Of a DNA stretch of 58,998 nucleotides, positions 1-58,998 are shown piece by piece (position 1 is the first letter of the stretch; each line of letters starts with the position of its first letter). A program made the position numbers and the translations under genes. The stretch is from an uncultured Eubacteriales bacterium (GTDB taxonomy: Bacteria; Bacillota_I; Bacilli_A; RF39; UBA660). Location of the stretch: contig OMST01000008.1 in assembly GCA_900313815.1 (NCBI GenBank), positions 1-58,998 of the forward strand, read 5' to 3'. The notes beneath the pieces were generated by a model. That model was not told the DNA's origin, made no database searches, and saw only the letters and a list, made by a program, of their open reading frames with translations.

Positions 1-233
1 CTTACTAGTGTTGGTATTAAAAATATTAATACTGCAGCTACTATATTAGGTACTGCTTTTTTCTTTAATGTTGAAAGTGCATCTTGATCATTCTTAGTTG
101 AAGCACTTACTGCTTTAAATATAAGCGAAAATAGTAGTATTATTGGTACTACTACCATTATTACTTTGATTATAGTTACTACTATATTCATTATTTCTAA
201 CACATTTGGGCTTTCACATATTCCTAATATCAT
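1..233 (-). CDS. Hypothetical membrane protein, N-terminal part only (gene runs off left edge)
   Basis: Not in the ORF track. Reverse-strand ATG at 231-233 is preceded by GAGGT. It translates MILGICESPNVLEIMNIVVTIIKVIMVVVPIILLFSLIFKAV...AVPNIVAAVLIFLIPTLV with two hydrophobic segments. The frame stays open to position 1. Confidence 0.45.
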   Translation of the reverse strand, partial: MILGICESPNVLEIMNIVVTIIKVIMVVVPIILLFSLIFKAVSASTKNDQDALSTLKKKAVPNIVAAVLIFLIPTLV

Positions 234-257
234 ATTCTACCTCATATTTATTGTATC

Positions 258-288
258 ATAAAAAAGAAAACTTTTATATAAGTTTTCT
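258..288 (-). terminator. Rho-independent terminator after ruvB
   Basis: Inverted repeat agaaaactt (265-273) / aagttttct (280-288) with a 6-nt loop. A U-run follows on the minus strand. It lies immediately 3' of the ruvB stop. Confidence 0.55.
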
Positions 289-289
289 A

Positions 290-1303
290 TTATTCATAAT
301 CAAACAAAGTTTTTTGATTATTTATCTTAAATTCTTTATAAGTTTTTTCAGTAACTATTCTTCCTCTAGATGTTCTTTTAACATATCCTTCTTGTAATAA
401 GAATGGTTCTATAACATCTTCTATAGTACCAACTTCTTCACCTATTGATGAAGCAATAGATTCTATACCTACTGGTCCTCCATTAAATTTTTCAACGATA
501 CTCATTAAATATTCAACATCTGTGCTATCTAAACCAGAATCATTAATTTTAAGGCGTTTTAAAGCTTTTTTTACAAGCGATAGTGTTATCTTACCATCAC
601 CTTCAACCAAAGCAAAATCTCCTACTCTTTTAAGCAATCTATTAGCAATTCTTGGAGTTTTTCTACTTCTTATTGCTATTTCATATGCAGCATCATCATC
701 AATTTGCATATTTAATACTCTAGCAGTTCTTTTTACTATTTCTTTTAATTCATCATTAGTATAAAAATCTAATTTAGAAACTATACCAAATCTATCACGT
801 AAAGGAGCTGATAAATCTCCAGCTCTTGTTGTTGCTCCAACTAAAGTCCATGGAGGTAAATCTATCTTTATATTTCTACTTTGTCCTTCACTTCCAATAA
901 TAATATCTAATTTAAAATCTTCCATAGCACTATATAGTATTTCTTCTATATATCTAGGTATTCTATGTATTTCATCTATAAATAATACATCATTAGGCTC
1001 TAAAGTAGATAATATTGCAGCTAAATCTCCACTTTTTTCAATAGTAGGTCCACTAGCTGTTTTAATATTGCTTCCAAGTTCATTAGCTATTATATGTGCT
1101 AAAGTAGTTTTACCTAATCCAGGAGGACCATATAATAATACATGATCTAGGTTAGTGCCTCTTAATTTAGCAGCTTTTACAAATACTTTTATATTTTCTT
1201 TAACATCAGTTTGACCTATATATTCATCAAATGAATCAGGTCTAATAGTCTTTTCAAAAGTATCTGCTTCTAATTCATGATTACTTACTATCCTTTCATC
1301 CAT
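290..1303 (-). CDS. ruvB: Holliday junction branch migration ATPase RuvB
   Basis: 337 aa. Walker [20 protein letters not shown] box, [13 protein letters not shown]-terminus. RuvB-typical length, and ruvA lies upstream. Confidence 0.95.
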
Positions 1304-1871
1304 TATTTATCTCCTTAATATAATCATATACTTTATTCCAATTATCAGCTCTATTAAATCTCTTTTCATCATGATTATATGCATTTGTAAATAATAATAC
1401 TTTTATACCAGCTGAAGATACATCTTCGCAATGACTTTCTTTATCGTCTATAAACAAATCTACTTTTTCACTAATACATTCATCTACTTTGCTTCCAGTA
1501 TCAACATATATCTTATCATAATGAACTCCATTTCTTTCCAACCAATTCTTTGTTAGATTATATGGATCTTTAATATATTTACCTTTTCTAAATGAAATAA
1601 TAATTATTTTTTTACCTTCATCATGTAATTTATTGATAACGTCTTTAGCCCCTTCTTTTATTTCTGCATTATCCATAATATATTCTAATTTATCGCTAAA
1701 GAATTGGCCTTTCATTTCTTGTGGCCATCCCATCATTTTAGTAAATTCATAAGCATCAATATCTTTAATACCAGTTCCACCCAAAACCTCTTTATCATAT
1801 TTATCTGCTTCAACTATAATACGTTCATTTGTAGAACATATTGTATCATCCATATCAATTCCAATTACCAT
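1296..1871 (-). CDS. HAD-superfamily hydrolase, 5'(3')-nucleotidase-like
   Basis: 191 aa. HAD motif I GIDMDDT (DxDxT) at the N-terminus and FIDDK near the C-terminus. Overlaps the ruvB start by 8 nt. Confidence 0.6.
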
Positions 1872-1880
1872 AACTACTCC

Positions 1881-2429
1881 TTATTTTAATAATAATTTTA
1901 ATGCTTCTTTAATTTGCTCTTCAATATTTAAAGATTTATCTACTTTAGAAACAACAGATTTAATATCATTTGTTTTGTATCCTAATGATTCAAGTGCTAA
2001 AACAAGTTCATCTGATTCTACATGTACTTCATTAGATAAAACTAATTTACCTTTTAAATCTAAAATAATTTGTCTTGCTACTTTTTCTCCTATCTTAGGA
2101 AATTTCTTTAAATATAAAATATTTTCCCTATCTATAGCATCTATAATTCCGCTAATGGAACCTGTTGCTAACATAGGTAAAGCCATTTTAGGGCCTAATC
2201 CTTTTACTTCTATTAATCTTAAAAATAAATCTCTTTCTTCTTCTGTTTTAAATCCATACAATACATTTTCATCTTCTCTAACGTGATTATATACATATGC
2301 AGTTTGTATTTCACCTTCAATAAATTTATATGGATTTGGAGTAAATATTTTATATCCTACTCCGTTACATTCAATAACGACATAATTTGCTACTGTTTTA
2401 GTTACTATTCCTTTAAAATAATCAAACAT
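1881..2429 (-). CDS. ruvA: Holliday junction DNA helicase subunit RuvA
   Basis: 182 aa. MFDYFKGIV start and helix-hairpin-helix region LIEVKGLGPKMALPML. Same operon as ruvB. Confidence 0.9.
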   Translation of the reverse strand: MFDYFKGIVTKTVANYVVIECNGVGYKIFTPNPYKFIEGEIQTAYVYNHVREDENVLYGFKTEEERDLFLRLIEVKGLGPKMALPMLATGSISGIIDAIDRENILYLKKFPKIGEKVARQIILDLKGKLVLSNEVHVESDELVLALESLGYKTNDIKSVVSKVDKSLNIEEQIKEALKLLLK

Positions 2430-2476
2430 ATTATCTCACCATAATAATTATAACATATAAAAAGTAATTTAGGAAA

Positions 2477-3085
2477 TTACTTATTTATTAAATCTTTATA
2501 TTTTTTATTTATTCTAAAGAATGTATTTTCTACATGTTTTTTATCTTTATCTAATAATATAGATATTTCACTATTAGATAATCCTTTTAATTTTAATTCA
2601 AATACAGCTAGTTCACCTTTACTTAATACTTTTTTTAAGTTATCAATTAATTCATCATTACTTTCTTTATCAATTAATATTTTATTTGGTTCACTACTTT
2701 CATCTTTAAATACTTCATACATACTATTATTGCTATCATTTATTAGTTTATCTAATGAATAAGAATTATTTAATATTCTATTCTTTTTTTCAAATGTTTT
2801 TTTAATAGCATTTATTATATTTTTTCTAATGCATGCATTTGCATAAGTATAAAATAATATATTTTTGTCTTTATCAAAAGAATGTATAGCATGTAATAAA
2901 CCAACTAATCCTTCTTGATATAAATCAGCGATTTCAACACCAATAATATTATATTTTTTGGTATACTCTTTTAATATGTTAAAAATACAATTTTTATATT
3001 TATCAATTATTTTATTTACTGCATCTTCATTATTTTCTGCACATAAATATAATAATTCATTATCATTTAATTCTTTATAATCCAT
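2477..3085 (-). CDS. sigH: Sigma-70 family sigma factor, SigH-like
   Basis: 202 aa. Region 2 DLYQEGLVGLLHAIHSFD and region 4 HTH LSNSEISILLDKDKKHVENTFFRINKK. It directly follows rlmB, as sigH follows yacO/yacP in Bacillus subtilis. Confidence 0.55.
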   Translation of the reverse strand: MDYKELNDNELLYLCAENNEDAVNKIIDKYKNCIFNILKEYTKKYNIIGVEIADLYQEGLVGLLHAIHSFDKDKNILFYTYANACIRKNIINAIKKTFEKKNRILNNSYSLDKLINDSNNSMYEVFKDESSEPNKILIDKESNDELIDNLKKVLSKGELAVFELKLKGLSNSEISILLDKDKKHVENTFFRINKKYKDLINK

Positions 3086-3092
3086 AACCCAC

Positions 3093-3791
3093 CTATTTAT
3101 ATTTAACTATTTCATATATTATAATTCCAGCAGCAACACTTGCATTTAATGAATTAATTTTACCTCTCATTGGAATAGATACTATTTCATCACATGATTC
3201 ATGTACTAAATGTTTCATACCATGTCCTTCATTACCAATTACAAGACAAGTTTTACCACTATAATCTATATCTCTATAGTTTTTTCCTTTCATATCAGCA
3301 CCATATATCCAATAACCGATGTCTTTTAATTTTTTAATAGTATTATTTAAATTAGTTACTTCACATATTTTAACACCATTAATGGCTCCAACTGAGGTTT
3401 TATATACAGTACTATTAACAGAAACACTTCTATTCTTAGGTATAATAATATAATCTACTTTAGCAGACTCACATGTTCTTATAATTGCTCCAAAATTATG
3501 TGGATCTTCAATAGAATCTAACATAACTATAAAATTAGATTTATCATCATTTTCTATATCTTTAATATCTAAATATTTATATTCTTCAATATCTAATGCA
3601 ATTCCTTGATTAGAGGTATTGTTGCACATTTTATCTAATTTATTTTTATCTATATGAAATTTCTTAAGATTTAATTTATTTATTTTTTCTAATAGTTCAT
3701 CATCTTTAAAATTATTTTCAAGAAATACTTTATATACTTTAACACCATTATTTAATATTTCATTTACTACATTTTTTCCATATACTAACAT
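3093..3791 (-). CDS. rlmB: TrmH/SpoU-family 23S rRNA 2'-O-methyltransferase (RlmB/YacO-like)
   Basis: 232 aa. SpoU motifs LDSIEDPHNFGAIIRT, LVIGNEGHGM and IPMRGKINSLNASVAAGIIIYE. Confidence 0.8.
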   Translation of the reverse strand: MLVYGKNVVNEILNNGVKVYKVFLENNFKDDELLEKINKLNLKKFHIDKNKLDKMCNNTSNQGIALDIEEYKYLDIKDIENDDKSNFIVMLDSIEDPHNFGAIIRTCESAKVDYIIIPKNRSVSVNSTVYKTSVGAINGVKICEVTNLNNTIKKLKDIGYWIYGADMKGKNYRDIDYSGKTCLVIGNEGHGMKHLVHESCDEIVSIPMRGKINSLNASVAAGIIIYEIVKYK

Positions 3792-3840
3792 AATATACCT
3801 CCATCATTAATCATATTTTATCAATAATTTATTTATTGTC

Positions 3841-3877
3841 AAATATTTATTAAAAGAGAATAAATAATTATTCTCTT
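3841..3877 (-). terminator. Rho-independent terminator after lgt
   Basis: Perfect 10-bp inverted repeat aagagaataa (3854-3863) / ttattctctt (3868-3877) with a 4-nt loop. The minus-strand tail is U-rich. Confidence 0.6.
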
Positions 3878-4691
3878 AAAATCTTATTTCTTCTACTTCA
3901 ACTCTATTATATAAGTCATCTAATTTAGGTTTTTGAGCTTGTATTATTTCTACAATTATACCTGCTATAACCATAGCTACACTAACTATTCTAGCTATTT
4001 TAAAATTACCTAACATTAAACTATCTGCTCTAAATATTTCTATTACAAATCTAGCAACTCCATACCATATTAGATAGAAACCAAAGATTTGACTTTCTTT
4101 TAAATATTTTCCTCTTCTTAAAAATAATGTTACTATAAAACCTAATAAACACCATAATGATTCAAAATAGAACATAGGTAATCTATAAGCACCATCTATA
4201 TACATATTATCAATTACAAATTGAGGAATTATTTTTAAATTAATAAGAGTATTATATTCAACTATGCTTCCATATGCTTCGCTATTAAAGAAATTACCCC
4301 ATCTACCTATTGCTTGAGCAAGTAATAAAGGTACTACTACTATATCAAGTATCTTTCCTACTCTCATACCATATTTTTTACAATAAACAAATAAAGTTAT
4401 AAGGCCAAAAGCTAATCCACCATGAATAGCAAGTCCACCTTTCCATATTTGAACTGTTTCCATTAAATGATTTGAATAATAATCTAAATTAAATAATACA
4501 TAATATAATCTAGCTCCTATAATCCCGAATATAATTGTCCAAAACATTAAATTAAATACAAATTCATTTTTAATTTGAAATTTTCTACATTCACTTTTTA
4601 TCATAAAATAAGATATTATTACAGCAATAGCTATTAATATACTATACCATCTAATTTCAAAATTCCCTATTGAAAATGCTACTGGATTCAT
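3876..4691 (-). CDS. lgt: Prolipoprotein diacylglyceryl transferase
   Basis: 271 aa polytopic protein. Lgt signature GRWGNFFNSEAYG and HGGLAFG. Confidence 0.9.
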   Translation of the reverse strand: MNPVAFSIGNFEIRWYSILIAIAVIISYFMIKSECRKFQIKNEFVFNLMFWTIIFGIIGARLYYVLFNLDYYSNHLMETVQIWKGGLAIHGGLAFGLITLFVYCKKYGMRVGKILDIVVVPLLLAQAIGRWGNFFNSEAYGSIVEYNTLINLKIIPQFVIDNMYIDGAYRLPMFYFESLWCLLGFIVTLFLRRGKYLKESQIFGFYLIWYGVARFVIEIFRADSLMLGNFKIARIVSVAMVIAGIIVEIIQAQKPKLDDLYNRVEVEEIRF

Positions 4692-4692
4692 A

Positions 4693-5115
4693 TTATTTAC
4701 CCACTTTCTTAGTAATTAAATTATCTAAAAACATTTTAAATATACTTATAAATATTGATATAAAAAATATTGATAAAAAACCATGTAATACAAAATGATA
4801 ACCCATTATTACATCACACAATTTTAATATTACCATATTTACTATAGGATATGCTATACCTAGAGTTAAAATAGTAAGTGGTAATGTCCAATATATTAAT
4901 AATGGTTTAATAGTATAATTTAATAAACTTAGTATTAAGGCAGCTATTAAAGCAGAAATATAATTATCAATATATATTCCTTTAAATAAATAGTTAGCCA
5001 TTAATAGAACTAATGTATAAACTAATATACCTACTACAAATTTTAATAAATCACTCTTATTATCATATTTTTCATTTTCAATTTTATAAAGTTTCACTTT
5101 ACTCAAGAATATCAC
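4693..5115 (-). CDS. YvlD/DUF360 (phage holin family 4-like) membrane protein
   Basis: 140 aa with 4 hydrophobic segments. LLNYTIKPLLIYWTLPLTILTLGIAYPIVNMVILKL matches the remembered YvlD-type pattern. The lgt neighbourhood resembles B. subtilis. Confidence 0.6.
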   Translation of the reverse strand: MIFLSKVKLYKIENEKYDNKSDLLKFVVGILVYTLVLLMANYLFKGIYIDNYISALIAALILSLLNYTIKPLLIYWTLPLTILTLGIAYPIVNMVILKLCDVIMGYHFVLHGFLSIFFISIFISIFKMFLDNLITKKVGK

Positions 5116-6287
5116 CTCATTTGATTTTCCATTGATTTTACTTTTAACATTTCTTTTAATAAATTAACATCCATAACTCTTAATTCTTCAATACCATCCT
5201 TTTTAGTTTTAACATAATTATTAATGGTAATTTCACCCATTTTTTTAGAAATGTTTTGTTTAGCTAAACTAATAATTTCTTCCATTAGTGTTTCTATATT
5301 AGCAATACCTTTTTTATATAAATTCATTGATATAGCTTCATTACCAATTTTTCCATTAGAATAATGTTTCTTAAATGTAGAATAACCGCCCTCTATATTA
5401 TAAATACTTAAATAGTTTAATAATGCTTCTGATAACATTTCTACTTTAGGATCCTTTAATGATTTAATTAAATTATAGTAATTCTTTCTAACTATTTCTT
5501 TATATTCTTCTGCTCTTAATTTATTAGTACTTATTACATTAGATCTTTTACCTTTAATACCTTCCATAGTACTTTCTATATCAAATTCAATACCAGAAAT
5601 TTCTCTAAATGTTTGTCTTAAATAATTAATATATTCAGGTAAAGTTATTGTCGTTGGTTCTTTCATATCATCAATATTATTTGAAAGTAATACCCAATCA
5701 TCTAATTCATCTTTTTTAGACATAACCATATCCTCTTTAGATTCTATTAAACGTAGTTTATTAATTCCAGAAACACCTAAAACTTTACTAACCATTTTTT
5801 CACGTTCAATGCATAATGCATAAATAATGCTTCTTAATTCAGATGCTTTTAAATCATTATATTCTAATTTAAAACATTCATTTTTCAATTCCATTATTTT
5901 TTGACATATAGCTAAATAACTTCTAGAATCATAATCAAGGTCACTAGTAGTTGGTGCTTGTTTAGTAACTGATAAATGTTGCTTAAATATATTATATATA
6001 TCCATTAAAACATCATATTCAGCTTTGATTTCTAATAAATAGTCATATATTTTTTTAGATTTATTTTTATTATATTCTTTTAACAAATTATTATATTTAG
6101 TTGATATTTCATTTATTCTAACTTGTAATTCTCTATATATTTGATTAATATCTTCTAATTTATTTAGAGGAAGTACTTTATTATAGTATTCAGTAAACAA
6201 ACGTGTATTCATACTTTGTTTATTGATGTTATATAATTTTACAAGATTATCATATAATGCTTTTTTAAAACTATATATTTTATCCAT
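5112..6287 (-). CDS. Hypothetical soluble protein, K/E/N-rich and probably coiled-coil
   Basis: 391-aa ORF with no recognisable motif. Its stop overlaps the yvlD-like start by 4 nt, suggesting translational coupling. Confidence 0.5.
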   Translation of the reverse strand: MDKIYSFKKALYDNLVKLYNINKQSMNTRLFTEYYNKVLPLNKLEDINQIYRELQVRINEISTKYNNLLKEYNKNKSKKIYDYLLEIKAEYDVLMDIYNIFKQHLSVTKQAPTTSDLDYDSRSYLAICQKIMELKNECFKLEYNDLKASELRSIIYALCIEREKMVSKVLGVSGINKLRLIESKEDMVMSKKDELDDWVLLSNNIDDMKEPTTITLPEYINYLRQTFREISGIEFDIESTMEGIKGKRSNVISTNKLRAEEYKEIVRKNYYNLIKSLKDPKVEMLSEALLNYLSIYNIEGGYSTFKKHYSNGKIGNEAISMNLYKKGIANIETLMEEIISLAKQNISKKMGEITINNYVKTKKDGIEELRVMDVNLLKEMLKVKSMENQMR

Positions 6288-6359
6288 TATATACCTCCAC
6301 TACTATAGATTATTATACTATTTTATTAATATTAAAACAAGAAAAAATAGTAATAACTA

Positions 6360-7163
6360 CTATTTTGTGATATGAACATCCATTTGTGGATAAGGTATTT
6401 CAATTTTATTTTTATTAAATGCTTTTTTAACTTCTTCCATAAACGTAAAGTATGTTTCCCAGTAATCAGGTGATTTAACCCAAAATCTTACAACAAAATC
6501 TAATGATGATGTATTATGAGTTTTTAATCTAATTAATATAGGTTCTTCTTTTAAAGATAATTCTAAGTTATTAATAACATCTTTAATGACTTTTTTAACC
6601 TTATCAATATCAGAATTATAAGATACAGATATTATTGTATTAATCATTCTTGTTTTCATAGTACTATAATTAATAATTGAAGAATTTGAAAGCCCTCCGT
6701 TAGGAATTTGAATTACTTTATTATCAATAGTTACTATTGTTGTATAGAATAATGATATAGATTTTACTGTTCCTTCATAACCGGATGCTTCTACAAAGTC
6801 TCCAATTACAAATGGTCTAAATATTAATAACATTACACCACCTGCTAAATTAGAAAGTCCGCCTTGTAAAGCTAAGCCTATCGCAACAGCAGCAGATCCT
6901 AATAAAGTAATTATAGATGTCATAGGTATTCCAAGTATACTAAGTATTGTAATAAATAATAGTACTTTTAATCCTATAGAAGAAAAACTAATTAAAAAGC
7001 TTTTGACATTAATATCTAATTTTTTAAATCTGTTTTCTTTCTTTAAGCATCTAACCAAAGCATTAATTATTTTGGTACCTATTATTAATATTATTATACT
7101 AACAAGTAACTTGCTCCCTAAATCAACACCAATATTAACTAATTTATCAATATATTTATCCAT
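6360..7163 (-). CDS. mscS: Small-conductance mechanosensitive channel (MscS family)
   Basis: 267 aa with 3 N-terminal TM segments, followed by LIFRPFVIGDFVEASGYEGTVKSISLFYTTIVTIDNKVIQIPNG (MscS beta-domain pattern). Confidence 0.8.
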   Translation of the reverse strand: MDKYIDKLVNIGVDLGSKLLVSIIILIIGTKIINALVRCLKKENRFKKLDINVKSFLISFSSIGLKVLLFITILSILGIPMTSIITLLGSAAVAIGLALQGGLSNLAGGVMLLIFRPFVIGDFVEASGYEGTVKSISLFYTTIVTIDNKVIQIPNGGLSNSSIINYSTMKTRMINTIISVSYNSDIDKVKKVIKDVINNLELSLKEEPILIRLKTHNTSSLDFVVRFWVKSPDYWETYFTFMEEVKKAFNKNKIEIPYPQMDVHITK

Positions 7164-7175
7164 AATAAACTCCTT

Positions 7176-9986
7176 TTATAAATATTTTTTTAAGAACATT
7201 CCAGTATATGAATCTTTACATTTAACGACTTCTTCCGGTGTACCTTTAGCAATTATTTTTCCTCCAAAGTCTCCACCTTCAGGCCCAAGATCAATAATAT
7301 GATCAGCTTGTTTAATTATATCTAAATTATGTTCTATAACTATGACTGTATCTCCATTATCAACTATTTTATTTAAAATTACAAGTAGTTTTTTAATATC
7401 ATCTTGATGTAATCCAGTAGAAGGTTCGTCTAATATAAATACGCTTTTTCCAGTAGGCTTCTTTTGCAATTCTTTAGCTAATTTTACTCTTGAAGCTTCT
7501 CCTCCAGATAATGTAACAGCACTTTGACCCAATTTAACATATCCAAGTCCAACTTCTTGCATTACTTTTAAAGTTTTATATACTTTAGGAACATTTTCAA
7601 ATATCTCTATTGCTTCATCTACTCTTAAGTCTAACACTTCAGAAATATTTAAACCTTTAAATTTAATTTTTAAGGTTTCTTTATTATATCTAGTAGCATT
7701 ACATACATCACATGGAACATAAACATCAGGCAAGAAATGCATCTCTATTCTTTTAACTCCATCTCCAGAACATGCTTCACAACGTCCACCTTTAACATTA
7801 AAACTAAATCTACTTTTATCATATCCTCTTATTTTAGCTTCTTTAGTTTGAGCAAATACATCTCTTATTGAATCAAATACACCAGTATAAGTAGCTGGAT
7901 TACTTCTTGGGGTTCTTCCAATAGGATCTTGTGTAATATTTACTATTTTATCTACATATTCTATTCCTTTAATAGCTTTATATTTACCAGGTTTATCTTT
8001 AGATTTATTTATTTTAGATGATAATATTTTACCTAATATTTCATTTACTAATGTAGATTTACCACTACCAGATACTCCAGTTACACATATAAATTTACCT
8101 AAAGGAAATTCTACATTAATGTTTTTAAGATTGTTTTCTTTACAACCAGTAATTTTAATTTCTTTTCCATTACCTTTTCTTCTCTTTTTAGGAACCTCTA
8201 TTTTTTCTTTTCCACTTAAATATCTTCCGGTAATAGAATTTTCACATTTCATTACTTCTTCTGGAGTACCACATGCCACTAAATAACCACCATCTCTTCC
8301 AGCCTTAGGACCTATATCTACCAAATAATCTGCTTCAAGCATAGTATCAGTATCATGTTCTACTACTATTAAAGTATTTCCTAAATCTCTCATTTCCTTT
8401 AATGATTTAATTAATTTTTCATTATCTCTTTGATGTAAGCCAATAGATGGTTCATCTAATACATACAATATCCCAGAAAGTCTACTACCTATTTGAGTAG
8501 CTAATCTAATTCTTTGAGCTTCTCCACCACTTAGTGTAGCAGCTTCTCTTGATAATGTTAAATATTCTAAACCTACATTTTTTAAAAAACTTAATCTTTC
8601 TTTTATTTCTTTAATTATTAAAAATGATATTTCTTTTTGTTCATTATTAAGTTTTAAATCATCAAAGAAATCAATTAAATCTCTGATACTTAGTTGAGTA
8701 ACTTCATATATGTTTTTACCATTTATTCTTACACTTAATGCTTCATCTCTAAGTCTTGTTTGATGACAATGCGAACATGGAAGTTCAGTCATATATTTTT
8801 CTATCCATTCTCTAATCGCACCACTTGTAGTTTCCATATATCTTCTTTCTAGATTTGTAATAATTCCTTCAAAATAATCATAGCTTTTTAAAGTACTACC
8901 ACTTCTAGTAGTTAATGTTAAATCTAATTTCTCAGGAGATTTATATAATATAATATCTAATTCTTCACGAGTTAAATCTTTTACAGGTTTATATAAGTCT
9001 ATATTATAATGTTTAGCTACTAAAGCTAATTTTTTAAATGCTATATTTAATGTCTCACCACTTTGAAAAGATGCAACTGCTCCCTCCATAATAGATAAAT
9101 TTTTATCGGGTATTAATATATCTTCATCAATATGCAGATTAACACCAAGTCCTTTACACTCTGGACAAGCACCGTATGGACTATTAAAAGAAAATAGTCT
9201 TGGTTCAAGTTCAGGAATACTAAAATTACATAAAGGACAAGAATAATTCTCACTCATTACAATTTCTTTATCACCAATAACATTTATTATAACTTTTGAT
9301 GATGCATTTCGACATGATAACTCAATTGCTTCAAATATTCTAGAACGGCTATCTTCTTTAATAACTATTCTATCAACAATAATATCTATATTATGTTTTT
9401 TATTTTTATCTAAAATAATATCTTCACTTAAGTCTTTTACTTCTCCATCTACTCTTACTCTTACAAATCCATCTTTTCTAAGATCATCTAATAAATCTTT
9501 ATGAGTTCCCTTTTCACCGTGGATAACAGGCGCTAAAATTTCTATTTTAGTGCCAGTTGGATACTCTAATACTTTATTAGTCATTTCCTCTATGCTTTGT
9601 TCTTTAACGGGTATATTATGTTTTGGACAATAAGGAGTACCAATTCTAGCAAATAATAATCTTAAATAATCATATATTTCAGTAACTGTTCCTACTGTAC
9701 TTCTAGGGTTTTTATTAGTAGACTTTTGATCAATACTTATACTAGGACTTAATCCTTCGATAGAATCAACTTCAGGTTTATTCATATTACCAAGAAATTG
9801 TCTAGCATAAGCACTTAAACTTTCTACATATCTTCTTTGACCTTCAGCATATATAGTATCAAATGCTAAAGAAGATTTACCACTACCAGATACTCCAGTC
9901 ATTACAATAAGTTTATTTTTAGGTAGCTCTAAATCTATATTTTTCAAATTGTTTTCGTGTGCATTTTTAATTATAATTTTATCCAT
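7176..9986 (-). CDS. uvrA: Excinuclease ABC subunit A
   Basis: Two ABC modules (GVSGSGKSSLAF and GVSGSGKSTLV; LSGGEAQR and LSGGEASR) plus CxxC zinc modules. Start moved to MDKIIIKNAHENNLK at 9986, preceded by GAGGGTGAT. The track's 12 extra residues lack an RBS. Confidence 0.95.
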   Translation of the reverse strand: MDKIIIKNAHENNLKNIDLELPKNKLIVMTGVSGSGKSSLAFDTIYAEGQRRYVESLSAYARQFLGNMNKPEVDSIEGLSPSISIDQKSTNKNPRSTVGTVTEIYDYLRLLFARIGTPYCPKHNIPVKEQSIEEMTNKVLEYPTGTKIEILAPVIHGEKGTHKDLLDDLRKDGFVRVRVDGEVKDLSEDIILDKNKKHNIDIIVDRIVIKEDSRSRIFEAIELSCRNASSKVIINVIGDKEIVMSENYSCPLCNFSIPELEPRLFSFNSPYGACPECKGLGVNLHIDEDILIPDKNLSIMEGAVASFQSGETLNIAFKKLALVAKHYNIDLYKPVKDLTREELDIILYKSPEKLDLTLTTRSGSTLKSYDYFEGIITNLERRYMETTSGAIREWIEKYMTELPCSHCHQTRLRDEALSVRINGKNIYEVTQLSIRDLIDFFDDLKLNNEQKEISFLIIKEIKERLSFLKNVGLEYLTLSREAATLSGGEAQRIRLATQIGSRLSGILYVLDEPSIGLHQRDNEKLIKSLKEMRDLGNTLIVVEHDTDTMLEADYLVDIGPKAGRDGGYLVACGTPEEVMKCENSITGRYLSGKEKIEVPKKRRKGNGKEIKITGCKENNLKNINVEFPLGKFICVTGVSGSGKSTLVNEILGKILSSKINKSKDKPGKYKAIKGIEYVDKIVNITQDPIGRTPRSNPATYTGVFDSIRDVFAQTKEAKIRGYDKSRFSFNVKGGRCEACSGDGVKRIEMHFLPDVYVPCDVCNATRYNKETLKIKFKGLNISEVLDLRVDEAIEIFENVPKVYKTLKVMQEVGLGYVKLGQSAVTLSGGEASRVKLAKELQKKPTGKSVFILDEPSTGLHQDDIKKLLVILNKIVDNGDTVIVIEHNLDIIKQADHIIDLGPEGGDFGGKIIAKGTPEEVVKCKDSYTGMFLKKYL

Positions 9987-10089
9987 AATATCACCCTCAA
10001 ATTTTCCAATATTATACCACAACTATTTATATAAATCACTATTATTTTTTAAACGAAAATGTGTTTGTATTAAAAATCAAAAAAAAGAA

Positions 10090-10563
10090 TTAGCAAGCAG
10101 GATTATATTCAGATGTAGGTAAATCACAACAACCACATGCTTTTCCTTTATTATTAGATATACATTTAGTATTACCTCCTTGATTAGAAATAATACAACT
10201 ATTAACATATTCAGTATTACTATTACCAGGTGTCATATATGCTTTATATATTTTAACTAAATAACTACTAGGAAATTCATCACCGGTTACTGGATTAATT
10301 AATTTTTCTGAAAGATAATTTTCATTTTGAATTTCACCTAATCTAACATATATATCTCCACTAGTAGTAAAAGATGATAACCATGAATCGTTTAAATCTA
10401 CAAAAACTAATGCAGCTTGTTGTACTTCCATATATTTATTAACTAAATCCTCTTCATCGGCTTCATCATTACCAGATGTAAACATAGTTACAGAAGCAAC
10501 ACCTACTACAGCCATTATGGCAATTACAACTAATAGTTCTAATAAAGTAAAACCATTCTTCAT
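10090..10563 (-). CDS. Prepilin-type N-terminal cleavage/methylation domain protein (pilin-like A)
   Basis: 157 aa. MKNG|FTLLELLVVIAIMAVVG gives G-1, F+1, E+5 and a hydrophobic helix. C-terminal region carries 6 Cys. RBS GGTGAT. Confidence 0.8.
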   Translation of the reverse strand: MKNGFTLLELLVVIAIMAVVGVASVTMFTSGNDEADEEDLVNKYMEVQQAALVFVDLNDSWLSSFTTSGDIYVRLGEIQNENYLSEKLINPVTGDEFPSSYLVKIYKAYMTPGNSNTEYVNSCIISNQGGNTKCISNNKGKACGCCDLPTSEYNPAC

Positions 10564-10603
10564 ACTATCACCTAGTATAATTATACAATAAGAAAATATA
10601 TTT

Positions 10604-10786
10604 TTAAAGATTATTTTTAATATATTTAATAAAATTATTATAACCAGTAATATACCCTAAATCATATATTTTAGCCTTTAAATCATGATTTATATTATAT
10701 TTAAACAATTTGTACCTTCCACTCTCTAGTGCATCTAATATTCCTTTAAAATATGCTGTTTTATATATATTTATTAACTCTTCCAT
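10604..10786 (-). CDS. Hypothetical small protein
   Basis: 60-aa ORF with a strong GGAGG RBS, lying between the two pilin-like genes. No motif recognised. Confidence 0.4.
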   Translation of the reverse strand: MEELINIYKTAYFKGILDALESGRYKLFKYNINHDLKAKIYDLGYITGYNNFIKYIKNNL

Positions 10787-10831
10787 ATTACCTCCTAATT
10801 ATATAATTAGAAAGATGTATCTATTACACTA

Positions 10832-10860
10832 CAAAAAAAGAATACTTTTTAAAGTATTCT
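10832..10860 (-). terminator. Rho-independent terminator after pilin-like B
   Basis: agaatact (10839-10846) / agtattct (10853-10860) with a 6-nt loop. The A7 run on plus gives a U-run on the minus transcript. Confidence 0.6.
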
Positions 10861-12061
10861 AATTAGGCATTAAACTTGTTGGTATTTCTATAACTGGGCG
10901 AACTCCAATTACGTAATCATACCAATAGTTACCAGCATTATTAATAATACCACTATACACATTTCCAACATAATCACTTCTACCAGCATTACCAAGCCAA
11001 TAAGACCAATTGCCTTTTACTGTGCTTGATAGTGAACTTGCTTCTTCATATGTTAACAATCTCCCTGTTATATTGTTTGATGCTCCTAAACTCTTTAATC
11101 TATTTACATATCCTTCTACATAATATGCTATAGTATAGCCATTATCATAAGCACCTCTCCATGTACTAGAGGAATTAGTATATATTCCATAACTTGGCGC
11201 TATACTCGACATACTACTATTATATACATATGGATATGGTGATGTATATGCTCCTGTTTTACCTGCTGCATTTGCTGAGTTTGCATATTCACTCTTTAAA
11301 CCTGCTGTTCCTGAGCAGATATCTCCATTTGAAGTACCATTCCACACACAATTAGCATTATCCCAGTATCCCTTCCCTGAAAATGCTACAACTGCTGTTC
11401 TATCAGTAGAAGAGCCATATTCACCTTTTGCTCTTTCACTTTGTAAACCATATCCTGGATCACTTGAACTTAATGTCGTAAAAGTCCAAGTTCCATCTAT
11501 TCTTTCAAATACATCTCCTACTAATAAATTATATTTTGCTAGTAAAACTGTATTAGTTGAATTACTACTAACAACATAGAAGTGTTCACTTCCCATTGAT
11601 ACTTCATCTCCTGCAGTAATTTGTCCTGCATTTTGCCTATTTACATATTGTATTGTTAATGCATTTGCCGGCATACAGCTAGGAGTGTATCCACTTTCAG
11701 CATCTTCTATATCCCCACTCTTCGTTTCTTCAACACTGCCATTACTTTCATATTTATAACTTCCATTTGTTGCTTTAAAATCTATTACTTCTCCATCGGC
11801 ATTTACTGTAATACAATAGTCAAAGTCAGATTTGTTTGATACTCGTAAAGGATTAGAATTATTATCATATGTTGTTGGCTCTCCATCTAATACATACTGA
11901 TATCTTGCAGCTTTTATGATTGTATTAAGTTCATTATTAAATGTACTTTTTCTTGATTTGTTAAATGTTTTTAATACTGCAGGTACCGCCATTATTATAA
12001 GAATAGCTAATATAGCTATTACTGCTAATAACTCTATTAATGTAAATCCATTTCTTTTCAT
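10859..12061 (-). CDS. Prepilin-type N-terminal domain protein with a large C-terminal domain (pilin-like B)
   Basis: Start reassigned to MKRNG|FTLIELLAVIAILAILIIMAVP at 12061 (RBS GGTGAT); 400 aa. C-terminus ends WSYWLGNAG...VIGVRPVIEI. The first ~55 aa are paralogous to the 27398-29188 product. Confidence 0.8.
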   Translation of the reverse strand: MKRNGFTLIELLAVIAILAILIIMAVPAVLKTFNKSRKSTFNNELNTIIKAARYQYVLDGEPTTYDNNSNPLRVSNKSDFDYCITVNADGEVIDFKATNGSYKYESNGSVEETKSGDIEDAESGYTPSCMPANALTIQYVNRQNAGQITAGDEVSMGSEHFYVVSSNSTNTVLLAKYNLLVGDVFERIDGTWTFTTLSSSDPGYGLQSERAKGEYGSSTDRTAVVAFSGKGYWDNANCVWNGTSNGDICSGTAGLKSEYANSANAAGKTGAYTSPYPYVYNSSMSSIAPSYGIYTNSSSTWRGAYDNGYTIAYYVEGYVNRLKSLGASNNITGRLLTYEEASSLSSTVKGNWSYWLGNAGRSDYVGNVYSGIINNAGNYWYDYVIGVRPVIEIPTSLMPN

Positions 12062-12113
12062 ATTATCACCTATATTTATTATATCATTTCTATGGCATAA
12101 AAAAAGGAAATTA

Positions 12114-12470
12114 TTAATTTCCTTTACATTGATCAGCTTCAGCAGATCTATCTTTGTTCCAGAATGGACCAAATTCAATTGCTTGATAACAATTTCTATT
12201 ATATTGATATACTTTATATCCTGCTCCTAAACACCATTTAACATTACCGTCATTATGTTTAATAGTGCCCTTTTTAATACAGAATGTTGGATCAGTATTT
12301 TTACTTACATGGTAATAATCAAATAATACTACTCCCATCCAAACAAATAATACTATCCATAGAATAACATTCATTATTCTTTGAAATAATGATTTTTCAT
12401 TCTTATCCTTTTTTTCTAATTTCTTTTTAGATATTTTTTCATCTAGAAAGTCTTCGGTTTCTTTTTCCAT
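12114..12470 (-). CDS. Hypothetical N-terminally membrane-anchored, Cys-containing protein
   Basis: 118 aa. Charged N-terminus, one TM (VILWIVLFVWMGVVLF), then a 4-Cys ectodomain. Strong GGAGG RBS. Overlaps the upstream gene end by 28 nt. Confidence 0.5.
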   Translation of the reverse strand: MEKETEDFLDEKISKKKLEKKDKNEKSLFQRIMNVILWIVLFVWMGVVLFDYYHVSKNTDPTFCIKKGTIKHNDGNVKWCLGAGYKVYQYNRNCYQAIEFGPFWNKDRSAEADQCKGN

Positions 12471-12931
12471 TTTATACCTCCTCTTAATACTATGTTATTA
12501 TCCATTAAATTTTGAATTAAATCTTCAGGTATTTTTTGTCTAGTTACAACTCTGCTTATATATGAATATAAGAGTCTTAATCTAACTTTATCAACATCAG
12601 TCATATTTACAAACTTTAATCTTAATTGATATCCATTATCTAAATCTAATTGTAATTCTACAACAGATGATCTAAATAGGATACACAAGGAAGAAACTCT
12701 ATTATATGGTATTGTATAGATTTTTTTATAAGGCCTAATAGATAATCTATTATCAAATAATACCATTTTTTCAGTAGTAAACATTCCATGATCTCTAAAA
12801 GTTTTATATGTAGCTAGAATTCTTTCATCTTCATATGCATAATCAGTTATATAATAAGCCAATTCATCATTTTTAATATATCTTGAAAAATTGAAAAATT
12901 TTGTTAACTCTTTATACTTTATATATGCCAT
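12443..12931 (-). CDS. Hypothetical protein, possibly a bacterial PH-domain (YokE-like) protein
   Basis: 162 aa with RBS GGTGG. The pattern ...ERILATYKTFRDHGMFTTEKMVLFDN...IPYNRVSS recalls bPH-type domains from memory only. Confidence 0.35.
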   Translation of the reverse strand: MAYIKYKELTKFFNFSRYIKNDELAYYITDYAYEDERILATYKTFRDHGMFTTEKMVLFDNRLSIRPYKKIYTIPYNRVSSLCILFRSSVVELQLDLDNGYQLRLKFVNMTDVDKVRLRLLYSYISRVVTRQKIPEDLIQNLMDNNIVLRGGIKWKKKPKTF

Positions 12932-12962
12932 ATGTAACCACCAATTTAATTATACACATAAT

Positions 12963-12995
12963 TTTAAAAAAAGTAAATAACTATAAGCTATCTAC
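12963..12995 (-). terminator. Rho-independent terminator after the giant adhesin gene
   Basis: 10-bp stem (12973-12982 / 12986-12995) that is complete only on the minus strand, where it uses two G-U pairs. U7 follows. Confidence 0.55.
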
Positions 12996-13005
12996 TTTTT
13001 TTCAA

Positions 13006-16000
13006 TTATTTTTCTTCTTGAACTACTTCAGTAGATACTTCTTCTTTAGTAGCAGGAATTTCTTCCTCTTTATTAACTACAGGTTTTTCTTCTTCATCTT
13101 CAGAAATGATTGCTTCTATAGAAACTAAATCGCCAACTGGTAAAATTTCTTGAGGAAGTTCTTCTACTGTTTCATTAGTTACTTCTTCATTATTTTCAGT
13201 TTCTTCTATAATTTCTGTTTCAGAAGTAGTAGTTTCATTAACTACTTCTTCTGATTCAGTTGTTTTTTCTTTAGTTTCTTCAGTATTTTCTACTGGAGTT
13301 GTATTTTCATCTATAACATCTTCATTATTTACTACTTCATCAGTAGTATCTGTTTCAGTTGCATCTTCTTGTTCTATTTCAGGTAATACTTGTCCTTCAA
13401 CTAAACCTTCATATGAAGGCCCATATAGAGCTCCAAATTTTCTAGTTGCTGCTCTATTCATTGTACCTCTACCTGAGTTTCCATAGAATGATACATAAAT
13501 TGTATCAGCAGGATCAAACTTAGTAGCATCTATATCATACTTGCCATCTTCATCTTGAATTAAATATCTAGCAGTCATAGCAGCACTAATGCTTGTATAT
13601 TCAATTGTTCTTTCACTTGCTGTATTCCTGTTAACAATGATAGTTAACTTATGATCAGCATCAACTCTTAAATCTGTTCCTATTTCAGCAACACCTTCAT
13701 GAGTTTGTTTTGGATTAGGGTCTGGTGCAGCTTCAATACTAATTCTTTTGAATTCTGCTTCTAATCCTTCAGCACCAGTAGTAATTACTCTACTAGAATC
13801 TCCAGCAATTGAATTTAAGATAGCTTGAGCTCCTGATGCTCCATTACCTAATGCAACGGCATAAACAATTGTTTCTTTACCATCAGCATGTAATGCAGCA
13901 ATAGCAGCATTTCTTCTATCAACGTCATCTAAATCATCTGGTGCACCATCTGTTAAGAATACAACTACATTTTTATTATCTGGATTAGTTGATGCTAAAC
14001 CTGTTCCTTCAGTATATAGAACTTTATTAACTTCTTCAAGAGCAACATAGTATGGAGTACCACTTGGTTCTTCTATAGTAATTCCATTAACACTGTTAAT
14101 TAATGATTGTCTATTAGCATAACTTGTTAGTGTTGTACCAACTTGTTCAGCAAATGGTGTATTTACATCACAATATCTACCATATAATAAACTATAATGG
14201 CAACTACTTCCCTTAGATCCATATTTCAATACTACAACATTTGTATGAGTAGCATCAATATCACTGTTAGGGAATACATTCTTAATGAATGATTCTGTTG
14301 CTTCTTGAGCATATTTTAATAATGTTTTTCTATTTACTTTACCTAACATACTACCAGATGCATCAAGAGCTATAACAACGTTAGTTCCAACATATTGTTC
14401 TGTAATCTTATTGAAACTTAATGTCTTTTCAACTGTTATTGCATTTGTACTTTCTGTTGTAAATGAACCATCATTTACTTGAGATTCAACTTTACTATTA
14501 ATAGTATCACCAGCATTAGCTTTAACACGTACTACTAATGTGATAACCATTTCTTCATTAGGTTGCATATTATCAATTACAATTCCATTAGTACTTAATA
14601 TATCTAATGCATTGTAATCAGTTGATGTTTCACCATTTACTTTTACACTAGTTGAATCAATACTAATTAATGGATCTCCAGTAGTTGGATTTAATGCCTT
14701 AGCTAATTCTGAATCTTTTACAACTACCTTTCCACTTCCATCTCCAACATTCTTTGCAGTTACTGTAATAGTAATTACATCATTATATTCTGCTGGATCT
14801 CTTGGAGAATCTACATCAACGTTGATACTTAATTCAACGCTTGTAGTCTTATAGTAGATATTTAATACATTAGCACTAACATCTTCACCAATTGTAATAG
14901 ATGTTGGGTTAGTTTTTTCCATATCTACTTTCATATTTTCAGGTATAGTATAATCACTATAACTAATTACAGTTCCAAAATCAGCTTTTTGATCAGTAAT
15001 TGAATTATTTAATTCATCATCATAATAGAAGTTAACAGTATATGATAATGATTTCTTACTATACTCTACTTCTGTAGTTACATTTGCTGTAATAGTACCA
15101 CTTACTGTTTCTGGACTAGCATTATATCCAGTAATAGTTGGACTAGTTACATTATATGCACTACCTTTAACTAGTACTTCTGTATGAGCTGGAGCAGCTT
15201 CTGTTCCATCAGCATATTTATAAGTAATAGTTAGTGTATATTTATTAGTATAATTTGCAGTTAATGTATCACTCTTAGTTACAAAGTAATCATTTGTAGG
15301 ATTTACAATAGCATTACTTGTATCTTTCCATGAAACAAATTCACCAATTTCAGTTTCAGTAGTATAATTTCCGCCTGTTGGAATTACTACGTGAAGTCCA
15401 GCTTCATTCCAAATTGCATTATATGTTGCAGGTCCAGTTACTGTTACAGTACCAGCTTGAACTTTTGTACAAGTTTCAGGATCTGTACTATTTAAGCAAT
15501 ATCCTTGGAATTCTGCACTAGCAGGAATACTTCCTACTTGAGGATTTACTGCTGAATTCTCAGAGAATGTTAAAGTATAACTTCTTGATAATTCATTTAA
15601 TGTAATTGTGTCTCCATATGGATGATCTTCAATAATAGTTGTACATGATGTATTATCTGTATCTTCACATTGAGGATCAATTGTTATTGTATAAGTATCT
15701 CTCTTATAGAATAATTTTAATACTACATTTGAACCTGCTGTTAAAACTTCTGATTTATGAGTTCCTTCAACAGTTTCATCAACTGTGAATCCTTCATATT
15801 CTTTTGGAGTAGCTGTTACTGTTTGATCTGTAACTCCATCAGTTTTATTTTCAGTTTCAGTTGGTTCAGTTGGATAACTTCCATCTAAATTTTGTTGATA
15901 GTGTTCTACTGTATATGGCATTGTTGTTGAAGCAGTATATGTAACTGTTTCTGTTACATCTTCAAGACCCATTGTTCCACTTACAGTTGTTTTGCTTGCA

Positions 16001-18150
16001 CTATATCCAGCTACTGCTGGTGTAGTATAACTATATGATTGTTCATATCTATATGAATCAGGTCCTACAGTTACAGCTGGATGTTCATTATTTGCATATA
16101 TATAAGTTACTGTTACTGTGTGAGTATCTCTCTTATAATATACTTTTAATATTAAATTACCGTCTGCTGTTACTGTATCGCTTAAGTGATTTAATTGATT
16201 TTCTGCATCATAAGTGAATCCTTCATATTCTTTTGGAGTAGCTGTTACTGTTTGATCAGTTACACCATCAGTTTTATTTTCAGTTTCACTTGCTGTATCT
16301 GGATAACTTCCATCTACATTTTGTTTATAATGTTCAATCTTATATGAAATATCTGAAGAAGCAGTATATGTAACTGTTTCTGTTACATCTTCTGTTCCCA
16401 TTGTTCCACTTACAGTTGTTTTGTTTACACTATATCCAGCTACTTCTGGTGTAGTATAACTATATGATTCTTCATATCTATATGAATCTGGTCCTACTAC
16501 TGTATCTGGATGTTCATTATTTGCATAATGATATGTTACTGTTACAGTATGAACATCTCTCTTATAGTATACTTTTAATACTATATTACTTGTTCCATCT
16601 ATTGTATCAGTTAAGTGATTTAATTGATTTTCTGTATCTTGTGTGAATCCTGTATATTCTTTTGGAGTAGCTGTTACTGTTTGATCTGTAACTCCATCAG
16701 TTTTATTTTCAGTTTCACTTGCTGTATCTGGATATGTTCCATCTACATTTTGTTTATAATGTTCTACTGTATATGGCATATCAGTATTAGCAACATAAGT
16801 AACACTTAATGTTAACGCTTCAGCTGGCATTGTACCAGTTACAGTAGCATCTTGTGCATGATATCCAGCTTTATTGGCTTCTGGACTAGTTACATTATAA
16901 GTAGTTCCATTTGCTACTTCATCTGTATAAGTTGTAGCTGCTTCGCTACCATCTTCATAAACATAGTTAATAGTTAATGTATATTTTCTAGCAGTTCCAT
17001 TATCATATTTAGCAACTAATTCTTTATCACCTGTTAAAGTAATCTTAGAATTTGCTTCTACTTGTTTACTTCCATCTAACCAATATAAGAAAGTAAAGTC
17101 AGTAGTTGTTGTTTGATAATTGTGTCCTTCTGCTACATCAACTGTTAATGCTGTTTCATTCCATTGTGCATAGTAAGTTACATTGTCTTTAACTTCTACT
17201 ACTGTTCCTGCAGTTATTACATCACTACAAGTTCTAGCATTAATGCAATATCCTTGGAATTCTGCACTAGCTTCTTGAGGTTGATTTGGTTTTTCAACTT
17301 CTTCTGCTTCTTTATAACTTAAAGTGTATTTTCTCTCAAGTCCTTCTAATGTGATTTCATCTCCATATTCATGTTTTTCTTCTTTAATGTCATCACACTT
17401 TTCGCCTGTACAATTTGGATCGATTGTTACTGTATAATTACTTACAGCATAATATACCTTTAATACTAGGCTTCCATCTGAAGCAATAGCACCTGATAAA
17501 ACATTTTGTGTATTTGTTTCATCATATGTGTATCCTTCAATAGTAATTATTTCTGCACTTGCATTTGAGTTAACTGTTCCAGTTAAATTTTTTGTTGTAT
17601 ATAATGTAGCAACATCATCTTTAACTGTATAGTATTCTACTTTATATGCTGCTGCATTAGCATTATATATAGCATCTACTCTTACATCTGCAGAAACGTT
17701 TGTATACTTTCCACTCCATCTTACAAAAGTATACCCTTCATGTGTTGGTGCAGTTGGTGCACTTGCATCTTCACCACCACGTACCGTTTGAGTATCAATT
17801 ACTCTTCTTGCGATGGTATCATAGAATCTAACTGTATAATAATTAACAGCACATCCAGAATAAACAGTTAAATTTGTAGTGATATTAGTAAAATCATCGA
17901 TTCTAACATCATTTTCTGTATACCATCCTGAAAATTTACAATTATCATGAACAGGTGATTCAGGTACTTCAGCATTTTTACCAACTTCAATAGTTTGTGT
18001 ACTGATTACTTGCTTAGTGTACCCATCTATAAACTTTACTTCTCTTGTATTAACTCTTCTAACACCACCAGGTTGGGATGCGAAAGTCATCATGAAAAAC
18101 AAAAGTATTATAAATGCGATAAATATAAATAATCTTTTTTTGTTAAACAT
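13006..18150 (-). CDS. Giant secreted repeat protein with vWA domain (adhesin-like)
   Basis: Start reassigned to MFNKKRLFIFIAFIILLFFMMTFASQP at 18150 (RBS GGGAG, signal peptide); 1714 aa. Contains GYTFxxW-type Listeria-Bacteroides-like repeats, three 143-aa tandem repeats and a vWA MIDAS motif ALDASGS (14351-14370) with FLTDGAPDD. The tail is acidic and E/T-rich. No LPXTG or C-terminal TM. Confidence 0.8.
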   Translation of the reverse strand: MFNKKRLFIFIAFIILLFFMMTFASQPGGVRRVNTREVKFIDGYTKQVISTQTIEVGKNAEVPESPVHDNCKFSGWYTENDVRIDDFTNITTNLTVYSGCAVNYYTVRFYDTIARRVIDTQTVRGGEDASAPTAPTHEGYTFVRWSGKYTNVSADVRVDAIYNANAAAYKVEYYTVKDDVATLYTTKNLTGTVNSNASAEIITIEGYTYDETNTQNVLSGAIASDGSLVLKVYYAVSNYTVTIDPNCTGEKCDDIKEEKHEYGDEITLEGLERKYTLSYKEAEEVEKPNQPQEASAEFQGYCINARTCSDVITAGTVVEVKDNVTYYAQWNETALTVDVAEGHNYQTTTTDFTFLYWLDGSKQVEANSKITLTGDKELVAKYDNGTARKYTLTINYVYEDGSEAATTYTDEVANGTTYNVTSPEANKAGYHAQDATVTGTMPAEALTLSVTYVANTDMPYTVEHYKQNVDGTYPDTASETENKTDGVTDQTVTATPKEYTGFTQDTENQLNHLTDTIDGTSNIVLKVYYKRDVHTVTVTYHYANNEHPDTVVGPDSYRYEESYSYTTPEVAGYSVNKTTVSGTMGTEDVTETVTYTASSDISYKIEHYKQNVDGSYPDTASETENKTDGVTDQTVTATPKEYEGFTYDAENQLNHLSDTVTADGNLILKVYYKRDTHTVTVTYIYANNEHPAVTVGPDSYRYEQSYSYTTPAVAGYSASKTTVSGTMGLEDVTETVTYTASTTMPYTVEHYQQNLDGSYPTEPTETENKTDGVTDQTVTATPKEYEGFTVDETVEGTHKSEVLTAGSNVVLKLFYKRDTYTITIDPQCEDTDNTSCTTIIEDHPYGDTITLNELSRSYTLTFSENSAVNPQVGSIPASAEFQGYCLNSTDPETCTKVQAGTVTVTGPATYNAIWNEAGLHVVIPTGGNYTTETEIGEFVSWKDTSNAIVNPTNDYFVTKSDTLTANYTNKYTLTITYKYADGTEAAPAHTEVLVKGSAYNVTSPTITGYNASPETVSGTITANVTTEVEYSKKSLSYTVNFYYDDELNNSITDQKADFGTVISYSDYTIPENMKVDMEKTNPTSITIGEDVSANVLNIYYKTTSVELSINVDVDSPRDPAEYNDVITITVTAKNVGDGSGKVVVKDSELAKALNPTTGDPLISIDSTSVKVNGETSTDYNALDILSTNGIVIDNMQPNEEMVITLVVRVKANAGDTINSKVESQVNDGSFTTESTNAITVEKTLSFNKITEQYVGTNVVIALDASGSMLGKVNRKTLLKYAQEATESFIKNVFPNSDIDATHTNVVVLKYGSKGSSCHYSLLYGRYCDVNTPFAEQVGTTLTSYANRQSLINSVNGITIEEPSGTPYYVALEEVNKVLYTEGTGLASTNPDNKNVVVFLTDGAPDDLDDVDRRNAAIAALHADGKETIVYAVALGNGASGAQAILNSIAGDSSRVITTGAEGLEAEFKRISIEAAPDPNPKQTHEGVAEIGTDLRVDADHKLTIIVNRNTASERTIEYTSISAAMTARYLIQDEDGKYDIDATKFDPADTIYVSFYGNSGRGTMNRAATRKFGALYGPSYEGLVEGQVLPEIEQEDATETDTTDEVVNNEDVIDENTTPVENTEETKEKTTESEEVVNETTTSETEIIEETENNEEVTNETVEELPQEILPVGDLVSIEAIISEDEEEKPVVNKEEEIPATKEEVSTEVVQEEK
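15700..16795. repeat. Tandem 429-bp (143-aa) repeats inside the adhesin gene, about 2.6 copies
   Basis: cttttggagtagctgttactgtttgatc recurs at 15801, 16230 and 16659. The shadow ORFs 16035-16217 and 16464-16646 are near-identical paralogues, also 429 nt apart. Confidence 0.9.
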
Positions 18151-18205
18151 ATTTCTACAACTCCCTTCATACGAAAAATTGCCCACCTCGCAATTTACAA
18201 CTCGT

Positions 18206-18234
18206 ATTATATTATAATTTATTAAAAAAAGCAA
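18206..18234 (-). promoter_or_regulatory. Candidate sigma-A promoter of the adhesin gene
   Basis: Minus strand reads TTGCTT-17 nt-TATAAT about 55 nt upstream of the ATG. Such matches are common in DNA this AT-rich. Confidence 0.3.
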
Positions 18235-18265
18235 GAATAATTCATCTTTTCTTACTTTTATTTTC

Positions 18266-18820
18266 CTATCTTAATTTTTTAAATTCTGATAGTGGCCAAA
18301 CTTTAAATATTAGCTTTCCATCTATCTGTTTTTTATCTATCAAACCTATCTCAGGATCCCTACTATCTTGTGAACCAGGTCTATTATCACCGAGAACTAG
18401 GTATTTACCTTCTGGTATTTTGTTATCTGGGCATTTTTCTTTGTCACATATGTCTACAAACATAAAATTATTTGTTTCTTTTCCATCAACAAATGTTTCA
18501 TCATATGCTTCTCCATTAATATATAAATAACCATTTAGATAATCAATAGTTTCACCAGGTAATCCTATAACTCGTTTAACATATCTTTTTTTCTCAGCAT
18601 CTTTAAATGTTATAATATCATTTCTTTTAGGTGAAGATATTAAATATGCGAATTTTAATGACACAGCCATATTTCCATCAGAAAGAGTTGGACTCATTGA
18701 ATTACCTGCAACAGGAACAACTGCCACTACAAATGTAAAAATAAATGCAATAACGGCAAATATTACTATATATGCAAATGTATCTTTTATGAATTCGGTT
18801 ACTTCTCTAAAATCTGGCAT
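18266..18820 (-). CDS. lepB: Signal peptidase I
   Basis: 184 aa. N-terminal TM, catalytic Ser box GNSMSPTL, KRVIGLPGE box and GDNRPGSQDSR box. Confidence 0.9.
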   Translation of the reverse strand: MPDFREVTEFIKDTFAYIVIFAVIAFIFTFVVAVVPVAGNSMSPTLSDGNMAVSLKFAYLISSPKRNDIITFKDAEKKRYVKRVIGLPGETIDYLNGYLYINGEAYDETFVDGKETNNFMFVDICDKEKCPDNKIPEGKYLVLGDNRPGSQDSRDPEIGLIDKKQIDGKLIFKVWPLSEFKKLR

Positions 18821-18868
18821 ATGATTGCTCCTTTACTACTCAAAAAGTATAACATAAAAAATAGTCTT

Positions 18869-20344
18869 TTACAAGACTATCGCTATTAAGTTATTGCTTC
18901 CTTTGTTAACCATTTTAGTTATTGTTTGAGACAATTTATATTTAGCAGAATCAGGTAATAGAGATAATTTACCTTGTATACCTTCTTGTACTATTTCATT
19001 TAAACTTCTGCCAAATATTTCACTTTCCCATATTTTTTCAGGATTATCTTTGTCTTTCATTATGTATTCTATTAATTCCTTACTTTGTAATTCACTTCCT
19101 ATAATAGGCTCAAAACTACTTTCAACATCCACTTTAATCATATGTATACTAGATGCTTTAGCTTTTAATTTAATTCCAAATCTATTACCTGCTTTAATAA
19201 TTTCAGGTTTATCTAACTTCATATCTGTTATTCTTGGTAATACAATACCATATCCAGTTTGATAAACTTGTTTTAAAGCCCCTTTTATATTCTCATATTC
19301 TCCTCTACCTTCACTAACATTTAAGAATATTTTTAATAAATCGCCTTTTGAATTAACTGATTCACCTACTACTTCTTTTAATAAATCATTAAATAATTTA
19401 TCTTCGGCATCTAATGTAACTGTTACTTCTGAATTATCAGTATCTAATGAAGAAATATATGCTTTAGATATTACATTAGAGTCTTCTAAATTTAAATTAA
19501 TATTTTCTACATCTCTTAATTTATCCACATTAACAATAGAAGATTTCATTTTATTAAAGAATTCAACTTTAATTGGATGATCATTATTAAGTACCCCTAC
19601 CCAATCTGGTATCTGAAATTCTATATGATCAATTGGAAATTCATATAATGCTTCTTTTAATATATTAGTCATATCTATATCTGTCATATCTTCTACACTT
19701 ATAGGTAATACAGGTACATTATATTTTTCTTTAAGACCATTTGCTATTTTCAATGTATCCTCTTGTTTAGGATGAACACTATTTAATATAACAATAAATG
19801 GTTTATTAATATTCTTAAGTTCATTAATAACTTTATCTTCTGCGGATATATAATTATTTCTAGATAAATCTCCTATACTCCCATCAGTAGTAACTACTAT
19901 TCCAATAGTGGCATGATCTTTAATAACTTTTTCAGTTCCAATCTCTGCTGCTTCTACAAAAGGTAATTCTTCTGTAAACCATGGCGTTTTAACCATTCTA
20001 GGATTTCCAAGTTCATCTTGATAACCCAACGCTTCAGGTGTAATAAAACCAACACAATCTACTAATTTAATATTTGTTTTTAAACCATTAATATTTATAT
20101 TTGCTCCACTACTAGGCACAAATTTAGGTTCAATAGTCATAATAGTTTTTCCAGCAGCAGATTGAGGTATCTCATCAATACATCTTTTCTTTTCATTTTC
20201 GTCTTCAATATATGGTAAAACTAATGTCTCAATACATTTTTTAATAAATGTACTTTTACCAGTTCTAACTGCACCTACTACGCCTAAATATATTTCTCCA
20301 CCAGATTTTTTATCCAAGCTCTTAATTATTTCATTTTTATCCAT
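18869..20344 (-). CDS. spoIVA: Stage IV sporulation protein A
   Basis: 491 aa. N-terminal Walker A GVVGAVRTGKSTFIKK. Length and overall pattern are typical of SpoIVA. Confidence 0.85.
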   Translation of the reverse strand: MDKNEIIKSLDKKSGGEIYLGVVGAVRTGKSTFIKKCIETLVLPYIEDENEKKRCIDEIPQSAAGKTIMTIEPKFVPSSGANININGLKTNIKLVDCVGFITPEALGYQDELGNPRMVKTPWFTEELPFVEAAEIGTEKVIKDHATIGIVVTTDGSIGDLSRNNYISAEDKVINELKNINKPFIVILNSVHPKQEDTLKIANGLKEKYNVPVLPISVEDMTDIDMTNILKEALYEFPIDHIEFQIPDWVGVLNNDHPIKVEFFNKMKSSIVNVDKLRDVENINLNLEDSNVISKAYISSLDTDNSEVTVTLDAEDKLFNDLLKEVVGESVNSKGDLLKIFLNVSEGRGEYENIKGALKQVYQTGYGIVLPRITDMKLDKPEIIKAGNRFGIKLKAKASSIHMIKVDVESSFEPIIGSELQSKELIEYIMKDKDNPEKIWESEIFGRSLNEIVQEGIQGKLSLLPDSAKYKLSQTITKMVNKGSNNLIAIVL

Positions 20345-20432
20345 AAAAACCCTCTTTCTAGCATTTAGTAATATTTATGTAATAAGATTATTTTTATGAC
20401 AAAAAAGAAACATTAAATAATGTTTCTAGAAT

Positions 20433-20792
20433 TTATCTACGAAGAATTGGAAAATCTTCTCCATAATTTGCTTTGAATTTTTCTTCGCTCATTACAGTGA
20501 ATGTTTCTCTCATATCATGTTGATACATAGGGATTTCAACTTTTCCATCTTCAATCAAATATTTATTATAAATATACTTTAAAGGAGTTAAAAATCCGTA
20601 TTTTAAATCTATAAGTTGATGAAATAATTCCATGGTTTCCATATCAATTGGTATATCATGTTCTAATAAAAAATTCATTCTGCTATATAAATTGCTTATA
20701 TTAGAATTAATATCATCAATATCAAAAAACACAACTATTTTTTCTCCATTTTCTTTTTCTAATTCTACAAAATTATTATCACAATCAAACAT
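20433..20792 (-). CDS. Hypothetical protein
   Basis: 119-aa acidic ORF with no motif recognised. Lies 12 nt downstream of the 117-aa ORF. Confidence 0.45.
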   Translation of the reverse strand: MFDCDNNFVELEKENGEKIVVFFDIDDINSNISNLYSRMNFLLEHDIPIDMETMELFHQLIDLKYGFLTPLKYIYNKYLIEDGKVEIPMYQHDMRETFTVMSEEKFKANYGEDFPILRR

Positions 20793-20804
20793 GTTTACCT
20801 CCTA

Positions 20805-21158
20805 CTATTTTTCTTTATTTTCAAATTTTTTTCTTCTTGCAAGTGTACTTCTATTATATTTTCCAAATATATTATCTCTATCATATATTATTCTGCTATA
20901 TGTATATGATAAGCAATTTGATTCATCAATATCTAGATCCTCCACTTTAATTGGATGTATTACTACATCTAAACCATGATGATATTGATATAATCCTTTT
21001 TTAGATACTTGTTCTAAAAAGTCATCCCATTCTTCATAAACTAATGTTATATGATAAACATATTTAATTGGGCAAACATAGGCTGCTATTAAAGATTTAC
21101 CATACTTTGCTTTTTTATAATTATCAACAACTTTATCTAATTCTTCGTCAATTGTCAT
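20805..21158 (-). CDS. Hypothetical protein
   Basis: 117-aa ORF with a basic C-terminal tail. No motif recognised. Confidence 0.45.
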   Translation of the reverse strand: MTIDEELDKVVDNYKKAKYGKSLIAAYVCPIKYVYHITLVYEEWDDFLEQVSKKGLYQYHHGLDVVIHPIKVEDLDIDESNCLSYTYSRIIYDRDNIFGKYNRSTLARRKKFENKEK

Positions 21159-21246
21159 TATAACATCTCCCCTTGTGAGTTAGTATTATATAACTAATAA
21201 TTATTTTTTGCAATTAAAAAGTTTTAGTATGTCTAAAACTTAATAA

Positions 21247-21420
21247 TTATTTTTTTAATCTTAGTTTTCTAGTTTTTCCATATATAAATATATTTGTTGT
21301 TTTAGTAATTGTTTGTTCTTCCGGAAAAACAGCTTCTACTTTTTGTTTACCATCAACAGCTGATAAAAGCATTCCTAAACTAAGTACCGCTGATAACACT
21401 TTTTTACTCTTGATTGTCAT
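21247..21420 (-). CDS. Small putative secreted peptide (57 aa), below the ORF-track cutoff
   Basis: Hand translation gives MTIKSKKVLSAVLSLGMLLSAVDGKQKVEAVFPEEQTITKTTNIFIYGKTRKLRLKK. RBS GAGGT lies 5 nt upstream. The N-terminus resembles a signal peptide. It fills an otherwise empty 300-nt gap. Confidence 0.4.
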   Translation of the reverse strand: MTIKSKKVLSAVLSLGMLLSAVDGKQKVEAVFPEEQTITKTTNIFIYGKTRKLRLKK

Positions 21421-21465
21421 AATTACCTCACTTCATAAATATTATATATTATTAACAAATATTTT

Positions 21466-21894
21466 TCAATTGTTCTTTATTAGATCTAAATCTCCATTTA
21501 ATATAATTGGATTAAATCCTTTTACTTCATCATATAACATACTATCAGGATATCCATATAACATAAATATTTTTTTATTTTGCATAAATGCTTCATACAT
21601 TTCTAGGAATGTAGATGCTCCTACATAGTTTTTATATTCTACTCCATTTTTAGTTTTAGAATAATTTAATACAAGTACAGCATCTACTTTAGATATTTTA
21701 TCTTTGCTTTCATAATACATCTTTTTAAAAAATTCTACATATTCTTCATGAGTCATATCATCATAATTTTCTTCTACTTCATTACCATCATAACCATTAG
21801 GTAACAATAATGAGTAACCTTCTTGTTCTAATTTTTCTTTAATTGGTTTTACTTTATCATAAAACATTGTTGAACATATAATCATTATTTTCAT
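21466..21894 (-). CDS. Nucleoside 2-deoxyribosyltransferase-like superfamily protein
   Basis: 142 aa. Flavodoxin-like start MKIMIICS and YVGASTFLEMYEAFMQNKKIF, which resembles the NDT-like G-x-x-x-E-x-G/A motif. Its start is 8 nt after the SecA-like stop. Confidence 0.35.
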   Translation of the reverse strand: MKIMIICSTMFYDKVKPIKEKLEQEGYSLLLPNGYDGNEVEENYDDMTHEEYVEFFKKMYYESKDKISKVDAVLVLNYSKTKNGVEYKNYVGASTFLEMYEAFMQNKKIFMLYGYPDSMLYDEVKGFNPIILNGDLDLIKNN

Positions 21895-21902
21895 AATATC
21901 AC

Positions 21903-24395
21903 CTATCTTTGTATACTTGTATCTTCTATATCACTTTTCATTTCATATTGACCATATGCCATAGTAGGATTTAAAGCATAAGTAATTATTTCATTTTTAA
22001 TAGTCATTAACATATTGATGAATGACATAGCACAATTACGTTTATATTCTTCAAATGGATCTTTTGAAGCATAAGCAGCAAATCTAGCATCATCTTTTGC
22101 ATAATTTAATGTTGTAAGCTCAATAAACCAATTACTATCGATTGATTTTAATAACTTAGGTAATACTGCTTCGTTATAATTTTTATCTTTTGAAACATCT
22201 ACTAATCTATTATTTAATTCTTCAGTAATGTTTCTAATTACTACAGCTTTATTACCAGTAGAATATAATTTGTCCATATTAACTAAATGTCCTATTTTAT
22301 TAACAACTTCATCTCTACTATAATTATTTACTAAATCAGTAATATATGTAGTTATAGTAGAACTTATTACTTTTGTTAAATCCTCTGCATCTAATAACAT
22401 ATTTCTATATTCATATACCGCATCTTTTTGAGCAGATAGTATTGAATAATATTTTTCGCTTTGAATTCTTTGAGCTTTATCAGATGCCTCTCTTCCTTTT
22501 TGACAAGTTACAACTAGTTTTTTAAGCATCGGACTATCAATTTTTTTATCTCCATATATTTTATGTTGCGCTTGAGATAATTTATCCCCTACTCTTGCAG
22601 TGACCAGTTCATCTTCTAATGAAACATAGAATTTTGTTTCACCTGGATCTCCTTGTCTTGCTGCTCTACCTCTTAATTGATTATCTATTCTTTCATTTTT
22701 ATTTCTAGTACATGATATTACATAAAGACCGCCAAGTTTTGCTACTCCCTCTCCAAGCTTAATATCAGTTCCACGTCCTGCCATATTAGTTGCTATAGTA
22801 ACTGCACCAAATTCACCAGCATGAGCTATTATACCAGCTTCATTTGCATCTTGTTTTGCATTTAATACCATATGTCTAATACCAGCACTTGCAAGCATTT
22901 TAGATAATGCTTCGCTTTCTTCTATACTAGTTACTCCCAGTAAAACAGGTTGACCTTTTTGATGCTTTTTGACAATATCAGCTACTATAGCCTTGTATTT
23001 TGCTTTTTTGGTAGCATATAATTCATCTTCATGATCTATTCTAATATTCGGTCTACGACTATCTACCACATATGTAGGAAGTCCATTATATATTTCAGAA
23101 AATTCTTCAGGATTACTTGTTCCTGTCATTCCTGAAATACCAGATTTATACATTCTAATAAAATCCGGATAAGTACATAATCCTGTAGTAACTGTTTCTT
23201 CTTGAATATCAACTCTATATCCGAGTTTATTTTGAACAGCTATACTATCTTGATAAGCTTCTATTGCTTCATGATATCCATTTTGAATTCGTCTTCCTTT
23301 TAATACTCTTCCTGTAGATTCATCTACTAATGCTACTTCTTTAAATCCTTTTCTTTTAGGATCATCTTGTAATATATATTGTTTTCCATTTTCATAATAA
23401 TACTTTGCTAAAATACATTTTTCAATAATATCACATCTAAGAGCCATAACTGCTTCATCTACTTTAGGATCTCCAGTCTTAATAAAAGAATTATTTATTA
23501 ATTGATATAATCTTTCAGAAAAGAATACATTACCAGTATTTCTAAATACAACTGCCAAATCTTTTCCATAAACCATATCACTATTATCTTCTTTTTCTTC
23601 TACTCTACAATTAATTTTTGATACAAAATCAGTAGCCCATCTATATAAATCTTTTATATTTTTTGAAGATGCAAATTCATTATATACATTTGTACTAGAA
23701 GTGATTAATGGTGTGGTTGCATCATCAAGTAAAATACTATCGACTTCATCTATTATTGCATAGTTGAATCCTTTACTTTGAACTCTTTCTTCTCTAGATT
23801 TTACTTTATTATCATCTAAATAATCAAAAACAATAGAAGAAGCAGTTGAATAAATAATATCACATTTATATTGTTTTCTTTTTTCATCTCTAGACATTAC
23901 ACCTTTAGGCTTTATAATTCCACAAGTAAGTCCTAATAAATTAAATACTGGTTCATTATCAATTTTATCTCTTTCTGCTAGATAATCATTAGCAGTTAAT
24001 ACATGAACTCCTTTTCCATCTAAAGCATTTAAATAGGCACATAAAATTTGGACAAGTGTTTTACCTTCTCCAGTTTTCATTTCTGCGATTATTCCATCTT
24101 GCATACTAACAGCAGCTTCTAATTGACATTTATAAGGAAACTTCCTAATTTCATTAGTTTTACCATGTTTTCTATAAATAGCTTCACGAACAAGAGCAAA
24201 TGCTTCAACCATTATGTCTTTCTTAGATGCACCACTTTTTAATTTGTCTTTTAATCTTAAAGTTTCACGAGCAAAATCAGCATCATTATACTTTCTATAT
24301 TTTGGCGCAAGAGCATCAATTTGATCTACTATTTTTTTAATTCTAGCCTTATTAGAATCTGTATAACTTTTAAACAAACCGTCAGTAATACTCAT
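21903..24395 (-). CDS. SecA-family preprotein translocase ATPase, divergent (SecA2-like)
   Basis: 830 aa from ATG 24395 (RBS AGGTGGTG). Walker A MKTGEGKTL, DEAD-like IIDEVDSILLDDATTPLI and LTANDYLAERD. No C-terminal Cys-rich zinc tail. Not flanked by prfB or hpf. Confidence 0.8.
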   Translation of the reverse strand: MSITDGLFKSYTDSNKARIKKIVDQIDALAPKYRKYNDADFARETLRLKDKLKSGASKKDIMVEAFALVREAIYRKHGKTNEIRKFPYKCQLEAAVSMQDGIIAEMKTGEGKTLVQILCAYLNALDGKGVHVLTANDYLAERDKIDNEPVFNLLGLTCGIIKPKGVMSRDEKRKQYKCDIIYSTASSIVFDYLDDNKVKSREERVQSKGFNYAIIDEVDSILLDDATTPLITSSTNVYNEFASSKNIKDLYRWATDFVSKINCRVEEKEDNSDMVYGKDLAVVFRNTGNVFFSERLYQLINNSFIKTGDPKVDEAVMALRCDIIEKCILAKYYYENGKQYILQDDPKRKGFKEVALVDESTGRVLKGRRIQNGYHEAIEAYQDSIAVQNKLGYRVDIQEETVTTGLCTYPDFIRMYKSGISGMTGTSNPEEFSEIYNGLPTYVVDSRRPNIRIDHEDELYATKKAKYKAIVADIVKKHQKGQPVLLGVTSIEESEALSKMLASAGIRHMVLNAKQDANEAGIIAHAGEFGAVTIATNMAGRGTDIKLGEGVAKLGGLYVISCTRNKNERIDNQLRGRAARQGDPGETKFYVSLEDELVTARVGDKLSQAQHKIYGDKKIDSPMLKKLVVTCQKGREASDKAQRIQSEKYYSILSAQKDAVYEYRNMLLDAEDLTKVISSTITTYITDLVNNYSRDEVVNKIGHLVNMDKLYSTGNKAVVIRNITEELNNRLVDVSKDKNYNEAVLPKLLKSIDSNWFIELTTLNYAKDDARFAAYASKDPFEEYKRNCAMSFINMLMTIKNEIITYALNPTMAYGQYEMKSDIEDTSIQR

Positions 24396-24445
24396 AGACA
24401 CCACCTATCTTATATAAATATAACATTTTTAATATATTTTTTCAA

Positions 24446-27328
24446 TTAATTACTTAATAAAATCATATTATATATTATTAATTGATACTCATTATTTCTT
24501 CTTTCAACTTTTCCTTGTATTTTATATACATTATTTTTCTTTATTTCAACAAGTTTAGCATATGTATCAGGAAATATTATTCCTTCAATGCTATCATATT
24601 CATCACTTAATCTTATAAATGACATTTTCTTTAAATTCTTTGTTTTAATATTATTAATACTCTCTACATATAACACTGTTGTTATAACTTTATTAAAATA
24701 TTTTTTATATTCATTTAAATTAATAGAATTATTTCTGTCAAATTTAGTAACTGGATGAAATGATAAATAAAATCCATAATTAGCTATCTCTTTATCTATT
24801 ATTTCTATATCAGTAAAATCATCAACATGTTCAAATACAGGTTTATCTTCAAGTACTGTATTTAAATCTTTACATAAAGTAACATAATTAATTATTTCAT
24901 CTATATTTAATATTAATTCTTTTTTATTAACATTAAATATATCAAACGCTCCACACTCTATTAAAGATATTATTATTCTCTTATTAATATTTTTAGAATA
25001 GCATCTAATCATAAAGTCATAAAATGATTGAAATTCACCTTTTTCTCTTTCTTTAACTATTTCATCTGAAACAGTAAAAGCTATAGATTTAATAATACTA
25101 AAAGGTAATACTAATTCATTATCTTTAATAATAAATTCATGAGAAGAAAAATTTATATCTATTTTATGAAACTTAATACCAAGTATTTTAGACTCATCTA
25201 AATATTCTTTTAGTGTTTCACTACTTTTATTCATATTAAGTAAATTTCTCATAAAATAGATTGTATAATTAATCTTTAAATATGCCATCTGAAATGCTAA
25301 TACTGAATATACTACTGAATGGGATTTATTAAATCCATATGAAGAGAATTTAATTATTAAATTATATAATTCTTCACCTATTTCTTTAGTATATCCTTTA
25401 TCTATAACACCACCAATAAACCTATCTTTATTCTTAAGAATGACATCTTCTTTTTTCTTAGACATTGCTCTTCTTATAATATCTGCTTCAGAATAACTAT
25501 ATCCACCTATTTCTCTTAATATTTCAAGTACTTGTTCTTGATATATTATTATTCCATATGTACTTTTTAAAATAGGTTCTAATTCTTTAACTAAATATGT
25601 TATTTTTTCTTTACCCTTTTTACGTTTAATGTATGTTGGTATCATTTCACGAGGACCTGGTCTATATAAAGCAATCGCATCTATTAATGTATTAAAAGAA
25701 TCACATTCCAAATCTTTTAAGAATGCTCTCATACCGCTACTTTCAAATTGAAATATTCCTGTAGTATATGCATTCTTAAATAAATTTAATGTTTTCTTGT
25801 CATTTAAATTAATAGAATTAATATCTAAATCTATACCATGTGCTTTAATATCATTTAATATATTTGATATTGTATTAAGATTTTTAATAGATAAGAAATC
25901 CATCTTTAATAATCCTAATGATTCAATATATTCCATAGAATATCCAGTTAATATAACATCATTACTTTTATATAAAGGCATAAAATTATAAAGCTCTATA
26001 TCACTTATAACAACACCTGCAGCATGTATGCTAGTATTCTTTTTAAGACCACATAATTTGTTACATATCTTAATTAAATTATCTATTTCTATACTGTTTT
26101 TAACTACTTTATTATATTCTTTATTTGATTTAAGAGCATCAAATGTTTTCTCATCACTTATAGTCTTACATATATTATCTATTAATATAGGATTAATATT
26201 TAATACTTTACCAACATCATGTATAACTTGTTTAGGTAAAAGTGTATTAAAAGATACTATTCTACTAGTATTTAAATGACCATATTTATTACATACATAT
26301 TCTATAACATCATCACGTCTTAAAGAATCAAAATCTATATCTATATCTGGCATAGTAATTCTATCTGGATTTAAAAATCTTTCAAATATTAAATTATATT
26401 TTAATGGATCTATATTAATAATACCAAGAGCATAGTTAACGAGGGAAGCTGCTCCACTACCTCTTCCAGGCCCGACTAAAATATTATGCTTTTTAGCAAA
26501 TAAAACAAAATCATAAACTATTAAGAAATAATCTACATAATTCATCTTTTCTATTACAGATAATTCATATATAATTCTGTTTTTATATTCTAGAGGTACA
26601 TTTCCATTAAGTCTTTTATCAAGGCCTTTTTTAACTAATGCTTTTAAATAATTTAAAGAATTATCTTTATATTTAGGTATATGTGTCTTTATACTAGGTA
26701 ATTCTATATTTATATCATTACAAAACTTAGAAGTAGTTTCACTATCATAATCATTTATATTTAGATTGAAATAACTATCTCTAACATCTATTTTATCTTC
26801 TATAGTTTTAGATAATTCAATATATTTTAAATATCTAAAATAATCTTTATCAGTAGAATCAAAATATCTTATCAATGGTAAATATATTATATTATTAGTA
26901 ACAACAAGTGCTTCTGTTTTTTCCCTATTATTACTATACATTACATATACTTCATCAAATATTAATTTAAAGTTATCATAATCAGTAGAAGAACATACAC
27001 ACTTAATATTAGGATACTTTATATCTTTAAATGTTAATGTTTCTAAATTACGCTTAGTAACTATTTTAAATAATGAAACAAGTCCATCATAGTTTTTAGC
27101 ATATAATATAAATGAAGTGTTTTCTATATTTAGTTCAACACCAATTATAGGTTTAATATTATTAGAGATACACTTATTAATAAATTCCATTGTTCCAAAC
27201 ATAGTTGAATCACTAATGCCTAGACAATTAATATCATTTTTTAATGCAAATGAAATCAAATCATCTATTTTAATTAGACTATTCATTAAATCATATTCTG
27301 TTTTAACATTTAATGGAATATATTTCAT
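24446..27328 (-). CDS. dnaE: DNA polymerase III alpha subunit (DnaE type)
   Basis: 960 aa from MKYIPLNVKTEYDL at 27328 (RBS GGAGA). Pol III alpha core patterns GPGRGSGAASLVNYALGI, PDIDIDF and GLLKMDFL. The N-terminal PHP His residues are replaced (IPLNVKTEY). Confidence 0.9.
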   Translation of the reverse strand: MKYIPLNVKTEYDLMNSLIKIDDLISFALKNDINCLGISDSTMFGTMEFINKCISNNIKPIIGVELNIENTSFILYAKNYDGLVSLFKIVTKRNLETLTFKDIKYPNIKCVCSSTDYDNFKLIFDEVYVMYSNNREKTEALVVTNNIIYLPLIRYFDSTDKDYFRYLKYIELSKTIEDKIDVRDSYFNLNINDYDSETTSKFCNDINIELPSIKTHIPKYKDNSLNYLKALVKKGLDKRLNGNVPLEYKNRIIYELSVIEKMNYVDYFLIVYDFVLFAKKHNILVGPGRGSGAASLVNYALGIINIDPLKYNLIFERFLNPDRITMPDIDIDFDSLRRDDVIEYVCNKYGHLNTSRIVSFNTLLPKQVIHDVGKVLNINPILIDNICKTISDEKTFDALKSNKEYNKVVKNSIEIDNLIKICNKLCGLKKNTSIHAAGVVISDIELYNFMPLYKSNDVILTGYSMEYIESLGLLKMDFLSIKNLNTISNILNDIKAHGIDLDINSINLNDKKTLNLFKNAYTTGIFQFESSGMRAFLKDLECDSFNTLIDAIALYRPGPREMIPTYIKRKKGKEKITYLVKELEPILKSTYGIIIYQEQVLEILREIGGYSYSEADIIRRAMSKKKEDVILKNKDRFIGGVIDKGYTKEIGEELYNLIIKFSSYGFNKSHSVVYSVLAFQMAYLKINYTIYFMRNLLNMNKSSETLKEYLDESKILGIKFHKIDINFSSHEFIIKDNELVLPFSIIKSIAFTVSDEIVKEREKGEFQSFYDFMIRCYSKNINKRIIISLIECGAFDIFNVNKKELILNIDEIINYVTLCKDLNTVLEDKPVFEHVDDFTDIEIIDKEIANYGFYLSFHPVTKFDRNNSINLNEYKKYFNKVITTVLYVESINNIKTKNLKKMSFIRLSDEYDSIEGIIFPDTYAKLVEIKKNNVYKIQGKVERRNNEYQLIIYNMILLSN

Positions 27329-27361
27329 ACTATCTCCTTTATTACATTTTAACATTTTTTT

Positions 27362-27398
27362 AATAAAATAAAAATATCACTTTTTAATAAGTGATATT
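27362..27398 (-). terminator. Rho-independent terminator after pilin-like C
   Basis: Perfect 10-bp inverted repeat aatatcactt (27373-27382) / aagtgatatt (27389-27398). The minus-strand tail is U-rich. Confidence 0.6.
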
Positions 27399-29188
27399 TA
27401 ATTAGTATGTGGTTTTATAATAACAATTCCAGAACCTCCTGATCCTCCAGCTCCACAAATACCACTTGGGCAAAATCCGCCTGCTCCGCCTCCGCCGCCA
27501 GAACCTGTTGATGCTGTTCCATGCCCATTATTGCCAACAGAATTTGCATATCCAGTAAGTCCTCTGCTTACAGCGCCTGCACCACCTCCGCCTGCGCCTC
27601 CTACACTCGCAGTAGCAGAACCATTTGACCATGAATGAGAGCCTCCGCCACCACCAGCGCCAAATATTCCAAATCCGGATATAGTAGTGCCTCGAATCCC
27701 ATTTTCTCCCCAATAATGATTTCCATTATATGTGGATGTTGCTGTGCCACCGTTTCCACCTCTAGCACCATTAGTTAGTGTCCCACTTACTGTTCCGCTC
27801 TTAGTTGATCCGCCTGCTCCACTATTAGTACCATCGCTAAATTTGCCACCAGAACCTCCACTTACGGAAGCTATAGTAGTTGTCCCTAGTTTAATTATAG
27901 TGTTTCCACCATCAACTCCATATTCGGCAGCAGCAGAGCTACCTCCGTTTCCGCCTCTTCCAATATAAATAGTATATGTTCCTTGAGCAGTGTAATTACT
28001 TATAAAGAGTATGGCTCCTCCACCGCCGCCTCCGCCACCATTGTAAGAACCTCCAATGGCAGAATTGATCATGCCTGACGAAGCACCACCTCCGCCACCT
28101 CCGACCATATAAATATCGACGTTAGTGGCACTGGTAAATGTAATTGTTCCACTGCTAGTTATTCTCTTTGATGCGTTATTATAATTTCCATAATTAGTTA
28201 AACTTGATGTGCATTGAGAAGATGAGGATGAGCCTGTTGAACTGCTCGTACCATCAGGGCATTGAGTTCTTCCCGAATTAGAAGCCGTACTTACCACATC
28301 ATGAGCGTATCTTTTACCCGCCGGGCAATAGAACCCATTTGGACAAGTTTGGCAAGTATTGCCACTTTGTGGTAAATATGTGCCAGCAGTACAATTAACA
28401 TAACACTCCGTGACTGCTTTTGCATTTGAATCACTATTCATGGAAGTTGGGCAATTGCTAAGTCCATGATTTTGCGTATCACTGTAATATGCCTTACCAC
28501 CAGTACAATACTTTCCCGCTGGACAAACACTACATAATGTTGTTCCAGCTGCTAAATAGTTCCCAGCAGTACAATTAATATAGCACGCAGTTTTATCAGA
28601 TGAATTAGCCGAGCTTGTCATGCCTGCTGGACAATTTTCTTTTCCGCTATCAGTGCTAGCATTAAAAGCATATGTTCCACCTGGACAATACGAACCTGCT
28701 AGGCAAGGTGCACATTCTCTAGTTCCTGCTGCTAAATATTTTTTAGCTTCGCATGTGTATTCATCTACACCATTTGCAGTTACATATATAGTATCACTTG
28801 CTGATAAATTACTTATAGTTTCAATATCACTAGAAACTATTGTATCAATTGTTCCTGTTTTTCTGCATTGATAAGTACCATTTTCTGCTAGAAGTTTAAC
28901 AACCTTACCATTACCATCCATCTCTACATAATAATGAAGGTCTGAACTTCCAGATAAATTTAATTTACTGGTTGAGCCTTCAACATTAGACCACGATTTA
29001 GGAACTCCACCGTCAAGTAAATATTGTTGTCTTGCTGTTCTTATTATTGTATTTAATTCATTATTAAAACTATCCATCCTTGCTTGTTCAAACATTCTTA
29101 GTACTGCTGGTAATGCCATAATAACTAGAATAGCTAATATTGCTATTACAGCTAGTAACTCTACTAATGTAAATCCTTTTCTATTCAT
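27398..29188 (-). CDS. Prepilin-type N-terminal domain fused to a Cys-rich repeat module and a glycine-rich domain (pilin-like C)
   Basis: 596 aa starting MNRKG|FTLVELLAVIAILAILVIMALP. Residues 145-326 hold three roughly 58-aa repeats of C..C.AG.YC.GG type. Residues ~345-596 carry poly-Gly blocks (VGGGGGGAS, NGGGGGGGGAILF, GRGGNGG, GGAGGGGAG). Flanked by terminators on both sides. Confidence 0.85.
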   Translation of the reverse strand: MNRKGFTLVELLAVIAILAILVIMALPAVLRMFEQARMDSFNNELNTIIRTARQQYLLDGGVPKSWSNVEGSTSKLNLSGSSDLHYYVEMDGNGKVVKLLAENGTYQCRKTGTIDTIVSSDIETISNLSASDTIYVTANGVDEYTCEAKKYLAAGTRECAPCLAGSYCPGGTYAFNASTDSGKENCPAGMTSSANSSDKTACYINCTAGNYLAAGTTLCSVCPAGKYCTGGKAYYSDTQNHGLSNCPTSMNSDSNAKAVTECYVNCTAGTYLPQSGNTCQTCPNGFYCPAGKRYAHDVVSTASNSGRTQCPDGTSSSTGSSSSSQCTSSLTNYGNYNNASKRITSSGTITFTSATNVDIYMVGGGGGGASSGMINSAIGGSYNGGGGGGGGAILFISNYTAQGTYTIYIGRGGNGGSSAAAEYGVDGGNTIIKLGTTTIASVSGGSGGKFSDGTNSGAGGSTKSGTVSGTLTNGARGGNGGTATSTYNGNHYWGENGIRGTTISGFGIFGAGGGGGSHSWSNGSATASVGGAGGGGAGAVSRGLTGYANSVGNNGHGTASTGSGGGGGAGGFCPSGICGAGGSGGSGIVIIKPHTN

Positions 29189-29233
29189 CTATTATCACCT
29201 ATATTAATTATAACACTATAAGATTTATATTCA

Positions 29234-29259
29234 ATAAAAAAGTAGTGATATACACTACT
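29234..29259 (-). terminator. Rho-independent terminator after divIVA
   Basis: agtagtg (29241-29247) / cactact (29253-29259) with a 5-nt loop, followed by U5. Overlaps the divIVA stop. Confidence 0.5.
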
Positions 29260-29710
29260 AATCATATTTATTATCTATTTCTTCAAAATTAACTCTATCC
29301 ATTTCATCAATAACTTCAAGTTGATTTTGAATTATTTGTCTTAATCTTCTTTTTAGGACATTGGTATTTCTTTTTAATTGGTCTGCATGATTTTGTGCTC
29401 TTTCAGCTTTTAATAATGCATCATTTATAATTCTACTAGCATTACGTCTAGCTTCATTAATTAATTGTTCTGCTTCTGTACGTGCATTCTTTTTAATTTG
29501 ATCTCCCGCACTTTCAGCAGTATATATTGCTCTATTCATCGTGTCTTCTATTTTTTGATAATAAGCAATTTGTTCAGTTAATTTTTTATTTTCTTCAGCA
29601 GTCTTTTGACTTCGTCTTAGTAACAATTCATAATTCTTAATTACATCATCTAAGAATTTTTGAACTTGATACTTATCATAACCGCGGAAGACAGTATCGA
29701 ACTTGTTCAT
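29258..29710 (-). CDS. divIVA: DivIVA-family cell division protein
   Basis: 150 aa. N-terminus FDTVFRGYDKYQVQKFLDDV followed by coiled coil. sepF lies upstream, as in the ylm-divIVA cluster. Confidence 0.85.
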   Translation of the reverse strand: MNKFDTVFRGYDKYQVQKFLDDVIKNYELLLRRSQKTAEENKKLTEQIAYYQKIEDTMNRAIYTAESAGDQIKKNARTEAEQLINEARRNASRIINDALLKAERAQNHADQLKRNTNVLKRRLRQIIQNQLEVIDEMDRVNFEEIDNKYD

Positions 29711-29737
29711 GCTCCACCTCTTAAATATTTTTTAAAA

Positions 29738-30130
29738 TTACCATTCTCCTAAATCATCTTTTTTAGATGTTTTTTTACTTTCATCTTCAGTTATATTACC
29801 CTCTATTTCAAATCCTTTTGGGGCACATAAAACTATACCTGGGCCAAGTTTTTGCATAGTACCATCTATAGCATATATAATACCATTTAAGAAGTCCATG
29901 ATTCTTTTAGATACATCAGATGTTACTCTTTTAAAATTAACAACAACTTGATTTTTATTCTTTAAATAATCTGCTATTTGTTGAGCTTCAGAAAAAGCTC
30001 TTGGTTCAACTAAAATAGTTTTATTTTTATATTCTTTACCAGTAGATTTACTAGTATCTTTTACTTCATAGCTTTCAGTATCTTCTTCACCCTCTGGTGG
30101 TTGAAAAATCTTTGATAATTTAATTCCCAT
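29738..30130 (-). CDS. sepF: Cell division protein SepF
   Basis: 130 aa. ILVEPRAFSEAQQIADYLKNKNQVVVNFKRV core typical of SepF/YlmF. Confidence 0.85.
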   Translation of the reverse strand: MGIKLSKIFQPPEGEEDTESYEVKDTSKSTGKEYKNKTILVEPRAFSEAQQIADYLKNKNQVVVNFKRVTSDVSKRIMDFLNGIIYAIDGTMQKLGPGIVLCAPKGFEIEGNITEDESKKTSKKDDLGEW

Positions 30131-30224
30131 GATATTCCTCCTTAGTGTATTTCATACAATATCATTCTATCACACATAAGAATAACTATCAATAATTATT
30201 TATATAAATTCTTAAAAAAAATCC

Positions 30225-31157
30225 TTACGGATTTTTAAATGTATATGCTGAATTAACTACAACTTCATATCTACTATAATTAATATCATTATAATTAGAA
30301 TCATCAGGTATGTATGATTTTTCAACTGTTGATCCATTTGGAGGTAATGCATCTACATAAACTGGACTATATCCAATTATTTTATCATCACTATCATAAT
30401 ATATAACTCCAATATCAATTTCTTCAATCGTATCATTAGTATTGTTTTGTATTGTTAATAATAAATCTTCAGACATAGTTGGTGTTACAGAAATCTTATC
30501 TTCATAAAGATTAATATAAGCTAATTCTGATAATTTAACAGTTATATCATATTTTGAATATTTAGGGCCATCACTTGATAGATGTACTACACCATATGCT
30601 TTTTTAGAAGCATATATACCAGAAATAAAAGTTTCCTTAGTATCTATTAATCCTCCATTTTCATCATAGAAAACTAATTTAACATTAGCATATACAGGGA
30701 CATTATTTTTGTTTTCAACTTCAACTAATATATCACCATCAGCTAAAACATAATCTTTTGCTTCATAGTGTTTACTTAATTCTTGACTTTCTTTCTCTAT
30801 ATCTTTTTCTATTTCATCTATTAAATCATCAATCTTCTTATCGCTTGATAATTTAGGAATAAAATATGCAGCAAATCCCACTAAAGCAGCAACTATTACT
30901 ACAATTATAATTAATAAAACTTTATTATCCTTTTTAGGCTCAGTAGTAGGTTGCCCAAAATTATTAGTATTCATTTGAGGCTCTGCTTGTGGTATAGATT
31001 TTGTCTCAACAGGCTCGATTTGAACTATAGGTTCATTAACTTGCTGTACAGGAGGTACATTTTGAAATGTTGGCTCAGGTGTTGGCACTTGATTACCGAA
31101 AGTATTTTGATTATTATCTGGTATTTGATTACCAAAATTATTGTTTTCGTTATTCAT
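30225..31157 (-). CDS. Hypothetical single-pass membrane protein with an N/Q/P-rich N-terminus
   Basis: 310 aa. Low-complexity N-terminal 75 aa, a TM segment LLIIIVVIVAALVGFAAYFI, then a ~200-aa ectodomain. Its own terminator AAAAATCC-GTAA-GGATTTTTTTT overlaps the stop. Confidence 0.5.
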   Translation of the reverse strand: MNNENNNFGNQIPDNNQNTFGNQVPTPEPTFQNVPPVQQVNEPIVQIEPVETKSIPQAEPQMNTNNFGQPTTEPKKDNKVLLIIIVVIVAALVGFAAYFIPKLSSDKKIDDLIDEIEKDIEKESQELSKHYEAKDYVLADGDILVEVENKNNVPVYANVKLVFYDENGGLIDTKETFISGIYASKKAYGVVHLSSDGPKYSKYDITVKLSELAYINLYEDKISVTPTMSEDLLLTIQNNTNDTIEEIDIGVIYYDSDDKIIGYSPVYVDALPPNGSTVEKSYIPDDSNYNDINYSRYEVVVNSAYTFKNP

Positions 31158-31205
31158 ATTTAAACTCCTTTATTCTAAAAATATATTAGCATATAATTAA
31201 TTATT

Positions 31206-32579
31206 TTAAAAGTCTATTTTTTCACTAATATAATTTATTAATTCATCGACTTTGATAGTTTCTTGCTTCATAGTATCTCTATCTCTGATAGTTACTGTAT
31301 TATTATTTAATGTTTCATCATCTATAGTAACACAGAAAGGAGTACCCACTACATCTGCTCTTCTATAGCGTTTTCCTATATTAGCAGTTTCATCATAACT
31401 AGTCATAAAATGTTTTGATAACATATTATATATTTCAATAGCTTTTTCATTATGTATTTTCTTTATTAAAGGAAGTACACATACTTTATATGGGGCTAAA
31501 TAAGGGTGTAATCTTAATACTTCACGAATAGTACCATCTTCTAATGTTTCTTTATCATATGAATTAAATAATAATGCTAACACTGTTCTATCTAATCCAT
31601 AAGTAGATTCTATAATATATGGAATATATTTTTCATTAGTATCAGGATCTAGATAACTCATATTCTCACCACTATATTCTTGATGACGTGTTAAATCATA
31701 ATTAGTTCTATTATGAGTTCCATTTATTTCACCCCATCCAAATGGAAATAAATATTCTATATCACATGCTGCTTTAGCATAATGAGCTAATTTTTCATGA
31801 TCATGATATCTTAATTTATCTTCAGGAAGCCCTAAATCCATATAGAATTTTTTACCATATTCTTTAAAATAATCATATAGTTTAGAATCTTCTCCTTCTT
31901 TACAGAAAGTTTGATATTCCATTTGTTCAAACTCAATTGTTCTAAATGTAAAATTACCAGGTGTTATTTCATTTCTAAATGCTTTACCTATTTGACCAAT
32001 GCTAAATGGTAATTTACTTCTCATAGCTCTTTGTACATTTAAGAAATTAACATATTCTCCTTGAGCATTTTCTGGTCTTAAATATACAGTGTTTTTAGAA
32101 TCATTAGTAACTCCTCTATATGTTTGAAACATAAGATTAAATTCTCTAATATCTGTAAAATTACATTTCCCACATTTAGGACAAGGTACTTTATTATCTT
32201 TAATATACTTAACCATTTCTTCTTTAGACATTCCATCCCCAATAGAAGAATTAGTATAATCATTTATTAAATTATCTGCTCTATGTCTAGTCTTACATTC
32301 TTTACAATCAACTAAAGGATCTGAAAAACTTGAAACGTGTCCACTAGCTTCCCATACTCTTGGATGCATTAAAATATCAGCATCTACTTCATAAGCATTA
32401 GGACGCTCTTGAATAAATCTTTTTCTCCAAGCATCTTTTACATTATTTTTAAGTCTACTTCCTAAAGGGCCATAATCCCATGTATTAGCAAGTCCTCCAT
32501 ATATTTCACTTCCTTGAAATATAAATCCATATTGTTTACAAAAATTAGTCATTTCTTCCATAGTTATTTTATTTTCCAT
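31206..32579 (-). CDS. glyQS: Glycine--tRNA ligase (alpha2 type)
   Basis: 457 aa. N-terminus FCKQYGFIFQGSEIYGGLANTWDYGPLG and class II motifs. Preceded by a Gly T-box leader. Confidence 0.95.
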   Translation of the reverse strand: MENKITMEEMTNFCKQYGFIFQGSEIYGGLANTWDYGPLGSRLKNNVKDAWRKRFIQERPNAYEVDADILMHPRVWEASGHVSSFSDPLVDCKECKTRHRADNLINDYTNSSIGDGMSKEEMVKYIKDNKVPCPKCGKCNFTDIREFNLMFQTYRGVTNDSKNTVYLRPENAQGEYVNFLNVQRAMRSKLPFSIGQIGKAFRNEITPGNFTFRTIEFEQMEYQTFCKEGEDSKLYDYFKEYGKKFYMDLGLPEDKLRYHDHEKLAHYAKAACDIEYLFPFGWGEINGTHNRTNYDLTRHQEYSGENMSYLDPDTNEKYIPYIIESTYGLDRTVLALLFNSYDKETLEDGTIREVLRLHPYLAPYKVCVLPLIKKIHNEKAIEIYNMLSKHFMTSYDETANIGKRYRRADVVGTPFCVTIDDETLNNNTVTIRDRDTMKQETIKVDELINYISEKIDF

Positions 32580-32815
32580 ATTTACTCTCCATTCCCAATT
32601 ATTTTCTTTTAAATTATTATTAAGGAATAATATTTCATTTATATATTTTTTAACAACATTTTCATATATACTCCTTAAAAAATAAAAACTTCTAAAATTT
32701 ATAAGGGTCCAACAAGGACGGTTCCACCTTATTTATTCTAGAAGAATCACTTTATTATTATAGCCTAGTGCTTTCCACACACATTATCGCTTCACAAAGA
32801 TATATTATCATATTT
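32580..32815 (-). promoter_or_regulatory. T-box leader (Gly) of glyQS
   Basis: Minus strand reads AUAAGG-UGGAACC-GUCC-UUGUU-GGAC-CCUUAU. This is the canonical antiterminator: helix A1, a 7-nt bulge, helix A2. UGGA matches the U73 discriminator of tRNA-Gly. Upstream lies GGAAAGC and a GGC candidate specifier (AGGCUA). A U-run follows the extended helix. Confidence 0.75.
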
Positions 32816-32829
32816 ATAATAAAATTTCA

Positions 32830-32857
32830 ATAAGAAAAAGCCTATTGAGGCTTTTTT
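32830..32857. terminator. Hairpin terminator at the end of the metallophosphoesterase gene
   Basis: aaaagcc (32836-32842) / ggctttt (32849-32855) flanked by A/T runs. Overlaps the stop codon. Confidence 0.55.
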
Positions 32858-34578
32858 ACTAAAGAAGATTTTCTATCATGTGAATATAATTTATCTCTTA
32901 ACATATCTCTTGTTTCAATATATGGTCTTATTTCATCATCATAGCCCATAATTGAATAGATTCTCTTCTTTTGTTCTTCAGTTAATTCTTGATTTGGTAA
33001 TGTTGATATTAGTTTATTAATCATTTTTTCATACTTCTTTTCAATCAACTTAATTTCTTTTTCATTAACTGCATATAATTTTTTAATATCATCTAATAAA
33101 ATATCTTCTGTTTTAATTCCAATACTTTTTTCAACAGCTCTTAAGTAATCAGTATCATCAGTGATTCCTTGAATGCTAATGCCTTTTTCTAATTCTTCTT
33201 TAGTTAATTTAATATTAACTGTTGAATATAATCCCCTATTAGCATCAAATATATATACTTGATGAGATTTATCTGATGAATACATATTACCACTATCCCA
33301 AGCACCATCTCCTGAAGGAGAACCACTTCTAATAACTGTTACACCATTTGAAGATGTTTTCTTTCTTGAAAAATTATTTTCAGTAGCATTATGTAAATGA
33401 CCAGCTAAAACAGTTACATGGTCAACATTTTTAGCTTCTTCTTTAAACAATGTGTCTTTTAGTAATGCTAATCTATCATCATTTAATGCTTTTCCTTCTG
33501 GTGTCTTACCATGAGCAAATATTATTAAGTTATTATTCCAAGAAAGTCCTGTTGTCCACCTACTATCTTTTACCCTACATTCAATTTCAACTTTAGGATC
33601 ATTCCTATATAAATAATATAATTGCATAAATAAAGTATAATCAGTTAAATAATCATGATTACCTGGATTAAATTTAAGAATTAATTTTTCACAATTATGT
33701 TTCATTCTTTCTACTGCCCATACATGAGCTACAATACCATTAGCAATCATTTGTTGGAATCTAGTATCATTATGCTGTTCTGTTCCAGCAGTAGTAGTAT
33801 TTTGTTCAGTATCAGTATTGAAAAAGTCATTTCCAATAGTCATACATATTTCTTTAGCATTATAAGTTTTTTGAACTCTTTCAGCTTCAAGCATAATTCT
33901 TACATATCTATATAACGCTTTTTTATAATCATATGAATCAGTTGAATCAAACTTACTAGCAAGTTTTCCTAAATGTAATTCTACATCAGGAATAACAATT
34001 ATCTTTTCAGGATCATATTTTTGTTTAGATGTTTTTTGGGGAGTTTTATCTGAAAATTTATTTTTTAATAATTGAGTATAAACATTATCATGAGCTAAAA
34101 ATTCTTTAAATTCATTTTCATATATATCAAAGAATGTTTGATCACTTAATGTATTACTTAAATTTCTTTTTACAAATTTAATTGTTAATTTTTGTTGTAC
34201 TGTTTGAGTAACAGTTGTTTCTTTAACAGGCATTCTGGTTTTTTTAATTTCATAATCAGAATACCCCATATCTTCTAAATCATTTCTTGTAAGTATTCTT
34301 TCTTCTTTAGTTGGTACAGTCCAATAACCAGGAATGAATTCTTTTATTTCCCAAATTCTTGGATCTTTATGAAAATAGTCATATAAGAATTCATCTTTTG
34401 ATACTACTTCCATAATTTTTCTTCTAGCTTCTTCTAATGAATCAGTTGGAAGAACATGATATATATTTTTCAAAGTCTCTTCTGTGATAGTAAAGAATGT
34501 TCTTTCTGGTTTAATACCATCATACACCTCAGCACTAAATTTCATATTTAGTACCTCATCACTATATTTTTTACCCAT
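32842..34578 (-). CDS. Calcineurin-like metallophosphoesterase with long N- and C-terminal extensions
   Basis: 578 aa. Ordered motifs IPDVELHLG, IGNDFFN, PGNHDY and GHLH. These are flanked by about 190 aa N-terminal and about 110 aa C-terminal sequence of unknown function. Confidence 0.6.
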   Translation of the reverse strand: MGKKYSDEVLNMKFSAEVYDGIKPERTFFTITEETLKNIYHVLPTDSLEEARRKIMEVVSKDEFLYDYFHKDPRIWEIKEFIPGYWTVPTKEERILTRNDLEDMGYSDYEIKKTRMPVKETTVTQTVQQKLTIKFVKRNLSNTLSDQTFFDIYENEFKEFLAHDNVYTQLLKNKFSDKTPQKTSKQKYDPEKIIVIPDVELHLGKLASKFDSTDSYDYKKALYRYVRIMLEAERVQKTYNAKEICMTIGNDFFNTDTEQNTTTAGTEQHNDTRFQQMIANGIVAHVWAVERMKHNCEKLILKFNPGNHDYLTDYTLFMQLYYLYRNDPKVEIECRVKDSRWTTGLSWNNNLIIFAHGKTPEGKALNDDRLALLKDTLFKEEAKNVDHVTVLAGHLHNATENNFSRKKTSSNGVTVIRSGSPSGDGAWDSGNMYSSDKSHQVYIFDANRGLYSTVNIKLTKEELEKGISIQGITDDTDYLRAVEKSIGIKTEDILLDDIKKLYAVNEKEIKLIEKKYEKMINKLISTLPNQELTEEQKKRIYSIMGYDDEIRPYIETRDMLRDKLYSHDRKSSLVKKPQ

Positions 34579-34697
34579 AATATTACCTCCAAAAAATAAG
34601 CATAACTGAAAATCAAAATATTCCGTTATGCCCTTTCTTATCTTATCTCTAAAATAATCATAATATAAATTGTTTAAAAAATCAATAAAAAAAACAT

Positions 34698-35303
34698 TTA
34701 TTTTTTATTAGAAATAATAGATGAAATTGGTTCAAAAGTTTTTCTATGTTCCTCTAAAACTCCATATTTGTATATAGCTTCAATATGCTTCTTTGTTCCA
34801 TATCCTTTATTATGCTTAAAATCATATTCTGGATACTTTTTATCCCATTCTATTAACATTCTATCTCTTGTAACTTTAGCTATAATAGATGCTGCTGCTA
34901 TAGACTGACTTTTAGCATCTCCTTTTATTATAGATGTACTTGGTATATCTATATCTAATTTAACCGCATCTATTAACACATGTTCTGGTTTAACACTTAG
35001 ATTATTTATTGCTTCTTTCATTGCTTTTTTAGTTGCTTGTAATATATTTATTTCATCTATTACTTCATTAGATGACATACCTATTCCAACAGCAATAGCA
35101 TTTTCCATGATCACGTCATATAATAATTCTCTTTTCTTTTCGGTTAATTTTTTAGAATCATTAATTCTTTCATCATAATAATCCTTAGGAAGAATAACTG
35201 CTGCTGTAACAACTGGTCCAATTAAAGGACCTCTCCCTACTTCATCTACACCAGCAACATATTCTATTCCTTTTAAATATAATTCATTTTCAAAATCCTT
35301 CAT
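34698..35303 (-). CDS. rnhB: Ribonuclease HII
   Basis: 201 aa. [17 protein letters not shown] and the [10 protein letters not shown] pattern. Confidence 0.9.
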
Positions 35304-35324
35304 AAAAAAAGTATAACATAAAAG

Positions 35325-36509
35325 TTATACTTTTTCATTATTCTTGTTCTTTTTATTTACAAATGTTATTGTAACAAATGCAGTTAAAGCAACTAATAAT
35401 GCAGCTCCTATAGTTAAATATAATATTTGATTATTCTTTTTTTCTTGAGAAGGTAAAACTACTGGTTTATCATCTTTCTCATCATCATATATAAAGTATT
35501 CTCCTTTTTCTTCCCAATCTACTGAATCAAATACTTTTTTTGAATTAGGGTCATCAAAATCTGTATATATCCATCCCTTAACTCCATCTTTTTCATAATA
35601 TATGCATAGTTCTTGATAATCGTTCCATGCGTATGAAACAAATTTAGTTCCGGGTTCAAGTGTAGTTATAACTTTTGATCCTAGTTTTGCTTCTTCATGT
35701 ACTTCAACTGCATCGACAACAGTTACCTCTATTGTGGCATCTGTCTTATATAAAACATCATGTTCACCTACTAACCCAGAAGATCCTTTATATTTTATAT
35801 AATAAGATCTACTCCATGGATCAACATTATATGCCTCATTAAGTATTGTATTTACAGGAATAGAACTTTTAGCTCCAGTAATAGGATCAGTAATCTCAAC
35901 ACTTCGAACCACTATAAACTCTTCTTCAATTCTTTCCATGGCTAAAGAAGCACCTAAGATATTAATATATCCTTTAACACCTTCATATTCGACATATCTA
36001 AATGGATCCCATTCAGATTCAGAATTCTCTCCGTCTTCTAAAATTGCTCTTACTGTTATTTTAGTGCCAGCCTTAATTACTTTTCCAGTATTTTTAGATG
36101 CAACTTGAGGCGCAACTTTAATAGGCATATCTTTTATTGCAATTGCTTCAAAAGGTTTTCCCAACATACTCTCTGTAATCTTATATTCTTTATCGACAGA
36201 TGCTACATCAGAATATAGAATGAATCCACTTTCACCATTATATTCAACTTGTACATAATTGCCTCTATCATCAGCGCCATCAATACCATCATCTTCTATA
36301 TTAAGCATTGTTCCATATGGAATAACATTATTTGTTTTAACTGGATTATAATTCATATCATCATCATACAAAGTACTATAAATATAGGCTCCATTAGGAT
36401 TAATAATAGTTACATTATATGGTCTAACAAGTGGACCACTCATATCTGCCAAAACCAAACATGGTATAAATAATAAGCAAGCAAATAGCATAAATAAAGT
36501 TTTTTTCAT
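35325..36509 (-). CDS. Secreted, C-terminally anchored protein with four SH3b-like repeats
   Basis: 394 aa. Signal peptide MKKTLFMLFACLLFIPCLVLA. Four repeats end in the patterns GESGFILYSDV, GVKGYINILG, GSSGLVGEHDV and GVKGWIYTDF. C-terminal TM followed by a basic tail. Confidence 0.5.
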   Translation of the reverse strand: MKKTLFMLFACLLFIPCLVLADMSGPLVRPYNVTIINPNGAYIYSTLYDDDMNYNPVKTNNVIPYGTMLNIEDDGIDGADDRGNYVQVEYNGESGFILYSDVASVDKEYKITESMLGKPFEAIAIKDMPIKVAPQVASKNTGKVIKAGTKITVRAILEDGENSESEWDPFRYVEYEGVKGYINILGASLAMERIEEEFIVVRSVEITDPITGAKSSIPVNTILNEAYNVDPWSRSYYIKYKGSSGLVGEHDVLYKTDATIEVTVVDAVEVHEEAKLGSKVITTLEPGTKFVSYAWNDYQELCIYYEKDGVKGWIYTDFDDPNSKKVFDSVDWEEKGEYFIYDDEKDDKPVVLPSQEKKNNQILYLTIGAALLVALTAFVTITFVNKKNKNNEKV

Positions 36510-36519
36510 AATTCATCTC

Positions 36520-36870
36520 CTAAAAATAATTAATTATCACACCTATCAAATATGACGATAGATTTAATATCAATGATAGTATATAAGGATTAACTTTTTT
36601 ATATTTTAAATATTTTTTATATAAATATCCCTCTACTATCAACACCATCAATTCTAGCACAAACAGACATATGTTTCTAGGTGTCACCCCATATTTTACA
36701 TTGAAATATACAGGAATAGTACTCACTATTGGATTGGTTATAAAGTTAACAAGTAGTATATTTAATAAATCTTTTTTTCTATATCCTATGACAAATGCAA
36801 CTAAACATTCAATTATAATGGTTAATACTAAACATCTAATCGCAACATAAGGTAAATCACTTATCTTCAT
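36520..36870 (-). CDS. Hypothetical small polytopic membrane protein
   Basis: 116 aa with 3-4 hydrophobic segments, lying 10 nt downstream of the SH3b gene. Confidence 0.45.
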   Translation of the reverse strand: MKISDLPYVAIRCLVLTIIIECLVAFVIGYRKKDLLNILLVNFITNPIVSTIPVYFNVKYGVTPRNICLFVLELMVLIVEGYLYKKYLKYKKVNPYILSLILNLSSYLIGVIINYF

Positions 36871-36977
36871 TTTCTCTTATCACCTTAAATCCAATATAAA
36901 AAGTATAAAGTATCATAAGTAAAATTAAAATCATTAAAATTATAAATGCTACTACTTCATCTATTAAAAACATTTTA

Positions 36978-38042
36978 TCAAATATTACTTTCATTCTTTT
37001 CCTCCTTTTTAATTAGTTTAGCAAGAACATATGAACAAAGTATTGATAATAAAATAATCATAATAATATTTATTTTAATATTTGTTATATTTATAAAGAA
37101 TATAGGTGCTGTTCCTAAAAATAAGCCTATCGTAGTAAATCCAAATGCCAAACCAGGTTTATCTTTATACACACTTGCAAGTAAGGCTAAAGTAATAGAC
37201 ATGGTCATTGAAAAAAACATTACTCCTATTAGAGATATAATCATTATTTTATTTCCAAAACATAAGAATGGAATAGCAAGTAATGTACTTAATATACCAA
37301 CTTTTCTAATACCATATGCATCAGAAAGTATTCCACCCAAACATTTACCAACACCCATTATGCAAAATAATAATATAGTTTGTAATAATGTTTTATTCCA
37401 GCTTGTAGGTATACCATAACCCATGTATCCTCGAACAATTACAACCAAAACTGATAATAATACAATTAAGTAAGGAGACATTTTGCTATTTGCATAATCA
37501 AATTTATTTATATTATTGCTTTTATAAGTACTAGCTAATAATATAAACGGAATCATAGTTATAATTAAAGGAATCATAAATATTGGTAGTAATGATGTTG
37601 AGGCCAATACTTTACCAGTTATAACCCCAAAAGAACCACCACCAACGAATATAGCAGAATGAGATAATTTTCCTTCACTATTTCTTAAAGTACATTCTGC
37701 CCCACTTATATGAATAAAAGCATTTCCAAAACAAAGTATTAATAACGATAATAATATATTTTCAGGGAATAGTAAAAATAATATATATGAGATTATAAGC
37801 AATATTGTTCCAATAATACCTGTGTTTAAATTAGGATATTTATCATTTATATACCCTATTAATCCTTGAGGAACAAATGCAAAAGCATCATATACAAATG
37901 GAATAAACCATACTATATATGATCCATTTGTCACTTTGGATAAATAATAAAAACATACAATTTCAGTAATAAAATGTACATAAAAGTATAAATAACCACA
38001 TTGAATATTTTTAAGCTTGAAAGTATTTAATAGTTTATACAT
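36978..38042 (-). CDS. Polytopic membrane protein (possibly a transporter)
   Basis: 354 aa with about 10-12 hydrophobic segments. No diagnostic motif recognised. Confidence 0.5.
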   Translation of the reverse strand: MYKLLNTFKLKNIQCGYLYFYVHFITEIVCFYYLSKVTNGSYIVWFIPFVYDAFAFVPQGLIGYINDKYPNLNTGIIGTILLIISYILFLLFPENILLSLLILCFGNAFIHISGAECTLRNSEGKLSHSAIFVGGGSFGVITGKVLASTSLLPIFMIPLIITMIPFILLASTYKSNNINKFDYANSKMSPYLIVLLSVLVVIVRGYMGYGIPTSWNKTLLQTILLFCIMGVGKCLGGILSDAYGIRKVGILSTLLAIPFLCFGNKIMIISLIGVMFFSMTMSITLALLASVYKDKPGLAFGFTTIGLFLGTAPIFFINITNIKINIIMIILLSILCSYVLAKLIKKEEKNESNI

Positions 38043-38094
38043 ATTATCACCAATATAAGTATAAATTATATATTAAATAATAACAATATTTTTT

Positions 38095-38125
38095 CAAAAA
38101 AATAAAACTAACTTTAGTTAGTTTT
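38095..38125 (-). terminator. Rho-independent terminator after trpS
   Basis: aaaactaac (38104-38112) / gttagtttt (38117-38125), followed by U7 on the minus strand. The stop codon sits in the loop. Confidence 0.6.
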
Positions 38126-39211
38126 ATTGTATTTATTTATTTGTTCATTTACAAAATTAGGATCATTAAAATAATTTATACCCATAGTTTCTTTAACTTC
38201 ATTAAGTGTTTCATTTGCTATTTTATTTGCTTTTACAGTTCCACTCTTTAATATTTCTATTAATGATGGAATATCTTTTTCAAATTCACGTCTTCTTTCT
38301 CTTATTGGTCTTAACACATCTTGCATTACATCATTAAGAAATTTTTTAATTCTTCCGTCTCCTATTCCGCCTTTTTGATAAGATTTAGTAAGTTCTTCTA
38401 AATTATTAAATTCTGGATAATATTTTTTAAAATGTTCATCATTAACAAATGCTTTTAAGTATGTAAACATTACATTTCCTTCAATAATTCCAGGATCTTC
38501 TATATTTCTTGGAAAAGAACTCATAGAATTTATTTTCTTTTTAATTGTTTCTTCATCATCTGATAAATATATACAATTATTTAGTGATTTGCTCATTTTA
38601 CTATTGCCATCTGTTCCAGGCAATCTGCAACAAACTTCATTGTCAGGTAATACAGCTTTACATTCTACTAAAACATCTTTATTATATGTTCTATTAAAAG
38701 AACGTACTATTTCTCTTGTTTGTTCAAGCATTGGTTCTTGATCATCACCAACTGGTATAATATTTGCTTTAAAAGCCGTTATATCAGCTGCTTGACTGAT
38801 TGGATAGCAAGCAAATCCTACCGGTACTCCTACTTCTTCTTTATCATATTCTTTTTGAGCTATTTCACTTTTTACTGTAGGATTTCTAAGTACTCTTGGT
38901 AAAGTAACTAAATTCATATAATATTCAGTTAATTCGCTTAAAGCAGGTATTTGTGATTGAATACAAAATGTTATTTTTTTAGGGTCTAATCCTACTGCTA
39001 AATAATCAAGCATTACTTCTAGAACATTGTCACGAACTTTAACAACATTTCTAGAGTTATCGGTTAATGCTTGAGCATCTGCTATCATAACAATATATTC
39101 ATCAAAATTTCCTTTGTTTTGTAAATTAATTCGTTGCATCAATGATCCAACATAGTGACCTATATGTAGTTTCCCAGTTGGTCTATCTGCAGTTAAAATA
39201 ATATTTTTCAT
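38114..39211 (-). CDS. trpS: Tryptophan--tRNA ligase
   Basis: 365 aa. HIGH motif GKLHIGHYVG and KMSKS present. The Trp-specific T-box upstream corroborates the call. Confidence 0.9.
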   Translation of the reverse strand: MKNIILTADRPTGKLHIGHYVGSLMQRINLQNKGNFDEYIVMIADAQALTDNSRNVVKVRDNVLEVMLDYLAVGLDPKKITFCIQSQIPALSELTEYYMNLVTLPRVLRNPTVKSEIAQKEYDKEEVGVPVGFACYPISQAADITAFKANIIPVGDDQEPMLEQTREIVRSFNRTYNKDVLVECKAVLPDNEVCCRLPGTDGNSKMSKSLNNCIYLSDDEETIKKKINSMSSFPRNIEDPGIIEGNVMFTYLKAFVNDEHFKKYYPEFNNLEELTKSYQKGGIGDGRIKKFLNDVMQDVLRPIRERRREFEKDIPSLIEILKSGTVKANKIANETLNEVKETMGINYFNDPNFVNEQINKYNKTN

Positions 39212-39480
39212 TTTCTCTCCTCTTTCCTTTTAATATTTTTTCAAAAAAAATCTTATCCTATAAAAATAGGATAAGATTATAAACTTATTTAGCCACCTAA
39301 ATTCATATACTATCATATATGTCCTATAATAACGGAAGGCACCCGTTTTCCCATACTTAATTCAAGGAAACTCTCGTTAGTCCATTCATTATCATAAGTT
39401 ATGAAATGTTTCACCCAATCATTTCTCTCTACAATAGCTTATTTGATAATTACTACTCTAACTCATAGATTTAGTTGTCT
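39212..39480 (-). promoter_or_regulatory. T-box leader (Trp) of trpS
   Basis: The minus strand shows the Stem I elements AGAGAGA and GGGUGAAAC, and a specifier loop GAA-UGG-A (codon at 39382-39384). The T-box reads AAUUUAGGUGGCUAAAU, where UGGC matches G73 of tRNA-Trp (39292-39297). A 12-bp terminator (39250-39277) with U8 follows, just before the RBS. Confidence 0.85.
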
Positions 39481-39509
39481 TCAAATAACGTGATAATTAT
39501 ATCATATTT

Positions 39510-40508
39510 TTAATATTTTTGCAAATTGTTATTATATAATTTTAAAATTGGTCCCTTTTCCCTTAGCTTTTTATCACGTAATTTAATAAACCTATCATCA
39601 GATAATACTCCAGATACAATAAATGGCATATCTGTATTAATTGGCATCTTTTTATATTCAAAAGTAGCGTATATATCATGTTCACCACCAATAAGCACTT
39701 CTAATTCAGATTCATTTTTGGTCAATACTATTAATTTATGCATTATATCTTCTTCAAAATAATCAAGAATCATTCCAGGTTCTACATCTGATAATTTAGA
39801 ATAATCACAATTACATTGTACTCTTGGTAAACTAAAATAATATTCTCCTAATTCTTTTACTTCTTCTTTAGTTTTTACATTTCTCCCATATTTTAATTCA
39901 CAAGTGTATGTACAATATTTAAAATATCCATCATTTTGTAAAAATATTATTTTATCAACATCAGCATAGTATTTTAAACCATCAAAATGACATTCAACAG
40001 TATTATTTACAGGGTATCTATATATTGGAATTAATATGAATTTTTTACCTATTATTCCAACTACGTTATATAATTGATCATTATACATTATTACATCGCA
40101 CCAACTAATATGTATGTTCATACCTTCGAAATAATCCACTACTTCTTGTGGATAATTTGAAAATTCAAAGTTAGCTTGTATTTTCTTAATTATTTCATTA
40201 TCATCACCTTTATGTATATGATGAAAAAAACCTTTAATATTCTCTTTAGGTAATTTATAAATAGTATCTAATTTAACTAATGTTGGATTATAACCAGAAT
40301 ACTCTATTATTGCTCTACTATTAACATATCTTTCTTTATTTTGAAAGATGTTTGAAGTACATGGAAAACCATAGAAGGAATTTTCGTCTTCCATACATAC
40401 TAAATATGGCCTAATCCTATGATTTTCTGGTATTCTATTCATTTCCTCAGGACTAAGTGGCATATAAGCCCAATATAATTTAAATATTTCTGAAATCTCG
40501 CATTCCAT
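39510..40508 (-). CDS. Hypothetical cytoplasmic protein
   Basis: 332 aa, Cys/Tyr-rich. The N-terminal stretch FKLYWAYMPLS...IRPYLVCME loosely recalls a PemK/MazF-like SH3 barrel; this resemblance is weak. Confidence 0.45.
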   Translation of the reverse strand: MECEISEIFKLYWAYMPLSPEEMNRIPENHRIRPYLVCMEDENSFYGFPCTSNIFQNKERYVNSRAIIEYSGYNPTLVKLDTIYKLPKENIKGFFHHIHKGDDNEIIKKIQANFEFSNYPQEVVDYFEGMNIHISWCDVIMYNDQLYNVVGIIGKKFILIPIYRYPVNNTVECHFDGLKYYADVDKIIFLQNDGYFKYCTYTCELKYGRNVKTKEEVKELGEYYFSLPRVQCNCDYSKLSDVEPGMILDYFEEDIMHKLIVLTKNESELEVLIGGEHDIYATFEYKKMPINTDMPFIVSGVLSDDRFIKLRDKKLREKGPILKLYNNNLQKY

Positions 40509-40623
40509 GTACCATTCCCCTTTAAGTGATTTTGTATTATAACACTAATTATCGATTTTATCAATTTATCCAAATTGATTTAGAAAAAAAATTGTGTTAC
40601 CATTATATTAATAGGAGGTAATT

Positions 40624-41121
40624 ATGGAAGCAGTAGAAGCATTTCCTAATGGAGTTATAGTTGTACCAGAAAAACAAAGTATCATTCAAAAATTTAAAAA
40701 ATATTATAAAGAAAAAATAATTGATACTGGAAAATCAGAGAATTTTGAAAAAACAGTTGATAAAGTTGCTACAGGAGTTAAAACTGCTGTTAAAGTTGCT
40801 GGAACAATAGCAACAGTAATATTAGTAATATGTCCTGCTGATGGACCTTTCGGTGAAGTATGTACTGTTTTAGCAACCCCTGCACTATGTGCTCTTGTTG
40901 ACAAAGTAGCTGATATGGCTAAAAAAACAACAATATCTGCCAAAAGAGATATGGAAAAAACTATGGGATACGAAGGCATGGGACAAACTGATATTGAAGG
41001 ATATAATGATTTAAAAGATGTTGTAGAAGATGCCATAGGAATTAAAAAAGCATCAAATGATTTTAATTCCGCAACTCATCCTGATAATACTCAAGAAGAA
41101 GAAAAATCTCATACAATGTAA
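40624..41121 (+). CDS. Hypothetical protein with a central hydrophobic, Cys-containing core
   Basis: 165 aa with strong RBS AGGAGG. Core is VKTAVKVAGTIATVILVICPADGPFGEVCTVLATPALCALVDKVA, and the tail is acidic. One of only two plus-strand genes. Confidence 0.5.
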   Translation: MEAVEAFPNGVIVVPEKQSIIQKFKKYYKEKIIDTGKSENFEKTVDKVATGVKTAVKVAGTIATVILVICPADGPFGEVCTVLATPALCALVDKVADMAKKTTISAKRDMEKTMGYEGMGQTDIEGYNDLKDVVEDAIGIKKASNDFNSATHPDNTQEEEKSHTM

Positions 41122-41131
41122 AGGAGTAAAA

Positions 41132-41398
41132 ATGGATAATTTTGTAATAGTTAAAAGAGAAAATGGTGAACAAATAAAAATTGAAATAGTATTAAGTTTC
41201 AAAATAGAAGAATATAATAAACAATATATTGCCTATACAATAAATAATGACAATATTCAAGATGATGTACCTTTACTTATTTCTGAAATAGATCCTGTAA
41301 CTCAAAAGATAAAAAATATTCCAGAAAATGAAAAAAGTATTGTACTTGAAACATATAATCAAGTTAAAAATTCTATATTAAATGAAAATGAGAATTAA
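41132..41398 (+). CDS. DUF1292-family small protein
   Basis: Start reassigned to MDNFVIVKRENGEQIKIEIV at 41132 (RBS AAGGAG); 88 aa. The pattern (short acidic protein, YIAY...DDVPLLISEIDP) matches DUF1292/UPF0473 from memory. Confidence 0.55.
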   Translation: MDNFVIVKRENGEQIKIEIVLSFKIEEYNKQYIAYTINNDNIQDDVPLLISEIDPVTQKIKNIPENEKSIVLETYNQVKNSILNENEN

Positions 41399-41414
41399 AA
41401 ATAATTCTCATTTT
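41385..41414. terminator. Bidirectional terminator between convergent genes
   Basis: Perfect 13-bp inverted repeat aaaatgagaatta (41385-41397) / taattctcatttt (41402-41414) spanning both stop codons. T-runs lie on both sides. Confidence 0.65.
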
Positions 41415-42849
41415 TTATTTCTTTATATAATTCAACAGAAATTCTAGTTAATGTATCAGCATCAACCCTATCAACTTTTATAACCTTAGCACATTTAGAT
41501 TTACAGTTATCATCCATCATTGTAGGCATGTGTCTAACGTGATAAGATCTAAATGGTTTAGTATAATGAATTCCTCCACCATAAGCAAAATGATTCTTTT
41601 TCCAATTATAGGTCACTAATTTATCATCTTCAGATACAACTCTACCATATTTAGTAAAGAATATATTATATATTTTATTACCACTAAAACCTCCATCTTC
41701 CTTTAATTCATCTACAATCGCATAAAAGAATCCATTTACACAATATATATCCCATGTTATAGTTTTTCCTTTACCTACATTTGCAATATAATGGCTATAT
41801 ATAAATATTGGGTATTTTGCATTCTTATCATTAATACTACTTGGTTCACGCTCATATTCATAATCTTTCTCATATGCAACAACATTATCATCTGTAGAAT
41901 ATGTTGTATATGTTTTCAAATTACGCTTGACTAATTGTTCTTCAAAGAATTGTAATGTTGGTAATGTATCATAATCAACCTTAACGATAGTTGATTTATT
42001 TGTTAAAGTATTTATTAATATAACAATGAATATGGCAAGAGAAGCCAGTATTAAACTACCATATCCTATAGTTGATTTATTATATTTTACAAATTTTTCT
42101 ATTTTATTAACCGGAGGCCAATTCCTGATAGACATATAAATTAATATAATAGATGGTACACAAAATACAATAATAGAGATTATCATCAGAGTATAATATC
42201 CTGTATAATTAAATCCTGCCAATGTCTGATAGTCAAAACTTGATTCAAATGTGCTCATTATTAAAACAACTAGCCAAATAGAACCAACTAAAGCTAGTAT
42301 AGCCATCACTAAACTAGATATAGTTTTTTTGTTTGTAGGAATTTCATAATGATCAGCCATTAACTTAGCAGCTCCATACGAAATAAGAGTTATAACAAAT
42401 GCAAACAAATTTAGTGTTGCAAAAATAGCATACCCTACGCCATTCCAACCAGAAGCTAATTCTGCACCTATTATGTCAATAACAAACATTATCGCAAAGA
42501 ATATCGTTAATTTTTTTAAAATCTTTTTTGCTTTTTTGGCAAACCTTAATCCTTTTGAATCATTAATAGAGTATTCTTCAATACTTTTTTTCTTTTTATT
42601 TCGGTTTATTACTGCTTTTGTACCTAAAAATATTATAAGAGATATTATTGAAAAACTCATACTATATGCAGCTATCATAGAAAATGTCATACTATTTTTA
42701 TAATTATCCATCTGCCTAACAGCAAAAAATCCAAATATGAAATATCCTGCTAAAAAAACAAATATTAATATTTTAGATATTTTATTTGCTTTTATAATGT
42801 ATTTTAATTTACCAGATTTTTTAATTGTTTTATTGTTTTCTTCTTCCAT
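41395..42849 (-). CDS. Hypothetical polytopic membrane protein with a C-terminal soluble domain
   Basis: 484 aa with about 8 hydrophobic segments in the first 290 aa, then a ~190-aa Tyr/Lys-rich domain. No motif recognised. Confidence 0.5.
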   Translation of the reverse strand: MEEENNKTIKKSGKLKYIIKANKISKILIFVFLAGYFIFGFFAVRQMDNYKNSMTFSMIAAYSMSFSIISLIIFLGTKAVINRNKKKKSIEEYSINDSKGLRFAKKAKKILKKLTIFFAIMFVIDIIGAELASGWNGVGYAIFATLNLFAFVITLISYGAAKLMADHYEIPTNKKTISSLVMAILALVGSIWLVVLIMSTFESSFDYQTLAGFNYTGYYTLMIISIIVFCVPSIILIYMSIRNWPPVNKIEKFVKYNKSTIGYGSLILASLAIFIVILINTLTNKSTIVKVDYDTLPTLQFFEEQLVKRNLKTYTTYSTDDNVVAYEKDYEYEREPSSINDKNAKYPIFIYSHYIANVGKGKTITWDIYCVNGFFYAIVDELKEDGGFSGNKIYNIFFTKYGRVVSEDDKLVTYNWKKNHFAYGGGIHYTKPFRSYHVRHMPTMMDDNCKSKCAKVIKVDRVDADTLTRISVELYKEIKNENYF

Positions 42850-42990
42850 AATTACCTCTATATTATCTAATATAATAGTACATTAATTATGTTTTATTGT
42901 CAATTGTGCTTATTTATTAAATAGGTAATTATTTCACTATTTGTTACCTTAATCTTTAAATGATAATTCGCAATTATATATATAATTTTA

Positions 42991-44085
42991 TCAATTATTA
43001 TTTGATATATTAAGCATTATCCCAATGCTAATCATTGATACTAATAATGAAGAACCTCCATATGAAATGAATGGAAGTGTTACACCAGTAATTGGTACTA
43101 AACCTACAACTACACATAGATTTAAAAGTGTTTGAAATATTAATAAAAATGTAAAGCCAAATATTAGATATTTTCCAAACAAATCAGTTGTATTAATTGC
43201 TTTTTTAATTAAATTATAATATAGAAATATATAACCAATAATTAATAATACCGCTCCTATAAAGCCAAATTCCTCTGTTATAATTGAAAAAATAAAATCT
43301 GTTTGTGGTTCTGGTAAATAAAAGTGCTTCTGTCTTGAATTTAAAAATCCAAATCCAAGTAATCCTCCAGGACCGATAGCATACAAACTTTGTATCATTT
43401 GAAAACCACTACCTAGAGGATCTGACCATGGATTTAAAAAAGATGTAATTCTTGATAGTCTATATGGTGCAATTAAAACTAGTATTACTATTCCTATCAA
43501 ACCTAGTATTCCAATCTTTATAAAAATAGAAATATTGCACCCACTTATAAATATAATCCCTATTAAAGAGCAAACAATAACCATACCACTACCAAAATCA
43601 GGTTCTAACATTATTAGAGCAAAAAATATTATTATTACGAGTAATATTGGTAATATAAATTTTATAGTATTTCTCTTATATTTATCATTCCTAGATAAAT
43701 ATTTGGATGTAAAAATAATCAGGGATATTTTCGCAAGTTCACTAGGTTGAAATCCCAGTCCAAATAAACCAAACCAACTTCTACTTCCATTTCTTATACT
43801 ACCTATTCCTGGTATTAAAACTAAAATAAGTAATAAAAAACAAATACCTAAAAAAAGATTTGAATAATTTTTATACACTTTATAATTAATTTTAGAAAAA
43901 AAGATCATAAGAATTATTCCAAGTATAAAAAATACACCTTGAGATATTGCATATTTATATATATTTCCATACTTGAAATCTGCCCATATATAAGAACTAG
44001 AATATATCATAATAATACCTACTAAAGATAATACAATTGTAATAATAAATATTCTTTTATCAACATTTATTTTCATTATTTCCAC
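42991..44085 (-). CDS. ftsW: SEDS-family peptidoglycan glycosyltransferase (FtsW/RodA/SpoVE)
   Basis: 364 aa, about 10 TM. Patterns SRSWFGLFGLGFQPSELAKI, PEPQTDFIFS and LPFISYGGSS. Confidence 0.8.
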   Translation of the reverse strand: MEIMKINVDKRIFIITIVLSLVGIIMIYSSSYIWADFKYGNIYKYAISQGVFFILGIILMIFFSKINYKVYKNYSNLFLGICFLLLILVLIPGIGSIRNGSRSWFGLFGLGFQPSELAKISLIIFTSKYLSRNDKYKRNTIKFILPILLVIIIFFALIMLEPDFGSGMVIVCSLIGIIFISGCNISIFIKIGILGLIGIVILVLIAPYRLSRITSFLNPWSDPLGSGFQMIQSLYAIGPGGLLGFGFLNSRQKHFYLPEPQTDFIFSIITEEFGFIGAVLLIIGYIFLYYNLIKKAINTTDLFGKYLIFGFTFLLIFQTLLNLCVVVGLVPITGVTLPFISYGGSSLLVSMISIGIMLNISNNN

Positions 44086-44149
44086 CTAATATAATTTTAT
44101 TTATTTAGATAAAAATAATGAGTTAATATATTAGAAATATAAAAGTATA

Positions 44150-44178
44150 TAAAAAAGCAAATACATATGTATTTGCTT
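44150..44178 (-). terminator. Rho-independent terminator after mraY
   Basis: aagcaaatac (44155-44164) / gtatttgctt (44169-44178), followed by U6 on the minus strand. Confidence 0.6.
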
Positions 44179-44182
44179 AATA

Positions 44183-45175
44183 TTACATCCAAACTCCATA
44201 ATAGATAGCAATCATTCCTAACATAAATCCAACTATTAAGAACAATTTAACTATATCGGTTTCTTCCCATCCTAGTTTTTCAAAATGATGATGTATTGGT
44301 GCCATTAAGAAAACTTTTCTACCAAATTTTTTAATAGCAGTTAATTGTATAATTGATGAAAGTGCTTCTACTACAAATACACCACCAATAACTGCTAAAG
44401 AAAGTTCATGTTTTGAAAGTATTGCTATGGCAGCAAGAGCAGCACCTAAAGCTAAAGATCCAGTATCACCCATAAACACTTTAGCAGGGTGAGTGTTATA
44501 AACTAAGAAACCTAATAATGAACCTACTAATATAAAGCAGAATATAGCCATTTCTTCGTTTCCAGATACCCATGTTGTTCCCCAACATATAATACCAAAC
44601 GATAAGAAAGCAATCATTGAAAGTCCACCAGCAAGTCCATCTAATCCATCTGTTAAGTTAACAGCATTAGAAGATCCAACTAGTAAGAATAAAATAAATA
44701 TGCCATAAAACCATTTTAAATCAACATTAATTCCTAATGAAGTGATTCTTAAAAAAGTATCTCCTCCACCTTGAATATATATATAGAAAAAAATTAGCGC
44801 TATTAAAACTTGTACTAATAACTTTTGTGCTATAGATAATCCTTCATTATTCTTTGCTTTTATTTTTAAATAATCATCTACAAATCCTAAAGCTCCATAA
44901 GAAATAAATACAAATAGTATTATTAATAAACTATGTGTTATTTCTAGACTTCCTCTTAAATATAGCAACAGCATTGTAAGTAGTGTTGGAATAATAAATA
45001 TTAATCCTCCAATAGTAGGTGTTCCTTGCTTACTAGCGTGTCTAAAAGCAGTAAATATACTTATTGTTTGACCACACTTTAATTTTCTTAATAGTGGTAT
45101 TAAAAAATATCCTAATATTACTGCTACAAAAAAGCTTAACATTAATCCTAATATACTTTTAGCAAGTATTAACAT
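44183..45175 (-). CDS. mraY: Phospho-N-acetylmuramoyl-pentapeptide transferase
   Basis: 330 aa. Patterns GTPTIGGLIF, NAVNLTDGLDGLA, MGDTGSLALG and APIHHHFE. Confidence 0.95.
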   Translation of the reverse strand: MLILAKSILGLMLSFFVAVILGYFLIPLLRKLKCGQTISIFTAFRHASKQGTPTIGGLIFIIPTLLTMLLLYLRGSLEITHSLLIILFVFISYGALGFVDDYLKIKAKNNEGLSIAQKLLVQVLIALIFFYIYIQGGGDTFLRITSLGINVDLKWFYGIFILFLLVGSSNAVNLTDGLDGLAGGLSMIAFLSFGIICWGTTWVSGNEEMAIFCFILVGSLLGFLVYNTHPAKVFMGDTGSLALGAALAAIAILSKHELSLAVIGGVFVVEALSSIIQLTAIKKFGRKVFLMAPIHHHFEKLGWEETDIVKLFLIVGFMLGMIAIYYGVWM

Positions 45176-45254
45176 ATTAAAATCACTTCCTCTATATCAA
45201 TTATACTTTATTTACATAATAATGCACAAATATTTTACTATTTTAATGTAAAGT

Positions 45255-46181
45255 TTAAATAGTAAGAAAAAACATCTCCAATAATTTATTTTTATCTAAA
45301 CTATTTATTTTAACATCTATATCCATATCACTAAGTTTATATAATATATCTATTATTTCATCATTTTTGAAATTATTAGAGTATTCGCTCATCCTTTTAA
45401 CTACATATAAGTTCACTCCTAATTTTCTTGATATTTCTTCTACACTCATTTTATTAATTAAATTTTTAACTTGAAATAATGTCCTAAATTGTTTAGATAG
45501 AAAGTCCATTATTACTATACTATCTACTCCACTAGATAATATTATTTTATAACTATCAAACATTGATCCTGTATTTCTTTCCATAACTGCATCTGATAAC
45601 CTAAACATTTCTTTTTCATTATTAATACTAACTACTTTATCTATTACTTCTTCTGTTAATTCATTTTTACCATTTAAATATAATAATAATTTATTTACTT
45701 CATTTAAAGTTATATCTACGTTATTATCAGTTAAATTCAATATTTTTTGTACTTGTTTATATGTTGCATTTATCTTATTATCTTTAAATATTTTAGTAAC
45801 ATATTCATGTAATGCTTTATAATCCATTGTTTTTATTTCTTCTACAACGCACTTTTCTTTTAACACTTTAATTATATGCTTTCTATTATCTAAAATGTCA
45901 TCTTTACATTTTAATACTAAAGCATTATCATTCATATTATCAATATATTTTAATAATTGTTTTTCTTCTTTTTCTTTTAAATTTTTAAAAGTCCAATTAT
46001 TTACTATAATTGCTTTCTTTTCATTAAATAAATCTATATAATTTAATTCATTTAATATATCTTCTATATCTATATCATCATAATCTAGTTTAATAATATT
46101 TTTAATATCTAATTTTTTAATTAAAGAATTAATTTTATCTTTTATAATATTAATTTCATTACCACAAAAAACATATATCAT
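45255..46181 (-). CDS. holA: DNA polymerase III delta subunit
   Basis: 308 aa. Patterns LFNEKKAIIVNN and LNEVNKLLLYLNGKNELTEEVIDKVVS are typical of HolA. Confidence 0.6.
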   Translation of the reverse strand: MIYVFCGNEINIIKDKINSLIKKLDIKNIIKLDYDDIDIEDILNELNYIDLFNEKKAIIVNNWTFKNLKEKEEKQLLKYIDNMNDNALVLKCKDDILDNRKHIIKVLKEKCVVEEIKTMDYKALHEYVTKIFKDNKINATYKQVQKILNLTDNNVDITLNEVNKLLLYLNGKNELTEEVIDKVVSINNEKEMFRLSDAVMERNTGSMFDSYKIILSSGVDSIVIMDFLSKQFRTLFQVKNLINKMSVEEISRKLGVNLYVVKRMSEYSNNFKNDEIIDILYKLSDMDIDVKINSLDKNKLLEMFFLTI

Positions 46182-47050
46182 TATTTTTTATCCTTTACAA
46201 TGATACTTCTACAACTAGAATCTAATACAAAATCTAATACATTATTTATTGGTTTATTATTAACATAAATAATTTTATTAGTATAAGCTATTTTTAATGC
46301 CTTTAATAATTCATATAAAGAAGTATATAATTTAACTTTAACAATAGTAGGTTCTCCTTTATGATTAATAGTTATTATTGTATTATCATACATATAATCT
46401 AGACACATTGCTTTATGTATTGCTAAAATATCTTCTACTCCATAAAATACACATTTATTATCTTTAAATCTTTTATTAGAATGAACTAAACATATATTTA
46501 AAAAAGCATTAATATATTTTTCATATGCATTTATAGAATATAAATCATTTTTATCAACACATATATAACAATTCTTCATATTAAAAACATTCATAAACTC
46601 ATCAATAGCCTCTAATATTTCCTCATATGATTCATGATTAATTACCATATCTCTTAAATCATATTTTTTATTATATAAAGAATTTACTACTAATGTTGTT
46701 TTACTATTAATACTCTTATTTAATCCATATTTAGTTAGAGATTCTATAATATCTGTTTTCTTTAGTTTACTAACATTTTTTAAAGGGTTTAATTGTTCTT
46801 TTTTATCTATAAAATCATTTTCTATAACAAGAGAATTATATTTGCCACCACTATATTCCATTTCTTTTAATCCAACTATTCTTCCACTAACTGGACTATA
46901 TATATATTTCCCATCACTAGTAGTACCAAGTGACATATTATGATAAACATTCTTACTTTTTTTAATTCTAAGTAATTCCATATTATCAAATGGAACATAT
47001 ATATAATTAGGAGATAAATAAGTAATATATTCTTGTATTTTTTTAGCCAT
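46181..47050 (-). CDS. Hypothetical protein
   Basis: 289 aa. N-terminal IYSPVSGRIVGLKE resembles a barrel-sandwich hybrid motif. Its stop overlaps the holA start by 1 nt. Confidence 0.45.
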   Translation of the reverse strand: MAKKIQEYITYLSPNYIYVPFDNMELLRIKKSKNVYHNMSLGTTSDGKYIYSPVSGRIVGLKEMEYSGGKYNSLVIENDFIDKKEQLNPLKNVSKLKKTDIIESLTKYGLNKSINSKTTLVVNSLYNKKYDLRDMVINHESYEEILEAIDEFMNVFNMKNCYICVDKNDLYSINAYEKYINAFLNICLVHSNKRFKDNKCVFYGVEDILAIHKAMCLDYMYDNTIITINHKGEPTIVKVKLYTSLYELLKALKIAYTNKIIYVNNKPINNVLDFVLDSSCRSIIVKDKK

Positions 47051-47119
47051 TATTTAACACTTCCTATAAATAATTATATATTAAAAATATACTTTTTAAA
47101 AGTATAAATTATGCCATTC

Positions 47120-47148
47120 CAAAATAAAAACTTGATTACTCAAGTTTT
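47120..47148 (-). terminator. Rho-independent terminator after yneF
   Basis: aaaacttga (47127-47135) / tcaagtttt (47140-47148) with a 4-nt loop. The minus-strand tail is U-rich. Confidence 0.6.
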
Positions 47149-47401
47149 ATTGAAATCTTTGCATTTGTTTCATCATTTGATTTACTTGCTTTTGACTAGG
47201 ATTTCTACCCATACCTCTCATTAAGGTTTTAATCATTTCCTCATTAATTGGTGGATTATCTTTTAATTGCTTTTTAACTAGTTTTCTTGATATTAATAGC
47301 CCTGCTACTACACCAACTATTAAACCAATAACTAAATATAATACATCCATCCATACATTTCCAGTACATTTAACTGTTTCTAATAATAACATAATATTCA
47401 T
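47147..47401 (-). CDS. yneF: UPF0154 (YneF) family membrane protein
   Basis: 84 aa. One TM followed by [38 protein letters not shown], the YneF signature. Confidence 0.8.
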
Positions 47402-47434
47402 CTCCTATAAATAATTTTATCATATACATTAATA

Positions 47435-47842
47435 TTAATGCAAGGCATCTAATAGAAAATAATCATGATGTTCAAAATCACATACAAATATATTTTTTTT
47501 ATTAGATATATCATTTAAAAATGATGGATTGTTTTTATTAGAATTAATCTTTATATAAGTGTTATTTATTATCATTTTAGAATATTCATCTAAATAATAA
47601 TTATTTATACTATGGGTATAGTTATAACATATATAGTTTTCATCACATAAGTTTTTCTTTTTAATATCATTAGATATTTTATCTCTATATAATGGATTTA
47701 CTATAGTATTAAATATTTCATAGCATAATATTACGTCTTTATTATGATATATACTTTCTAATATTGAATATAAACTATCATAATTATTTTTATATCTTTT
47801 TAATATATCTTTTTTAATTTCAAATAAATAAAATGTTCTCAT
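47435..47842 (-). CDS. Hypothetical protein, candidate SirA/YneE-like sporulation inhibitor of replication
   Basis: 135 aa. N-terminus MRTFYLFEIKKDILKRY...YH and C-terminal IFVCDFEHHDYFLL resemble my recollection of B. subtilis SirA. It lies immediately upstream of yneF, as sirA (yneE) does in B. subtilis. Confidence 0.4.
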   Translation of the reverse strand: MRTFYLFEIKKDILKRYKNNYDSLYSILESIYHNKDVILCYEIFNTIVNPLYRDKISNDIKKKNLCDENYICYNYTHSINNYYLDEYSKMIINNTYIKINSNKNNPSFLNDISNKKNIFVCDFEHHDYFLLDALH

Positions 47843-47853
47843 AAGAACATTTT
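47830..47853 (-). terminator. Hairpin after pbp2B that encloses the start codon of the next gene
   Basis: Perfect 10-bp inverted repeat aaaatgttct (47830-47839) / agaacatttt (47844-47853). The 4-nt loop holds the ATG complement at 47840-47842. An AUUUAUUU tail follows. Confidence 0.5.
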
Positions 47854-47882
47854 ATTATAATTGATTTAAATATTTTGTCGAA

Positions 47883-50036
47883 TTAATTAAACTTTGGCTG
47901 TAATTCTACTTCTAATGACATATTAGGAGTTAACTCAGTATCTTTATTAATTGTATAACTCTTAACATAACCATATCCAGTAAAATTTACATCAATATTT
48001 AATAATTTACAATATGTTTGAACTTCACTTCTAGACCATGAAGTAATATCTAGCATTTTATATTTATCTGAAGCAGTTAGAAGGAATATTTTATTATTAA
48101 GATTCATTTCAACATTCTGAGAAGGATATTGTTTTATTACTTTATTTCCTTCACCAATAACAATCGGTTTCATACCAACTGATTTTAGTGATTCTGATAC
48201 AGTTTTAACATCTTTATTTAAATAACTCTTTGTTGTATATGTAGATAACTCTGTTTCATTAGTTTCATTATTAATATTAAGATAAGTACCTACATCTTTA
48301 ACTAGTGACTTAATTGCCTCTTTAACAAGGTTTGCATTAGATATTTTAGAAGCTGCTATATAGACAATTACTTGAGGATCTTGTCCTGGAAAAACGCCTG
48401 CAAAACTTCTTACACGATTATATGAACCAGATAAATAACCACCACTTGAAGATGCAATTTCAGCTGTACCTGTTTTACCTACTAAGTCCATTCCTTTTAC
48501 ATAGTATCCAGTACCTGTAGCCATTTTAGCTCCACCTTCAACTACTCCTCTCATTAATCCTAACATTTTATTAACAGTTTGTTCATTACTTATTTGTCTA
48601 ACTTCAGTACGTTTATTTTCAAATATTAATTCACCTGTCTCACTATTAACCACTTTAGAAACTATATATGGTTTTAACATAATTCCTTTATTGGCGAGTG
48701 TTGTTAAAGCTTGAACCATTTGAATGCCACTTACAGTTACACCTTGGCCAAAGGAAGCACTTGCAATTTCAGTATTATATTTAAAATTTACTACACCTGA
48801 TGTTTCATTAGGAAGATTAATGCCTGTTTTAGAACCAAATCCTAAATTAGTATAATAATCCATTAATTTAGCTCTACCTAGTTTTAATGCAAGATTTGAA
48901 GCAGCTACATTAGAAGAACCCATAAATCCCTCATCATAAGTAATAGTTCCCCATCCATAATTATTCCAATCTCTTATTTTAGCGTCATCTACTTGAATAA
49001 AACCACTTTTATATGTTTCACTACCATTATATATTCCATTATCCATAGCAGCCATAAAACTAAATATTTTTAATGTTGAACCTGGTTCATATGCATAAGA
49101 TACAAACGGATCATAGTATGATTTAATATTTAATTCATTGTTATTAAAACTTGGACTTGAAGATACTCCTAAAATCTCGCCTGTTTTTGCATTTGCTACT
49201 ACACCTATAGCCCACTCAGGATTACCTTCATCTATTATATTCATTGCCTGTTCAGTAAACATTTGAATGTTATCATCTATAGTTAAATATACATCATTTC
49301 CAGATACACTAGTTTTTTCAGCACTAGGAGTACTAGTTATTTGATAACCATATGGATCTGATTGATACTCTATATATCCATTTTCACCTGTTAATTCATC
49401 ATTGTAATATAGTTCTACTCCCATTTCACCTACAAATTCATCATTTATTTTTTTAGCATATCCAAGTGTATATGATAAAAAGTCTCCATTTGGATAATAT
49501 CTTTTAGTACTTGCTATAAAATCAATTCCAGGTAGATCTAATGCATCTATTTGATCTTTTGTAAGTTCAGTAATTCCTCTACCCCCTGGGCCTAATTCAA
49601 CTTGATATGGAACTGTTTTAACACATGTAGTTTTATCTTCATTACATGTCTCTATTTTAGTATTTAAAAGTGATAAAATTCTTTCTTTAGTCATATTAAT
49701 AATAGGACTTAATGCTTCGGCAGTTTTTTCTTTATCTACTACATGATATGGCTTGTTTGGATCTTTAGTCCTAGATGGCTCTAAATAGGCTATTACTGTA
49801 TAACTGTTCACATCTTTTGCTAGTATTTCACCACTTTTAGAGTATATGCTACCTCTTTTAGCATATAATGTTCTTTTTCTAGTATCTCTTGATTTTGCAA
49901 ATGCTGTTAAAGTTTGATTATTTACTTTTACATTTCCAAGACCTATCCAAGTTAGTTTTATAATAATGCAAACAAAAATAAAAACAACAATAATTATGAA
50001 TATTGGACTAATCTTAATTACTCTTGTTTTCTTCAT
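47883..50036 (-). CDS. pbpB: Class B penicillin-binding protein (PBP2B/FtsI type) with two PASTA domains
   Basis: 717 aa from ATG 50036 (RBS AGGTGTGG). Transpeptidase motifs GSTLK (SxxK), SSN and KTGT. Two ~65-aa PASTA-like repeats at the C-terminus. Follows ftsL. Confidence 0.9.
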   Translation of the reverse strand: MKKTRVIKISPIFIIIVVFIFVCIIIKLTWIGLGNVKVNNQTLTAFAKSRDTRKRTLYAKRGSIYSKSGEILAKDVNSYTVIAYLEPSRTKDPNKPYHVVDKEKTAEALSPIINMTKERILSLLNTKIETCNEDKTTCVKTVPYQVELGPGGRGITELTKDQIDALDLPGIDFIASTKRYYPNGDFLSYTLGYAKKINDEFVGEMGVELYYNDELTGENGYIEYQSDPYGYQITSTPSAEKTSVSGNDVYLTIDDNIQMFTEQAMNIIDEGNPEWAIGVVANAKTGEILGVSSSPSFNNNELNIKSYYDPFVSYAYEPGSTLKIFSFMAAMDNGIYNGSETYKSGFIQVDDAKIRDWNNYGWGTITYDEGFMGSSNVAASNLALKLGRAKLMDYYTNLGFGSKTGINLPNETSGVVNFKYNTEIASASFGQGVTVSGIQMVQALTTLANKGIMLKPYIVSKVVNSETGELIFENKRTEVRQISNEQTVNKMLGLMRGVVEGGAKMATGTGYYVKGMDLVGKTGTAEIASSSGGYLSGSYNRVRSFAGVFPGQDPQVIVYIAASKISNANLVKEAIKSLVKDVGTYLNINNETNETELSTYTTKSYLNKDVKTVSESLKSVGMKPIVIGEGNKVIKQYPSQNVEMNLNNKIFLLTASDKYKMLDITSWSRSEVQTYCKLLNIDVNFTGYGYVKSYTINKDTELTPNMSLEVELQPKFN

Positions 50037-50053
50037 TTTGAACCACACCTATC

Positions 50054-50338
50054 TTATTTGGAAATTATTCTAATGTTATTATTATTATACTCCAAACCAA
50101 AAGTATCTGCAACCTCTAGAGCATTATCAAGTGATGCTAGTTCATTAATTTTCATTTGCATACTTAAATTCATTTTTTCTTGTGTATCTATTTTACTTTT
50201 TAATCTTTGAAGTTCTGAATTACCAGATTGAATCTTAGCATTTAATACAAAGCTACATAGTAAAAATAAACCGAAAAATATAACTATTCCAAGCTTTAAA
50301 AATCCTTCACCTTTTATTTTTACGTATCTTTTTTTCAT
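50054..50338 (-). CDS. ftsL: Cell division protein FtsL
   Basis: 94 aa, one TM plus a coiled coil. Canonical position between rsmH and pbp2B. Confidence 0.7.
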   Translation of the reverse strand: MKKRYVKIKGEGFLKLGIVIFFGLFLLCSFVLNAKIQSGNSELQRLKSKIDTQEKMNLSMQMKINELASLDNALEVADTFGLEYNNNNIRIISK

Positions 50339-50339
50339 G

Positions 50340-51242
50340 CTATCTTATCCTTTCTATAACTCTTAATTTTGAACTCCTACTTCTATTATTTTCATCTAAT
50401 TCATTTTCACTAGGTGTTATTTTTATTATTTTTTTAGCTCTTGCTTTTAATTCTTCAGGAACTATTGGAAGTCTTCTTGCATTTTCATCATCACTACATA
50501 GTTCTTTAAATACTTTAGCTACTATTTTGTCTTCCAATGAATGAAATGTTATCACTGATAGTCTTCCACCAACTTTTAGTAATTCAAATGCATCTCTTAT
50601 AGCGTCTTCTAGAATATCTAATTCATGATTAACTTCTATTCTAATTGCTTGAAATACTTTTCTAGCTGGATGTGACTTATTCCTATAACTTATTGGAACA
50701 TTATTTTTTATTAATTCTGCTAATTCTAATGTTGTATTTATTGGTCTATTATCAACTATAGCTTTGGCAATACTTTTAGCATATTTTTCTTCTCCATATC
50801 GATAAAAAATATCAACTAATTTCTCATAACTATATTCATTTACAACATTTTTTGCACTTAATGGATTTGACTTATCCATTCTCATATCAAGTGGTGCATC
50901 TTTGTGGAAACTAAATCCTCTTTCAGCTTCATCTAATTGAGGACTAGATACACCTAAATCAAACATAATACCATCTACTTTTTCGTCGATATAGTTTTTC
51001 ATATCTTTGAAATTGCTTTTAATGATTTTAAAGTTTGATCCTATTTTAGATAATGCTTCATTTGAATATCTAATCGCATCATCATCTTGATCAAAGGCGA
51101 AAAGGAACCCCTTTTTATTTAATTTCCTAAGAACTTCGCCGCTATGCCCTGCGTATCCCACAGTAGCATCTATGTAAATTCCACCCTCTGACACATTTAA
51201 GTTATTTATTACCTCGTCTAGTAAAACACTTTTATGCTTCAT
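50340..51242 (-). CDS. rsmH: 16S rRNA (cytosine1402-N4)-methyltransferase
   Basis: 300 aa from MKHKSVLLDEV at 51242. Patterns GIYIDATVGYAGHS, DLGVSSPQLD and FHSLEDK. Confidence 0.95.
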   Translation of the reverse strand: MKHKSVLLDEVINNLNVSEGGIYIDATVGYAGHSGEVLRKLNKKGFLFAFDQDDDAIRYSNEALSKIGSNFKIIKSNFKDMKNYIDEKVDGIMFDLGVSSPQLDEAERGFSFHKDAPLDMRMDKSNPLSAKNVVNEYSYEKLVDIFYRYGEEKYAKSIAKAIVDNRPINTTLELAELIKNNVPISYRNKSHPARKVFQAIRIEVNHELDILEDAIRDAFELLKVGGRLSVITFHSLEDKIVAKVFKELCSDDENARRLPIVPEELKARAKKIIKITPSENELDENNRSRSSKLRVIERIR

Positions 51243-51672
51243 AAACACCACTATCAAATATATTTTCTGTTATTTCTTCTAGAGATTCTTCATTGATATT
51301 CATATAATTATCAAATTCTTCTTTACTCCAGATTTCTAATCGTTCATTTACGCCGATAATAATACATTCCTTATTAATACCGGCGTAATGAACTAACGGT
51401 GAGGTAATATTAATTCGACCTTGTTTATCGAATTCTATTAAAGAAGCTCCACCAATGAAGGTTCTTTCAAAGACTCTTACATTCTTTTTGGTAAATTGTA
51501 GATTACTAACCTTTTGCATTATTTTATTCCATTCAGGTTCTGAATAAATAAATAAGCATTTGTCTAGTCCTTTAGTGATTACTATTCTATCTCCTAATTC
51601 ATTTCTAAATTTAGAAGGAATTATTAATCGACTCTTTTCATCTATATTGTGATGAAATTCACCCATTAACAT
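51232..51672 (-). CDS. mraZ: Transcriptional regulator MraZ
   Basis: 146 aa from MLMGEFHHNIDEKSRLIIPSKFR at 51672 (RBS GGGGTGAT). Two SpoVT-AbrB-type halves. Confidence 0.9.
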   Translation of the reverse strand: MLMGEFHHNIDEKSRLIIPSKFRNELGDRIVITKGLDKCLFIYSEPEWNKIMQKVSNLQFTKKNVRVFERTFIGGASLIEFDKQGRINITSPLVHYAGINKECIIIGVNERLEIWSKEEFDNYMNINEESLEEITENIFDSGVYEA

Positions 51673-51825
51673 AAAGTAATCACCCCACTTTCTACCACTT
51701 TGTTTCACTTCCTACCACTATATTACTATTTTTATAGGTATTTGTAAAGATGTTTTTTAAAATTTAATGTAAAATTTTTGTCAAATAAAAAAACCGATAA
51801 ATTTTATCGGCTTTTTAACTAGTTT

Positions 51826-53583
51826 TTACTCGTTGATATCGAACTGACTACTATATAATTCATAATAATAACCCTTATTATTTAATAACTCTTTATGAGT
51901 CCCACTTTCAACAATTTGTCCATTCTTAATAACAATTATTTTATCACTTTCAACTATAGTAGAAAGTCTATGCGCTATTACTATTGAGGTTCTACCTTTA
52001 ATTAGATTATTCATAGATTGATTTATTAAATATTCAAGTCTAGTATCAACATTACTCGTTGCTTCATCTAATATTAATATCTTAGGATCTGCGATTAGTG
52101 CTCTTGCTATAGTCATTAGCTGCTTTTCTCCAGCAGACATGTTATTTGTTTCTTCATTTATAACATAATTTAAGCCTTTTGGAAGTCCTTCTATCATATG
52201 CAGTATCTTTGCTTTATTTAATATTTTTTTAAGCTCTACATCGCTCATTTTCCTATCAAATAATATATTTTCACGAATAGTGCCTTCAAATAGCCAAGTA
52301 TCCTGTAAAACCATACTTATAAGTTTTCTGTATTCTTTTTTATCTATGTCTCTTATATCAAACCCATCTATTAATATTTGCCCTTTATAATGTGAATGGA
52401 AATTCATAAGCAAATTAACTATTGTTGTTTTACCAGCTCCAGTCTTTCCTACTAAAGCTACTCTTTCCCCTTTTTTAATCTTAAGACTGAAGTTTTTAAG
52501 AACATTCTTATCAGGTGTATATCCAAATGTAACATTTCTAAATTCTATTGATTCATTAAATGTTACTTTTTTAATTTTACCTTTATCCTCTTCTTCCATA
52601 TCTAGTATTTCATACACCCTATCTACAGAAGCAATAGCCATTTGTAAATTAGAAACTACTTGAGCAATAACATTCATAGGTCTATTGAAATCTTTCATAT
52701 ATTGTATAAATGACTGTATAGCACCTAATCTCATTCTTCCTTTTATAACAGAAATACTTCCTATACAAACAATAATTATATAATTAATATTACCTATTGC
52801 TTTATTAAAAGGTACTGCTAAAGAACTATAAAAACTACTCTTAAATCCATAATCACATAATTCTTTACTGACATCATCAAATTTAGAATTAAAATATTTT
52901 TCTTTATTAAATGATTTAACTACATCGTTATTGGTAACACTCTCTTCAACAAATGAATTTACATTACCAATTGCTTTTTGATTTAATTCAAAATATTTTT
53001 GAGTTTTCTTAACTATTACAGATAGTAATACATATGTTAATGGTATAACTGTTATAGTAAGTAATGCTAGTTTAACATCAAGTATAAACATCATTATAAT
53101 TACACTTATTAATAATGCAGCATTATATATTAATTCCGGTATTATTTCAGTTAAATTATCAGTAAGTCTTTCAACATCATTAGTAACTTTACTAATAATG
53201 TCTCCTTTTTTCATTTTGTCTAAATGACGTAATTTAATAACATTTATTTTATCTATTAATTGTTTTCTAAGAGAAAATCCAATTTCTTGTCCTAATTTAG
53301 AAGATAAATAACTTTTAAAGTATGTACATATAGCATTAATAGTATAACAACCAAATACCAACAATAATATTTTAGTCAAATATTCATAATCAAATCCGGT
53401 TTTATTTGTTACTGAATTATATAAACTATCGGTAGCAAATCCTAAAAAATAAGGTGCTAATGAATTAAATAATGCAGCAAGTAAACAGAACACTATTATT
53501 AATGCATATACTTTTTTATGTCCACCAATTATCTTAAGTGTTTTAGTAAATATTTCTTTAACGGAAGGTTTATTTTCTTTCAT
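51826..53583 (-). CDS. ABC exporter, fused permease/ATPase subunit
   Basis: 585 aa. 6-TM domain, then Walker A GKTGAGKTT, signature MSAGEKQ and Walker B ILILDEATS. Confidence 0.85.
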   Translation of the reverse strand: MKENKPSVKEIFTKTLKIIGGHKKVYALIIVFCLLAALFNSLAPYFLGFATDSLYNSVTNKTGFDYEYLTKILLLVFGCYTINAICTYFKSYLSSKLGQEIGFSLRKQLIDKINVIKLRHLDKMKKGDIISKVTNDVERLTDNLTEIIPELIYNAALLISVIIMMFILDVKLALLTITVIPLTYVLLSVIVKKTQKYFELNQKAIGNVNSFVEESVTNNDVVKSFNKEKYFNSKFDDVSKELCDYGFKSSFYSSLAVPFNKAIGNINYIIIVCIGSISVIKGRMRLGAIQSFIQYMKDFNRPMNVIAQVVSNLQMAIASVDRVYEILDMEEEDKGKIKKVTFNESIEFRNVTFGYTPDKNVLKNFSLKIKKGERVALVGKTGAGKTTIVNLLMNFHSHYKGQILIDGFDIRDIDKKEYRKLISMVLQDTWLFEGTIRENILFDRKMSDVELKKILNKAKILHMIEGLPKGLNYVINEETNNMSAGEKQLMTIARALIADPKILILDEATSNVDTRLEYLINQSMNNLIKGRTSIVIAHRLSTIVESDKIIVIKNGQIVESGTHKELLNNKGYYYELYSSQFDINE

Positions 53584-55292
53584 TATAACACCTCCCTTTG
53601 TTGTGATTTGATAAACTCTTTGAATACAGGGCTATTCTTTTCAAGATACTCATAATTACCTATAGATTCAATTTTTCCTTCTTCAAGAACAATAATTTTG
53701 TCTGATTCACGAATAGTACCTACTCTTTGAGTTACTAAAAGTATCATTTTATCTGCATAATCTTTTTTAAGATAATCTCTTATTTTTTTATCAGTTATAT
53801 AATCTACTGCTGAGAAAGAATCATCAAATAATAAGCACTCTCCACCACTAAGAAGTGCTCTAGCAATAGATATTCTTTGTTTTTGACCACCGCTTAAATT
53901 AGTAGCTGATTGTTCTACTTTATATTCATATCCTTCTTTAGTTTTATCTATAAATTCTTTAACATCTGCTTCTCTTAATACAGTATCTAGTACATTATTT
54001 GATACTTTAGAATCAAATATTAAATTCTCTCGTACTGATCCTTTAAATAATAATGTTTTTTGAGGAGTATATGCAAATATATTACGTAATGAAGTAATAT
54101 CATATTCTTGTATATTTATTCCATTAATAAGTATTTCTCCTTCAGTAACATCTAAATGGCGAAGTAATAAATTAATAATGGTTGTTTTACCACTTCCACT
54201 AGAACCTATTATTCCTATATTTTGACCATGTTCTATTCTAAAATTAATATTTTTCAACATATAGTCTTCAGCACCATCATATTTGAAATATACATTTTTA
54301 AATTCAATACTTTCAAGTTTAGTTAATTTAATAGAACCAGTATTTTCAATAGATACTTCTGCATCTAAAACTTCATTTATTCTTCTGAATGATACTAATA
54401 CTCTTGGTATATTTAGTATAATCACAAGTAGCATTAAGAAACTAATTAATACAGTAGCCATATATTGTATGAAAGCCATCATAGAGCCTATTTCTAATGT
54501 ACCAAGTTCTAGATATTTAGTTGATACCCAAACTATTACTATAGTTGCTATATTTATAGTAAGAATCATAACTGGTTGTATTAAATATAATATTTTATTT
54601 AAAAATATATTTAATTCCATATTATCTTTATTAACTTTAGCAAATCTTTTATTGAAATAATCTTGTTTATTAAATGCTTTTATTACTCTTAAACCAGATA
54701 ATATTTCGCGAGTACTTGCATTTAATTTATCAAGTAGTTTTTGTATTAGTTCAAATTTAGAAAATACTAATGAGAATATTAATATCAAAAAAAACATTAA
54801 TACTAAAACAGCTATAACTACAATATGAGCAAGATTTGGTGCAGCCTTATAACCCATAATAGCAGCTCCCAATCCCATTATCGGAGCAAATAGTATAAGT
54901 CTTAATCCAAATGAGAACGTTGATGTAATATTACTAACATTATTAGTACTTCTTGTAATTAATGTAGATGCTCCAAAAGAATCTATTTCTTTTTTACTAA
55001 AAGTGTTTATTTTACTATAAAGAGCATGTCTAATCTTATAACCATATTGATTAGAAAACTTAGATGTAGAGAATACTACTAGTACATTTGATCCTAAACA
55101 TATTATGCTAACTCCTAACATAAGTATTGCTTTATATACTATATAAGTAGTATCATCATTTTTAATACCGATATCAACTATATCACTCATTATATCGGGT
55201 AAATACAATTCACAAAATACTTGAACTATAGAAAATAATAGCATTATTACTATAAATTTCTTAAGTCCATTCATCAACTTAATTATTTTCAT
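53583..55292 (-). CDS. ABC exporter, fused permease/ATPase subunit (partner)
   Basis: 569 aa. 6-TM domain, Walker A GSSGSGKTT, signature LSGGQKQR, and a degenerate Walker B region CLLFDDSFS. A 1-nt overlap with its partner suggests a heterodimer. Confidence 0.85.
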   Translation of the reverse strand: MKIIKLMNGLKKFIVIMLLFSIVQVFCELYLPDIMSDIVDIGIKNDDTTYIVYKAILMLGVSIICLGSNVLVVFSTSKFSNQYGYKIRHALYSKINTFSKKEIDSFGASTLITRSTNNVSNITSTFSFGLRLILFAPIMGLGAAIMGYKAAPNLAHIVVIAVLVLMFFLILIFSLVFSKFELIQKLLDKLNASTREILSGLRVIKAFNKQDYFNKRFAKVNKDNMELNIFLNKILYLIQPVMILTINIATIVIVWVSTKYLELGTLEIGSMMAFIQYMATVLISFLMLLVIILNIPRVLVSFRRINEVLDAEVSIENTGSIKLTKLESIEFKNVYFKYDGAEDYMLKNINFRIEHGQNIGIIGSSGSGKTTIINLLLRHLDVTEGEILINGINIQEYDITSLRNIFAYTPQKTLLFKGSVRENLIFDSKVSNNVLDTVLREADVKEFIDKTKEGYEYKVEQSATNLSGGQKQRISIARALLSGGECLLFDDSFSAVDYITDKKIRDYLKKDYADKMILLVTQRVGTIRESDKIIVLEEGKIESIGNYEYLEKNSPVFKEFIKSQQREVL

Positions 55293-55301
55293 AAATCACC
55301 C

Positions 55302-56384
55302 TCACATTATCATGTTTATTATTTCATTCATAACATATATTTTATTTTCAGGTATAAACAGCATATTATCTTCAAGCTTTAAATATCCATTTTTAATAGC
55401 CTCATCAATCTTAAATACATGAAATATATCTTTACCAAATTTATTATTAAATTCTAATATATTAATTCCATCTAATTTTCTAAGGCCCAATATTAATTCG
55501 TTCTCCATTTCTTCTTGATTAGATACTAGTAATTCATTAAATCTAAATTCACCATTCAAATATTTATTAAAATTTCTAGTATTTTCATATCTCATATCAT
55601 TTATATATCCATGACTACCAAGACCAAATCCGTAATATTCTAAATTATTCCAATAGGTTAAATTATGTAAACTTTCATACCCCAATTTAGCAAAATTAGA
55701 GACTTCATAATGATGATATCCTTTTTTATTTAACTTTCTACATATATGTTTATACATCTTATAATCTAATTCTTCATTAATAGGCTTTACCTTATTATAA
55801 TAAAGCATAGTATGATCTTCTATTATTAATGAATATGTAGATATATGTTCAACATTCAATTTAAGTATATTCCTTAAATCCTTCATTAATACAACCATAT
55901 TTTCAGTAGGAAGAGCATATATTAAATCAACATTAATATTTTTAAATCCATTATTTCTACATAATTTAATTTTATTAAATACTTCTTTTTTATTATGAGT
56001 TCTATTCATAAATTCAAGATTCTTCTTATTAAAACTCTCTACTCCAATACTAAGTCTATTAACGCCCTTCTCTTTTAATAGTTTTAATAATTCATCATTA
56101 ATATCATTAATATTACATTCAAATGTAATTTCACATCCATTAGTTCTTTTAATTTTAGATACTATTTTAAATAATTTATCTATATTATCTAAACTTAAGG
56201 AAGATGGAGTACCACCACCTATATATATAGTTTTAACTGTATCATTTTCATAATACTCATCTATTTCTTTTTCTAAAGCATCTAAATAAATATTTGCCCA
56301 TGTATCTTTGTATAAGAATTTACAAAAATCACAATAAGAACAAATACTTTTACAAAATGGAATATGAATATATACACTTCTCAT
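55302..56384 (-). CDS. hemW: Radical SAM heme chaperone HemW (HemN-like, oxygen-independent coproporphyrinogen oxidase family)
   Basis: 360 aa. N-terminal IHIPFCKSICSYCDFC (CxxxCxxC) and GGGTPS. Confidence 0.8.
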   Translation of the reverse strand: MRSVYIHIPFCKSICSYCDFCKFLYKDTWANIYLDALEKEIDEYYENDTVKTIYIGGGTPSSLSLDNIDKLFKIVSKIKRTNGCEITFECNINDINDELLKLLKEKGVNRLSIGVESFNKKNLEFMNRTHNKKEVFNKIKLCRNNGFKNINVDLIYALPTENMVVLMKDLRNILKLNVEHISTYSLIIEDHTMLYYNKVKPINEELDYKMYKHICRKLNKKGYHHYEVSNFAKLGYESLHNLTYWNNLEYYGFGLGSHGYINDMRYENTRNFNKYLNGEFRFNELLVSNQEEMENELILGLRKLDGINILEFNNKFGKDIFHVFKIDEAIKNGYLKLEDNMLFIPENKIYVMNEIINMIM

Positions 56385-56444
56385 ATCATTACCTCTATAA
56401 TATTATAACATAAGATACAAATTAAAAATAGTTCAAAAATTGAA

Positions 56445-57125
56445 CTATTTTAATTTATGACTAACACAATTCTTTTTGTTTTGATTAAGTTCTACTGATT
56501 TATCTGAAACTATTTTCATTCTCTTGTAAGCATCAACCATTTTAACTTGATCATTTACCTTTTTAGCTTCTAAATAATCTATTTTAGCTTTCTTATACTC
56601 AGTTGAATAAAAATCCATAATAGCTCTATAATCAGTATTTGAATTATTAAGATTATCACAATAATCACTTAATATTTCATATTTATCTTTAAATTGCTTA
56701 ACTGGTTGTTTAGTAACTATAGGCTCTTTTTTAATTTCCTTTTTAACTTCCTGCTTAGGTTCTTCTTTCTTTACTTCTTTTTGAACTTTTTCTTTTTCAG
56801 CTTGTGGAAATAATTTTGATAATTTCTCTGCTTTTTTTTCCTTTTTTTGATCCTTTTCAATTACTTTAGATCTCCATATAGCTGCAAGCTCATAACTTCT
56901 ATCAAATAATAATTTAATTGGATGATATATATTGTATATAGGAATTAACATTTTAATAATTGCTTTAGCATTGTGTAAAGCCTTTTCCTTATCACTCTTT
57001 TCATCCATATATTTAACAAAATCTGGATCATATTTTTGTAAATAATTTTTTGCTCTAACTGACTTAATTACATTTATCGTACTAGCGCCAAGTCCCCATA
57101 ACCATAAATAAAATAACATCATCAT
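56445..57125 (-). CDS. Hypothetical Lys/Glu-rich protein with an N-terminal hydrophobic segment
   Basis: 226 aa. MMMLFYLWLWGLGAS followed by KEKKAEK/EVKKE low-complexity repeats. Confidence 0.45.
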   Translation of the reverse strand: MMMLFYLWLWGLGASTINVIKSVRAKNYLQKYDPDFVKYMDEKSDKEKALHNAKAIIKMLIPIYNIYHPIKLLFDRSYELAAIWRSKVIEKDQKKEKKAEKLSKLFPQAEKEKVQKEVKKEEPKQEVKKEIKKEPIVTKQPVKQFKDKYEILSDYCDNLNNSNTDYRAIMDFYSTEYKKAKIDYLEAKKVNDQVKMVDAYKRMKIVSDKSVELNQNKKNCVSHKLK

Positions 57126-57173
57126 TATCCCCCCTTAAAACTGTATACATTATATCACATTTGATACAGAATG

Positions 57174-58046
57174 TCAATTTTCAAAGTATTTTAATGGGTG
57201 TTTTTCATCACAATTAAGTCCATTTATTAAAGAATTATTGCCAATAATTTTATCAAGAGAATCAATATTTCTTTTACTCTCTAGTACTAAATTTACTGCA
57301 TTTATTATCTTGTATACACTCTCTAAGCTGTTATTATATAAGTCTATTAAAGATGTATTATATTTTTCTTTTGTACATGGATGATACCATTTCTTATGAT
57401 TTAAATTTAAATCTACGTCTTCAATATTATAGAAAGATGCACTTGATATTCTTTTTTTATAAAATATATCTATAAATCTATATATACCTTTTTTAATACC
57501 ATATTTATCATATCTAAATAACATATATATTCTCTTTACTTTATTTATACATTTATAATATAATTTACCACCATTATCTATATTATATGTTTCTTTTAAA
57601 ACATGATCTAATAGTTTTATAACATCATCATTATATTGAATATCTAAATCACTTGTTATTTTATACTCATTAGGATTTACCCCATTATTTGAAATAATAT
57701 ATTTACTTAATCCCATTTCATATACTCTATGCATTCCATTATGTAATCCACCTTTATAGAATATATAAGGATGAATAGTACTATCAAGTATATAATGGGT
57801 TAAAAAACCATATAAGCTTCCAACTACATATTTATTGTTTTCCAAATTATTATTCTTAATATATTTTATATAATTCTCAAAAAACAATAATGTTTTCTTT
57901 CTATGCATAATATACCCAATATATTTAGTTTTATTACTAAAATAAAATACATCTGGTCCTAATGAAAAATACTTAATTGATTTAGAACAATTAAATTTAT
58001 TCATTACTTTTTTACTAAAAAATATATGTGTCGTTATTTCTGCCAT
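57174..58046 (-). CDS. Hypothetical protein, possibly zinc-dependent phospholipase C-like family
   Basis: 290 aa. The N-terminal THIFF and the HYILDSTIHPYIF His-rich patterns recall the Zn-dependent PLC-like fold; this resemblance is weak. Confidence 0.3.
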   Translation of the reverse strand: MAEITTHIFFSKKVMNKFNCSKSIKYFSLGPDVFYFSNKTKYIGYIMHRKKTLLFFENYIKYIKNNNLENNKYVVGSLYGFLTHYILDSTIHPYIFYKGGLHNGMHRVYEMGLSKYIISNNGVNPNEYKITSDLDIQYNDDVIKLLDHVLKETYNIDNGGKLYYKCINKVKRIYMLFRYDKYGIKKGIYRFIDIFYKKRISSASFYNIEDVDLNLNHKKWYHPCTKEKYNTSLIDLYNNSLESVYKIINAVNLVLESKRNIDSLDKIIGNNSLINGLNCDEKHPLKYFEN

Positions 58047-58073
58047 ATTAAACTCCTACTTAATTATAACATA

Positions 58074-58102
58074 TAAAAACACCCAATAATGGGTGATTTT
58101 TT
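58074..58102. terminator. Bidirectional hairpin terminator
   Basis: cacccа-type stem: cacc ca (58080-58085) / tgggtg (58090-58095), flanked by A5 and T6 runs. Confidence 0.5.
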
Positions 58103-58114
58103 ATTATGATTAAA

Positions 58115-58708
58115 TTAATCACAATTACGCCATGTCTCTTCAGAGTAGCTTGGATTTGGATTTACACCATCAACAGGATTAGTAACATACCATTTTTTTG
58201 AAGAATCCTTTTCAACAAATGATAAATTCTTTTTGTAATCTAGTGTTTCATCAGAATTTGTAATTGATATTGTATTATCATCCTTTATTACACCATTTAT
58301 TGTATAAACATTAGATGTAGTAAAGAAACAAACATCTGATCCATATCTCACTGTACCTGTTAATATTATACTATCACCATTCACTTCATATGTTCCTACT
58401 AAAGGTTCATAAGCCACAATATTAGTATTATAAACAAATGTATTGTCATCTCTTAGTATTAGTTGATAAATTTCAATTCCATTAGGATTTAATTCAGGAT
58501 CATTACCTGGATTAAAATCCACTTCATATTCACCAACATATGTTGGATTATTCACTGTTGATTGACCTTCTTCATTTGTTGTTTGTGATTCAGGAACTGA
58601 ATTATTATTACCTCTGTTAAAATACCATATACAAATTGATATTAAACACACACCAACTACCAATAAAATTATCATTGTCATAGGTGTCTTTTTACTTTCT
58701 GTTTCCAT
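58115..58708 (-). CDS. Hypothetical N-terminally anchored extracytoplasmic protein
   Basis: Probable start METESKK at 58708 (RBS GGAAGGA); 197 aa. TM segment MTMIILLVVGVCLISICIWYF, then a soluble domain. Confidence 0.5.
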   Translation of the reverse strand: METESKKTPMTMIILLVVGVCLISICIWYFNRGNNNSVPESQTTNEEGQSTVNNPTYVGEYEVDFNPGNDPELNPNGIEIYQLILRDDNTFVYNTNIVAYEPLVGTYEVNGDSIILTGTVRYGSDVCFFTTSNVYTINGVIKDDNTISITNSDETLDYKKNLSFVEKDSSKKWYVTNPVDGVNPNPSYSEETWRNCD

Positions 58709-58787
58709 ATATACCATCCTTCCTATACTCTTCAATTATAATGGTTTCTATTTTAATAAACAAGTATATAGAAAAATTTCACTGTAA

Positions 58788-58814
58788 ATTAAAAAAGAAC
58801 TTATATAGTTCTTT
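58788..58814 (-). terminator. Rho-independent terminator 10 nt downstream of the tRNA fragment
   Basis: aaagaact (58794-58801) / agttcttt (58807-58814) with a 5-nt loop. U6 follows on the minus strand. Confidence 0.6.
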
Positions 58815-58824
58815 ACTTTTAAAG

Positions 58825-58869
58825 TGGTGTCCTCGGCACGATTCGAACGTGTGACCGACGGCTTAGAAG
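58825..58869 (-). pseudogene. 3' half (positions 32-76) of tRNA-Arg(UCU); no 5' half present
   Basis: Minus strand reads CUUCUAA-GCCGU-CGGUC-ACACG-UUCGAAU-CGUGC-CGAGGAC-A-CCA. In order these are: anticodon loop with UCU, 3' anticodon stem, 5-nt variable loop, T arm, 3' acceptor strand, discriminator and CCA, exactly 45 nt. The required partners ACGGC and GUCCUCG are absent from the 129 nt remaining upstream. Confidence 0.75.
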
Positions 58870-58998
58870 CTACTAGATTATATTGCTTCTATACACCATT
58901 TGTAAATTTACAAAGTCGCTTATTCCTTTTATTTACAAGCAATTCTTAATTACATATTGTTCTATAGATATTTATAATCAAAAATCAGTGCCTTAAAA

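Follow-up and report, generated by a model that had tools for sequence, protein, structure and literature searches.

What is a protein that begins like a type IV pilin and ends like a phage fiber doing in a gut bacterium, and how did its gene come to lie between divIVA and dnaE? We addressed this question for a gene on a 58,998-nucleotide stretch of DNA from an uncultured Eubacteriales bacterium, which is called the window below. A sequence-only reading had described a stand-alone gene for a prepilin signal joined to three Cys repeats and a glycine-rich domain, and had proposed that this cargo is displayed on, or secreted through, a type IV filament. We examined the gene, its relatives, and the machinery that might handle its product.

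Architecture of the 596-residue prepilin

The gene, the modules of its product, and its flanking signals were mapped as follows.

27398..29188, minus strand: modular prepilin coding sequence, 596 aa, stop codon included (ORF call, Pfam and NCBIfam matches)
29174..29188, minus strand: leader peptide MNRKG, aa 1-5, with a predicted prepilin-peptidase cut after Gly5 (N_methyl and TIGR02532)
28769..29173, minus strand: pilin module, aa 6-140, an alpha-1 helix (Glu+5, Pro+22) followed by a 4-stranded sheet (AF2 model, head alignment)
28211..28753, minus strand: three 6-Cys repeats, aa 146-326, ephrin-receptor-like or TNFR-like (internal repeat scores, homologues)
27413..28159, minus strand: glycine-rich domain, aa 344-592, Pfam Gly_rich_2, PF21722 (Pfam, AF2, Foldseek)
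29241..29259, minus strand: intrinsic-terminator-like hairpin and T-run at the end of divIVA, just 5' of the pilin gene (terminator scan)
29207..29234, minus strand: sigma-70-type promoter-like site, TTGAAT-16 nt-TATAAT, with a TG extended -10 (promoter scan)
29195..29200, minus strand: ribosome-binding site AGGTGA, 6 nt before the ATG (sequence reading)
27365..27397, minus strand: weak AT-rich hairpin and T-run between the stop codon and dnaE (sequence reading)

The open reading frame, the profile matches, and a repeat analysis confirmed the proposed three-part product. Its gene is flanked by divIVA (29258..29710; the Pfam DivIVA family was assigned on an identical protein) and dnaE (24446..27355). 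The gene had also been credited with its own terminators on both sides. The upstream hairpin (29259..29241) was called by the terminator scan, and together with a reading of the sequence this gave a 7-bp stem with three G-C pairs. The downstream hairpin (27397..27374 plus a T-run) is built of 7 bp, two of them G-C, closing a 10-nt loop; it fell below the criteria of the scan and was left uncalled, so that only the upstream half of the claim stood. The promoter-like site matches 10 of 12 positions, which is a consensus match only. Rfam models found no match in the window. Tandem Repeats Finder returned only two 9-nt micro-repeats. Nothing points to phase variation by strand slippage, and the DNA of the three Cys repeats has diverged.

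The N-terminus of the product is MNRKGFTLVELLAVIAILAILVIMALP. It carries a class III signal in which the leader MNRKG is followed, after the predicted cut, by FTLVELLAVIAILAILVIMALP, with Gly-1, Phe+1, Glu+5, and Pro+22 in place. Pfam N_methyl scored 30.6 bits (cutoff 21.2) and TIGR02532 scored 27.6 (cutoff 16.3). Both matches exceed their cutoffs and share a polypeptide with Gly_rich_2, which bears out the idea of a prepilin-type protein fused to a cargo. An alignment of 32 diverse heads showed G5, F6, T7, E10, and P27 to be invariant, and the first four of these are nearly invariant across 117 heads. Since a simple membrane anchor could do without these residues, their invariance counts for a pilin. 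Glu+5 and Pro+22 serve filament packing, not membrane anchoring.

The AF2 model of the head (pLDDT 85.4) has a helix at residues 8-58 and strands at 64-67, 85-90, 96-102, and 106-114. The head thus models with the topology expected for a type IV pilin, a long alpha-1 helix plus a small sheet. Sequence matches of the protein in the PDB were all pilin N-termini and covered the N-terminal helix only. Foldseek with the head model found no solved pilin in the PDB at E<1; we ascribe this null to the method, which copes poorly with a long helix plus a small sheet, and do not read it as a sign that the fold is other than a pilin's. The NCBIfam equivalogs for type II secretion pseudopilins all scored below cutoff (GspG 26.1 vs 88.85; GspH, GspI, and GspJ lower).

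The three Cys repeats span 59-67 aa each with the spacing C-x12-C-x2-C-x5-C-x17-C-x15-C, and their pairwise alignments score 12-17 standard deviations above shuffled sequences. They had been likened to GCC2/GCC3 repeats, the earlier name of the Pfam family Ephrin_rec_like (PF07699). On our protein itself this model reached 11.1 bits, below the gathering cutoff of 23.1. The model is significant in homologues of the repeat (P0143, E 5.6e-13; P0229 and P0022, E ~1e-5). The kind of repeat was thus recognized correctly although the protein's own score falls short, and by transitive evidence only the repeat would be a divergent Ephrin_rec_like relative. An exhaustive HMMER search with the whole C-terminal query matched 466 library proteins at E<=1e-3, and among the 150 of these that were listed nearly all align to the Cys-repeat segment. 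This search replaced a word-index search with the C-terminal 451 aa, which gave only 5 matches as poly-Gly words swamped the candidates. The 18 stalk cysteines imply disulfides, though the organism is presumably an anaerobe.

The last 256 aa contain 83 Gly, including five runs of 4-8 Gly. Gly_rich_2 matched this region with 45.2 bits (gathering cutoff 24.3; E 1.5e-11) over profile positions 1-224 of 226, and the C-terminal GGSGIVII motif of the domain is conserved and common to homologues. A profile of the domain found no match among PDB sequences. The AF2 model, built from 11 sequences, has a pTM of 0.76 and a moderate pLDDT of 69.6. Foldseek matched this model in the PDB to the Bxb1 tail tip (9d93_Qa; E 4.6e-10, TM 0.58/0.67, 29% identity), to the fiber of cyanophage Pam3 (7ypx; E 2e-6), and to ALK/LTK TG domains (E ~1e-3, probability 0.84-0.96). 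In BFVD, 260 viral models matched at E<=1e-3, most of them minor tail or glycine-rich proteins. The earlier assignment to a phage-fiber kind of domain is therefore upheld, and the C-terminal domain is predicted from its model to have the fold of phage tail-tip and fiber polyglycine-rich domains. Such domains of phage minor tail proteins have been linked to host recognition (PMC13252515). A literature search on PF21722, Gly_rich_2, and IPR049304 found no paper.

Origin of the gene and its family

A phage-type fold in a gene of unusual composition raises the issue of foreign origin. The GC counts of three 60-nt lines, earlier offered as a contrast between this gene and dnaE, were reproduced exactly (48.3%, 58.3%, and 20.0%), and the whole gene has a GC content of 41% vs 22-29% in its neighbors. 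The excess is mainly at codon positions 1-2 and is driven by Gly, Ala, Ser, Thr, and Cys. GC3 is 0.20 for the gene and 0.22 for its cargo part, vs a window mean of 0.12 +/- 0.03. The head has a native-like GC3 of 0.117, and two other ORFs in the window have a GC3 similar to that of the gene. The high GC content thus mostly reflects amino-acid composition, with a mildly raised GC3, and it does not serve as a sign of foreign origin.

A recent insertion between divIVA and dnaE of a phage tail-fiber gene or prophage remnant, with a chance hydrophobic N-terminus, would fit the overall GC content, the GC3 of the cargo, the fold common to phage tail proteins, and the gene's own promoter and flanking hairpins. 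We nonetheless consider such an insertion very improbable. Most of the GC excess and the GC3 of the head and of the two other ORFs speak against it, and no phage or integrase genes were seen near the gene in the window. Gly_rich_2 cargo also occurs on cellular surface proteins with Flg_new and Big_2. The gene is retained in several samples of the species. ERZ922478 scaffold_0, which has identical RuvB, PLPC, and DivIVA proteins and is of the window's species, carries the same 596-aa gene (locus L144) with 3 nucleotide differences. Finally, a pilin gene adjoins dnaE in 12 related loci, upstream of it in 11 of the 12. Horizontal transfer of the whole gene is largely refuted by the conserved dnaE slot, the native GC3 of the head, and the lack of phage genes nearby. 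It is possible that the cargo cassette alone was acquired from a somewhat GC-richer donor.

The conserved slot also argues against the description of the gene as stand-alone and the insertion that this implied, as do two further prepilin genes in the window.

10859..12061, minus strand: paralogue, a modular prepilin of 400 aa whose head is of the same family and whose cargo differs, ending ...GVRPVIEIPTS (ORF and head comparison)
10090..10563, minus strand: ordinary-size prepilin, 157 aa; head divergent, C-terminus rich in Cys (ORF and profile comparison)

The gene is one of a large set of dispersed paralogues. The ~120 kb that were read of the 246-kb scaffold of the same species contain at least 7 prepilin genes, and the related MAG RUG12335 has at least 13 loci. 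These prepilin genes are scattered as single, monocistronic genes among housekeeping genes, away from machinery. The first 90 nt of the head are 81-91% identical between paralogues; for the 400-aa paralogue the value, counted from the GFT codon, is 81% to our gene. The head was found with varied cargo in 309 protein and 478 genomic matches. The cargo types include LRR_5/BspA (presumably the type of entry IPR026906), DUF285, DUF6273-like, Flg_new, dockerin-like, and Gly_rich_2 modules, and several homologues pair the same head with Gly_rich_2. Ordinary pilins of 150-180 aa with the same head family also exist, some as tandem arrays (L036 and L048). The gene in the dnaE slot codes for an ordinary 150-180-aa pilin in distant relatives and for a cargo-bearing one in closer relatives.

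The gene has changed quickly in this slot. In a relative with an identical DivIVA protein, its product is only 67% identical, with 92% identity in alpha-1 and 50% in the first Cys repeat. In a comparison with locus L147, the head and Cys region differ by 14 synonymous vs 7 non-synonymous changes. These sequence comparisons suggest that pilin genes have long held the position upstream of dnaE that our copy now fills, that this copy evolves much faster than the genes around it, and that it would be one allele of a system spread across the lineage, in which the cargo is interchangeable and the head nearly invariant. The family appears to be a large, fast-changing group of pilin-plus-cargo surface proteins in uncultured gut bacteria.

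Filament machinery and proposed function

A filament-displayed pilin needs a filament machine, and the search for one gave a divided result. The platform gene T2SSF lies ~98 kb from our gene on the same-species scaffold (E 1.3e-30). The same-species locus L150 ends inside T2SSF, and the gene order of L132 would place an A24 peptidase just beyond it. Neither a prepilin peptidase nor an assembly ATPase was found in the window or in the ~120 kb read of the same-species scaffold. Relatives have both. Their GspE/PilB-type ATPase is divergently paired with a small pilin, and in one relative (L132) T2SSF is followed by an A24 prepilin peptidase (A24_N_bact E 1e-29; Peptidase_A24 E 7e-14). Two contigs (L116 and L110) carry the ATPase together with head-family modular pilins; for the pilins on either side of the L116 ATPase, the protein matches included no positional orthologues. 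In a related clade, the ATPase shows 84-99% conservation over more than 120 clusters. Its place in that clade is beside tig; in L002 this slot is taken by a TMEM43-like gene. When 1.29 Mb of head-family loci were scanned for ATPase and A24 peptidase motifs, a single ATPase (L071) was found, and a metagenome scan with the ATPase found mainly the more distant UMGS1658-like clade. The type IV machinery that the sequence-only reading had supposed is thus present in part: the platform in the species itself, the ATPase and peptidase in relatives, and neither of these two seen in this species. A paper on a 'conserved pilin' of TANB77 was set aside as describing an unrelated, Tad-type cluster (PMC11680825).

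These genes also bear on the type of filament. If the product were a minor pilin of a competence (Com-type) DNA-uptake pilus, its cargo would capture DNA or donor cells rather than serve general adhesion. L036 has four small pilin genes next to dnaE, comEA, and comEC, the N-terminus of the product gives partial matches to competence pilin equivalogs of NCBIfam, and phage-type receptor-binding domains bind bacterial envelopes (PMC13252515). We find this assignment improbable. The Com-family scores are far below their cutoffs (ComGE 28.2 vs 49, ComGC 24.7 vs 75, ComGD 24.0 vs 70) and cover only the shared N-terminal helix. For the ATPase and platform, the GspE/PilB and GspF/PilC models give the highest scores, above those of ComGA/ComGB, and a comG-like operon was not seen. 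With its BspA-LRR, DUF285, and dockerin-like types, the family's cargo points to general adhesion.

On balance, we favor the reading that the product is a three-part modular type IV pilin, probably a low-abundance, filament-displayed adhesin with a phage-like binding domain. A prepilin peptidase would cut the protein after Gly5, and the hydrophobic alpha-1 helix would insert it into a type IV filament that a PilB/PilC-type machine assembles. Given its bulk, the protein most likely occurs in few copies, at the filament tip or close to it. The rigid Cys stalk would keep the phage-like domain clear of the filament and free to bind a ligand on a surface, probably a glycan or envelope component belonging to another cell or the host. 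The putative adhesion role of the glycine-rich module follows from its receptor-binding-type phage fold, and a filament-displayed adhesin is the most likely function of the whole protein. Nothing supports the other half of the original proposal, that the protein is released through a type IV filament. Several observations count against a filament-displayed subunit: neither the peptidase nor the ATPase was seen in the ~120 kb read of this species' scaffold, the head model matched no solved pilin, the model of the glycine-rich domain is only moderate, the 18 stalk cysteines imply disulfides in a presumed anaerobe, and a density of at least 7 prepilin genes per 120 kb would mean many bulky subunits for one structure.

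The class III signal could instead serve export and anchoring only. The protein would then be cut by the peptidase and remain unpolymerized with alpha-1 in the membrane, alone or in short stubs, and the Cys stalk would push the binding domain through the wall for a surface display comparable to the archaeal bindosome. The many bulky paralogues of this species and of RUG12335 are hard to fit on tips, their monocistronic genes lie scattered and apart from any machinery, a stalk of 190 aa would fit a role in crossing a Gram-positive wall, and the ATPase was not found in the regions read of this species. Even so, we regard this arrangement as rather unlikely. Hundreds of paralogues keep Glu+5 and Pro+22 without exception and the first ~60 aa almost unchanged, the species has kept its platform gene, and the related clade has conserved its ATPase. 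The ordinary 150-180-aa pilins with the same head family, some of them in tandem, imply a real filament.

If the filament-displayed adhesin is the right reading, a phage-type receptor-binding domain on a rigid Cys stalk joins the modules that type IV pili can present. The fold common to a cellular adhesin and phage tail tips suggests bacterial or host surface glycans as candidate ligands. In this uncultured group of gut and rumen Bacilli, modular pilins appear far more numerous than the one or two per genome known from earlier studies. The number of prepilin genes in this species and in RUG12335 makes the group a natural system for asking how many bulky subunits a filament bears and how cargo is exchanged. 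More tentatively, a single type IV filament machine may serve these wall-bearing gut Bacilli, which have small genomes, as an all-purpose platform for displaying a large set of fast-diversifying, interchangeable adhesin cargos. Phage-type receptor-binding domains would be among these cargos, and the near-invariant head might be a recombination handle for swapping them, an extension that we hold just as tentatively. Such a platform would take the role of sortase-anchored adhesins elsewhere, and its phage-like tips could grasp other bacteria for co-aggregation or the capture of DNA donors.

Comparison with known systems

Modular pilins are an established class of over 1,200 proteins with 264 architectures (Raynaud et al. 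2021 PNAS, PMC8179133). The protein described here, with N_methyl and Gly_rich_2 in one polypeptide, falls within the definition of that survey, which also lists IPR026906 among its architectures (PMC8179133). The architecture had been called unrecognized at first. The class is published and homologues pair the same head with Gly_rich_2, so that only part of this view stood: the combination of a three-repeat Cys stalk with Gly_rich_2 as pilin cargo was not found described in the literature searched. The protein is a further example of the published modular-pilin design, not a new category.

The prototypes of this design are PilB (vWA module) and PilC (lectin module) of Streptococcus sanguinis (PMC8179133; Shahin et al. 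2023, PMC9934059). They share with our protein a class III signal, a small pilin module, a C-terminally grafted adhesion-type module, and a monoderm host. The cargo differs, and our protein has a 190-aa structured stalk in place of a short loop. The setting differs as well: our gene is monocistronic beside dnaE, not part of a pil operon, and belongs to a dispersed family with many paralogues per genome and a nearly invariant head. The type IVb minor pilins CofB of ETEC and TcpB of V. cholerae, for which a tip location mediating binding has been proposed (PMC8179133), likewise have a pilin module followed by extra domains. These domains are beta-rich and unrelated to ours, and CofB and TcpB are of another pilin class and encoded by single-copy genes inside a pilus operon.

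For the stalk, the closest comparison is with bacterial Ephrin_rec_like (PF07699) or TNFR-like repeat proteins, which share the 6-Cys unit C..YL....C..C..G.YC.GG. In these homologues up to 28 copies form stalks in large surface proteins. Most of them start with an ordinary Sec signal peptide, and the prepilin motif is present only in P0132 and P0135. For the glycine-rich domain, a distant fold resemblance extends in the models to the extracellular TG (TNF-like plus glycine-rich) domain of ALK/LTK, with TM-scores of 0.22-0.29 and 13-16% identity that indicate a remote structural relative, not a functional analogue.

In the archaeal bindosome, sugar-binding proteins carry class III signals and are handled by the Bas machinery. 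As in the present family, many different cargo proteins share one pilin-type signal; the bindosome is archaeal and uses other machinery, and the likeness is an analogy, without homology of cargo or head shown. The phage polyglycine domains of Bxb1 (9d93) and Pam3 (7ypx), for which gp38 of Salmonella phage S16 is the literature precedent, appear to share the fold of our C-terminal domain. Phage fibers and our protein both place a glycine-rich domain at the distal end of a fiber-like carrier, which is a tail in the phages and a pilin here.

A modular prepilin gene between divIVA and dnaE

The gene examined here (the target) has the following flanks:

24446..27355, dnaE
27398..29188, minus strand, modular prepilin ORF of 596 aa (ORF reading)
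29258..29710, divIVA

Its product has four parts: a prepilin signal, a pilin head, three Cys repeats and a Gly-rich C-terminal region. The N-terminus reads MNRKG followed, after the predicted cut, by FTLVELLAVIAILAILVIMALP. This signal scores above the cutoffs of Pfam N_methyl (30.6 bits, cutoff 21.2) and TIGR02532 (27.6, cutoff 16.3), with Glu at +5 and Pro at +22, numbered from the predicted mature Phe. The head ends near residue 140. Residues 146-326 form three repeats of 59-67 aa, each with six identically spaced Cys, whose pairwise alignments score 12-17 sd over shuffles. The C-terminal 256 aa are 32% Gly, and Pfam Gly_rich_2 matches this region along its whole length (E 1.5e-11, 45.2 bits vs 24.3). 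Upstream of the gene lie a promoter-like site of the extended -10 type and a ribosome-binding site, AGGTGA. Terminators had been proposed to bracket it; the upstream terminator-like hairpin of divIVA is present, but the downstream hairpin is weak and AT-rich.

A protein search with the target returned 309 hits, nearly all of which align with the query over its first 20-28% alone, with 55-70% identity. Their C-terminal domains differ (LRR_5, DUF285, Flg_new, DUF6273, Glug, SpaA, Hint and Gly_rich_2). When 32 diverse heads are aligned, the invariant positions are G5, F6, T7, L8, E10-L18, P27, F41, Y86 and G94. AF2 models the head (pLDDT 85.4) as a helix of 51 residues with four strands after it. 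Foldseek matched no solved pilin to this model, and a PDB sequence search with the target matched pilin N-termini only, so the fold assignment rests on topology and sequence motifs. Judged by sequence, the head is a predicted pilin module common to a very large family.

GC counts made in the sequence-only reading were reproduced exactly. The gene has a GC content of 0.41 vs 0.22-0.29 in its neighbours, and the excess is held by codon position 2 (0.59 vs 0.24-0.34). GC3 is 0.198 vs a window mean of 0.119 +/- 0.030, second highest among 49 window ORFs, with similar values in mraZ and one more ORF. The GC contrast is thus mostly composition. The head has a native-like GC3 (0.117) and is therefore at home in this genome. 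Both parts of the cargo (Cys stalk and Gly_rich_2 domain) have a GC3 of 0.22, a weak signal that the cargo may be somewhat younger or under different constraint. A foreign origin of the whole gene was rejected.

Cargo modules

Searched exhaustively with the cargo by HMMER, 1.84 billion representatives yielded 466 proteins at E<=1e-3. Of the 150 matches listed, nearly all align through the Cys repeats, and the Cys-repeat proteins among them have up to 28 matched stretches and reach about 4,000 aa. The repeats had been likened to ephrin-receptor-like repeats; homologues exceed the Pfam threshold for Ephrin_rec_like, but the target itself does not. Most of the sixteen Cys-repeat homologues whose N-termini we read start with ordinary Sec signals, and two start with prepilin motifs (P0132, 3792 aa; P0135, 1180 aa). 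These two are unrelated giants that pair a prepilin-type N-terminus with up to 28 repeats of the same type, so the pilin-plus-Cys-stalk combination arose more than once.

Gly_rich_2 forms the protein end, with a GGSGIVII(R/K) motif, in the full-length homologues read, where its carriers are Flg_new, Big_2 or pilin. The AF2 model of the target's domain (pLDDT 69.6, pTM 0.76) matched in Foldseek the tail tip of mycobacteriophage Bxb1 (9d93_Qa, E 4.6e-10, TM 0.58/0.67), the fibre of cyanophage Pam3 (E 2e-6) and, more remotely, the TG domains of ALK/LTK. At E<=1e-3, 260 viral models matched, largely minor tail and glycine-rich proteins. Polyglycine-rich domains of phage minor tail proteins have been linked to host recognition (PMC13252515). 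The cargo is an assembly of reusable surface-protein modules, in which a rigid Cys stalk would carry the functional part, a phage-type binding domain.

The contigs of two independent same-species assemblies (L147 and L148) both end at codon 324 of the gene, where the Cys stalk ends and the Gly-rich domain starts. This shared break suggests strain variation or assembly difficulty there.

Paralogues and the slot beside dnaE

The gene had been described as stand-alone. That description fails, since the window holds two further prepilin genes and the same-species scaffold more, listed here with other window genes:

10090..10563, minus strand, prepilin of 157 aa
10859..12061, prepilin of 400 aa, target's head family
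13006..18234, minus strand, 1742-aa surface protein with Flg_new, MucBP and VWA_2 hits
18266..18820, minus strand, signal peptidase I-like gene, read by eye
18869..20344, minus strand, SpoIVA-like protein (Pfam SpoIVA_ATPase on the identical gene in the same-species locus L144)
ERZ922478 scaffold_0, just past the window's right end, prepilin of 520 aa, DUF285 fusion
ERZ922478 scaffold_0, prepilin of 558 aa, LRR_5 fusion
ERZ922478 scaffold_0, prepilin of 341 aa
ERZ922478 scaffold_0, prepilin of 346 aa, between polC and polA

The RuvB, phospholipase-C-like and DivIVA proteins of this MAG scaffold (ena:ERZ922478:scaffold_0, 246 kb) are identical to the window's. The 596-aa gene recurs there at the corresponding position, differing by 3 nt, and the ~120 kb that was readable contains at least seven prepilin genes. 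When species-representative genomes were scanned, 478 relatives turned up in MAGs of uncultured Bacilli from the rumen and from rabbit and human gut. RUG12335 has 13 family loci and another MAG has 12, with many copies cut at contig ends. In RUG12335 many copies stop at a contig end just past the head (L004, L005, L007-L010, L013, L016), consistent with assembly breaking on repeated 5' sequence. MAG copy numbers are therefore probably underestimates. Paralogues within one genome are 81-91% identical over the first 90 nt past the cleavage site.

The helix of the 157-aa prepilin (GFTLLELLVVIAIMAVVG) is divergent, and the protein has five Cys and a GCC motif at its C-terminus. In relatives, the small pilins that pair with the ATPase (e.g. 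L116 9354..9875) also have a Cys-rich C-terminus. This prepilin could be the counterpart of that ATPase-partner pilin, but the two resemble each other in sequence at the N-terminus only. The gene for the 1742-aa surface protein directly follows the signal peptidase I-like gene and precedes the two other prepilin genes; its product has an acidic, repeat-rich C-terminus with no obvious sorting motif there. SpoIIIAH, GerE and Germane genes lie just past the window (L141) and, with the SpoIVA-like protein, make this low-GC (26.6%) organism an apparent spore-former, although some related MAGs are labelled 'Tenericutes'.

A head-family pilin gene adjoins dnaE in twelve related loci: in ten it lies immediately upstream, in L042 ~0.9 kb upstream, and in L028 downstream. 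Relatives whose DnaE is ~50% identical to the window's have an ordinary 150-180-aa pilin in this slot; L036 has four in tandem, then dnaE, comEA and comEC. At 66-69% DnaE identity the upstream slot holds modular pilins, namely one of 602 aa with DUF285-type repeats in L062 and two in L042. The target is therefore the cargo-gaining positional counterpart of a conventional pilin, and the dnaE-adjacent position is, by this comparison, an old pilin slot. Tandem modular pilins of 396 and 440 aa precede dnaE in L042 (9519..10709 and 10718..12040), with a dockerin-type calcium-binding-like repeat pair (GDVDRNGKV...DVNGDNKVD) seen by eye only. Replication genes repeatedly adjoin head-family pilins: dnaE in the window (24446..29188) and the twelve loci, and polC/MBL and polA on either side in L150 (ERZ922478 scaffold_0, 38.5-59.5 kb) and L028.

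Compared with the L147 allele from another sample, the head and Cys region carry 14 synonymous and 7 non-synonymous changes, consistent with purifying selection. In one relative the DivIVA protein is identical, its 453 nt differing at 14 silent positions, and the pilin is only 67% identical as protein, falling from 92% in alpha-1 to 65% in the globular part of the head and 50% in the first Cys repeat. Surface-exposed parts therefore diverge, or get replaced, much faster than the flanks.

Filament machinery and display

No type IV filament machinery genes were found in the 58,998-nt window. A 626-aa T2SSF platform gene (Pfam E 1.3e-30) lies ~98 kb from the target on the same-species scaffold, at a locus that stops inside this gene. 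Its product is 48% identical to the T2SSF of the related locus L132, which is directly followed by an A24 prepilin peptidase. In L071 a GspE/PilB-type ATPase gene lies 7 kb from the pilin-dnaE pair, and L116 and L110 each carry the ATPase and head-family modular pilins on one contig. The ATPase is 84-99% conserved across >120 protein clusters and adjoins an opposite-strand small pilin gene in nearly all of 54 metagenome loci. NCBIfam ranks ATPase and platform with GspE/PilB and GspF/PilC, over ComGA/ComGB. A complete machine is therefore present in the lineage, and at least its platform in this species. The filament proposed in the sequence-only reading thus finds its platform in the species and a full set in the lineage, but the species' own peptidase and ATPase were not seen in the window or the ~120 kb of readable scaffold. 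The tig-adjacent slot of L002, which holds the ATPase in another clade, has a different gene.

Two related loci show further features. In L132 (2310..3184, low-GC contig) the ATPase is reduced to an 85-aa N-terminal ORF and a 143-aa ORF with no Pfam hit, and the T2SSF and A24 peptidase genes that come next are intact; this could be a pseudogene, or an artefact of assembly or frameshift. In the L071 MAG, the stretch separating the ATPase region from the pilin-dnaE pair encodes a 183-aa protein (7545..8096) with a hit to the CdiA_C toxin domain (E 3.7e-14).

The many bulky paralogues make one main rival plausible, namely display without polymerisation, with the class III signal serving as export signal and anchor only. 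However, the invariance of Glu+5 and Pro+22, together with the machinery kept, favours real assembly. Our best reading is that the target is a modular type IV pilin, which would be cleaved, polymerised and presented by a type IV filament, probably at the tip, where its cargo would meet a ligand.

The design principle is published, with >1,200 modular pilins in 264 architectures, among which PilB (vWA) and PilC (lectin) of S. sanguinis are characterised (PMC8179133). The literature searched held no description of a Cys stalk with Gly_rich_2 as cargo. New here are this cargo, a paralogue family so large and so dispersed, and the conserved slot adjoining dnaE. The target shares with the published modular pilins a pilin bearing a grafted module, and differs in that its module is a Cys stalk with a Gly_rich_2 domain.

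What the first reader, a model, noticed from the sequence alone, without database searches (positions are those of the whole stretch)
58788..58998. Exact 3' half of tRNA-Arg(UCU) with its terminator but no 5' half: att-type junction of an element beyond the right edge
Read on the minus strand, the 45 nt at 58825-58869 are tRNA positions 32-76 with no spare base. They comprise the anticodon loop CUUCUAA, 3' anticodon stem, variable loop CGGUC, T arm with UUCGAAU, 3' acceptor strand CGAGGAC, discriminator A and CCA. A good terminator follows 10 nt downstream.

The complementary 5' anticodon-stem strand (ACGGC) and 5' acceptor strand (GUCCUCG) are absent. The sequence upstream of position 32 is unrelated AT-rich DNA. 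The T stem carries one A:C mismatch, which fits a non-functional copy.

Tyrosine integrases that target tRNA genes leave exactly this arrangement. The displaced original 3' half stays next to the native terminator. The intact tRNA is reconstituted at the far end of the island. The geometry places the inserted element at coordinates above 58869, mostly outside this window.
Basis: partly seen in the sequence, partly recalled or inferred. Interest (0 to 1): 0.62.

Follow-up and report, generated by a model that had tools for sequence, protein, structure and literature searches.

The report
Scar of a decayed tRNA-Arg island
The half tRNA gene is the right-hand scar of a mobile element that once inserted into the arginine tRNA gene of an uncultured rumen bacterium and has since shrunk to 2 kb, which is a well-known, ordinary kind of feature.

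Summary
Window 58825-58869 (minus strand) is letter for letter the last 45 nt, from the anticodon loop to CCA, of this genome's own tRNA-Arg(UCU) gene. No 5' half is present.

The window is a whole contig (C44). Its end overlaps contig C26 by the assembler's 87-nt k-mer. Independent contigs from four metagenomes span that joint. The intact tRNA therefore lies only 2,081 nt beyond the half.

That interval holds:
- a terminator;
- one modular pilin gene (prepilin N-terminus plus PARCEL/DUF285 repeats);
- a 40-codon relic of a tyrosine-integrase C-terminus;
- a GGCAC tandem repeat that is unique in the genome and, in relatives, occurs only beside att sites.

In the same genus a 36-kb conjugative element with the related intact integrase occupies this tRNA. 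Four other species carry decayed remnants there. The closest relative has an empty site.

The element is a dead 2-kb remnant, not a large island. The A:C pair in the T stem is native to the working tRNA and is not decay.

This is an ordinary feature of a known kind, and interest is low.

The parts
58825..58869 (-). Displaced 3' part of tRNA-Arg(UCU), from the first base of the anticodon loop to CCA. This is the attR core of the decayed element.
   Evidence: It is identical to the 3' 45 nt of the intact gene at C26 c[2040..2116]. No tRNA is called here. The breakpoint lies within 2 nt of those of two other element families at the same tRNA.
58791..58814 (-). Hairpin (8 bp) plus U-run. It is the likely native terminator of the tRNA gene as it stood before the insertion.
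   Evidence: Fold energy is -9.6 kcal/mol, z = -3.0. It is not called by the strict scan because it has only 2 G-C pairs. The first bases after CCA (CTTTAAAA) resemble the 'CTT' class that follows the intact tRNA in G022, G003, G010 and G357, and follows the displaced half in G013.
58870..58998 (-). Proximal 129 nt of the element's attR-side arm. The arm continues on contig C26.

Off-window parts, in C26 coordinates (C26 position p corresponds to window 58911+p):
- first GGCAC unit, 88-94;
- integrase C-terminal relic, about 107-229 (-);
- pilin/PARCEL gene, 372-1934 (-);
- terminator hairpin, about 1996-2035;
- intact tRNA-Arg(TCT), 2040-2116 (-).
   Evidence: The 87-nt end overlap of C44 and C26 equals the assembler's k. 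Single Logan contigs from four runs span the half, the C44 end and C26 up to about position 624. The integrase relic scores E = 1.6e-5 in a tblastn of the whole genome. The arm is collinear with the attR end of the G355 island.
58986..58992 (-). Second unit (GGCACTG) of a 13-nt-period tandem, ATGGCACTGTTTT AAGGCACTGATTT. It is a candidate arm-type integrase-binding site.
   Evidence: The tandem occurs once in the 1.03-Mb assembly, against 0.1 expected. In about 200 kb of relatives' loci the same motif occurs only beside att sites, in the G013 attL and attR arms and the G024 attL arm, always in the tRNA orientation. G355 has ATGGCACCATTTTACGGCACCC at the same place.
58877..58906 (-). Promoter-like site TTTACA-18-TATAAT (11 of 12) ending 7 nt before the half. 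Its -35 hexamer lies inside a 16-nt palindrome (58899-58914).
   Evidence: The number of promoter-like sites in the region is not above shuffles (6 found, 8.1 expected), so this is only a consensus match. No RNA evidence was obtained.
58115..58735 (-). 206-aa membrane-anchored protein gene. It forms the chromosomal flank of attR. The gene is absent from the closest relative.
   Evidence: ORF, with no Pfam or NCBIfam match. The gene is absent from 47 of 50 genus genomes and absent at this site in G348. Contigs from four rumen metatranscriptomes cover 58341-58712.

Best explanation
A tyrosine-integrase element of ICE or IME type once integrated into the tRNA-Arg(UCU) gene, crossing over in the anticodon loop. 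Its integrase is related to that of a 36-kb conjugative element found in a congener.

The element's own copy of the tRNA 3' part rebuilt the gene. This is now the intact tRNA on contig C26. The original 3' part, with the native terminator, was pushed to the far end and is now window 58825-58869.

Deletions then removed almost the whole element. What remains between the two 45-nt copies is 2,081 nt. In tRNA orientation it reads:
- a terminator;
- one modular type-IV-pilin gene with PARCEL/DUF285 repeats;
- the last ~40 codons of the integrase gene;
- a pair of arm-type GGCAC repeats;
- a 116-nt spacer.

The remnant has no recombinase and appears fixed in the species.

Shown by the data: the duplication, the contig adjacency, the integrase relic, the empty site in a relative, and the full element in a congener. 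Inferred: the order of events, and the GGCAC repeats acting as integrase-binding sites. Open: whether the pilin gene was cargo of the element or entered later.
For: 1. An exact 45-nt direct repeat runs from the first base of the anticodon loop to CCA, with no extension on either side.

2. C44 and C26 are adjacent. They share the 87-nt graph overlap (21 contig pairs share this length). Single independent contigs in four runs from different studies (cattle, sheep) cross the joint.

3. The G013 ICE integrase hits C26:110-229 in the whole-genome tblastn. The match is 50% over 40 residues, E = 1.6e-5, and covers the ..GHSNTNTT..YT.. block with the catalytic tyrosine. It ends at a stop just before the GGCAC tandem. 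Farther upstream that reading frame is closed by stop codons. In the sheep strain the relic differs at 6.5% of positions, against 0.7-2.8% in its neighbours.

4. The layout integrase 3' end, GGCAC tandem, ~110 nt, core is collinear with the attR end of the G355 island.

5. The GGCAC tandem is unique in the genome. In relatives' loci it occurs only beside att sites.

6. In G013, a 36.4-kb interval between the intact tRNA and a 47-nt half carries an integrase, a VirD4-type coupling protein, a MobL relaxase and a VirB4-like ATPase. There the intact tRNA carries an element-type T stem, while the displaced half carries the genus-native one. The two copies agree only from the anticodon stem/loop to the start of the T stem.

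7. Three arm families join the tRNA within 2 nt of each other.

8. The closest relative, G348, has GerM - tRNA - terminator - PLPC-like gene - HemW, with no half and no insert.
Against: - No intact integrase exists in the interval or elsewhere in the assembly. There are only two Xer-sized recombinases, but the assembly is only 67.5% complete.

- Our arm cannot be aligned with the ICE-A arms outside the core and the GGCAC motif. It was found nowhere else: not in 50 genus genomes, about 300 family genomes, or exact-pattern scans of the genome and metagenome collections. The parent element itself has therefore not been seen.

- The attL side has no GGCAC sites. Only 43 nt after CCA are free of the pilin gene's promoter region. 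That region is shared at DNA level with resident paralogues. The pilin gene may therefore not be original cargo.

- The first 15 nt after our intact tRNA resemble those after the tRNA of G348. This is unexpected if that sequence came from the element, although it could be chance in AT-rich DNA.
Confidence: 0.88

Rival explanations
1. The 2.1-kb unit is still a mobile mini-element (a cis-mobilizable element, CIME). It has no genes for integration or transfer, but its attL and attR can be recombined in trans by the integrase of a related incoming ICE. The pilin gene could then be excised and carried along.
For: Both core copies are perfect. The attR arm keeps the GGCAC tandem, which shows no change in the sheep strain while the adjacent integrase relic decays. 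Related integrases circulate in the genus. Other sequences joined at exactly 58869/58870 occur in two metagenomes, so the site is in active use. The CIME concept is established (PMC5704250).
Against: The attL side lacks any GGCAC site. In G013, G024 and G355 such sites lie 126-190 nt after the tRNA, whereas here that space is taken by the pilin gene. The arrangement is the same in four metagenomes from different hosts. No excised or empty form could be detected, and none could be, because the 31-mer contigs break inside the 45-nt repeat.
Confidence: 0.08
2. The fragment was not made in this lineage. The whole variable block between the tRNA and the PLPC-like gene was imported from another strain by homologous recombination through the conserved flanks. 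That block comprises the pilin gene, integrase relic, half, terminator and 206-aa gene. The integration event would then have happened in the donor.
For: The closest relative lacks the insert and also the 206-aa gene. The sequence after our intact tRNA resembles that of G348. The GerM-HemW interval is hypervariable in the genus, from 0.26 to 26 kb.
Against: This only moves the integrase event to a donor genome. It does not explain the half differently. No donor with this arm or block was found.
Confidence: 0.03
3. Assembly artefact, or a functional split or intron-containing tRNA.
For: The fragment lies 129 nt from a contig end, in a fragmented metagenome bin.
Against: Four independently assembled runs reproduce the half, its arm and the joint to C26. 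An intact tRNA-Arg(TCT) exists. Neither ARAGORN nor Rfam sees a tRNA at the half. No 5' half lies nearby (no other seed matches).
Confidence: 0.01

Closest known systems
tDNA-integrated genomic islands with an anticodon-centred ('A') attachment site, as defined by Williams 2002 (NAR 30:866) and catalogued by Islander (Hudson, Lau and Williams, PMC4383910)
   Same: An intact tRNA gene and a same-orientation 3' fragment mark the two ends. The fragment starts in the anticodon loop and runs to the 3' end. A tyrosine integrase is implicated. The site is empty in a close relative.
   Different: The interval is only 2.1 kb, and only about 40 codons of the integrase survive. It would fail Islander's integrase filter and is not 'putatively active'.
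Cis-mobilizable elements (CIMEs): decayed ICEs or IMEs that keep attL and attR, described in Streptococcus (reviewed in PMC5704250; listed in ICEberg 2.0, PMC6323972)
   Same: The integration and transfer genes are lost, while the direct repeats of the target gene's 3' end are kept. The remnant sits at a hot spot used by related ICEs.
   Different: Arm-type sites are seen only on the attR side. Mobilisation in trans has not been shown, and the target here is a tRNA gene in an uncultured small-genome Bacilli lineage.
The 36-kb ICE at tRNA-Arg(UCU) in congener G013 (with its remnants in G024, G023, G007) and the decayed island in G355
   Same: They use the same tRNA and the same sublocation, within 2 nt. 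The integrase C-terminus is related, at about 50% identity. GGCAC tandem repeats with the same 13-nt period lie next to the integrase 3' end and the core.
   Different: Our arm sequence is otherwise unrelated. Ours belongs to a different, unsampled member of the family. It carries a pilin gene rather than conjugation or defence genes.
Modular type IV pilins
   Same: The only gene of the remnant has a prepilin N-methylation motif and a ~150-aa pilin head. That head is shared with more than 20 paralogues. It is followed by a different module, here PARCEL/DUF285 repeats.
   Different: This concerns the cargo gene only, not the att scar. No pilus function was tested.

Membership tests
tDNA-integrated genomic island (Islander signature) | An intact tRNA gene plus a fragment of the same tRNA, in the same orientation on the same replicon | tested here: met
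   The tRNA-Arg(TCT) at C26 c[2040..2116] and the 45-nt fragment at C44 58825-58869 are both on the minus strand, 2,081 nt apart after the joint is confirmed.
tDNA-integrated genomic island (Islander signature) | The fragment begins at a canonical crossover sublocation (anticodon loop, class A) and extends to the 3' end of the gene | tested here: met
   Identity starts at the first base of the anticodon loop and ends at CCA. Two other arm families join 1 and 2 nt away. In G013 the two copies share only the anticodon stem/loop up to the start of the T stem.
tDNA-integrated genomic island (Islander signature) | A tyrosine integrase gene (PF00589) inside the interval | tested here: not met
   Only a 40-codon C-terminal relic survives, at C26 ~107-229 (E = 1.6e-5). 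The frame upstream is closed by stops. No other integrase lies in the interval.
tDNA-integrated genomic island (Islander signature) | The interval is absent from close relatives (empty site) | tested here: met
   G348 (HemW 88% and GerM 81% identical) has the tRNA followed by a terminator and the PLPC-like gene. In G005 the tRNA lies 117 nt from HemW.
Integrative and conjugative element (ICE) | Conjugation module (relaxase, coupling protein, VirB4-type ATPase) within the element | tested here: not met
   The interval holds a single gene, a pilin/PARCEL protein. The module is present in the congener's element in G013.
Cis-mobilizable element (CIME) | Integration and transfer genes lost, attL and attR retained | tested here: inconclusive
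   The genes are lost and both 45-nt cores are perfect. The candidate arm-type GGCAC sites are present only near attR. Whether attL is still a substrate is unknown.
Cis-mobilizable element (CIME) | Excision or transfer driven in trans by a related element | not testable with these tools
   The available runs are kept as 31-mer contigs, which break inside the 45-nt repeat. The attP and attB forms therefore cannot be told apart from attL and attR.
Functional, split or intron-containing tRNA gene | A complete cloverleaf recoverable at the locus | tested here: not met
   ARAGORN finds 0 genes in the window. Rfam gives no tRNA match at E<=10. No 5'-half seed occurs anywhere except in the intact gene.

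The most novel reading that the evidence does not exclude
The 2.1-kb unit may be a live cassette rather than a dead scar. It is bounded by two perfect tRNA-Arg cores and keeps arm-type sites. ICE integrases of this gut Bacilli lineage could excise and re-insert it in trans. If so, tRNA-Arg(UCU) would be an exchange slot through which modular pilin/surface-protein genes are shuffled between strains.

A related fringe reading concerns the orphan half. It has a near-consensus promoter ending 7 nt upstream and a terminator downstream, so it might be transcribed as a 3' tRNA-half-like small RNA.
Probability: 0.07. Interest if true: 0.45.

Novelty: new member of a known kind. Interest (0 to 1): 0.2.

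Why it matters
The result matters mainly as annotation.

- It explains an orphan tRNA fragment.
- It links two contigs of a fragmented rumen MAG.
- It shows that tRNA-Arg(UCU), between gerM and the hemW-like gene, is the integration hot spot of an undescribed ICE family in an uncultured small-genome Bacilli lineage of ruminant and human guts.

At this hot spot the interval ranges from about 0.1 to 36 kb. Its contents include conjugation genes, defence systems (CBASS, AbiA), toxin fragments and variable surface proteins. That is useful for island mapping in such MAGs, but it does not change what is known about how such elements work.

Tried and rejected
- **Joined sequence for read laying.** The two pieces were laid separately instead.

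- **Search for the parent element by its arm.** All searches were negative: BLAST of the 416-nt arm in about 300 family genomes and 50 genus genomes; the exact junction pattern in genome contigs; the exact GGCAC tandem in metagenome contigs; and an exact-protein look-up of the cargo gene.

- **Alignment with ICE-A arms.** Aligning our arm with the ICE-A arms showed no homology beyond the core.

- **Transcription of the half.** Metatranscriptome contigs cover only the neighbouring 206-aa gene, so nothing can be said about the half.

- **Intron or split-tRNA reading.** Rejected.

- **A:C pair as decay.** Rejected, because the intact gene and eight congeners have the same pair.

- **Which terminator is native.** The first bases after CCA fall into two classes across the genus and do not settle the question.

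- **Orthologues of the cargo pilin.** None were found in the genus. The best hit has 48% identity, so its origin (cargo or resident family) stays open.

Full report
**Observation**

On the minus strand, window 58869..58825 reads CTTCTAAGCCGTCGGTCACACGTTCGAATCGTGCCGAGGACACCA. This is a tRNA from the first base of the anticodon loop (anticodon UCU) through the variable loop, T arm and 3' acceptor strand to CCA. ARAGORN calls no tRNA anywhere in the window. Rfam gives no tRNA match in 58000-58998 even at E<=10. The fragment is therefore real and the 5' half is missing.

A hairpin begins 10 nt after CCA. It has an 8-bp stem with 2 G-C pairs and is followed by U6. It folds at -9.6 kcal/mol, z = -3.0. 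The strict terminator scan does not call it.

**Where the window lies**

The window is the whole of contig C44 of a 1.03-Mb, 75-contig, 25.9% G+C assembly that is 67.5% complete. The right edge is therefore an assembly end.

The 45-mer occurs exactly twice in the assembly. The second copy is the 3' end of the only tRNA-Arg(TCT) gene, at contig C26 c[2040..2116]. The identity block is exactly 45 nt and extends by no base on either side.

The last 87 nt of C44 are identical to the first 87 nt of C26 on the same strand. Eighty-seven is the overlap shared by 21 contig pairs of this assembly, so it is the assembler's graph overlap.

Independent assemblies (Logan contigs) of four public runs from different studies, covering cattle and sheep gut, each contain one contig that runs from the half across the C44 end to about C26 position 624. 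Their lengths are 711, 695, 696 and 1,221 nt. The joint is therefore real and the arrangement is the same in all four samples. The intact tRNA lies 2,081 nt beyond the half, in the same orientation.

**Anatomy of the 2,081 nt, in tRNA orientation**

1. After the intact tRNA comes an 11-bp hairpin with U7 (-11.4 kcal/mol, z = -3.7).
2. Next is a 520-aa ORF at C26 1934..372. It has a prepilin N-terminal methylation motif (PF07963, TIGR02532) and seven PARCEL/DUF285 repeats (PF03382 at 1e-49; TIGR02167 at 2e-61).
3. A short terminator follows the ORF.
4. The last 413 nt have no long ORF.

The pilin head (~150 aa) has more than 20 paralogues in this genome. At DNA level the similarity to these paralogues starts about 60 nt upstream of the start codon. 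Upstream of the tRNA lie gerM, gerE and a spoIIIAH-like gene.

**Integrase relic and arm sites**

No integrase ORF lies in the interval. The assembly holds only two Xer-sized tyrosine recombinases, on other contigs.

One frame of the 413-nt arm reads ..KTVSTRSGHSNTNTTLAVYTFQLESNKRLSADLFDNLINS*. A tblastn of the integrase of a congener's ICE (see below) against the whole assembly hits the two Xer-like genes and then C26:110-229. That match is 50% identity over 40 residues, E = 1.6e-5. Against the locus alone the score is E = 4e-9. The matched residues, 348-387 of 390, are the C-terminal block that carries the catalytic tyrosine. Farther upstream the frame is closed by stops.

In the sheep-gut strain the relic differs at 6.5% of positions, against 0.7-2.8% in adjacent segments. 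This fits a pseudogene.

Directly after the relic's stop codon lies ATGGCACTGTTTT AAGGCACTGATTT, a 13-nt-period tandem. Its second unit is the very start of the window's minus strand. The tandem occurs once in the whole assembly, against 0.1 expected.

**Relatives**

In 40 related genomes the tRNA is conserved. Five species of the same genus have an orphan 3' part downstream of the intact gene:

| Genome | Distance from intact tRNA to orphan 3' part |
|---|---|
| G024 | 1.4 kb |
| G023 | 2.9 kb |
| G007 | 3 kb |
| G355 | 9.4 kb |
| G013 | 36.4 kb |

*G013.* The interval is a complete ICE. It carries a 390-aa tyrosine integrase, a VirD4-type coupling protein, a MobL relaxase, a VirB4-like ATPase, an M23/LysM hydrolase and a SpaA/thioester adhesin. 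Its cargo includes an AbiA-type reverse transcriptase and a CBASS pair. The intact tRNA there has a T stem AGGCG/CGCCT, whereas the displaced half has ACACG/CGTGC, which is the genus-native form. The two copies agree only from the anticodon stem/loop to the start of the T stem. This is direct evidence that the element supplies the new 3' part and that crossover lies at the anticodon loop.

*G024, G023 and G007.* These keep both arms of this ICE family but have lost its core genes.

*G355.* The island ends with a truncated integrase (C-terminus ...LGHSNTNTTMNIYTHAYEASKQQSADMFDKILKGV*), then ATGGCACCATTTTACGGCACCC, then about 105 nt, then a 46-nt half. Our arm is collinear with this at DNA level.

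The GGCAC tandem motif, searched in about 200 kb of fetched loci, occurs only next to att sites and always in the tRNA orientation. Three distinct arm families join the tRNA sequence within 2 nt of each other, retaining 45, 46 and 47 nt. In two metagenomes, further unrelated sequences are joined at exactly 58869/58870.

**Empty site and hot spot**

The gerM-tRNA and hemW-like genes are conserved across the genus. The distance between them ranges from 256 nt to about 26 kb. In G013 the hemW-like gene lies on another contig.

In the closest relative, G348 (HemW-like protein 88% identical), the order is gerM - tRNA-Arg - terminator - PLPC-like gene - 234-aa gene - hemW. It has no half, no pilin gene and no 206-aa gene. 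G344 has one different surface-protein gene in the slot.

Record titles place these genomes among uncultured gut and rumen Bacilli. They are labelled variously Bacilli, Erysipelotrichaceae, Mollicutes or 'Clostridium sp. CAG:524'. The G013-type integrase is full-length in only 2 of 50 genus species and a relic in several others.

**Interpretation**

The fragment is the attR core of an element that integrated by tyrosine-integrase recombination in the anticodon loop of tRNA-Arg(UCU). This matches the Islander signature and its anticodon-centred 'A' class (PMC4383910). The element has decayed to a 2.1-kb remnant.

It fails Islander's integrase criterion. [quoted passage not shown] However, candidate arm sites survive only on the attR side, so continued mobility is doubtful.

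tRNA fragments of this origin are common in prokaryotic genomes (PMC9897764), and earlier notes of this scan report many.

**What remains open**

- The parent element was not found anywhere.
- It is unclear whether the pilin gene was cargo or entered later by recombination among paralogues.
- The first 15 nt after our intact tRNA resemble those after the tRNA of G348, and this is unexplained.
- The 206-aa gene beside the half is absent from the closest relative.
- A near-consensus promoter-like site ends 7 nt before the half, but no RNA evidence exists for the half.

**Verdict**

The feature is an ordinary decayed tRNA island, a new member of a known kind, in a poorly studied lineage.

Noticed in passing
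L004 2242-20000 and L005 1-18717 (G013 contig C6, about 4241-40716): A complete 36.4-kb ICE integrated in tRNA-Arg(UCU) of a congener. It carries an integrase, a VirD4-type coupling protein, a MobL relaxase, a VirB4-like ATPase, an M23/LysM hydrolase, a 2,066-aa protein and a SpaA/thioester adhesin. Its cargo includes an AbiA-type reverse transcriptase and a CBASS pair (SMODS cyclase plus 2TM effector) inserted between the integrase gene and the attR arm.
   Followed up: partly
L104 3279-12842 (G355 contig C1): A 9.4-kb decayed island at the same tRNA. It holds a truncated integrase, a Ser/Thr kinase, an FHA-ABC transporter fusion, an alpha/beta hydrolase, a VTT/DedA-like protein and an HsdM N-terminal fragment. 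Several GGCAC sites lie on the attL arm.
   Followed up: partly
L006 1505-2965, L007 3214-6141, L008 3781-6790: Short remnants of the same ICE family in G024, G023 and G007 keep both arms. Between the arms they carry a conserved 253-aa membrane protein and, in G023 and G007, an RHS/YD-type toxin C-terminal fragment with small neighbouring ORFs. These look like polymorphic-toxin and immunity leftovers.
   Followed up: no
window 58877-58914: A perfect 16-nt palindrome, TTTGTAAATTTACAAA (58899-58914), overlaps the -35 hexamer of the best promoter-like site of the region (TTTACA-18-TATAAT). The -10 hexamer of that site ends 7 nt before the orphan half. It could be an operator and promoter of the lost element, or chance in AT-rich DNA.
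   Followed up: partly
window 58115-58735: The 206-aa membrane-anchored protein gene next to the half has no family match. It is missing from 47 of 50 genus genomes, including the closest relative. Contigs from four rumen metatranscriptomes cover it.
   Followed up: partly
window 58869/58870 in runs X2 and X6: Metagenome contigs join other, unrelated sequences to the tRNA 3' part at exactly the same base (GAAACAGTTCTT... and GGTAATCCTCAT...). These point to further element families or remnants using this crossover point in co-resident relatives.
   Followed up: no
C26 1934-1996; window 29115-29241; C13 1293-1492; C29, C40 and C64 loci listed: The modular pilin paralogues share not only the N-terminal ~150 aa but also about 60 nt of upstream non-coding DNA, at 72-80% identity. 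This conserved 5' module could serve as a recombination handle for swapping C-terminal modules.
   Followed up: no
Contig ends of G000: Twenty-one contig pairs overlap by exactly 87 nt, for example C44(+) to C26(+) to C17(-). The bin could therefore be scaffolded considerably from its own graph overlaps.
   Followed up: partly
G003 contig C3 55384-55821: Another modular pilin gene, 55% identical to ours over the N-terminal 146 aa, lies about 1 kb downstream of the tRNA-Arg(UCU) of G003. It sits in a 15-kb interval that has no tRNA half. The slot may therefore hold pilin genes independently of the ICE.
   Followed up: no
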